Made by a program: the position numbers and the translations under genes
NCBI GenBank assembly: GCA_018714895.1
Contig: DVMQ01000018.1
Location: forward strand, 2,491 to 26,490
Direction of reading: 5' to 3'
From: Candidatus Coprovicinus avistercoris
GTDB lineage: Bacteria; Actinomycetota; Coriobacteriia; Coriobacteriales; Atopobiaceae
Length of the DNA: 24,000 bases
In this document: positions 1 to 24,000 of the stretch, piece after piece
How the letters are laid out: the number at the start of each line of letters is the position of its first letter
How positions within the stretch are numbered: the stretch's first letter is position 1
The notes under the pieces: generated by a model
The model's input: the letters and a program-made list of their open reading frames with translations, nothing else
Told to the model about the DNA's origin: nothing
The model's database searches: none

Positions 1-7
1 GGCGTTA

Positions 8-1072
8 GTGAGAAGCAATGCAGAAGATCTTGCACACAGCGCTTCTCGGCTGCGTACAGTCCGGTTACCTCTCGAATGGGTCTTTGTGCTCAAGGCTTTA
101 TTACAGATGGAAGGGGTGGTATCAGAGACTCTTATTCATGCTCTTCCAACGCGATGGAGAGCGGCTCTCATAGATCACAGTGCGCCAGCCCATACGAAGG
201 AAGATAAGAATAGAAATTCCGGACACAAAGAGACAAAACCATCTGGTCTCAAACAGCGGGAGACGCAAGTGAAGGCGTCTGGTTCTGGTGGCATGCCGCT
301 TCTTCGCATCAATATGTTGGGAGGTTTTGAGATTCTCAAGGGTGATACGCCTATTCCAGAATCGGCATGGAAGCGCAAAGGTGCAAAGGTGTTGTTGGCC
401 TTACTTGCTGTGGTTGAAGGACATGCAATGACAAGGGCAGAGGCTGTGTCAGCACTATGGCCTAACTGCGATTATCTTGTTGGGAGAGACCGTCTCTATG
501 TAACGCTTGGTGCGTTAAGAAAAGCATTGGGCCAATCCTCAGCGCCAGGTGGATATATAGAGGGTTCTGATGGCAGACTTTGGCTCAACATGGCTAACGT
601 AACATGCGATATAGATGAATTTGAAAAGTCATGCGATCGTGCTCTTTCTCATGTTGAGAATGATGCCATCACTATCCAAAAATGTTTAAACGTGCGAGAG
701 CTTTACGCAGGGGATCTCGTGGCCATGGGCGATGCAACGGGCATTATGCAGGCAAGAAGAGAAGAGGAACGCAGAAGATTTGTTGATGTGATGGTGGAAG
801 GAGCAGAGGCTTCTTTGCGACAGGGTTCTCCAACCCGAGCAGAGTGGTTTGCCCGAAATGCGCATCATGCCGATAGTCTGCGTGAAGACGTGATAGAAGC
901 TGAACTAAAAGCATTATTTGCGCAGGGAAGAACCGTTGAAGCGCATCGTGAATACGAGCGCTATGCACAAGGTTTGATAGAAGTAACTGGTCTGCCACCT
1001 TCAAGCAGCATGCGACACCTTATGAAAGAAGCCGAATCAATGGTAAAACCACATCGGAAGAGGTCCGCTTAG
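8..1072 (+). CDS. SARP/BTAD-type transcriptional regulator (winged-helix DNA-binding domain plus bacterial transcriptional activator domain), possibly truncated at the 5' window edge
   Basis: From the internal ATG at 293 the protein reads MPLLRINMLGGFEILKGDTPIPESAWKRKGAKVLLALLAV..., a typical OmpR/SARP wHTH opening. A helical BTAD-like region follows (DIDEFEKSCDRAL...LYAGDL...EAHREYERYAQGL). There is no in-frame stop between nt 2 and 8, so the frame is open to the left edge. The start could lie upstream of the window, at GTG 8, or at ATG 293. Confidence 0.6.
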   Translation: MRSNAEDLAHSASRLRTVRLPLEWVFVLKALLQMEGVVSETLIHALPTRWRAALIDHSAPAHTKEDKNRNSGHKETKPSGLKQRETQVKASGSGGMPLLRINMLGGFEILKGDTPIPESAWKRKGAKVLLALLAVVEGHAMTRAEAVSALWPNCDYLVGRDRLYVTLGALRKALGQSSAPGGYIEGSDGRLWLNMANVTCDIDEFEKSCDRALSHVENDAITIQKCLNVRELYAGDLVAMGDATGIMQARREEERRRFVDVMVEGAEASLRQGSPTRAEWFARNAHHADSLREDVIEAELKALFAQGRTVEAHREYERYAQGLIEVTGLPPSSSMRHLMKEAESMVKPHRKRSA

Positions 1073-1296
1073 CAACTCAATGGAGAAACACCCGAAGCAT
1101 CCAAATCGTTCATAATGCTGAAAAGGAAAGATTAGCTTTTATGCCATAAAGGGTGCGTAAATGATGTGAGAACTGCGCAATTATCATGATGGCTTACGGT
1201 GGACTGTGCGCGCGGCGTTGCAATCGTTAGAGTAAGAGGTTGCACGGCACTGGGTCATATAGGGATACGGCCTATGGATGCGACTAGAGGATTACT

Positions 1297-4068
1297 ATGG
1301 CAGGATTTTTCTCAAGGCTTCTTTCGGTTGGTTCAGATAAGGAGCTCAGGGAATTTGAACAGATAACACAGCATGTCAATGACCTCGGCCCTACCTTTGA
1401 GGCTATGAGCGATGAGGAGCTTTCGGGTCAAACAGAGCTTTTCCGTGAGCGACTGGCTAACGGAGAGAGCTTGGATGATCTGCTGCCTGAAGCATTTGCG
1501 GCTGTGCGTGAAGCATCAGCGCGCACAACAGGCATGCGCCACTTTGACGTGCAAATTATCGGCGGTATTGCTCTTCATCGTGGCATGATCGCCGAAATGA
1601 AAACAGGCGAAGGTAAGACATTGGTTTCGACCCTCGCAGGTTATCTCAATGCCCTTGATGGCAAAGGCGTTCATATCGTTACGGTGAACGATTATCTTGC
1701 TAAGCGCGACAGTGAGTGGATGGGCCAAATCTATCGCTTTATGGGGATGAAGGTTGGTCTCATTCAGAACGGCATGAGGCCAGCAGAGAAGCGCACGGCT
1801 TATGCCGCCGACGTTACCTACGGAACAAACTCAGAGTTTGGCTTTGACTACCTGCGCGACAACATGGTGACGCGTGCTAACCTTCGTGTGCAGCGTGGCC
1901 ATCACTATGCAATAGTGGATGAGGTCGACTCCATTCTTATCGATGAGGCTCGAACCCCGCTCATTATCTCAGGTGCAGGTACAAAGTCCGCAAGCACCTA
2001 TAAAGACTTTGCTCGGGCTGTGCGCGGCTTAGTGCTTGACCGAGATTATGAGATGGATGAGGCCAAACATACCATTACGGCCACTGATGAAGGTTTGCGC
2101 AAAATCGAGCGAAATCTCGGTATTGATGACATTTATGCCGATATGTCTGGTCAGCTGGTAAACCATTTGCAGCAGGCATTAAAAGCACAATATATGTTCC
2201 ATCGCGATCAACAATATGTTGTTGTCGATGGCGAAGTAAAGATTGTTGATGAGTTTACCGGTCGTATCATGGAAGGCCGCCGTTACTCAGAAGGCTTGCA
2301 TCAGGCAATTGAGGCTAAAGAGGGCGTACTTGTACGTGAGGAAAATCAAACTTTAGCTACTATCACGCTTCAAAACTACTTCCGTCTGTATGACAAGCTT
2401 GCTGGTATGACCGGTACGGCTATGACCGAAGACGCGGAATTTAGAGAGATTTATAACTTGCCAGTTCAGGCAATTCCTCCTAATAAGCCAGTAATTCGTG
2501 AGGATCATGTCGATCTGGTCTATCGATCAATTCCTTACAAGTTTGAGGCGGTTGCAGATGATGTCGCGCGCCGTCATGCTAAAGGTCAACCTTGCCTGGT
2601 TGGTACTGTTTCGATTGAGAATTCCGAGCGACTCTCGCGAATTCTGGACAAACGCGGTATCCGTCATAGCGTGCTGAATGCAAAGTTCCATGAGCGTGAG
2701 GCAGCTATTGTCGCACAGGCGGGCCGAGAGGGAGCGGTTACTATCGCCACGAACATGGCCGGCCGTGGTACCGATATTTTGCTCGGAGGCAATCCAGACT
2801 TCTTGGCGCAGGACTTACTGCGTGCAGAGGGTATCGATCCAGAAGAGGCTACTGAAGAACAGCTCAATCAGGCACTTGAGGAAGCACGCAAGACCTGTGA
2901 AGTTGAACGTGAACATGTTATAGCCGCTGGTGGTCTTTGCGTTATTGGTACCGAACGTCATGAGAGTCGCCGTATCGATAACCAGCTGCGTGGTCGTTCG
3001 GGCCGTCAAGGAGATCCCGGCGAAACACAGTTTTATCTGTCGCTTGAAGACGATCTTATGCGTCTGTTCGGCGGCGAGCGCATGGATCATATCGCCGAAT
3101 GGATGGAACGTGCCGGAATGCCGCCTGACGAACCTATCCAATCAAAGCGTGTTTCCAAGGCAGTTGAGAGTGCGCAGCGCAAGGTTGAGGAAATCAACTT
3201 CTCAATGCGTAAGAACGTCTTGGACTACGACGACGTTATGAATAAGCAGCGTCAGGTTATCTACGAAGAGCGCAATAAGATTCTGGATGGCAAGGACTTA
3301 ACCGAGCATGTGTCGGACGTCACTTCCGATACTGTCGAGCGTGAGGTAGCCAACTTCTGCCCTGCAGAAGCTTCGCCAGAAGACTGGGATTACAAGGGCC
3401 TTGAGAAGTGGTTGCATGAACTCACTGGTCGTGAGGACATTCCAGAAATTGATGAGAATCTCGACCATGATGAGCTGGTCGATCTTGTAGATGACTTTGT
3501 ATTTAGCTGCTATGAGGATAAGGCTGCTCGTCTTGGCAATGAGATCATGGCAACACTCTCTACGCAAGTTATGCTGCGTGTTATCGATACCCGTTGGATG
3601 AGCTATCTGCAGGAGATGGATTATCTCAAGACCGGTATTGGTCTCAGAGGTTTTGGCCAGCGTGATCCGCTCGTTGAATATAAGAGCGAAGCCTACCAAG
3701 CTTTTAGCGAGCTTGTAAGCACGATGTATGAGGATTTCCTGCGTACTATCCTGCGTATCGAAATTGCTATTGCACCTGAGCAGCCTGCCGGGGATGAGGG
3801 CTTCTCTAAGGCGACGTATTCAGGTCCGGCAGATGTGGATGGTGATCAAGGTGCCTCAACGCTGCGTCGCGTCAGCGCTCCTCGAGCGAAACAAGCGGCT
3901 TCCAAAGCGGTAGAAAGTGCCGGTAAGACTCCTGCTCCTTCTGCTGGCAAGCCCCGTACCTATCGCAAGGCAGACGATCCCGACCCATATGTAGGGGTAG
4001 GACGTAACGATCCATGCCCATGTGGAAGTGGAAAGAAATTTAAGAATTGCCACGGCAGGAATAGATAG
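1297..4068 (+). CDS. secA: Preprotein translocase ATPase SecA
   Basis: 923-aa ORF with SecA hallmarks: AEMKTGEGKTLV (Walker A), IVDEVDSILIDEARTPLIISG (DEAD-like motor), GRGTDI, RIDNQLRGRSGRQGDPG. The C-terminus carries the zinc-binding tail CPCGSGKKFKNCHG. An AGAGGA Shine-Dalgarno lies upstream of ATG 1297. Confidence 0.97.
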   Translation: MAGFFSRLLSVGSDKELREFEQITQHVNDLGPTFEAMSDEELSGQTELFRERLANGESLDDLLPEAFAAVREASARTTGMRHFDVQIIGGIALHRGMIAEMKTGEGKTLVSTLAGYLNALDGKGVHIVTVNDYLAKRDSEWMGQIYRFMGMKVGLIQNGMRPAEKRTAYAADVTYGTNSEFGFDYLRDNMVTRANLRVQRGHHYAIVDEVDSILIDEARTPLIISGAGTKSASTYKDFARAVRGLVLDRDYEMDEAKHTITATDEGLRKIERNLGIDDIYADMSGQLVNHLQQALKAQYMFHRDQQYVVVDGEVKIVDEFTGRIMEGRRYSEGLHQAIEAKEGVLVREENQTLATITLQNYFRLYDKLAGMTGTAMTEDAEFREIYNLPVQAIPPNKPVIREDHVDLVYRSIPYKFEAVADDVARRHAKGQPCLVGTVSIENSERLSRILDKRGIRHSVLNAKFHEREAAIVAQAGREGAVTIATNMAGRGTDILLGGNPDFLAQDLLRAEGIDPEEATEEQLNQALEEARKTCEVEREHVIAAGGLCVIGTERHESRRIDNQLRGRSGRQGDPGETQFYLSLEDDLMRLFGGERMDHIAEWMERAGMPPDEPIQSKRVSKAVESAQRKVEEINFSMRKNVLDYDDVMNKQRQVIYEERNKILDGKDLTEHVSDVTSDTVEREVANFCPAEASPEDWDYKGLEKWLHELTGREDIPEIDENLDHDELVDLVDDFVFSCYEDKAARLGNEIMATLSTQVMLRVIDTRWMSYLQEMDYLKTGIGLRGFGQRDPLVEYKSEAYQAFSELVSTMYEDFLRTILRIEIAIAPEQPAGDEGFSKATYSGPADVDGDQGASTLRRVSAPRAKQAASKAVESAGKTPAPSAGKPRTYRKADDPDPYVGVGRNDPCPCGSGKKFKNCHGRNR

Positions 4069-4070
4069 GT

Positions 4071-5198
4071 ATGGCAGTGCAGACGATGGACGAGCGACTT
4101 CAAGCTTTACGAGGTCGCCTGCAGGAAGTTTCTAGCTATCTTCATATTGAAGAAAACCGCTCACAAGTGGCTGAACTGGAATCTCAGAGCGCGCAGGCTG
4201 ATTTTTGGAATGATGCGGAAGCCGCTCGTGCCACTATGGAGCGACTTGCACAGATGCGATCCTGCGTACGCGATGTTGATGAGGCTGCTGCTACGCTTGA
4301 GGACGCAGAAGCAGCCCTTCAATTAAGTGAAGAGATGGCAGACGATGAGCTTCTCGCAGAGGCAGAGAGTCTGGCTGATCGCTTAGACCACGATTTATCA
4401 GAACTTGAGGTGGCAAGCTGGTTTACCGATGAGCTCGATCATGGCGATGCGATTGTCACAGTTACACCAGGTCAAGGTGGTCTTGAGGCACAAGACTGGT
4501 GTGACATGCTCTTCCATATGTATTTGCGCTACTGCGAACGTCGTGGTTGGAACGTAACGGTTAACGATGCTCCTCCTGCGGAGGTTATCGGTATTGATCG
4601 CGCTACGTTTACGGTATCAGGCATTAATGCCTACGGCATGCTGCGCTCTGAGCATGGTGTACATCGCCTGGTGCGTATTTCTCCAACAGATGAGAAAAAG
4701 CGTCGCCAGACCACCTTTGCGGGTGTAGAGGTGCTTCCGCTCCTTCCTGACGATGTTGAAGTAGATATCGATCCCAATGATCTGCGCATCGATGTGTATC
4801 ATGCCTCTGGTCATGGCGGGCAAGGTGTTAATACTACCGACTCCGCTGTGCGCATTACACACCTGCCGACCGGTACGGTGGTTACTTGCCAAAACGAGCG
4901 CAGTCAGTTGCAAAATAAAGCCTATGCAATGAAAATTCTACGCAGCCGTTTGTATGAGATGGAGCTCGAACGGCGTGCAGCAGAAATAGATGAACTTCGT
5001 GGACCCAAGCACGACATTGGTTTTGGCAATCAAATACGAAGCTACGTCTTATACCCTTATCAAATGGTTAAAGATCTGCGCACTGGTGTCGAGACAAGCG
5101 ATGTTGATGGCGTGATTGAAGACGGTGATCTCGATCAGTTTGTTATCGCATATCATCGTTGGGCAGTTGGGAGCCGCGCATCTGATAACTCCCAGTAA
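4071..5198 (+). CDS. prfB: Peptide chain release factor 2
   Basis: 375-aa ORF carrying the SPT tripeptide (RISPTDEKKRRQTTFA, RF2-specific stop recognition) and the GGQ motif (SGHGGQGVNTTDSAVRITHLPTG). It starts 2 nt after the secA stop (TAG 4066-4068). The gene is read in a single frame. Confidence 0.95.
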   Translation: MAVQTMDERLQALRGRLQEVSSYLHIEENRSQVAELESQSAQADFWNDAEAARATMERLAQMRSCVRDVDEAAATLEDAEAALQLSEEMADDELLAEAESLADRLDHDLSELEVASWFTDELDHGDAIVTVTPGQGGLEAQDWCDMLFHMYLRYCERRGWNVTVNDAPPAEVIGIDRATFTVSGINAYGMLRSEHGVHRLVRISPTDEKKRRQTTFAGVEVLPLLPDDVEVDIDPNDLRIDVYHASGHGGQGVNTTDSAVRITHLPTGTVVTCQNERSQLQNKAYAMKILRSRLYEMELERRAAEIDELRGPKHDIGFGNQIRSYVLYPYQMVKDLRTGVETSDVDGVIEDGDLDQFVIAYHRWAVGSRASDNSQ

Positions 5199-5236
5199 GA
5201 GGTTCCGAGACTTTGTAGTTGCGAGAGGCGGGTGCC

Positions 5237-6112
5237 GTGAAAGCTCATTCCATTGGTGTAACGGAGATTCGCGACGCAATATTAATTGCAATTGGATCTA
5301 TGCTTTTTGCAGTTGGTGTTGACTGCTTTCAGGTACCCAATGGGCTTGCTGCCGGCGGAATAACAGGCCTTGCCACCATCATTCATGCGGTTGGTCTGCG
5401 CATGGGAATTATCATCCCAATCGGCTTACAAGGTCTTGTTGCCAATGCGCTTCTGCTTATTCCAGTGATAAAAACAGGGAGTCGACGCTACCTCGCATAT
5501 ACCCTCGCAGGAATTTTCTTCTCTAATGTTTTTGTCGATGCTCTCGCTCCAGTTCTACCGGTATTCACAGGCGATGACATGTTGCTCTATGCCATTTGGG
5601 GCGGTGTAATCACAGGTGTTGGATTGGGCATGGTTTTTCGCACCGGTGGCAATACGGGCGGAACGGATATCGTGGCCCAACTTATGGCGCGTGGTGGTGC
5701 TATAAGCGTGGGCATGGCAGCAGCGGTTGTGGATGGCGCTGTCATTGCTCTTTCGATTCCCGTGTTCTCAATCTCTAATGCTTTGTATGCCATGATCTGC
5801 ATGTTTGTGAGCTCTAAAGTATTGGATGCGGTGGTGGATGGCCCGAGCACCGAGCGCATGGCATATGTTATTTCAAGCCGTCACGAACGTATAGCTGAGC
5901 TAGTTATGTATGAGATGGGACGTGGTTGCACGGAGCTTCAAGCACGTGGTGTTTGGTCGGGTAACAGTCGTCCTGTTCTCCTTGTTGTTCTCACACGTTC
6001 GGAACTTGGTCAACTTAAAGATATTGCAGGTAGAGTGGATCCAGATGCGCTGGTTGTGATTTCAGAGGTCCATGAAGCATTTGGTCAGGGCTTTGGTAAG
6101 TTAGGCGAATAG
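5237..6112 (+). CDS. YitT-family integral membrane protein (multi-pass N-terminal domain plus DUF2179-like C-terminal domain)
   Basis: Hydrophobic N-terminal two thirds with GG(I/N)TG repeats (AAGGITGLATIIH; GGNTGGTDIVAQL). The soluble C-terminal domain reads ERMAYVISSRHERIAELVM...VLLVVLTRSELGQLKDI...ALVVISEVHEAFG. I prefer GTG 5237 (GAGAGG 8 nt upstream) over the ORF-track TTG 5219, whose nearest SD-like AAGAGG is 16 nt away. Confidence 0.8.
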   Translation: MKAHSIGVTEIRDAILIAIGSMLFAVGVDCFQVPNGLAAGGITGLATIIHAVGLRMGIIIPIGLQGLVANALLLIPVIKTGSRRYLAYTLAGIFFSNVFVDALAPVLPVFTGDDMLLYAIWGGVITGVGLGMVFRTGGNTGGTDIVAQLMARGGAISVGMAAAVVDGAVIALSIPVFSISNALYAMICMFVSSKVLDAVVDGPSTERMAYVISSRHERIAELVMYEMGRGCTELQARGVWSGNSRPVLLVVLTRSELGQLKDIAGRVDPDALVVISEVHEAFGQGFGKLGE

Positions 6113-6164
6113 TGAAGTTGTTTGCCGTTTATTGAGTTTGCGTGCAACCTCTAAAAATTTCTAT

Positions 6165-6193
6165 TTGATTTCAGCGTATAGTTAACATATAGA
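6165..6193 (+). promoter_or_regulatory. Candidate sigma-70-type promoter for tal (TTGATT-N17-TATAGA)
   Basis: TTGATT at 6165-6170, a 17-nt spacer, then TATAGA at 6188-6193. This lies about 50 nt upstream of ATG 6244. Pattern match only. Confidence 0.35.
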
Positions 6194-6243
6194 TACCAGT
6201 AGGTACTTTTGTTTGCGTAAACAAAACGACAAAGGGGAGTGGC

Positions 6244-6927
6244 ATGAAGTTCTTCATCGATACCGCAGACCTTGATGAGATCAAGGAGGCGGCGAGCTGG
6301 GGTATTCTCTCTGGCGTTACAACCAACCCGACTCTGTATTCCAAGACGGGTGGCAACCTTGCTGATTTTGAGCCGCACATGGTCAAAATCTGTGAGATTT
6401 GCGAAGGGCTGCCTGTTTCTGCCGAGTCAACGGCTGAGACCACAGAGGACATGATTGCAGAAGGTCGTCGTCTGGCTGCTCTTGCTCCCAATATCGTGGT
6501 AAAGCTTCCTATTTGCGAGGCTTCTCTTCCTGCAACACACACGCTTGCTGCAGAGGGCATTCGCGTTAACATGACGCTCGTATTCTCCGCTCCTCAGGCA
6601 CTCCTTGCCGCTCGTGCAGGTGCTCGTTACATCTCCCCGTTTGTTGGTCGTTTTGATGACATCGGAGATGACGGCATTGCTCAGCTTCAAACAGTTGTTG
6701 AGTGCGTAAAGAACTACGACTATGGCTACTGGGAGCAGGAGGGCGGCCCGGAGATTATCACTGCTTCTGTCCGCACGCCTAACCATGTAACCCAGGCTGC
6801 ACTCATGGGCGCTGACATTGCAACCGTGCCGTTTGCTGCCCTTAAGAAGTGTGTACACCACCCTCTGACCGACAAGGGCCTCGAGGGATTTGCTGCCGAC
6901 TGGGCAAAGGTTACCGGCGCTAAGTAA
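6244..6927 (+). CDS. tal: Small (type 3B) transaldolase of the Tal/FSA family
   Basis: MKFFIDTADLDEIKEAASWGILSGVTTNPTL with the Schiff-base Lys in NIVVKLP. It aligns along its length with my recollection of B. subtilis Tal. The VSAES glutamate and the Phe in NMTLVF match the transaldolase state (Glu/Phe) rather than the fructose-6-P aldolase state (Gln/Tyr). SD AAAGGGGAG precedes the ATG. Confidence 0.88.
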   Translation: MKFFIDTADLDEIKEAASWGILSGVTTNPTLYSKTGGNLADFEPHMVKICEICEGLPVSAESTAETTEDMIAEGRRLAALAPNIVVKLPICEASLPATHTLAAEGIRVNMTLVFSAPQALLAARAGARYISPFVGRFDDIGDDGIAQLQTVVECVKNYDYGYWEQEGGPEIITASVRTPNHVTQAALMGADIATVPFAALKKCVHHPLTDKGLEGFAADWAKVTGAK

Positions 6928-6978
6928 TAGTCGTCCTGTGAACTTGGGCACGAGTTGTCCTGTGTAAGAAGAAATGTG

Positions 6979-7016
6979 AACGCCTCTTCGTATTTTTGCG
7001 GAGAGGCGTTGTTTTA
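6979..7016 (+). terminator. Intrinsic terminator after tal
   Basis: Arm AACGCCTCTTC (6979-6989) pairs with GGAGAGGCGTT (7000-7010), including one G-U. The loop is 10 nt and GTTTTA follows. Confidence 0.6.
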
Positions 7017-7054
7017 GCGAAGGATGATCTTGCGCTGAGCAGAGCAACTATGCT

Positions 7055-7084
7055 TTGCTAGAATCCATATTGTATCCGTACTAT
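7055..7084 (+). promoter_or_regulatory. Candidate promoter for ftsEX (TTGCTA-N18-TACTAT)
   Basis: TTGCTA at 7055-7060 and TACTAT at 7079-7084. This coincides with the ORF-track TTG start, which argues that TTG is not the real start codon. Pattern match only. Confidence 0.3.
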
Positions 7085-7105
7085 AAACGCAACAAAGGAG
7101 CTCTT

Positions 7106-8101
7106 GTGGCAAATCATTTCGCCAACGATGAGCAACGGGGGGAATGGGCCAATATTCCGGATCCGGCAGAGCCAGCAGCGCAGCCTGACAATATGGCTCC
7201 GATCCAAAATATTCCAGATCCTGCTGCCATCGAGCAGTCGGTTCCCGATCCCTTCGTTTATGACGAGCAAACCGCTCTTGATGCTCAGTACGAGCAGGTC
7301 GAATCAGAATCTGAAGAAATCGTTGAGAGTGAAGAGGGCTTTACAAGCGTATTTTCACCTCTCCAGGACGCTGCTTCAGCTGAGCTCCCCCGCTCATCAA
7401 ATCCGGTTATTTCACTCAGAAATGTAACGAAAATCTATCCCGCACAGCCCAATAAGCCTGCTCTTGAGGATGTAACCCTGGATATTTATCCGGGTGAATT
7501 TGTCTTCCTCGTTGGGCATTCAGGCTCCGGAAAATCTACCTTCCTTCGCCTGCTTACACGCGAGCTTAAGGCTACTCATGGCCAAGTTATCGTTGCAGGC
7601 CAGGACCTTACGAATATGCGCAATCGTAAGGTGCCGTTCTTGAGGCGCCAGATTGGCTGCGTGTTCCAGGACTTCAAATTGCTTCCCGATAAGACCACCT
7701 ACGAAAATGTATCGTTTGCTCTCGAATGCATTGGCAAACCGCGTTCGGTTATTCGTGCTCAGGTTCCTGAGGTGCTTCGTTTGGTCGGTTTAGGCGAGAA
7801 GATGGATAACTATCCCGATCAGCTCTCAGGTGGCGAGCAGCAGCGTGTATCTGTTGCCCGCGCTATGGTCAATCGTCCGCCACTGCTTGTTTGCGACGAG
7901 CCGACCGGAAACCTTGACCCGGCAATTTCGCTCGGCATCATGAAGCTGCTCGAGCGTATTAATCGTGCGGGCACCACAGTTCTTATGGCCACGCATGATC
8001 GTGAAATGGTTGACTCTATGCGCAAGCGCGTTATTGCTCTTGAGGCTGGTCATGTAGTGCGCGATCAGGAGAGGGGAGGTTACGGCTACTATGGCATCTA
8101 A
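7106..8101 (+). CDS. ftsE: Cell-division ABC transporter ATP-binding protein FtsE, with a roughly 95-aa acidic, proline-rich N-terminal extension
   Basis: The conserved FtsE core runs from ISLRNVTKIYP. It has Walker A GHSGSGKST, signature LSGGEQQRVSVARA and Walker B LLVCDEPTGNLD. I call the start at GTG 7106 because AAAGGAG (7094-7100) sits 5 nt upstream. The gene overlaps ftsX by 11 nt. Confidence 0.9.
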   Translation: MANHFANDEQRGEWANIPDPAEPAAQPDNMAPIQNIPDPAAIEQSVPDPFVYDEQTALDAQYEQVESESEEIVESEEGFTSVFSPLQDAASAELPRSSNPVISLRNVTKIYPAQPNKPALEDVTLDIYPGEFVFLVGHSGSGKSTFLRLLTRELKATHGQVIVAGQDLTNMRNRKVPFLRRQIGCVFQDFKLLPDKTTYENVSFALECIGKPRSVIRAQVPEVLRLVGLGEKMDNYPDQLSGGEQQRVSVARAMVNRPPLLVCDEPTGNLDPAISLGIMKLLERINRAGTTVLMATHDREMVDSMRKRVIALEAGHVVRDQERGGYGYYGI

Positions 8102-9011
8102 TCTGGGTTATTCACTGCGTGAAGCAGGCCATCACTTTCGGAGGAATCTCTCTACGGCCTTAGGTGCTGTAGTTACCATTTTCCTTTCACTCTTTATTAT
8201 CGGTTTGTTTGCTATTGGTTCGATCATGCTTAACAACATGGTTGGAAGTGTGGAGGATCAAGTAACTATTCAGGCATTTCTTTCCGATGATGCCGATCAG
8301 AGTGCGGTAGAGGCTCTTCAGGATAAGATTTCTGGATGGGACAACGTTCAGTCGGTTACCTATAAGAGCAAGGATGAGGCTCTTCAGGAGTATCGCGAGA
8401 CGATGTCAAACCGCAATGCTGAGGCTGCTGTTGCGGCACTTGATGGCGTCAATCCTGTGCCCGCATCTCTCGTTATTCAGCTCGACGACTCCCGTGAAGT
8501 GGCTGCTGTCGCCGATAAACTGATCGCTGATTCAGACTTCCAGGCAGTTGCTGACGATGAAGATGCGTCTGCTTCAGTCCTCTACGGACAAGGTACTGTT
8601 GAGCGTCTCTTTAGTGTGACAGCCTATATCCGTATTGTCGCAATCGTGCTGGTAGCCCTCTTGGTCTTTGTGGCATTTGTCTTTATCAACAACACCATTC
8701 GTTTGGCCATTACGGCTCGTCGCCGTGAGATTGCTATCGAACGTTTGGTAGGTGCATCAAATAGCTTCATTCGCGGGCCCTTCCTTACCGAAGGTGTTCT
8801 TGAAGCTTTGTTTGGCGCACTGCTCTCCATTGGTGCTTTGCAGCTGCTTTGCTCGTTCGTGCTGCCGAGATTTGAAGAGAGCCTCTCGTTCCTTACCCTT
8901 ACGGTTGATACAAGCTCGCTCTTGCACATCTATGCGGCGCTTATTTTGGCAGGCGTTGTCATTGGTGCCTTCGGTTCATTCATTGCAATGAGGCGCTACC
9001 TCAAGGTTTAA
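8091..9011 (+). CDS. ftsX: Cell-division permease-like protein FtsX
   Basis: 306 aa with FtsX topology: an N-terminal TM helix, an extracellular domain (VTIQAFLSDDADQSAVEALQDKISGWDNVQSVTYKSKDEALQEY), then three C-terminal TM helices containing REIAIERLVGASNSFIRGPFLTEG. ATG 8091 overlaps the ftsE stop at 8099-8101. Confidence 0.9.
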   Translation: MASNLGYSLREAGHHFRRNLSTALGAVVTIFLSLFIIGLFAIGSIMLNNMVGSVEDQVTIQAFLSDDADQSAVEALQDKISGWDNVQSVTYKSKDEALQEYRETMSNRNAEAAVAALDGVNPVPASLVIQLDDSREVAAVADKLIADSDFQAVADDEDASASVLYGQGTVERLFSVTAYIRIVAIVLVALLVFVAFVFINNTIRLAITARRREIAIERLVGASNSFIRGPFLTEGVLEALFGALLSIGALQLLCSFVLPRFEESLSFLTLTVDTSSLLHIYAALILAGVVIGAFGSFIAMRRYLKV

Positions 9012-9036
9012 TACCTTGTACAGGATTTGAGTTTCT

Positions 9037-9075
9037 GAGGCGGTGCAGCCATAAGGCGCGCCGCCTCTTATCTTT
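9037..9075 (+). terminator. Intrinsic terminator after ftsX
   Basis: GAGGCGGTGC (9037-9046) pairs with GCGCCGCCTC (9058-9067), including one G-U. The loop is 11 nt and TTATCTTT follows. Confidence 0.55.
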
Positions 9076-9087
9076 GGAGGACCTCGC

Positions 9088-11139
9088 ATGGGCAGAAAAA
9101 GACATTCTCGTTCACGCGCATATGGATCACAGCGTCGGTCACGCGCGCTTGTCCTTGAGGGAACTCTACATATCGTGCGCCCTGGCGTGGCGACCGTGGA
9201 GACACAAGAGGGGACATTCCATGTTGCACGTGGCGGCATCCGTGAGGGTATGGATGGGGACCTGGTGCGGGTAACGCTTTCTCGTCATGCAAGTTCCTCT
9301 CAGCCACAAGAGCCGCGTGCATACGTTCAGTCGGTAATGGCTCGTGCCTGTGAATCATTTTTGGGTACCTATGGTGTGGCATCTCCACTTGGTGTTGTTG
9401 TCCCGTTAGATGAACGCATCCGACGCGATTTCTTTGTATTGCCCGATGATAAGAGCGCAGATCGTTTGGGAATCAAAGAGGGAGATCTTGTAGTTGCGCG
9501 AATTTTGACGTATCCAACGCGGCGTGAAGCGGGCGTTGTAACACTTGATCGGCGTGTTGGCGCATCCGACGAAATAGATATTGATATTGAAAGTGTTATA
9601 GCGTCTTACAATTTACCCTGCGCTTTTCCTGAGCGTGTTTTGAAAGAGACGGACGCACTTACCCTTGATGTTGATGGTGTTCTTGCCGCCCAACCGTATC
9701 GTCGCGATTTGCGAAAGGGCTGCTGCTTTACCATAGATCCTGTGGATGCACGTGATTTTGACGATGCGTTGTCTGTGGATATAACTGATCAGGGCTATAC
9801 GCTTGGAGTGCATATCGCCGATGTTTCGCAGTATGTTCCACAGGATTCCTCATTGGATATTGAGGCACGGGCAAGAGGTTGTTCTGTCTATCTAGCCGAT
9901 CGTGTTTTACCTATGCTGCCAGAGCGTTTGAGCAATGATATTTGTTCATTGCGCCCAAATGAAGACCGGCTCTGCATGAGTGTGCTGATAGACCTCTCCT
10001 TAGACGGAGAAGTGCAGTCGTTTGAAATAACACCTTCAGCGATTCGCTCACAAGCACGCTTGGATTACGATTCAGTAGAGAAGCTGCTCGAAGGTAAGAG
10101 CACATCGTCAGATCTGTCTTGTGATGCGACTCATCGCGAAACAATTGCCCAAGCGCTTATGACGCTCGATAAAATTGCTGAGAAGCGCAGGATTATTCGC
10201 AAGCGTCGTGGTTCGATTGACTTTGAAACCGCGGAAGCAAAAGTTGTGCTCGATAAAAAAGGTGAGCCACAAGGAGTTCGTATTCGCGAACGTACAAATG
10301 CAACTTCACTTGTTGAAGAGGCCATGCTTGTCGCAAATGAGTGTGTGGCTCAACGTCTAGCACAGGCTGATATAGCGAGTGCGTATCGTGTTCATGAGCC
10401 TCCTATAGCAGAAAGACTCGAGAGCGCTCTTGTGATTCTGCATGAGCTTGAGCTTGTAAACTCCGAGGAATCGGAGCTTATCGCTGCTGGAGATCCGTAT
10501 GTCGTGCAGACGGTGCTCGAACGTGTGCGAGGTACCTCTTCCGAGCGTTTGGTTACATCGGTGCTTTTGCGAGCCCAGTCACGGGCTGTGTATGCTCCTC
10601 ATAACGAGGGTCACTATGCGCTTGGAGCTCGTGCATACTGCCACTTTACCTCGCCCATCAGGCGCTATCCGGATCTTGTTATCCATCGCAGTATAAAAAC
10701 GTTGCTAGGGATCGATAAAAACGCTGGTATAAAGGGTAAAAAGAAAGATCTTCCACAGTTGTGCCGATCCTGTTCCGAACTTGAGCGAAGAGCTGATAGT
10801 GCCGCGCGCGCTTCTCAGCGAGCAAAATTGGCGCGCTTTTATCTGGATCGTGTAGGGGAGGTATACGGAGGTGTCATTTCAGGTGTTGAGAAATTCGGGC
10901 TCTTTGTTGAGCTTGAAAAGACGCTTGCCGAAGGCCTTGTGCCCATACGCTTGATGCCCTCTGGCAGCATAAGGTTTGACGAGAAGCGCATGCTGTTGCG
11001 TAATGATCACGATGGACATACGTGGCGACTTGGCCAACGCGTCGCTGTCCGCATTGAGGATGCTGATCCCGCGCACGGCAAAATCACTCTCACGCTTGTC
11101 GGGGGAGCAACTGGTCGGGTGCCGGGTGGGTTACACTAG
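9088..11139 (+). CDS. rnr: Ribonuclease R (RNB-family 3'-5' exoribonuclease)
   Basis: 683 aa. N-terminal OB/CSD region, then an RNB catalytic domain (FTIDPVDARDFDDALSV, SVYLADRVLPMLPERLSNDICSLRP, HYALGARAYCHFTSPIRRYPDLVIHR), then a C-terminal S1 domain (YGGVISGVEKFGLFVELE...). GGAGG at 9076-9080 lies 7 nt before the ATG. Confidence 0.9.
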   Translation: MGRKRHSRSRAYGSQRRSRALVLEGTLHIVRPGVATVETQEGTFHVARGGIREGMDGDLVRVTLSRHASSSQPQEPRAYVQSVMARACESFLGTYGVASPLGVVVPLDERIRRDFFVLPDDKSADRLGIKEGDLVVARILTYPTRREAGVVTLDRRVGASDEIDIDIESVIASYNLPCAFPERVLKETDALTLDVDGVLAAQPYRRDLRKGCCFTIDPVDARDFDDALSVDITDQGYTLGVHIADVSQYVPQDSSLDIEARARGCSVYLADRVLPMLPERLSNDICSLRPNEDRLCMSVLIDLSLDGEVQSFEITPSAIRSQARLDYDSVEKLLEGKSTSSDLSCDATHRETIAQALMTLDKIAEKRRIIRKRRGSIDFETAEAKVVLDKKGEPQGVRIRERTNATSLVEEAMLVANECVAQRLAQADIASAYRVHEPPIAERLESALVILHELELVNSEESELIAAGDPYVVQTVLERVRGTSSERLVTSVLLRAQSRAVYAPHNEGHYALGARAYCHFTSPIRRYPDLVIHRSIKTLLGIDKNAGIKGKKKDLPQLCRSCSELERRADSAARASQRAKLARFYLDRVGEVYGGVISGVEKFGLFVELEKTLAEGLVPIRLMPSGSIRFDEKRMLLRNDHDGHTWRLGQRVAVRIEDADPAHGKITLTLVGGATGRVPGGLH

Positions 11140-11180
11140 GCAAACACATGCGCAGATAAACGAGCGCAGAAGGGACATAT

Positions 11181-12050
11181 ATGAGTACTGGTGTTGCAAA
11201 CCAAGCATATTCTGGGCTTGCCGATGATCTTACCCGTGCTGAAGGACTCCTTGTAGCAGGGCGAGATGAAGATGCGGAGAAACTGCTTTCCTCACTTGCT
11301 GAGGATGCTGAAGAGTATGTCGATAGAAATTGTCATACCACGGATAAGGTGCAGTGGTTTAGTTTCCCAACACTTTTTGAACGCCTTTGTTATCGACGTG
11401 TTGAGAATGACCCTCGCGAGCTGTATGACGTGGGGGAACCTCTGGATAGGCTTTATGCTGATTTAGGCTTAGCCTGTGTACGTCTTGGCGATTATGCCCG
11501 TGCTACCGAGGCGCTCAAACAGGCAGTGCGCTGGAACCCGATGGAGTGTGCTTACAGGCTTAACTTGGCAGATCTTTATCTCACGAATGGTGATGAGCGC
11601 GAGTTTCTCGCTCTGAGTTTTTCAGTATTTGAGCGCGCGAGCAATGCACAGCATCTTGTGCGCGCATACCTCAATTTTGCGCGCCATTATGAGCGGACAG
11701 GGCAAGCGGAGCTTCGTGCTGCATGTCTGCGCTGTGCACGTCGACTCGAGATGCCTTCCGAACAATTGGAAGCGGAGCTTGATGCCGTAAAAGGAACTGA
11801 CGCTGATCCCGATTCACTAGACGATGCGCGTGCTCAGCAAATTTTGGCAGAAGAAGGTTTACCTGAAGGGGCAAATGCTGAGGTTGCTGTCTGTTTGCTT
11901 ATGTGTGCTTCCGACGCAGCCGAAGTGGGCGATAAGAACCTTGCCACTGATTTGACGGTTCGAGCACGTGATCTTATTGGTGCGCCTGCGGCGTCCGCAC
12001 TTATCCAGCTCATTCATGAGACTGATGAGGAGGCAGATACGCATGCCTAA
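11181..12050 (+). CDS. Acidic TPR-like helical-repeat protein of unknown function
   Basis: 289-aa ORF with AAGGGA 5 nt upstream of ATG 11181. TPR-like segments include LGLACVRLGDYARATEALKQAVRWNPMECAYRLNLADLYLTNGD and LVRAYLNFARHYERTGQAELRAACLRCA. The protein is strongly enriched in D and E. Its stop overlaps the smpB start (ATGCCTAA). Confidence 0.7.
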   Translation: MSTGVANQAYSGLADDLTRAEGLLVAGRDEDAEKLLSSLAEDAEEYVDRNCHTTDKVQWFSFPTLFERLCYRRVENDPRELYDVGEPLDRLYADLGLACVRLGDYARATEALKQAVRWNPMECAYRLNLADLYLTNGDEREFLALSFSVFERASNAQHLVRAYLNFARHYERTGQAELRAACLRCARRLEMPSEQLEAELDAVKGTDADPDSLDDARAQQILAEEGLPEGANAEVAVCLLMCASDAAEVGDKNLATDLTVRARDLIGAPAASALIQLIHETDEEADTHA

Positions 12051-12513
12051 GCGCGAGCGTAAACTCATTGCCCGAAATCGTTCGGCACGCCATGAATACT
12101 TTGTTGATGAAACTTTCGAAGCAGGAATTGAGCTTCGAGGCACGGAAGTAAGAAGCTTGCGTGAGCGTGCATGCCAGATAACAGATGCCTTCTGTTTGAT
12201 TCGCGGAGGGCAGTGTTGGCTTCATGGTGTGCACTTGCACCCATACTCACATGGCAATATTTGGAACGTTGATCCGGATAGAAAGCGCCGTCTATTGTTG
12301 CACCGTCGCCAAATTGACTATCTTGACGGTAAGCTTAGAGCAAAAGGCATGGCGCTCATCCCGCTTGAGTTGTATTTCAACGAACATAACCGAGTCAAGC
12401 TACTTATTGGGCTCTGTAGGGGTAAGAAGCTCTATGACAAGCGAGCGGATATGGCTCGCAGAGATGTTGATCGCGAGATTCGTCGTGCTATCAAGGAGAA
12501 GAACCGCTACTAG
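12043..12513 (+). CDS. smpB: SsrA-binding protein SmpB
   Basis: MPKRERKLIARNRSARHEYFVDETFEAGIELRGTEVRSLR... and ...DPDRKRRLLLHRRQIDYL...GKKLYDKR are classic SmpB sequences. The start is ATG 12043, with GAGGAGG at 12027-12033. The ORF-track extension from 11968 lies inside the upstream gene. Confidence 0.93.
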   Translation: MPKRERKLIARNRSARHEYFVDETFEAGIELRGTEVRSLRERACQITDAFCLIRGGQCWLHGVHLHPYSHGNIWNVDPDRKRRLLLHRRQIDYLDGKLRAKGMALIPLELYFNEHNRVKLLIGLCRGKKLYDKRADMARRDVDREIRRAIKEKNRY

Positions 12514-12561
12514 GTGCTACAGATAGGCTGTACGTATTGGGTGGTTCAGAGGAGGCAGGTT

Positions 12562-13071
12562 ATGGATCCAAAGGCGCTCTTCAAGTTTTCATCCGGTTTG
12601 TATGTTGTAGCCGCTTCACACGGCGACGATGTTGGTGCTTGTCTCATCAACACTGGTATGCAACTTACAGCAGAACCCCTGCAAGTGCAGGTTGTTATCA
12701 ATAAAGAAAACCATACGGAATCTGTTGTTCGTGATGCCGGGAGCTTTTCTCTTGCTGTTGTGAGCGAGAAGGCAGACATGATGTATATCGGCCGTTTTGG
12801 ATTCCGCTCCTCAGTTGATTTCGACAAGTTTAGTGGCATTCCATGTGAGCACACATCGCTGGGCGATCCTTATACCACCGAGTGCACGTGCGCAATGCTG
12901 GGATGCAAGGTTGTCCAAACGCTTGATGTTGGTACGCACACGCTTTTTGTTGGAGAAGTGGTGGACGCGGAAGTACTTTCCGACGATGCGCCTATGACCT
13001 ACACCTACTACCATACGGTTCTTAAGGGAAAGACGCCCGCCAAGGCATCTTCTTATATTCCTCAGGGATAG
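12562..13071 (+). CDS. Flavin reductase-like (FMN-binding split-barrel) domain protein
   Basis: MDPKALFKFSSGLYVVAASHGDDVGACLINTGMQLTAEPLQVQVVINKENHT...THTLFVGEVVDAEVL matches the flavin reductase / flavoredoxin-type domain. ATG 12562 lies 6 nt after GGAGG (12551-12555). Confidence 0.8.
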   Translation: MDPKALFKFSSGLYVVAASHGDDVGACLINTGMQLTAEPLQVQVVINKENHTESVVRDAGSFSLAVVSEKADMMYIGRFGFRSSVDFDKFSGIPCEHTSLGDPYTTECTCAMLGCKVVQTLDVGTHTLFVGEVVDAEVLSDDAPMTYTYYHTVLKGKTPAKASSYIPQG

Positions 13072-13176
13072 AAATACGCTGGCTGGGTATCATCAGGCAA
13101 GAGCTATGAAAAATAGCGGCCAGATTTGTTTCTAGAGGAAGTGTTGCCTCGTATGAGGCTGAAGGAAGGAGTTCTT

Positions 13177-13320
13177 ATGAGCGACGAGAAGAAGACCTAT
13201 ACATTCCGTTGCACCGTTTGTGGCTTTGAGGTAACTGTTGATACCCCCGAGCTGCCCGAGGACTATGTTTGCCCAACCTGCGGTGTTGGCCCTGAGCTGT
13301 TTGAGCTCGTCGAGGACTAA
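13177..13320 (+). CDS. Small rubredoxin-type iron-binding protein (47 aa)
   Basis: MSDEKKTYTFRCTVCGFEVTVDTPELPEDYVCPTCGVGPELFELVED has two CxxCG knuckles (CTVCG, CPTCG) with rubredoxin-like spacing. GAAGGAAGGA (13161-13170) precedes ATG 13177. Confidence 0.75.
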   Translation: MSDEKKTYTFRCTVCGFEVTVDTPELPEDYVCPTCGVGPELFELVED

Positions 13321-13397
13321 AACCCGTTCAAGTGTTTCGAAGCTCGTGCTTAAGACATGAGGATTTGAGCACCGTTGCTCTGTAAACGGATGTAGCA

Positions 13398-13428
13398 AAA
13401 GCCTGCCATTCAAGAAATGGCAGGCTTT
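13398..13428. terminator. Bidirectional intrinsic terminator between convergent genes
   Basis: AAAGCCTGCCATT (13398-13410) pairs perfectly with AATGGCAGGCTTT (13416-13428) around a 5-nt loop. It has an A-tract on the 5' side and a T-rich 3' side. It overlaps the stop of the minus-strand gene (13427-13429). Confidence 0.65.
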
Positions 13429-13939
13429 ATTGTTGCCACTGAGGCAGAGATGAGGCTGCAAGCTCAATGTAATGAATGGCGTTTGAAAGGTTGTCCGCCA
13501 TTTCTTCTGATGAAAGTTTTCGGATAAGGCGTGCAGGACATCCAAAGGCAACATGTCCATCAGGGATGATTGTTCCCTCAGGTACCAGGGCTCCAGCGCC
13601 AATGAGGCAGTTGCTGCCAACGTGAGCGCCATCGAGCACAATAGCGCCCATGCCGATAAGAGTGGCGTTATCAATGGTACATCCATGCAAGATAGCGCTG
13701 TGTCCCACGGTGACATGTTTGCCGAGCACAACAGGACGGTCCTTCGAAACATGTATGACGGCATTGTCTTGCACATTGGTACCAGCGCCAATGGTGATAG
13801 GCGCCTCGTCACCTCTTAGAACTGCTCCAAACCAAATGTTTGCCTGAGAGTTAAGTGTTACATCGCCTTGGATGGTTGCGTTTAAGGCAACCCATGGCCC
13901 CGATACAGTCTTTTGTGGTCTTTTATCCAGCTGCGTCAT
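13427..13939 (-). CDS. Gamma-class carbonic anhydrase family / left-handed beta-helix (hexapeptide-repeat) protein, YrdA/PaaY/CaiE-like
   Basis: Hexapeptide repeats with conserved His positions: IWFGAVLRGDEAPITIGAGTNVQDNAVIHVS...VTVGHSAILHGCTIDNATLIGMGAIVLDGAHVGSNCLIGAGALV. The start is ATG 13939 (GAGG 6 nt upstream on the minus strand), not the ORF-track 14011. Confidence 0.85.
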   Translation of the reverse strand: MTQLDKRPQKTVSGPWVALNATIQGDVTLNSQANIWFGAVLRGDEAPITIGAGTNVQDNAVIHVSKDRPVVLGKHVTVGHSAILHGCTIDNATLIGMGAIVLDGAHVGSNCLIGAGALVPEGTIIPDGHVAFGCPARLIRKLSSEEMADNLSNAIHYIELAASSLPQWQQ

Positions 13940-14130
13940 CTTGCGCCTCAAACTTTCAATGCGTGGTAAGACTTTGATTAGAACAGGCTCTTTCGATCTC
14001 TTATGACACAAGGTATATCAATAAAGACCTGTAAATCATGGATATATGCGGGTATACTACCGTGGCAAGAGTTTGTTTGCCAACTCATTTGCACGTTGAC
14101 ATTTGTATGGTGGTTTTTAAACCTCCTTTT

Positions 14131-14499
14131 GGGGGCGACTGGTTTCGACAGGGTAGTTCTGAGGTGGGCAGCAGGTCGTGGTCTCCTCGCCACGTTAAAC
14201 AGGGGTACCGTCAAATTGAATTGACGACAATAACTCTTATGAGCCTCAGCTGGCTCTTGCTGCTTAATTAAAATAGCAGCCGTCAATGCGGGAGTTGCTC
14301 CTGCTCTCGCGGCGACGTCACTCTAGGGAGCTGCGCACATGGACGTGGTTGGTATGCCGTGTGCTAAGGCCGAACCAACTGGAATGCAGCGTGCCAGTTA
14401 TCGAGCATAATGCATTCGAGATCTAATCGATAACTGAGCCTGGAGACACCTGCCAGGGGATTGCTTTGGACCGGAGTTCGATCCTCCGCGCCTCCACCA
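14131..14499 (+). ncRNA. ssrA: Transfer-messenger RNA (tmRNA, SsrA)
   Basis: The 5' end GGGGGCGACTGGTTTCGACAGGG and the 3' end GGAGTTCGATCCTCCGCGCCTCCACCA form a tRNA-Ala-like acceptor stem with a G3:U pair and an encoded CCA. An internal tag frame ends GCT CTT GCT GCT TAA (..ALAA stop) at 14253-14267. Confidence 0.93.
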
Positions 14500-14507
14500 T
14501 CATTTCC

Positions 14508-14553
14508 GCAGGTTTTCTACGTTTATGCTGGTAGAAAGCCTGCGTTTTCTTTG
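14508..14553 (+). terminator. Intrinsic terminator after ssrA
   Basis: GCAGGTTTTCTAC (14508-14520) pairs with GTAGAAAGCCTGC (14531-14543), including one G-U. GTTTTCTTTG follows. Confidence 0.7.
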
Positions 14554-14577
14554 TATATCTCATATTTCTTATGATAT

Positions 14578-14602
14578 TTTTGGCAGATTTTGGCAGATGC
14601 CA
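14578..14602. repeat. Perfect tandem 10-bp duplication TTTTGGCAGA x2, ending in the palindrome TGGCA-GA-TGCCA
   Basis: TTTTGGCAGA occurs at 14578-14587 and again at 14588-14597. TGGCAGATGCCA at 14591-14602 is an inverted repeat. Function unknown. Confidence 0.5.
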
Positions 14603-14843
14603 TCCCTGCCGGAACTTTCACTGCTGACCGAATTTATCGCGTCATCAGGAATGGGGCGAAACCTCTGGGGTAGCTAAAGTCACTGGAGGTTTTGGATAAA
14701 AACGTCATAATGAAGATTACAATATAGTTTCGGGATTCCAATTCCGAAGTTTGTGTCGCAATGCGTGTAAACGTCAACTCGGGCAAGTAGTGGCTTGCCC
14801 TTAAGGTTTGATTGCCTATGTAGGCGGTCAGAAGGAGGAAACA

Positions 14844-16058
14844 ATGGGACGTTTTACTAACCCGCGTGACCTGTATTTTGGCGAGGGTGCTCGTCATGAG
14901 GTGAAGAACCTCAAGGGTTCCAAGGCCGTTATCGTTACCGGCGGCGGCTCCATGCGTCGTGGCGGCTTCCTGCAGGAACTCGAGGCAGACCTCAAAGAGG
15001 CTGGCTTCGAAGTCAAGCTTATCGAGGGCGTTGAGTCCGATCCGTCTGTAGAGACAGTCATGAAGGGCGCAGCCGTCATGTCTGAGTTCGAGCCTGACTG
15101 GATCGTTGCTATTGGTGGCGGCTCTCCTATCGACGCTGCTAAGGCCATGTGGATTAAGTACGAGTATCCCGACACCACGTTTGAGGATATGTGCAAGGTC
15201 TTTGGCCTGCCTGAGCTCCGCACCAAGGCTCACTTCTGCGCCATTTCCTCCACCTCTGGCACCGCTACTGAGGTAACTGCATTCTCGATCATCACCGATT
15301 ATGCTAAGGGCATCAAGTTCCCGATTGCCGACTTCCAAATTACTCCTGACGTGGCAATTGTTGACCCTGAGCTTACCTACACCATGCCTGCCAAGCTGTG
15401 CGCACACACCGGTATGGACGCTCTGACTCACGCCATTGAGTCCTACGTTTCCACTGCAGCCTCCATGTATACCGAGGCCAATTCACTCCACGCCATCCGT
15501 GAGATCGTCAAATGGCTGCCCGAGTCCTACAAGGGCGACAAAGAGGCACGTCAGCACATGCACGATGCTCAGTGCATCGCTGGTATTGCTTTCTCCTCTG
15601 GCCTGCTCGGCATCGTTCACTCCATGGCACACAAGACCGGCGCTGCCTTCACCGGCGACCACATTATCCATGGTTGCGCCAACGCTATGTACCTCGGCAA
15701 GGTCATCCAGTTCAACTCCAAGGTCCCCGAGGCCAAGACTAAGTATGCCTACATCGCCAAGGAAATCCTGCACCTCCCCGGCGAGACCGAGGACGAGCTC
15801 GTTGCTGCACTCGTACAGGAGATCCGCGACCTCAACGACAAGCTGGACATTCCGCAGGGCATCAAGAACTACGGCAAGGGCGGCGTAAAGGCCGACGAGT
15901 CCATCATCGACTACGCCGAGTTCGAGGAGAAGAAGAGCCGCATTGCTGTTGACGCTATTGGTGACGCCTGCACTGGCTCCAACCCGCGCCAGCCGACGCC
16001 GGAAGAGATGGAGAAGCTCCTCGAGTGCGTCTACAACGATGTGGATGTTGACTTCTAA
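14844..16058 (+). CDS. Iron-containing (group III) alcohol dehydrogenase, similar to the ADH domain of AdhE
   Basis: 404 aa. It has GGGSMRRGG, WIVAIGGGSPIDAAKAMW (the Fe-ADH GGGSxxD motif) and metal-binding His motifs (HTGMDALTHAIESY; HSMAHKTG; HGCANA). The start is ATG 14844, preceded by GAAGGAGGA (14831-14839). Codon usage is strongly C/G-ending. Confidence 0.9.
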   Translation: MGRFTNPRDLYFGEGARHEVKNLKGSKAVIVTGGGSMRRGGFLQELEADLKEAGFEVKLIEGVESDPSVETVMKGAAVMSEFEPDWIVAIGGGSPIDAAKAMWIKYEYPDTTFEDMCKVFGLPELRTKAHFCAISSTSGTATEVTAFSIITDYAKGIKFPIADFQITPDVAIVDPELTYTMPAKLCAHTGMDALTHAIESYVSTAASMYTEANSLHAIREIVKWLPESYKGDKEARQHMHDAQCIAGIAFSSGLLGIVHSMAHKTGAAFTGDHIIHGCANAMYLGKVIQFNSKVPEAKTKYAYIAKEILHLPGETEDELVAALVQEIRDLNDKLDIPQGIKNYGKGGVKADESIIDYAEFEEKKSRIAVDAIGDACTGSNPRQPTPEEMEKLLECVYNDVDVDF

Positions 16059-16085
16059 TTCCTGCTGCAATTAACAGCATGATGT

Positions 16086-16118
16086 ACGGCCGAGGCTTTC
16101 GAGTCTCGGCCGTTTTTG
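16086..16118 (+). terminator. Intrinsic terminator after the ADH gene
   Basis: ACGGCCGAGGCT (16086-16097) pairs with AGTCTCGGCCGT (16102-16113) around a TTCG tetraloop. A T5 run follows at 16113-16117. Confidence 0.75.
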
Positions 16119-16167
16119 TATCTATCGGAAGGTATTTAACAGATTTATCGGCGCTTTTGCAGCTTTT

Positions 16168-16201
16168 AAACAAAAAGGGGTGTTGGACAATCCAACACCC
16201 C
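16168..16201 (-). terminator. Intrinsic terminator after yjjW (minus strand)
   Basis: An 11-bp perfect stem, GGGGTGTTGGA (16177-16187) with TCCAACACCCC (16191-16201), has a 3-nt loop. On the minus strand TTTTTGTTT follows (plus-strand AAACAAAAA at 16168-16176). Confidence 0.75.
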
Positions 16202-16226
16202 TTGAGCTTTGTCTTAAGAGAATAAG

Positions 16227-17066
16227 CTAGCTTACAACGACTTTGCCAAAGCAAAGTTCGTGCGCAAGAGCCTCAATAGCATCCATACGCTCATCGGAAG
16301 GAGAGGGAGCGGTTGCCATGGGGCCCTTAACGCCAAATACGCGGAAACGCATGAGGCGAATACGGGTTGAGCTTACACGCTCGCCAAGGGTATCGGCTAT
16401 GCCGCGTACAGCATCCTCTGGATCGTTCCATCCTTCGGTAACGATAACGCGAACTTCCTCAAGCTTGTTGTGCTCGGAGAGATAGGCGAGGTTCTTTCGA
16501 ACCATTTTTCCATCTGTTCCCGTAAGCTTGCAGAACCAATCGTCATCCCACGATTTAACGTCAAGCATGACGCCGTCTGCCACTTTGAGCAGATCTGTAT
16601 AGTTGGCAAAATCAATTGTTCCGTTTGAATCGATAAGCGTTCCAATGCCAGCAGCTTTGCACTTTTGGAACAACTCATACATAAAATCGGGGTAGAGCAT
16701 GCATTCGCCACCCGAGCATGTAATGCCACGAATAAATGGAGCATATCCGCTTACCTGTTCAAACACATCCTCTGCCGTGAGATATTTGATACGTGGCGAA
16801 GAGTGATTGGGACATACATTGATGCAGGTGTCGCACTTAACGCACTTATCAGGATCCCATTCAACGGCGCCAGCAACAATGGAAAGCGCATTGGTGGGGC
16901 ACGCTTTTACGCATGTGCCACATCCCACGCAGAGGCGTTGCGTCTCAGGATTGTGACAATAAGCGCAATGAATATTGCAGCCCTGAACAAAAATGGATGT
17001 ACGAGCACCTGGGCCATCTACCAGGGAAAATGGAATGATATTGTTAACAGGAACATGCGCAGACAT
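16227..17066 (-). CDS. yjjW: Glycyl-radical enzyme activating enzyme, YjjW family (radical SAM with two extra ferredoxin-like 4Fe-4S motifs)
   Basis: The N-terminus IPFSLVDGPGARTSIFVQGCNIHCAYCHNPE carries the CX3CX2C radical-SAM motif at 16956-16979. CVGCGTCVKACP and CVKCDTCINVCP follow. The 279-aa length and its position directly downstream of a YjjI-type GRE fit the family. Confidence 0.88.
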   Translation of the reverse strand: MSAHVPVNNIIPFSLVDGPGARTSIFVQGCNIHCAYCHNPETQRLCVGCGTCVKACPTNALSIVAGAVEWDPDKCVKCDTCINVCPNHSSPRIKYLTAEDVFEQVSGYAPFIRGITCSGGECMLYPDFMYELFQKCKAAGIGTLIDSNGTIDFANYTDLLKVADGVMLDVKSWDDDWFCKLTGTDGKMVRKNLAYLSEHNKLEEVRVIVTEGWNDPEDAVRGIADTLGERVSSTRIRLMRFRVFGVKGPMATAPSPSDERMDAIEALAHELCFGKVVVS

Positions 17067-17088
17067 ATGCCCTCCCCTGCATTGAGGT

Positions 17089-17123
17089 AAAGAAAAGCCC
17101 CGCTACGCGCAAGGCGCAACGGG
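17089..17123 (-). terminator. Terminator-like hairpin (possible partial terminator or attenuator) between yjjI and yjjW
   Basis: The minus strand reads CCCGTTGCGC-CTTGC-GCGTAGCGGG (a 10-bp stem including two G-U pairs), then G and CTTTTCTTT. The hairpin starts 22 nt after the yjjI stop. The U-tract ends 23 nt before the yjjW ATG. Confidence 0.5.
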
Positions 17124-17144
17124 ACTTAAACGTAGCCATAAGAC

Positions 17145-18662
17145 TTACAAACGAACCTTACGGTCGGCAAGGTCGTTAGCGCGCCAGTTGCCCTCACCGT
17201 CGTGAGAGGTGTCGGCAAGAACTGCCTCGCCGCGAGCGTACTTCTCCATCTCGGAACGCTTCACCAAGAAGCCAGTGATGCGAACGAGGTCGGAATCGGA
17301 GGAGTAGAAGGAGAGGTATTTGTCATCGATGGCGAAAGCGCCCTTAATAACGTCGAGAATAGCCTCAGGGTTCTTCTCGGCGGTGGGCTCAACGGGGAAG
17401 ATGTCAGAAACGCCTGCGTTGAAGTACTTGTGCATGCTTGCGCACTGACGGATGTGATCATAGAAGACCTCAGGCTCGTCGCCAACCTTGATACGAACGC
17501 CCGGTGTGATGCCCACCTGATCGGCAAAGCCGGCCTGTGCATGCAGGGTGAAGCGGCCGCCGGCAACCTCTGAGTAAACAGCGTCAAACTCGTTGACCTG
17601 GTCGTAGATCTTCTGGCAGATCTGCTGGGCGAGCTCATTGCCCTCAGGATCGGTGCCATAGGCACGGTCATCATCGAAGTGCAGCAGCTCCTTGATGCAC
17701 TCGCTCATGCCGGCAACGCCGAACATAGCGGTAAAGCGGTCGCGGCTCAGCAGGCCTTCCTTCACCAGGAATGAAGAGTCGAAGAAGTGAGACTGCTCAA
17801 CCTCAAAACGAATGCGGTCATTCATGTAGTTGCAGAGCTCAGCGGTGGCAGAGGGGAGGATGTTGTTCATAAAGTCGTCTACGCTCGAGGACATGCGAGC
17901 AAGGCCAGGGAGCAGCAGACGATCGAGGCTGTAGGCACCGCCGCCAAGTGGCAAAACGTTGTAGCAGCTTACGACGGTGTAGTCGCCTGGATAGGTGTTT
18001 ACGTGCATGGGGTGGTTTGCGAAGGCGGGGTTAGCGCACTTCATGGCAGCCTCAATGCAGAGAATCATGAAGTCATCAGGTGTGATGTTGGGGTCATACT
18101 TCATGGTGAGGTTGGGGCATGCGTTCTGTGTGTCAATCATGGCCTGAAGCAGCAGGCGTCCGGCGCGGGTGTCCTCAGGGCCAATGTTGGCGTGGCAGTA
18201 GCCAGAAGCTACGGTGCGATCAATGTAGTTCAGGAAACGGTGGAGGCGAGGAAGCACCTCGTCGTCGTCCATGTCGGTAATAAACGGATCGATGATCTTA
18301 TCGAGCTGGCCACAGTAGACAGGACGGCTGGTGACGGAAGGCACGTTGTCATACAGCATAGCAAGGCCCCAAAGCAGGTCGTCAAGTGTCTCAGGCTTGT
18401 CGAGACGAAGGAACTCAGAGCCCTGCTCAGCAAACAGGCCATAGTTGGGGCAGATGTAGCGAGGACGATAAGGAGCCTTGCCCTCGGTCATGTCATCGAG
18501 GCCGCGAGCGGCGAAGAATTTATCGAACTCTTTGGTTGTCTTAATGGGATTGCAGTTGTTCTCAGCAGCTTGGGCAAGATGAAGCAGCTTCTGCTTATAG
18601 GTGAGATTGCTTGCCGTAATAATGTCTAAGTACTCTTTTTCAGTGCTTTTATCGACGCTCAT
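17145..18662 (-). CDS. yjjI: YjjI-family (DUF3029) short glycyl-radical enzyme; reaction unknown
   Basis: 505 aa, compared with about 516 aa for E. coli YjjI as I recall. The C-terminal glycyl-radical fingerprint is SDLVRITGFLVK (RITGF at 17268-17282, Gly codon at 17271-17273). An internal candidate thiyl loop reads YTVVSCYNVLPLGGG. A YjjW-type activase follows. AAGGAGGAG precedes ATG 18662. Confidence 0.88.
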   Translation of the reverse strand: MSVDKSTEKEYLDIITASNLTYKQKLLHLAQAAENNCNPIKTTKEFDKFFAARGLDDMTEGKAPYRPRYICPNYGLFAEQGSEFLRLDKPETLDDLLWGLAMLYDNVPSVTSRPVYCGQLDKIIDPFITDMDDDEVLPRLHRFLNYIDRTVASGYCHANIGPEDTRAGRLLLQAMIDTQNACPNLTMKYDPNITPDDFMILCIEAAMKCANPAFANHPMHVNTYPGDYTVVSCYNVLPLGGGAYSLDRLLLPGLARMSSSVDDFMNNILPSATAELCNYMNDRIRFEVEQSHFFDSSFLVKEGLLSRDRFTAMFGVAGMSECIKELLHFDDDRAYGTDPEGNELAQQICQKIYDQVNEFDAVYSEVAGGRFTLHAQAGFADQVGITPGVRIKVGDEPEVFYDHIRQCASMHKYFNAGVSDIFPVEPTAEKNPEAILDVIKGAFAIDDKYLSFYSSDSDLVRITGFLVKRSEMEKYARGEAVLADTSHDGEGNWRANDLADRKVRL

Positions 18663-18673
18663 AGCTCCTCCTT

Positions 18674-19399
18674 CTATTTGCCCTGCGACAGGCCCGTTTC
18701 GAACTCGTGCTGTATTTCGCTATCCAGGCGCGCACGTGCCTCCTGGTCGATAACGATTTTGTGCCCCTCACGATGGAGCATATGTCGCTGCTCTAACTCG
18801 TCCAAAGAACGCGACACGGTCTTAGTGCTTACATTAGCTTTCTCAGCCAGCTCGCTGCGAGATGCCTTAATAACTACATCACCTGTTTTGCTCTGCTGCC
18901 AACAATACTGGCACAGCACAAACATGAGACGCTTAACTCCGGTCCATCCCATAAGATCGCGCTCAGTTCCCGATTGCCGCAAAAGGCTTTTCACAACCGA
19001 ACGAGAACGAGCGAGAAGTGCCTCGGGATCGGACTTGAGCCAGGCGAGATAATCATCGCGTCGTGCAGAGATGAACTCACAGTCGGTTAATGCAATGAGC
19101 GAGCCGTGGAAAAGCGGGCTTTCTGAAAGGACTTCCATCTCCCCAAAGACAGCCGGAGCCTCAAACTCGTCAATTGCAAAAGTGGAGCCGGAAACTCCGT
19201 GTGTCGTCGTACGAACACGACCAGAACAAAGCAGATAAACACGAGTGCATCTGTCGAGCATGTGCACAAGAATTTCCCCACGTTTGAGACGAACAAGATG
19301 GGCGCGTGAAAGAACACCAGCAGGAATGCGGCTCACCCAAGGCAGCACAGCATCACGCACCTGCGGATCCAATGCTGAGATGTAGGTAAGTACGTCCAT
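18674..19399 (-). CDS. Crp/Fnr-family transcriptional regulator (cNMP-binding-like beta-barrel plus C-terminal HTH)
   Basis: Barrel region: LKRGEILVHMLDRCTRVYLLCSGRVRTTT...EAPAVFGEMEVL. C-terminal HTH: ASRSELAEKANVSTKTVSRSLDELEQRHML. I call ATG 19399 (GGAGG 5 nt upstream) rather than the ORF-track 19645, whose extension crosses an AT-rich, promoter-like region. The stop lies 11 nt before the yjjI ATG. Confidence 0.85.
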   Translation of the reverse strand: MDVLTYISALDPQVRDAVLPWVSRIPAGVLSRAHLVRLKRGEILVHMLDRCTRVYLLCSGRVRTTTHGVSGSTFAIDEFEAPAVFGEMEVLSESPLFHGSLIALTDCEFISARRDDYLAWLKSDPEALLARSRSVVKSLLRQSGTERDLMGWTGVKRLMFVLCQYCWQQSKTGDVVIKASRSELAEKANVSTKTVSRSLDELEQRHMLHREGHKIVIDQEARARLDSEIQHEFETGLSQGK

Positions 19400-19456
19400 G
19401 CTGTCCTCCAGCATATTGCTTGCACCACGCTTGTATGCGAAAGGTCTACGCCGTTT

Positions 19457-19492
19457 TGGGCAAATCTCATGCCATAACACGTGATTTGCCCA
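19457..19492. promoter_or_regulatory. 10-bp perfect inverted repeat TGGGCAAATC-N16-GATTTGCCCA upstream of the Crp/Fnr-yjjI-yjjW operon
   Basis: TGGGCAAATC at 19457-19466 and GATTTGCCCA at 19483-19492, with CACGTG near the centre. This lies 58-93 nt upstream of ATG 19399. It could be an operator or a 5'-UTR hairpin. Confidence 0.35.
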
Positions 19493-19521
19493 CATTTTAA
19501 GGAGATGAAAGTGGACTTTCG

Positions 19522-19535
19522 AGGACATATGTCCT
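19522..19535. promoter_or_regulatory. 14-bp perfect palindrome AGGACATATGTCCT in the regulator's promoter region
   Basis: AGGACATATGTCCT at 19522-19535 equals its own reverse complement. It sits next to a very AT-rich tract (19537-19560). Confidence 0.3.
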
Positions 19536-19622
19536 GAAAAAATAATAAAAATTAAACTTTGTGATGAAAGGCAATATTCTATCGGCGAATGGTATGTCAA
19601 CGAGCTTGATAAGGGGGAACTT

Positions 19623-19661
19623 AAAGAAAAAACCGGCTGCACCAACGAGGCACAGCCGGTG
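19623..19661 (-). terminator. Intrinsic terminator after psuG (minus strand)
   Basis: The minus strand reads ACCGGCTG-(13-nt loop)-CAGCCGGT followed by TTTTTTCTTT (plus-strand AAAGAAAAAA at 19623-19632). This separates psuG from the downstream regulator operon. Confidence 0.7.
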
Positions 19662-19689
19662 AAACGGTCAACTATAAAGAGGCGATCAT

Positions 19690-20619
19690 TTACTGCTCAA
19701 TGGCACGAAGTGCGACAGCAGTCTTTGCGCCAAGGGCAACATTGTTAAAAACGAGCTGGATGTTTGAATCGAGAGAATCGCCACCAGTCAGCTCAGAGAC
19801 CTTAGCGAGCAAGAATGGCGTGGTTTCCTTGCCGTGGATGCCCTGCTCTTCAGCTTCAGCAATAGCCTGATCAATAGCAGCATCGATGGTGGCTTTGTCC
19901 ATCGAATACTCTTCAGGAATAGGATTGCCAACGAGTACGCCGCCCTTGAGGCCCATCTCACGCTTGGTGTGGAAGATCTGAGCAAGCTCTTCGGGGGTGT
20001 CGACGCGATAGTCTACCGAGAAGCCCGAGTGACGGGTATAGAAGGCAGGGAGTTCTTCGGTCTGATAACCAAGAACAGGTACGCCGCGCGTCTCGAGGAA
20101 TTCAAGGGTGAGACCAAGATCGAGAATGGATTTTGCGCCAGCGCAAATGACCATTACAGGAGTATTGGCAAGCTCTTCGAGGTCAGCAGAGATGTCCATG
20201 GTGGTTTCGGCGCCACGATGAACGCCGCCAATGCCACCGGTAGCGAAGACCTCAATGCCTGCCATATGGGCAATAATCATCGTTGTGGTAACAGTGGTGG
20301 CTCCGTCCATGCCACGGGAGCACAAAACTGCCAGGTCGCGACGAGAGGCCTTGGTTACGTCATGGCCCTTCTTGCCGAGATAGTCGATCTCTTCTGGTGA
20401 GAGGCCTACGCGCAAACGTCCACCAATAACAGCAATGGTGGCAGGAATTGCGCCATTATCACGGATAATCTGCTCAACCTTAAGAGCGGTCTCCTTATTC
20501 TGCGGATAGGGCATGCCATGGGAAATGATGGTGGATTCAAGTGCGACGACTGGCTTACCCTCGTCAAGTGCCTGCTGAACCTCGGGAGAGATGTCGAGGA
20601 ACTTGTTGAGATTCTGCAT
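19690..20619 (-). CDS. psuG: Pseudouridine-5'-phosphate glycosidase
   Basis: 309 aa: MQNLNKFLDISPEVQQALDEGKPVVALESTIISHGMPYPQN...ATGGIGGVHRGAETTMDISADLEELA...VICAGAKSILD. This is the classic PsuG/YeiN (IndA-like) sequence. GGAAGGAG precedes the ATG. Confidence 0.93.
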   Translation of the reverse strand: MQNLNKFLDISPEVQQALDEGKPVVALESTIISHGMPYPQNKETALKVEQIIRDNGAIPATIAVIGGRLRVGLSPEEIDYLGKKGHDVTKASRRDLAVLCSRGMDGATTVTTTMIIAHMAGIEVFATGGIGGVHRGAETTMDISADLEELANTPVMVICAGAKSILDLGLTLEFLETRGVPVLGYQTEELPAFYTRHSGFSVDYRVDTPEELAQIFHTKREMGLKGGVLVGNPIPEEYSMDKATIDAAIDQAIAEAEEQGIHGKETTPFLLAKVSELTGGDSLDSNIQLVFNNVALGAKTAVALRAIEQ

Positions 20620-20705
20620 TGGTACTCCTTCCGTCAGGCCGTTACTCGGCCATGTTTACTCACATACTATGCTGCAGTCTTTGAAAAAGACTGTTGCTGA
20701 CAGGA

Positions 20706-21800
20706 TTAGTCTTGATGCGCACGAGCAATGCGCTCGCGCACCTTATCTGCGGTTATCTCAGTATTGATTGTCGCAGCAGATTCCACAGCAAGAGAAGAGG
20801 TAGCAAGTCCGGCAAGACCCTGTGCTCTAAGCCCCTCTCCTTCGAGTGCAGACCATGCGATGGCTGCCATCATGGAATCTCCGGCACCGGTTGCATTGAC
20901 AACGTTGCTTTGCATGATAGGAAGCAGTATCTGCTGCTCATGATCGGCGCAGAGAAGGCCGCGGGTATCGAGGGAGATAAATACTTGCTGAAGCCCGGTA
21001 TCGAGCAATTTATTTGCAGCAAGTCTGAGAGACTCTTCGTCATGAATGGCAATACCAGAGAGCACTTCAGCTTCGAGTCTATTGGGCTTAAGCGTGTGAA
21101 AACGTCCTAGAGCGCCGCGTAGTTTAGGTGCTTTGGCGGTAGAAACCGGATCGCAGTATAGAGGTGTTGTTACGTGCTCAGCGAGCCAACGAAGTGTTTC
21201 TGCAGGAATATTAGTGTCTACAACACAAACGGAAGCGCGCTCAATGAGATCGAGCTTCCGCTCAAGCAGTTGAGGAACAAGTTTGTCGTAAATGCCCATA
21301 TCAGAGATGGCCAGTTCCATATCACCGGTTTCATCCATGATGAACAAATAGGTGCTCGTGGCCTCTCCGGGAATGGTAATGGAATCGGTGACGTCGATTC
21401 CAGCAGCCCGGCAGCTCTCTTGAAGCTCGCGTGCATGACCGTCATCTCCGAAGGCTGAGATGAAATGAACATCGCAGCCAAGTAGTGCCATGTTGTGAGC
21501 AATATTGCGTCCTGCACCGCCAGGGGAAAGACGCACTGTTCCGGGGTTGGAGTCATGCGCCACCAAAGGCCGCTGTGGTTTTCCAGCAATGTCCATATTG
21601 GCGCCACCGATAACAACCGCATATGGCTTTTCTGAGAGCACGTACTGGCGGCCAAGAATTGCGCCTTTACGCATGAGGTTGGAGATGTGAACAGCAACGG
21701 AAGAGCGAGAAATCTGAGCGCGGTCTGCAATCTCTTTTTGGGTAATGGAAGGATTTTCGCGAATCCATTCGAGGATCTGGCGCTCGCGCTCCGTGACCAT
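20706..21800 (-). CDS. psuK: PfkB-family carbohydrate kinase with an N-terminal winged-helix HTH domain (pseudouridine kinase-like, E. coli YeiI/PsuK type)
   Basis: N-terminal HTH: MVTERERQILEWIRENPSITQKEIADRAQISRSSVAVHISNLMRKGAILGRQY. A ribokinase-fold body follows (VVIGGANMDIAGK...GGAGRNIAHNMALLG...NATGAGDSMMAAI). It lies immediately upstream of psuG. GGAGG precedes the ATG. Confidence 0.82.
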   Translation of the reverse strand: MVTERERQILEWIRENPSITQKEIADRAQISRSSVAVHISNLMRKGAILGRQYVLSEKPYAVVIGGANMDIAGKPQRPLVAHDSNPGTVRLSPGGAGRNIAHNMALLGCDVHFISAFGDDGHARELQESCRAAGIDVTDSITIPGEATSTYLFIMDETGDMELAISDMGIYDKLVPQLLERKLDLIERASVCVVDTNIPAETLRWLAEHVTTPLYCDPVSTAKAPKLRGALGRFHTLKPNRLEAEVLSGIAIHDEESLRLAANKLLDTGLQQVFISLDTRGLLCADHEQQILLPIMQSNVVNATGAGDSMMAAIAWSALEGEGLRAQGLAGLATSSLAVESAATINTEITADKVRERIARAHQD

Positions 21801-21829
21801 TTTTACCTCCGTTGCGAAAAGTAGTCATT

Positions 21830-21868
21830 TGTTTGTAGCAAACATTTATTAAGAAAAGTAAATGTTTG
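21830..21868. promoter_or_regulatory. Cluster of three TGTTTG/CAAACA half-sites upstream of psuK (candidate operator)
   Basis: TGTTTG-TAG-CAAACA is a palindrome at 21830-21844. CAAACATTT (21839-21847) and AAATGTTTG (21860-21868) form a second 9-bp inverted repeat with a 12-nt spacer. The cluster lies 30-68 nt upstream of psuK ATG 21800. Confidence 0.35.
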
Positions 21869-22201
21869 TCTATGTCTTGCGCTGATTTTACGAAATTGAA
21901 TTAGGTCTGTAAAGCACAATTTCAAATTTCTTAAAACTGAAATAAATACCAGGAAATAAGCTATGCCAACAGGTGTTCAGAAAAAAGAGAAAATGCAATT
22001 CGGAGGTTTCAAATAAAGCATCCGTTCACGGAATAAGGGATGCCGCTCAGAGAACTGGACCACTTTCTCTTGTGGTAATGAACCGATTGGACGTTTAGAG
22101 TGCCCGAAATATTCCCTCCAGAGAGCTAAACAATTCTTTAGAATAGACAAGTGATAGTTCGAAGGATCGGATGGCCGCGAAATAAAGAAGAGGTGAGATG
22201 A

Positions 22202-23398
22202 ATGGAGAACCCCAAGCGAGTTTTTCTCATCGTCCTTGATAGTTTTGGTATTGGCGCGGAACCGGATGCTGCAGATTATGGTGACGAGGGAAGCAATACA
22301 CTTTGCGCTTGCGCCACAAGCGGCAAGCTTGTGATTCCTCATATGACAGAGCTTGGCTTGCTCAATATCGACGGTGCACTTGAGAGTCCCTATGACGTGA
22401 ATCTTACTCCTGTTAAGGATCCTAAAGGGGCATATGCACGTCTGCAAGAAGCTTCAAAGGGTAAAGATACAACCGTCGGACATTGGGAGATGGCGGGAGT
22501 AATTTCGCCGCGCAAGTTCCCAACGTATCCAGATGGTTTCCCAGCAGAGGTTATCGAAGCATTTGAGCGCGAGACGGGTCGTGGCGTGCTCTGCAATAAG
22601 CCTTATTCCGGTACTGATGTGATTCGCGACTATGGCGAAGAACATATGAAAACGGGCGACCTGATTGTATATACCTCAGCAGATAGCGTATTCCAGATTG
22701 CTGCTCATGAGGATATTGTCCCAGTTGAACAGCTTTATGAATACTGCAAGATTGCTCGTTCCATTCTTACGGGTGAACATGGTGTAGCACGCGTTATCGC
22801 CCGCCCATTTGTGGGTGAGCCTGGTAACTTCACGCGCACTTCTCGTCGACACGATTTCTCGTTGGAGCCTACGGGCACAACAATGCTTGATGTTCTTTTG
22901 GATGCGGGCTATGACGTTTTATCCGTAGGCAAGATTTACGACATCTTTGCTCATCGTGGCATTACTGATTTTGTATTCACATCAGGCAATGCCGAAGGCA
23001 TTGATCGCACCATTGAGTGGCTTGACCGCGATTTTAATGGTCTGTGCTTCACCAACCTCGTAGATTTTGACATGGTGTATGGCCATCGTAATGATCCTGA
23101 TGGATATGCAACGGCGCTTTCATACTTTGACTCAAAGCTTCCGGAGATTTGCGCTGGATTGCGAGAGAATGACCTGCTCATGATTACCGCCGACCATGGT
23201 TGTGATCCGGTAACGCCTTCAACAGATCATTCTCGTGAATATGTGCCGTGGCTCATATATGGCCAACATGTTCGTCCGGGAGTAAATTTGGGCACCCGCC
23301 CAACATTTGCTGATGTGGCCGAAACAATTTTGGACTATCTGGGTGAGCCAGCACTTGGGGTTGGTACGTCTCACGTACGTGAAATAGTGGAGGAGTAA
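22202..23398 (+). CDS. deoB: Phosphopentomutase
   Basis: 398 aa: KRVFLIVLDSFGIGAEPDAADYGDEGSNTL...GKDTTVGHWEMAG...ITADHGCDP. These are classic DeoB metal and phosphoserine motifs. AGAGGTGAGA precedes ATG 22202. Confidence 0.93.
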   Translation: MENPKRVFLIVLDSFGIGAEPDAADYGDEGSNTLCACATSGKLVIPHMTELGLLNIDGALESPYDVNLTPVKDPKGAYARLQEASKGKDTTVGHWEMAGVISPRKFPTYPDGFPAEVIEAFERETGRGVLCNKPYSGTDVIRDYGEEHMKTGDLIVYTSADSVFQIAAHEDIVPVEQLYEYCKIARSILTGEHGVARVIARPFVGEPGNFTRTSRRHDFSLEPTGTTMLDVLLDAGYDVLSVGKIYDIFAHRGITDFVFTSGNAEGIDRTIEWLDRDFNGLCFTNLVDFDMVYGHRNDPDGYATALSYFDSKLPEICAGLRENDLLMITADHGCDPVTPSTDHSREYVPWLIYGQHVRPGVNLGTRPTFADVAETILDYLGEPALGVGTSHVREIVEE

Positions 23399-23401
23399 TT
23401 T

Positions 23402-24000
23402 ATGGCAGCTACACCCACTCCGCACAATGCGGCCACAGAGGGACAGATTGCAAAAACGGTACTTATGCCAGGTGATCCTCTGCGCGCTCAATTTATTGCT
23501 GAGAACTACCTTGAGGATGCCGAGTGCTTCAATACGGTGCGCAATATGTTTGGCTACACCGGCACCTATCATGGTGAGCGCGTTTCAGTAATGGGCTCCG
23601 GTATGGGCATTCCTTCAATCGCAATTTATTCGTATGAGCTTTATAACTTCTACGATGTGGATGCGATTATTCGTATTGGTACGGCTGGTGGTCTGGCAGA
23701 AGATGTAGAGCTGCGCGATGTAGTTATCGGTATGGGTGCTTGCACCGATTCTAACTATGCCGCTCAGTTTGAGTTGCCAGGCACTATTGCACCTATCGCA
23801 AGCTGGGATTTATTGCGTCGTGCGACGCAGGCTGCTGAAAAGATTAACGTGCCTTATAAGGTCGGAAATATTCTATCATCAGATGTGTTTTATGCTGATC
23901 CTGAGGTCTCACGTAAATGGGCAAACATGGGCGTATTGGCCGTGGAAATGGAGTCTGCTGCACTGTATCTGAATGCTATGAAGGCTCACAAGCAAGCACT
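23402..24000 (+). CDS. deoD: Purine nucleoside phosphorylase, DeoD type (3' end beyond the window)
   Basis: This gene is absent from the ORF track because no stop occurs before the window end. My translation from ATG 23402 is MAATPTPHNAATEGQIAKTVLMPGDPLRAQFIAENYLEDAECFNTVRNMFGYTGTYHGERVSVMGSGMGIPSIAIYSYEL...LRDVVIGMGACTDSNY...LAVEMESAALY. It closely parallels E. coli DeoD. GGAGGAG at 23389-23395 lies inside the deoB 3' end, and the gap after the deoB stop is 3 nt. Confidence 0.9.
   Translation, partial: MAATPTPHNAATEGQIAKTVLMPGDPLRAQFIAENYLEDAECFNTVRNMFGYTGTYHGERVSVMGSGMGIPSIAIYSYELYNFYDVDAIIRIGTAGGLAEDVELRDVVIGMGACTDSNYAAQFELPGTIAPIASWDLLRRATQAAEKINVPYKVGNILSSDVFYADPEVSRKWANMGVLAVEMESAALYLNAMKAHKQA

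Follow-up and report, generated by a model that had tools for sequence, protein, structure and literature searches.

A 24,000-nt stretch of DNA from Candidatus Coprovicinus avistercoris, hereafter the window, carries three minus-strand genes encoding a Crp/Fnr-family regulator, a YjjI-family glycyl radical enzyme (GRE) and a YjjW-family radical SAM activase (Table 1), all at the positions that an earlier note on this DNA had given. The regulator gene stops with the TAG at 18676-18674 and yjjI begins with the ATG at 18662; the intervening spacer is, as had been described, essentially a Shine-Dalgarno sequence. Upstream, deoB is divergent from psuK; downstream, an alcohol dehydrogenase gene is convergent with yjjW. 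NCBI already annotates the locus as "YjjI family glycine radical enzyme", and the object itself is therefore not new: it is a real YjjI/YjjW pair of a known but uncharacterised family. No reaction for YjjI was found in the literature searched (which covered few subscription journals) or in 2026 annotation; YjjI thus remains an orphan, as the earlier note had claimed.

Table 1. Features of the yjjI locus and its surroundings, in window coordinates.
Feature	Position	Strand	Description
Iron-containing alcohol dehydrogenase gene	14808..16058	+	resembles AdhE C-terminal domain; possible context gene
Terminator-like hairpin after yjjW	16175..16203	-	13-bp stem, then T-run; ends unit
yjjW	16227..17066	-	YjjW-family radical SAM activase, 279 aa; profile matches
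yjjW CX3CX2C motif	16979-16956	-	followed by two ferredoxin-like 4Fe-4S motifs
Terminator-like hairpin yjjI-yjjW	17095..17127	-	14-bp stem, then TTTTCTTT; in 78-nt spacer
yjjI	17145..18662	-	YjjI-family glycyl radical enzyme, 505 aa; profile matches
yjjI Gly464 codon	17273-17271	-	
yjjI Cys233 codon	17966-17964	-	
Regulator-yjjI spacer	18663..18673	-	11 nt, AAGGAGGAGCT; holds yjjI Shine-Dalgarno
Regulator gene	18674..19399	-	Crp/Fnr family, 241 aa; cNMP-binding and HTH_Crp_2 domains
Second inverted repeat	19457..19492		TGGGCAAATC...GATTTGCCCA; 15-nt arms, 6-nt gap; overlaps predicted start
-10-like hexamer TAAAAT	19494..19499	-	promoter-like match TCGAAA-17-TAAAAT
Candidate operator	19522..19535		perfect palindrome AGGACATATGTCCT, form AGGAC-N4-GTCCT
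Terminator-like hairpin after psuG	19632..19660	-	divides psuK-psuG from regulator-yjjI unit
psuG	19690..20619	-	pseudouridine-5'-phosphate glycosidase, Indigoidine_A family; context gene
psuK	20706..21800	-	PfkB kinase, N-terminal HTH, pseudouridine-kinase/YeiI type; context gene
deoB	22202..23398	+	phosphopentomutase, NF003766 529 bits (cut-off 256); context gene

The strong terminator proposed after yjjW (16168-16201) is borne out by a hairpin at 16203-16175, and two further hairpins had been overlooked. One, after psuG, bounds the yjjI unit on its upstream side. The other lies between yjjI and yjjW, is as strong as the terminator after yjjW and has a counterpart after yjjI in other Atopobiaceae. 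Because of this hairpin, the description of the three genes as one operon needs qualifying: it is uncertain for yjjW. In E. coli, by comparison, yjjI and yjjW overlap.

Both protein identities proposed earlier hold in profile searches: YjjI matches TIGR04040 at 597 bits (cut-off 498) and PF11230 at 680 bits, while YjjW matches TIGR04041 at 364 bits (cut-off 250). The E. coli K-12 pair (b4380/b4379) belongs to the same families and its YjjI is 38% identical to that of the window from end to end. The two share the Gly and Cys motifs, and each has a YjjW-type activase adjacent. The short length of YjjI is real, and so are its two catalytic motifs, the glycyl-radical fingerprint VRITGF, which contains Gly464, and the Cys loop VVSCYNVLPLGGG, which contains Cys233. 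When 19 sequences from across the family (32-42% identity) are aligned, R461, G464, S232, C233 and N235 are invariant, together with Arg, His and Glu residues; C233 is the sole invariant cysteine, C209 being missing from most deep branches. In the predicted structure (pLDDT 90.9), Gly464 sits at the tip of the hairpin E459-462/E465-468 and Cys233 at that of E228-231/E235-238.

As modelled, YjjI is a trimmed barrel whose fold is closest to class III ribonucleotide reductase (RNR): the best solved structure is NrdD 8p2s_B (E = 4.9e-17, TMq 0.74), and PFL-type GREs rank after it (~1e-13). In NrdD and YjjI alike, a C-terminal loop of the form R-x-x-G-[YF] bears the glycyl radical position and a finger loop the thiyl cysteine; both also have links to ribose chemistry, for YjjI by virtue of its genomic context. 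Sequence likeness is slight, with 12-13% identity, an hhalign probability of only 2% and YjjI some 200 residues shorter. On one rival reading, YjjI is itself an RNR-like reductase and would use formate or a thiol protein to make the 2-deoxy form of a ribonucleoside, a ribonucleotide or ribose-1-phosphate, either for deoxynucleotide salvage or to feed DeoC directly. Such a role would agree with the nearest folds, with a marginal Pfam NRDD match (27.8 bits, cut-off 26.2) and with the position of yjjI beside deoC in E. coli and beside DeoC in L024, L035 and L046. Among 28 dereplicated lineages DeoC is close to yjjI in only three, besides E. coli. Class III RNRs, however, require a second active-site cysteine (T4 C79, E. 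coli C175), and YjjI has a single invariant one. Domain searches found neither an ATP-cone nor a C-terminal Cys-rich zinc site in YjjI, and neither PF01228 nor PF02901 matches it at E<=0.01, whereas NrdD has PF03477 and PF01228. YjjI also stands in catabolic gene contexts and NrdD in biosynthetic ones, and E. coli already possesses NrdDG. A reductase of this kind is thus quite improbable.

The activase, too, speaks against a reductase. YjjW bears the CX3CX2C motif (CNIHCAYC) and the two ferredoxin-type Cys motifs previously described, two clusters more than in the NrdD system; it is nearer to dehydratase-type activases (T4HPD, 172 bits; TIGR02494, 160 bits) than to NrdG models (44-74 bits) and is not of the NrdG type. 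The GRE eliminases, whose substrates are small alcohols or cyclic sugar phosphates (glycerol and propanediol dehydratases, HypD and E. coli YbiW/PflD), likewise use a single catalytic cysteine and activases with a ferredoxin-like insert. YbiW/PflD has been seen bound to 1,5-anhydroglucitol- or 1,5-anhydromannitol-6-phosphate, and PDB entries 8id7 and 8id0 establish cyclic sugar phosphates as compounds that a GRE can accept. Eliminases differ from YjjI in being 750-850 aa long, in matching PF02901 and PF01228 and in having a C-x-E loop where the YjjI family has C-[YF]-N (S-C-Y-N around C233).

The claim that the enzyme has its own regulator can be put more strongly than before, since a conserved operator accompanies yjjI promoters in two phyla. 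The palindrome AGGACATATGTCCT is the only perfect site within the window; its centre lies 29.5 nt upstream of the -10-like hexamer, hence at about -41.5 relative to a predicted transcription start of the regulator-yjjI unit near 19487. The same AGGAC-N4-GTCCT form occurs ~41.5 bp upstream of predicted start sites of yjjI operons from Atopobiaceae and Bacillota. Across 1.33 Mb of loci, 18 perfect sites were observed against ~1.3 expected by chance, and 17 of these 18 lie at yjjI-operon promoters. The operator stays with yjjI even where the regulator gene is 5.7 kb away; in 15 of the 28 lineages that gene immediately precedes yjjI in the same orientation, and the recognition helix S.KTV.R is conserved. 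To judge from these patterns, the Crp-family protein is a regulator dedicated to yjjI. It has an analogue, not an orthologue, by sequence comparison, in YeiL, the Crp/Fnr-family activator of the E. coli rihB-nupX / psuTGK cluster: both are surrounded by pyrimidine-nucleoside and pseudouridine catabolism genes and share an AP..GE.E beta-roll motif, but the match is local (40 residues), the score with the NCBIfam model for YeiL is 18 bits where 180 is the cut-off, and no GRE is linked to YeiL.

In 18 of 21 loci the palindrome centre is 29.5 or 30.5 nt from the -10 hexamer, which places it at -41.5 or -42.5 of promoters with good -10 and poor -35 hexamers. Activator sites at these positions define class II activation, the textbook CRP/FNR architecture, and we infer activation rather than repression. 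A repressor, or a general anaerobic FNR-like sensor in place of a ligand-specific yjjI regulator, is distinctly unlikely. The palindrome does overlap the -35 region, also a possible place for a repressor to work from, and in the window a second inverted repeat overlaps the predicted start. Inspection of related loci did not reveal this repeat there. The global regulator FNR controls yjjI in E. coli, where the gene is directly FNR-activated (PMC3688515), and yjjI is anaerobically induced in Yersinia (PMC3792023); anaerobic expression under a Crp/Fnr-family protein is thus a likeness between E. coli and the window, but the E. coli locus has no dedicated regulator gene. Against these alternatives speak the class II spacing, the near-restriction of the sites to yjjI operons within the loci examined, and the regulator sequences themselves, which hold no N- or C-terminal Fe-S Cys cluster; because of this, the signal is probably a small molecule and not O2.

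Cross-genome comparison places the YjjI/YjjW system in nucleoside breakdown. Genes for nucleoside uptake or catabolism, counted as PnrA-like BMP ABC transporter, uridine phosphorylase, cytidine deaminase, DeoB, DeoC, PsuK/PsuG, NupG and adenosine deaminase, lie within 8 kb of yjjI in 24 of the 28 lineages, often co-directional and tightly spaced. Packing can be operon-like, as in L061 (yjjI<-4>yjjW<24>BMP...Udp-Udp-Cdd). Relatives on deep branches have similar surroundings, such as L088 (nucleoside hydrolase, PfkB, PNP_UDP, YjjI, YjjW, MFS, Bmp) and L090 (adenosine deaminase, PfkB, YjjW, YjjI). The E. coli gene lies beside deoCABD and is transcribed away from it; in the window, deoB and psuK-psuG adjoin the yjjI unit. 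Nucleoside genes are absent from the vicinity in three well-flanked lineages (L033, L068, L073) and in the deep-branch loci L084 and L086/87; in L042, the fourth lineage without them, the flanking sequence is too short to judge.

The neighbouring enzymes converge on ribose-5-phosphate, but uracil is a second point of convergence, through Udp, Cdd and PsuG. The substrate could thus be unrelated to ribose, being pyrimidine-derived or drawn from anaerobic nitrogen or respiratory metabolism, with nucleoside genes adjoining yjjI merely through shared anaerobic or starvation regulation. Some lineages do lack nucleoside neighbours, and the FNR-dependent E. coli gene was grouped with nitrate/nitrogen genes, nar among them, in a co-expression study (PMC3228777). 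This is nonetheless unlikely: on chemical reasoning, uracil offers no sp3 C-H to a thiyl radical, no dihydropyrimidinase or ureidopropionase-type genes recur near yjjI in the lineages compared, the purine-side adenosine deaminase and the base-independent DeoB, PfkB kinase and nucleoside hydrolase co-occur, and operator-controlled yjjI operons include the nucleoside importer itself. The neighbourhood would fit equally well a C-C radical lyase acting on a pentose phosphate in the manner of PFL or phosphoketolase (C5 to C2/C1 + C3/C4). Some YjjI homologues have a weak PFL-like PF02901 match, and a PF00756-family esterase is tightly linked to yjjI in ~4 lineages, in one case under an operator of its own. 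As this family includes S-formylglutathione hydrolase, the link could point to a formyl-ester product. Yet the adjacent Cys pair of PFL is absent from the YjjI loop, no CoA-handling partner recurs near yjjI in the lineages compared, and the fold is nearer NrdD than PFL, which makes a lyase very improbable.

The best explanation, tentatively held and a little short of an even chance when taken whole, is that YjjI performs radical hydroxyl elimination on ribose-5-phosphate under a dedicated Crp-family activator; its substrate and reaction are proposed from neighbourhood, fold and residue conservation. The analysis itself establishes family membership, catalytic motifs, fold, the arrangement of operator and promoter, and gene neighbourhoods. 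The activator would bind the candidate operator and so switch on yjjI together with the regulator gene itself; transcription would reach yjjW by read-through of an attenuating hairpin. YjjW would take a hydrogen from Gly464, and the glycyl radical so formed would turn Cys233, which tips the opposing finger loop, into a thiyl radical. YjjI would then work on an intermediate that derives from ribose in anaerobic nucleoside breakdown, most likely ribose-5-phosphate, the product common to three routes (uridine phosphorylase and DeoB; nucleoside hydrolase and a kinase; PsuK and PsuG). The likeliest chemistry follows the RNR reaction through its first half, in which hydrogen is abstracted beside a hydroxyl and the neighbouring hydroxyl is lost; because the family keeps a single invariant cysteine, the substrate would overall be dehydrated, giving a deoxy-keto or lactone pentose phosphate, and would not undergo a two-electron reduction. 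The product may pass, after keto-reduction, to DeoC and an alcohol dehydrogenase, or else to an esterase. Owing to its conserved nucleoside-catabolism neighbourhoods, the YjjI system is more tractable than the earlier note had argued, and this context gives concrete substrates to try on YjjI.

The three minus-strand reading frames of the yjjI region lie exactly at the coordinates that the earlier note had read from the sequence alone (see the table), and the profile searches it suggested place both YjjI and YjjW above the NCBIfam cut-offs. YjjI (505 aa) scores 597 bits against TIGR04040, “YjjI family glycine radical enzyme” (curated cut-off 498.3), and 680 bits against Pfam PF11230, covering profile positions 1-485 of 485; YjjW (279 aa) scores 363.6 bits against TIGR04041, “YjjW family activase” (cut-off 250.2). 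Olsenella sp. Marseille-QA0557 (Atopobiaceae, Actinomycetota) has an identical YjjI protein, which NCBI already lists as “YjjI family glycine radical enzyme”. YjjI proteins form a small, well-delimited family: 1.84 billion representatives yielded 600 matches at E<=1e-3 and about twenty full-length clusters at 50% identity, and relatives of yjjI occur in at least 597 species genomes of the scanned collection. Eighty genome loci were fetched, many of them from gut and oral Atopobiaceae and Bacillota, and dereplication at 85% YjjI identity left 28 lineages made up of Atopobiaceae, many Bacillota and one spirochaete; yjjW adjoins yjjI in 23 of these. On every point that could be tested, the locus belongs to the known YjjI/YjjW family, and YjjI and YjjW are predicted with high confidence to be an active glycyl radical enzyme (GRE) and its activase.

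Features of the yjjI region and its surroundings (window coordinates)
Feature	Position	Strand	Remark
Housekeeping stretch	1-13071		
smpB	11968-12513		
tmRNA gene	14131-14499	+	RF00023, 145 bits, full length
Terminator after yjjW	16203-16175		
yjjW	16227-17066	-	activase
Hairpin, 14-bp stem then TTTTCTTT	17127-17095		terminator-like, in the 78-nt yjjI-yjjW spacer
yjjI	17145-18662	-	start at 18662
Regulator stop codon	18676-18674		TAG
Regulator gene	18674-19399	-	Crp/Fnr type
Inverted repeat TGGGCAAATCTCATG / CACGTGATTTGCCCA	19457-19492		15-nt arms, 6-nt gap
Predicted transcription start of regulator-yjjI unit	near 19487	-	
-10-like hexamer	19499-19494	-	TAAAAT
Candidate operator palindrome AGGACATATGTCCT	19522-19535		common palindrome of yjjI upstream regions
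Terminator after psuG	19660-19632		
PfkB gene	20706-21800	-	pseudouridine-kinase-like
AT-rich region between PfkB gene and deoB	21801-22201		400 nt
Palindrome TGTTTGTAGCAAACA	21829-21843		

The catalytic residues were traced in a family-wide alignment of 19 sequences, namely the window YjjI, E. coli YjjI (38% identical to it) and 17 family-spanning representatives, at 32-42% identity. Fifteen positions are invariant (window numbering): E60, R68, Y69, H157, N184, S232, C233, N235, R248, E302, H374, Q376, R390, R461 and G464. Both the C-terminal radical-glycine motif R-[IV]-T-G-[YF] and the finger-loop cysteine are thus present in the window protein; G464 is the glycine of the VRITGF fingerprint, and C233 lies in what had been proposed as a possible Cys loop. 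An AlphaFold model built with 63 homologues (pLDDT 90.9, pTM 0.91) sets C233 and G464 at the tips of two β-hairpins, which is, to our knowledge, the arrangement in all glycyl radical enzymes, and Foldseek comparison finds in it the ten-stranded GRE/RNR barrel. C233 is the only invariant cysteine. Cys209 was considered for the role of second catalytic cysteine and rejected: close relatives conserve it at 90% or more, but most deep branches have T, A, S, L or G in its place.

In terms of fold, class III ribonucleotide reductases (NrdD) rank first among the PDB matches of the model: the top 18 are all NrdD, the best being 8p2s_B (E = 4.9e-17, TMq 0.74), the S. thermophilus and T4 enzymes are also matched, and PFL-type enzymes score about four orders of magnitude weaker. 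No YjjI relative or structure was found in the PDB copy by sequence, profile or Foldseek search. Despite this likeness, YjjI is not an NrdD. NrdD employs a second active-site cysteine that acts with formate or thiols, whereas YjjI has no second invariant cysteine; the C-terminal zinc site of NrdD is absent from YjjI, whose tail lacks cysteine; the match to PF13597 is only marginal (27.8 against a cut-off of 26.2); and neither the Gly_radical profile PF01228 nor the NCBIfam NrdD models are matched in profile searches. The activase points the same way, as YjjW reaches 44-74 bits against NrdG models with cut-offs of 126-131 and is far closer to the two-auxiliary-cluster activases of GRE dehydratases than to NrdG. 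Alignment of the YjjI profile to a single E. coli NrdD sequence by hhalign gave 2% probability, and the residue mapping was not based on this match; a homologue search with E. coli NrdD listed relatives only at 86-94% identity, a diversity too low for a useful profile. A PFL-type enzyme can likewise be dismissed: PFL-like GREs match PF02901 and PF01228 and measure about 750-850 aa, while the 505-aa YjjI matches neither profile at E<=0.01.

The regulator (241 aa) combines a cNMP-binding domain (PF00027, 54 bits) with a Crp-type helix-turn-helix (PF13545, 37 bits), and its PDB relatives are exclusively Crp/Fnr proteins. A Crp-family gene of the same cluster adjoins yjjI in 15 of the 28 lineages, mostly immediately upstream and on the same strand, and a GntR/FCD regulator replaces it in four. 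The regions upstream of yjjI have one palindrome in common, aAGGACAnnTGTCCTt (AGGAC-N4-GTCCT), perfect copies of which number 18 in 1.33 Mb of loci, about 1.3 being expected by chance; 17 of them lie at promoters of yjjI operons. The Lacrimispora and Hungatella loci have their regulator gene 5.7 kb downstream, yet the site is still placed 86 nt upstream of yjjI itself. In 18 of 21 loci a -10-like hexamer begins 29.5 or 30.5 nt from the palindrome centre, which puts the palindrome at -41.5 or -42.5, the position of a class II activator. Together with the recurrence of the regulator gene, these sites agree with the dedicated regulator proposed earlier, and we consider it likely that such an activator works through the candidate palindrome. 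Within the window, no further credible operator site was found at up to two mismatches; judged by sequence, psuKG, deoB and the alcohol dehydrogenase gene thus fall outside the regulon here.

FNR sites share the 5-N4-5 geometry of the yjjI palindrome but differ in their half-sites. In FNR-type oxygen sensors a cysteine cluster, N-terminal in E. coli FNR and C-terminal in Bacillus Fnr, ligates a 4Fe-4S centre. An alignment of 15 yjjI-linked regulators contains a single semi-conserved cysteine and no cluster, so these proteins are not FNR-type oxygen sensors, and this identity was rejected for the window regulator; what they have in common is a β-roll motif AP..FGE.E and a recognition helix S.KTV.R. 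A functional analogy, not orthology, exists with E. coli YeiL, a Crp/Fnr activator encoded between rihB-nupX and psuTGK; at that locus (L091 in our set of retrieved loci, E. coli 2252895-2259296) YeiL provides a second case of a Crp-family regulator among pyrimidine-nucleoside and pseudouridine genes.

Several further elements were seen around the operators. In the window, an inverted repeat overlaps the predicted start of the regulator-yjjI unit; its GGGCAAATC arms do not recur in the window, and inspection of related loci did not show the repeat there. It may serve as a leader hairpin or as another operator. Four Bacillota loci (L040, L041, L043, L045) carry two degenerate operator copies, AAAGGACAAGTGTACC and GTGGACAGTTGACCTT, between divergent deoB and regulator-yjjI genes, a layout that suggests co-regulation of deoB there. 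Locus L054 has a second perfect site, AGGACATTTGTCCT (11587-11600), 93 nt upstream of a PF00756 esterase gene, and members of this esterase family are packed beside yjjI/yjjW or a nucleoside transporter in L056, L057, L059 and L069; the esterase may be a downstream pathway enzyme.

The view of the three genes as one operon finds support in its first part and is less certain in its second. Regulator and yjjI are separated by 11 bases (AAGGAGGAGCT), a gap that supports coupling, and the terminator after psuG sets the regulator-yjjI unit apart from psuK-psuG; the terminator announced downstream of yjjW was also found. The yjjI-yjjW spacer, however, holds a terminator-like hairpin. GC-rich hairpins of unrelated sequence recur at this junction in other Atopobiaceae, whereas Bacillota have yjjI and yjjW overlapping by 1-8 nt. 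The hairpin likely serves attenuation or 3'-end stabilisation, which would yield more enzyme than activase. Strong spacer hairpins (-26 to -98 kcal/mol) were noted in the Atopobiaceae loci L001, L002, L025, L027, L035, L037, L038 and L048, their structure being conserved and their sequence not.

The neighbourhood of yjjI is rich in nucleoside genes. In the window it includes psuG, an HTH-PfkB kinase of the pseudouridine-kinase/YeiI type and the phosphopentomutase DeoB (529 bits, cut-off 256), and at least one nucleoside uptake or catabolism gene lies within 8 kb of yjjI in 24 of the 28 lineages. Within 6 kb, counted in lineages, are a PnrA-like BMP binding protein (15; PF02608, 272 bits), the two-domain ATPase (16) and permeases (14) of the BMP transporter, uridine phosphorylase (8; TIGR01718 above cut-off), DeoB (7), cytidine deaminase (5), PsuK (5), PsuG (4) and DeoC (3); NupG-type symporters and adenosine deaminase are also found. 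Many arrangements are operon-like, as in L061, where the order, with gaps in nt, is yjjI (-4) yjjW (24) BMP (70) ATPase (-8) permease (-8) permease (86) Crp (17) Udp (-11) Udp (35) Cdd, and the operator precedes yjjI. Two deep branches repeat the pattern with other enzymes, carrying nucleoside hydrolase, ADP-ribosylglycohydrolase, PfkB kinase, PNP/UDP phosphorylase, YjjI, YjjW, MFS and Bmp (L088) and adenosine deaminase, PfkB, YjjW and YjjI (L090), and E. coli K-12 has yjjW-yjjI and deoCABD in divergent orientation, 257 bp apart. No nucleoside genes were seen near yjjI in L033, L068, L073, L084 and L086/87. A role of YjjI in nucleoside or pentose catabolism is, in our judgement, probable. In L088 (1187-5341), the ADP-ribosylglycohydrolase is accompanied by a 511-aa sulfatase-family protein encoded directly upstream of yjjI, a possible sign of a sulfated or modified ribosyl substrate in this lineage.

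Elsewhere in the window, the pseudouridine-kinase-like PfkB protein has an N-terminal winged helix; its best NCBIfam model is PRK09954, ‘sugar kinase’, and we take E. coli YeiI (‘putative sugar kinase YeiI’) as the comparison for this architecture. The AT-rich region next to its gene contains the palindrome TGTTTGTAGCAAACA and a repeat of AAATGTTTG, possibly the gene's own operator. Rfam searches of the window and five Bacillota loci detected no riboswitch and matched only tmRNA, whose gene in the window lies some 1.6 kb downstream from smpB, flanked by a hexapeptide-repeat gene and the alcohol dehydrogenase gene. The housekeeping stretch comprises secA, prfB, a YitT-family membrane protein, a transaldolase-like gene, ftsE, ftsX, RNase R, a TPR protein, smpB and flavin reductase, which places the yjjI unit in the core chromosome rather than in an obvious island.

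Three upstream routes (phosphorylase and DeoB, hydrolase and kinase, PsuK and PsuG) have ribose-5-phosphate as a common product, and likewise uracil. Uracil, however, offers no sp3 hydrogen for abstraction, and enzymes that open the pyrimidine ring do not recur near yjjI. Cyclic sugar phosphates bound by GREs have precedents in PDB 8id7 and 8id0, both Foldseek matches, and three invariant arginines of YjjI, R68, R248 and R390, could hold a phosphate. With the NrdD-like fold, these points make a ribose phosphate the most likely substrate, at a chance we put slightly below even. As for the reaction, the single invariant cysteine, the C-[YF]-N loop and the dehydratase-type activase favour elimination over two-electron reduction: an RNR-like hydrogen abstraction would be followed by loss of the neighbouring hydroxyl, a net elimination. 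Such chemistry is put forward tentatively and is doubtful. Less likely still is the full scheme, in which YjjI would be a single-cysteine catabolic offshoot of the RNR fold that eliminates a hydroxyl group of ribose-5-phosphate or of a closely related ribosyl compound and opens a new anaerobic route from ribonucleosides to deoxy-sugar and C2 plus C3 metabolism, its dedicated Crp-family activator sensing an intermediate via AGGAC-N4-GTCCT.

That no reaction is assigned to YjjI, as the earlier note stated, agrees with the literature and databases searched. No biochemical assignment for YjjI, YjjW or DUF3029 was found in the full-text literature, whose coverage leaves out most subscription journals, so that a very recent one is possible; literature searches with glycyl-radical and nucleoside terms found no functional assignment, and YjjI goes unmentioned in a review of the GRE superfamily dated June 2026. 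The E. coli protein is still “DUF3029 domain-containing protein YjjI” in RefSeq, and NCBIfam classes TIGR04040 as a hypothetical equivalog. Published knowledge on yjjI is regulatory, consisting of direct activation by FNR in E. coli (PMC3688515) and anaerobic induction in Yersinia (PMC3792023); a biclustering study put forward, as a guess, a function in nitrogen metabolism (PMC3228777). Our scan of the E. coli yjjI-deoC region with the FNR consensus stayed at chance level. The searchable literature yielded no mention of the operator, of the class II promoter architecture or of the link to nucleoside genes across phyla; taken together, these three make a long-standing question open to a few defined experiments. 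Comparison across genomes reduces an unlimited choice of substrates to a few ribose-derived intermediates, namely ribose-5-P, ribose-1-P, ribulose-5-P and pyrimidine nucleosides, and the regulator-operator pair is usable as a ligand sensor. If YjjI performs an RNR-like elimination on a free sugar phosphate, this would be a new reaction class in the GRE superfamily and would shed light on the relation between ribonucleotide reduction chemistry and simpler chemistry on sugars.

Follow-up and report, generated by a model that had tools for sequence, protein, structure and literature searches.

A genomic association of the glycyl radical enzyme YjjI and its activase YjjW with genes of nucleoside utilisation

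The genes of the glycyl radical enzyme YjjI and its radical-SAM activase YjjW lie near nucleoside-specific genes more often than expected by chance. They are found repeatedly in operons for nucleoside import (Bmp-type ABC, NupC and NupG-like transporters) and nucleoside cleavage (Udp, DeoD, DeoA, Cdd, Add, Rih, PsuK/PsuG, DeoB, DeoC), and yjjI is usually under a dedicated Crp/Fnr-type regulator or, in E. coli, under FNR. These findings are consistent with YjjI-YjjW being an oxygen-sensitive enzyme-activase pair that is functionally part of anaerobic nucleoside utilisation, a reading to which we give a probability of roughly 0.45; the substrate and reaction discussed below are hypotheses. Of the E. 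coli glycyl radical enzymes, YjjI seems to be one of the last to lack an assigned reaction; the only function that any paper in the literature searched gives it is "nitrogen metabolism", a guess made in 2011. The nucleoside-gene context is the first concrete, testable lead to the role of this long-orphan enzyme.

The window, a stretch of 24,000 nucleotides from Candidatus Coprovicinus avistercoris, an Olsenella-like bacterium of the family Atopobiaceae, encodes an HTH-PfkB kinase, PsuG, a Crp/Fnr-type regulator, YjjI and YjjW on the minus strand, and a divergent deoB-deoD pair and a convergent iron alcohol dehydrogenase on the plus strand (Table 1). The gene calls in 16227-24000 are correct. 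A sequence-only reading of this interval had described a glycyl radical enzyme operon flanked by psuG, an HTH-fused psuK/YeiI-like kinase gene, deoB and deoD, and profile searches recovered every gene that it named at or inside the interval. The best models for the kinase, YeiI-type PRK09954 (296 bits, cut-off 561) and PsuK PRK09850 (234.5 bits, cut-off 540), both scored below cut-off. As that reading had also stated, deoC, deoA and a nucleoside transporter gene are all missing from the window. The conserved order in Atopobiaceae is deoD-deoB <> psuK-psuG-(crp)-yjjI-yjjW >< deoC-FeADH: a true deoC directly follows yjjW in 45 of the 67 loci of relatives, and homologues of the iron alcohol dehydrogenase lie near yjjW/deoC in 28 of the 67. 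In these relatives the deoB-deoD operon extends into bmp-ABC-permease-permease(-cdd-deoA), and therefore the window probably ends just before a nucleoside transporter.

Table 1. Genes and other features of the yjjI region (positions in the window)
Feature	Position	Strand	Basis or description
Iron-containing alcohol dehydrogenase, convergent with yjjW	14808..16058	+	PF00465 + PF25137
Partner terminator-like hairpin for the alcohol dehydrogenase gene	16086-16113	+	
Terminator-like hairpin 3' of yjjW	16175..16203	-	13-bp stem, then T run
YjjW, radical-SAM activase with two-cluster ferredoxin insert	16227..17066	-	TIGR04041 363.6 bits (cut-off 250.2)
Strong hairpin and T run in the 78-bp yjjI/yjjW gap	17095..17127	-	14-bp stem, 8 GC pairs
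YjjI glycyl radical enzyme, 505 aa	17145..18662	-	TIGR04040 597 bits (cut-off 498.3); PF11230 680 bits, full length; PF13597 NRDD 27.8 bits
Crp/Fnr-family regulator, directly upstream of yjjI	18674..19414	-	cNMP_binding + HTH_Crp_2
15-nt inverted repeat (TGGGCAAATC...GATTTGCCCA)	19457..19492	.	Between promoter-like site 19600-19573 and crp start
Terminator-like hairpin 3' of psuG	19632..19660	-	12-bp stem, 8 GC pairs, then T run
PsuG, pseudouridine-5'-phosphate glycosidase	19690..20619	-	PF04227 458.7 bits, model positions 1-291 of 291
HTH-fused PfkB kinase, YeiI/PsuK subgroup	20706..21800	-	HTH_24 aa 4-48, PfkB aa 60-347
Perfect 10-nt inverted repeat, 10-nt spacer; candidate operator	21839..21868	.	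psuK/deoB divergent intergenic region
DeoB phosphopentomutase	22202..23398	+	NF003766 528.9 bits (cut-off 256)
DeoD-type purine nucleoside phosphorylase, runs past window end	23402..24000	+	NF004489 288.4 bits though truncated (cut-off 230)

A census of 172 YjjI loci and four look-ups yielded 23 informative lineages with usable flanks. When the nucleoside-specific set was defined as Udp/DeoD, DeoB, DeoC, DeoA, PsuG, the Bmp transporter, Cdd, Add, NupC and Rih, such genes were found within 10 kb of yjjI in 11 of the 23 lineages and within 3 kb in ten. The signal is robust in nine: Atopobiaceae; Lachnospiraceae (Anthropogastromicrobium); Oscillospiraceae with a Spirochaetaceae MAG; Caproiciproducens/Christensenellaceae; Tissierellia/Neobacillus; metagenomic lineages 6, 7 and 24; and Enterobacterales. 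The probability of at least 10 out of 23 is 3e-7 to 1e-3 at a chance rate of 6-15% per lineage, a rate that is our own estimate for lineages that are not fully independent. Lineages with nucleoside genes come from Actinomycetota, from several families of Bacillota and from Enterobacterales, and include one spirochaete MAG; the gene orders vary. Operons in Bacillota include yjjI-yjjW-bmp-ABC-perm-perm-crp-udp-deoD-deoC-cdd (L165) and crp-yjjI-yjjW-bmp-ABC-cdd-deoA (L145), and the arrangements udp-deoB<>crp-yjjI-yjjW (L066) and rbsK-yjjI-yjjW...rih (L125) also occur in this phylum; in Edwardsiella, deoCABD is divergent from yjjI-yjjW, with nupC in addition. YjjW adjoins YjjI in 24 of 25 lineages in the census. 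The sequence-only reading had proposed such a census, and the enrichment indeed reaches beyond the enterobacteria and the Atopobiaceae lineage. Its suggestion that YjjI acts on a derivative of nucleosides, bases or pentoses is supported as far as the genomic link is concerned (11/23 lineages), although this link is not universal.

The link is missing in roughly half of the 23 lineages, where yjjI-yjjW pairs stand alone with unrelated neighbours, as in C. perfringens, Caloramator, Ferrimonas, Ancylomarina, Anoxybacter, Proteus and several MAG lineages (Bacillota MAGs among them); in the census deoC is near yjjI in only four lineages and the iron alcohol dehydrogenase gene in only two. This absence would fit an account in which the genes lie together through shared anaerobic or catabolite regulation, or through inherited synteny, with no common pathway and with a YjjI substrate unrelated to nucleosides. 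The CRP sites in the yjjI/deoC intergenic region of E. coli, which belong to deoP2 (PMC4287617), point in the same direction. So does the likely separation of psuK-psuG from crp-yjjI-yjjW in the window, where terminator-like hairpins suggest two transcription units. On the other hand, the association recurs in at least three phyla with differing enzymes, orders and orientations, often within one co-directional gene string. In addition, unbiased clustering of neighbouring ORFs placed nucleoside ABC ATPase, Crp, Bmp, PNP/Udp, permease, DeoC, DeoB, PfkB, Cdd and Add at the top after YjjW, and the lineage-averaged density of nucleoside genes falls with distance (0-2.5 kb, 0.91 per 10 kb; 7.5-10 kb, 0.29 per 10 kb). 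Shared regulation or synteny without a common pathway is thus rather unlikely, and a functional tie to nucleoside utilisation is the reading that we pursue.

In E. coli K-12, yjjW-yjjI is adjacent to and divergent from deoCABD, and yeiI, nupX-rihB, yeiL and psuT-psuG-psuK occur together, which bears out both gene neighbourhoods that the sequence-only reading had given for this strain. It had proposed that the window joins these two associations. The combination of yjjI with deo genes stands; the supposed echo of YeiL beside psu genes does not, and the regulator was rejected as a YeiL orthologue because BLASTP gave a match of 40 residues only (33% identity, 28.9 bits). Its identity over the whole alignment is 20% to YeiL, compared with 24-52% to the regulators linked to yjjI in other lineages. 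A Crp-type gene lies directly 5' of yjjI in seven lineages, with or without psu genes; psuG is present in only two of them. By these comparisons the protein goes with yjjI and not with the psu genes, and its role as a regulator of yjjI parallels that of FNR in E. coli. There, FNR ChIP and expression analysis indicate activation of yjjI by FNR (PMC3688515), and yjjI of Yersinia intermedia is up 4.3-fold anaerobically (PMC3792023). The listed ORF of the regulator runs to 19645 from a TTG codon, and alignment with yjjI-linked homologues places the start at 19414, so that the 246-aa form is probably the protein. An oxygen sensor of the FNR type was also rejected, since neither this form nor the yjjI-linked homologues have an N-terminal Cys cluster for [4Fe-4S]. 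The strong hairpin in the gap between yjjI and yjjW may reduce expression of the activase relative to the enzyme. No other locus has the 15-nt inverted repeat 5' of yjjI; the 10-nt repeat, for which 0 matches are expected by chance in the window, is likewise not conserved in other loci.

The predicted fold of YjjI is that of class III ribonucleotide reductase (NrdD) and places the thiyl Cys on the finger loop. The AF2 model (pLDDT 91.4) gave top Foldseek matches that were all NrdD (TMq 0.70-0.77; 8p2s_B, E = 5e-17, TMq 0.77), and hhalign of YjjI against NrdD (96% probability, E = 2e-9) aligned C233 to C384 of E. coli NrdD. C233, within SCYN, occurs in all 47 of the diverse members compared and is the sole invariant Cys. 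The predicted radical glycine is G464 (VRITGF) in the motif R461-I-T-G464-F, of which G464 and R461 are invariant, and the glycine motif RITG[YF]LV corresponds to RRITGYLVG of NrdD. Position 56 is Cys in 79% of sequences and otherwise Asp, His, Tyr or Ser, variation as expected for an acid/base residue and not for a redox thiol. Three arginines (R68, R248, R390) are invariant, which would be in keeping with an anionic substrate, for instance a phosphate ester.

The NrdD-like fold, Cys loop and glycine motif raise the possibility that YjjI is a minimal reductase of ribonucleotides or ribonucleosides, which would convert salvaged ribonucleosides to deoxyribonucleosides for DNA or as an electron sink feeding the deo pathway. 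Adjacency of yjjI to nucleoside importers, kinases and deoC/deoA, which act on deoxy compounds only, agrees with this idea, as do nrdD-nrdG located 3 kb from yjjI in Neobacillus. However, the NrdD residues used in formate-dependent reduction are not conserved in the YjjI family by hhalign and the family alignment: the invariant Y69 falls at C175, the second catalytic Cys (local confidence moderate), Ala243 at N405, and Val/Ala replaces Met at -2 from C233, leaving one invariant Cys only. YjjI also lacks the C-terminal Zn-binding Cys4, which is invariant in the NrdD alignment (no Cys occurs beyond residue 407), and has no Pfam match to the N-terminal ATP cone of many NrdD proteins. Nor is the activase of the NrdG type. 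YjjW, with Fer4 motifs at aa 45-87, has as next-best models the hydroxyproline-dehydratase activase (172 bits) and a PflC-type activase (160 bits), compared with 44-74 bits for NrdG models, and so in sequence it resembles dehydratase/PflC-type activases. E. coli nrdD mutants are not known to grow strictly anaerobically despite having yjjI, which also argues against a reductase of this kind. We regard it as distinctly improbable.

Three alternative neighbour sets would lead to ribose-5-phosphate: PsuK with PsuG, a phosphorylase with DeoB, and a nucleoside hydrolase with ribokinase. This convergence, together with the NrdD fold, makes the ribosyl unit freed from nucleosides the most likely substrate on our hypothesis, with ribose-5-phosphate and ribose-1-phosphate as first candidates. 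Since the sets converge on uracil as well, the base is also possible. YjjI might then act on a released nucleobase, especially uracil or another pyrimidine, in an oxygen-independent step of base breakdown, leaving ribose to ordinary pentose metabolism. The neighbours are indeed biased to pyrimidines (uridine phosphorylase, cytidine deaminase, uridine kinase, pyrimidine nucleosidase, PsuG, all yielding uracil), and in one locus (L087) yjjI-yjjW is followed by genes resembling those of reductive pyrimidine catabolism (DHO_dh+Fer4, amidohydrolase, M20 peptidase and a putative 2-thiouracil desulfurase). That pathway, however, copes with uracil without a radical enzyme, and the purine-specific DeoD and Add are neighbours too, DeoD in the window itself. 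Furthermore, the fold and glycine motif are nearest to the ribose-modifying NrdD, and for the three invariant arginines a phosphate ester would be a more natural partner than an uncharged base. Action on the base therefore seems a poor prospect.

Our best guess is radical chemistry by YjjI on the ribosyl unit, probably as ribose-5-phosphate. The reaction would start as in ribonucleotide reductase, with the C233 thiyl radical taking a ring hydrogen, after which a neighbouring hydroxyl would leave the ring. The single invariant Cys, the lack of the second Cys, Met and Asn of NrdD and the dehydratase-type activase make a redox-neutral elimination the more likely reaction, which would give a deoxy-keto pentose phosphate. 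This product could be reduced, for example by the neighbouring iron alcohol dehydrogenase, and then split by DeoC to glyceraldehyde-3-phosphate and acetaldehyde. To our knowledge, no radical enzyme of this fold deoxygenates or dehydrates a free sugar phosphate. In a more specific version, free ribose-5-phosphate (or ribose-1-phosphate) would lose its 2-hydroxyl to YjjI, working either directly as a reductase or as a dehydratase followed by a dehydrogenase, and the resulting deoxyribose-5-phosphate would pass to DeoC. This version is a long shot. If true, it would be the first deoxyribose route to bypass ribonucleotide reductase acting on nucleotides, and a new anaerobic cleavage of pentoses to C3 and C2 units with a built-in electron sink.

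The census narrows the list of candidate substrates to ribose-5-phosphate, ribose-1-phosphate, ribonucleosides, their monophosphates and uracil. YjjI is common among gut bacteria (Lachnospiraceae, Atopobiaceae, Turicibacter, Enterobacterales, C. perfringens), and nucleosides from RNA turnover are abundant in the gut; a new radical step would therefore matter for carbon and redox flow there. A nucleoside-fermenting radical step, if real, would add a new reaction type to the ribonucleotide reductase-like branch of the superfamily.

Among known systems, NrdD shares with YjjI the ten-stranded barrel, the finger-loop thiyl Cys, the C-terminal RITG[YF]LV and ties to ribose-containing metabolites. 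The two differ in that identity is about 12%, YjjI is 100-200 residues shorter, its activase has a ferredoxin insert, and it is encoded in catabolic operons and not with genes for DNA precursors. The single-Cys eliminases (glycerol/propanediol dehydratases, HypD, PflD/YbiW) resemble YjjI in having one catalytic Cys, a catabolic operon and a PflC-type activase with extra Fe-S clusters. They carry a Cys-x-Glu motif, are about 800 aa long and are PFL-like in Pfam, whereas YjjI is about 500 aa long, has an S-C-Y-N motif and is structurally closer to NrdD. PflD and YbiW were the other orphans among these enzymes in E. coli, and the entry titles of their ligand-bound structures (PDB 8id0, 8id7) show that sugar phosphates are handled within the superfamily. 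E. coli has the same two genes (YjjI identity 39%), likewise near deoB and deoD and activated anaerobically through FNR, a Crp/Fnr-family protein; its yjjI locus has no dedicated regulator, psu genes or alcohol dehydrogenase gene, whereas the window has no deoC or deoA. Finally, the gene set of Firmicute-type nucleoside operons (bmp/nupABC, deoC, cdd, pdp/udp, deoB) is found around yjjI-yjjW in Bacillota, among them Lachnospiraceae and Oscillospiraceae, and lies just past deoD in Atopobiaceae. The classical operons of this type, as far as we know, have no radical enzyme; the yjjI-bearing ones differ by an added glycyl radical enzyme, its activase and a Crp-type regulator.

All of the genes that the sequence-only reading had placed at 16227-24000, where the glycyl radical enzyme gene yjjI and its radical-SAM activase gene yjjW lie among nucleoside and pentose salvage genes, are present, and the window matches Olsenella sp. 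Marseille-QA0557 (Atopobiaceae, Actinomycetota), whose annotated protein shows 100% identity to YjjI of the window. The E. coli K-12 gene orders invoked for comparison also stand: deoC-deoA-deoB-deoD adjoins yjjW-yjjI divergently, and yeiI, nupX-rihB, yeiL and psuT-psuG-psuK are grouped together. Atopobiaceae share the conserved order deoD-deoB <> psuK-psuG-(crp)-yjjI-yjjW >< deoC ... Fe-ADH (<>, divergent; ><, convergent). Their deoB-deoD operon continues with bmp-ABC-permease-permease(-cdd-deoA), and their deoC-like gene proves to be a genuine deoC (TIGR00126, 253 bits against a cut-off of 117). The window lacks this deoC and ends just short of the position of the relatives' transporter; in related Atopobiaceae, deoC and one more gene lie between yjjW and the alcohol dehydrogenase (ADH) gene.

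Genes and predicted signals in the window
Feature	Position	Strand	Remark
Housekeeping genes	1-13000		secA, release factor, ftsEX, RNase R, flavin reductase
ORF, 226 aa	13132-13812	minus	no Pfam or NCBIfam match
Short ORFs only	13813-14807		about 1 kb, ahead of the ADH gene
Iron alcohol dehydrogenase	14808-16058	plus	convergent with yjjW
Terminator-like hairpin	16203-16175	minus	3' of yjjW; consensus scan
YjjW	16227-17066	minus
Terminator-like hairpin	17127-17095	minus	14 bp and T run; between yjjI and yjjW; consensus scan
YjjI	17145-18662	minus
Crp/Fnr-type regulator, 246 aa	18674-19414	minus	start from alignment with homologues; listed ORF begins at TTG, 19645
15-nt inverted repeat	19457-19492		between promoter-like site and probable Crp-type gene start
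Promoter-like site	19600-19573	minus	5' of regulator gene; consensus scan
Strong terminator-like hairpin	19660-19632	minus	3' of psuG; consensus scan
PsuG	19690-20619	minus
HTH-fused PfkB kinase, YeiI/PsuK subgroup	20706-21800	minus
Perfect 10-nt inverted repeat, CAAACATTTA-N10-TAAATGTTTG	21839-21868		psuK/deoB divergent intergenic region; 0 expected by chance in the window
DeoB	22202-23398	plus
DeoD	23402 to window end	plus	incomplete at window end

Consensus pattern matches suggest that the minus strand comprises three predicted units. Because a hairpin follows psuG and a promoter-like site precedes the regulator gene, psuK-psuG is probably transcribed apart from crp-yjjI-yjjW. The hairpin between yjjI and yjjW may lower expression of the activase by attenuation, a known effect between pflB and pflA. 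In most Bacillota loci yjjI and yjjW abut or overlap, unlike in the window, where 78 bp including the hairpin separate them. The repeat between psuK and deoB is a candidate operator that could perhaps serve the kinase's fused HTH domain. It has no match in any of the 178 other loci, and for the repeat ahead of the regulator gene the regions upstream of yjjI in the other loci gave none; both palindromes were therefore rejected as conserved operators.

For the neighbourhood census, each YjjI locus was taken with flanks of at most 10 kb. Eighty loci came from GTDB contigs, with one genome per species, and are the nearest 80 of at least 522 relatives. Another 80, from metagenome contigs, are the best matches to a consensus of distant 50%-identity representatives, which was used as query because the nearest 80 matches would bias the sample to close relatives. 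Sixteen loci (L083-L090, L093-L094, L175-L178) and two E. coli loci were exact-protein look-ups with precomputed Pfam annotation. With each of the two scans limited to its 80 best matches, the sample falls short of a full census of YjjI-bearing genomes. The 172 loci analysed jointly form 25 lineages at 70% YjjI identity, 19 of them with flanks of 5 kb or more on either side; four lineages added from the look-ups bring the informative lineages to 23. Neighbour ORFs were chosen by overlap resolution guided by cluster size, as choosing the longest ORF gave antisense ORFs. Since sequence clustering alone split divergent families, families were counted with HMMs built on window and E. coli proteins. 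One-pass and iterated searches gave equal results for every family but PfkB, which is counted without ORFs antisense to deoB (5 lineages, against 8 with a drifted iterated profile).

The association of yjjI with nucleoside genes is recurrent and strong. In unbiased clustering of all neighbour ORFs, YjjW was commonest (24 of 25 lineages), followed, by Pfam annotation, by double-domain ABC ATPases, Crp-type regulators, Bmp/PnrA nucleoside-binding proteins and PNP_UDP phosphorylases; BPD_transp_2 permeases, DeoC, DeoB, PfkB kinases, cytidine deaminase and adenosine deaminase were also among the top clusters. Within 10 kb of yjjI, PNP/Udp, Bmp and Crp each occur in 7 lineages, DeoB and PfkB in 5, DeoC and Cdd in 4, DeoA and Add in 3, PsuG, NupC and Rih in 2, and a NupG-like protein in 1. 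At least one nucleoside-specific gene is found within 10 kb in 11 of the 23 informative lineages; for 10 lineages the distance is 3 kb or less. The weak positives are Caloramator (PsuG in 1 of 10 loci) and Turicibacter (NupC at 7.3 kb in 1 of 4 loci). Lineage-averaged density falls from 0.91 nucleoside genes per 10 kb at 0-2.5 kb to 0.29 at 7.5-10 kb; E. coli K-12 has an estimated 20 or so such genes in 4.6 Mb, or about 0.04 per 10 kb. If the chance rate per lineage is taken as 6%, 10% or 15%, the probability of at least 10 of 23 is 3e-7, 3e-5 or 1e-3, respectively.

Gene orders linking yjjI to nucleoside genes (L numbers, loci collected for the census)
Locus	Taxon	Gene order
L165	Bacillota	yjjI-yjjW-bmp-ABC-perm-perm-crp-udp-deoD-deoC-cdd
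L145	Bacillota	crp-yjjI-yjjW-bmp-ABC-perm-perm-cdd-deoA
L066-L071	Caproiciproducens and relatives	udp, deoB <> crp-yjjI-yjjW
L081, L088-L090	Bacillota	crp-yjjI-yjjW >< udp, then bmp-ABC
L125	Bacillota	ribokinase-yjjI-yjjW ... pyrimidine nucleosidase
L117	Lachnospiraceae	udp-udk-bmp ... yjjI-yjjW-ABC-perm ... cdd
	Neobacillus	crp-yjjI-yjjW, then NupG/LacY-type nucleoside:H+ symporter
L078	Spirochaetaceae MAG	udp-bmp-ABC upstream
	Edwardsiella	deoCABD <> yjjI-yjjW >< nupC

Taxon names follow record titles and cluster names. The Bacillota arrangements often form a single co-directional gene string. In the Caproiciproducens/Christensenellaceae lineage (L066:3673-6889, L072:5734-8955), an ECF-type transporter, comprising an S component and two EcfA-like ATPases, replaces Bmp-ABC beside udp and yjjI. 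One further locus (L087:12386-20543) carries, 3' of yjjI-yjjW, genes for an esterase, a LarA-like protein, a putative 2-thiouracil desulfurase, a DHO_dh+Fer4 (PreA-like) protein, an amidohydrolase, a PrpD-like protein and an M20 peptidase, a set that looks like a reductive pyrimidine degradation cluster. In Neobacillus (L083:5051-7404), crp-yjjI-yjjW is preceded, at a distance of about 3 kb, by the class III ribonucleotide reductase genes nrdD-nrdG, so that two radical enzymes of the ribonucleotide reductase fold are neighbours. A 574-aa database protein derived from E. coli (P0124) has both YjjI and DeoC Pfam domains. As a Rosetta-stone fusion it was set aside as a probable assembly or gene-call artefact, because yjjI and deoC are divergent in E. 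coli K-12.

The census supports the proposal that YjjI is tied to nucleoside genes outside enterobacteria, with the restriction that the link is not universal, because several lineages carry stand-alone yjjI-yjjW pairs. Such pairs lie among unrelated genes in Proteus, Ferrimonas, Anoxybacter, Ancylomarina (Bacteroidota), several Bacillota MAG lineages and another gammaproteobacterial genome; the pair of Clostridium perfringens also stands alone, and a DeoR-type regulator adjoins it. The association is concentrated in fermentative, often host-associated lineages. A rival explanation is that it is merely regulatory or positional. As for expression, FNR directly activates yjjI in E. coli (PMC3688515), and anaerobic conditions raise both yjjI and yjjW in Yersinia intermedia (PMC3792023). 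The suggested echo of YeiL beside psu genes is not borne out: the window regulator matches YeiL over 40 residues only, and YeiL orthology was rejected on this ground. Alignment with homologues showed no FNR-type N-terminal cysteine cluster in the window regulator. In Bacillota lacking psu genes, a Crp-type gene lies directly upstream of yjjI, and in Atopobiaceae the presence of the regulator and that of psuG vary independently.

YjjI belongs to a named but uncharacterised family, which is compact (73 clusters at 50% identity, E < 1e-30, among 1.84 billion representatives). Neither the protein itself nor a 30-sequence profile picked up a relative when PDB sequences were searched, and the relation of YjjI to solved structures emerged by fold comparison only. 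The Pfam NRDD match is marginal (27.8 bits); a comparison of profiles matches YjjI to NrdD with a probability of 96% across 417 columns. When an AlphaFold2 model built from 30 sequences (mean pLDDT 91.4) was compared with the PDB, every top match was a class III ribonucleotide reductase (E as low as 5e-17, TMq 0.70-0.77), and PFL-like dehydratases ranked next (TMq about 0.67-0.74). YjjI shares with NrdD the finger-loop cysteine, C233 aligning to C384 of E. coli NrdD, and the glycine motif, RITG[YF]LV against RRITGYLVG. However, it has neither an ATP cone nor a Zn-binding Cys4 at the C terminus; it also lacks Asn405 and the Met two positions ahead of the thiyl cysteine, and the second catalytic cysteine of NrdD is replaced by invariant Tyr69 (hhalign, moderate local confidence). 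Independently of any NrdD alignment, C233 is the sole cysteine kept in 47 of 47 diverse family members. Of the family representatives, 79% have Cys at position 56, with Asp in the window protein (about 18495-18497), 52 of the 67 Atopobiaceae loci and the Tissierellia/Neobacillus lineage; His, Tyr or Ser take its place elsewhere. The switch does not track the presence or absence of nucleoside neighbours, and its pattern fits a putative acid/base residue more readily than a redox thiol. Among the invariant polar residues are R68, R248, R390, H157, H374, E60, E302, D121 and D148. YjjW has a two-cluster ferredoxin insert, and its scores on NrdG models are far below those on models of hydroxyproline-dehydratase and PflC-type activases.

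The fold raises the rival possibility that YjjI is a minimal nucleoside or nucleotide reductase. Because YjjI is a single-cysteine enzyme with a dehydratase-type activase, a redox-neutral elimination is more likely than NrdD-style reduction. Three neighbour sets, PsuK with PsuG, phosphorylase with DeoB, and nucleoside hydrolase with ribokinase, would all end in ribose-5-phosphate. This convergence, the reductase-like fold and the arginine-rich invariant residues make a ribosyl unit, foremost ribose-5-phosphate or ribose-1-phosphate, the most economical candidate substrate; the rival here is a reaction directed at the nucleobase.

Open-access papers and bioRxiv yielded no functional assignment for YjjI, YjjW or DUF3029, and no YjjI function linked to glycyl-radical work on pseudouridine, phosphopentomutase, deoxyribose or uracil. 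The sole proposal found there is a role in nitrogen metabolism, based on co-expression (PMC3228777, 2011). Searches of a 2026 superfamily review (PMC13450708) did not meet YjjI, nor anything relevant on nucleosides or on uncharacterized or orphan members. The repeated occurrence of yjjI among nucleoside genes and the NrdD-like active site with its single cysteine point to a reaction that would be new to the superfamily. With a ribosyl unit as substrate, hydrogen abstraction would be followed by departure of the neighbouring hydroxyl and return of the hydrogen. A dehydrogenase, for instance the neighbouring iron ADH, could reduce the proposed product, a deoxy-keto pentose phosphate, and DeoC could then split the reduced product into glyceraldehyde-3-phosphate and acetaldehyde; deoC or an ADH gene lies near yjjI in a minority of lineages only. 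As an electron sink, this proposed route would parallel that of glycerol dehydratase and 1,3-propanediol dehydrogenase.
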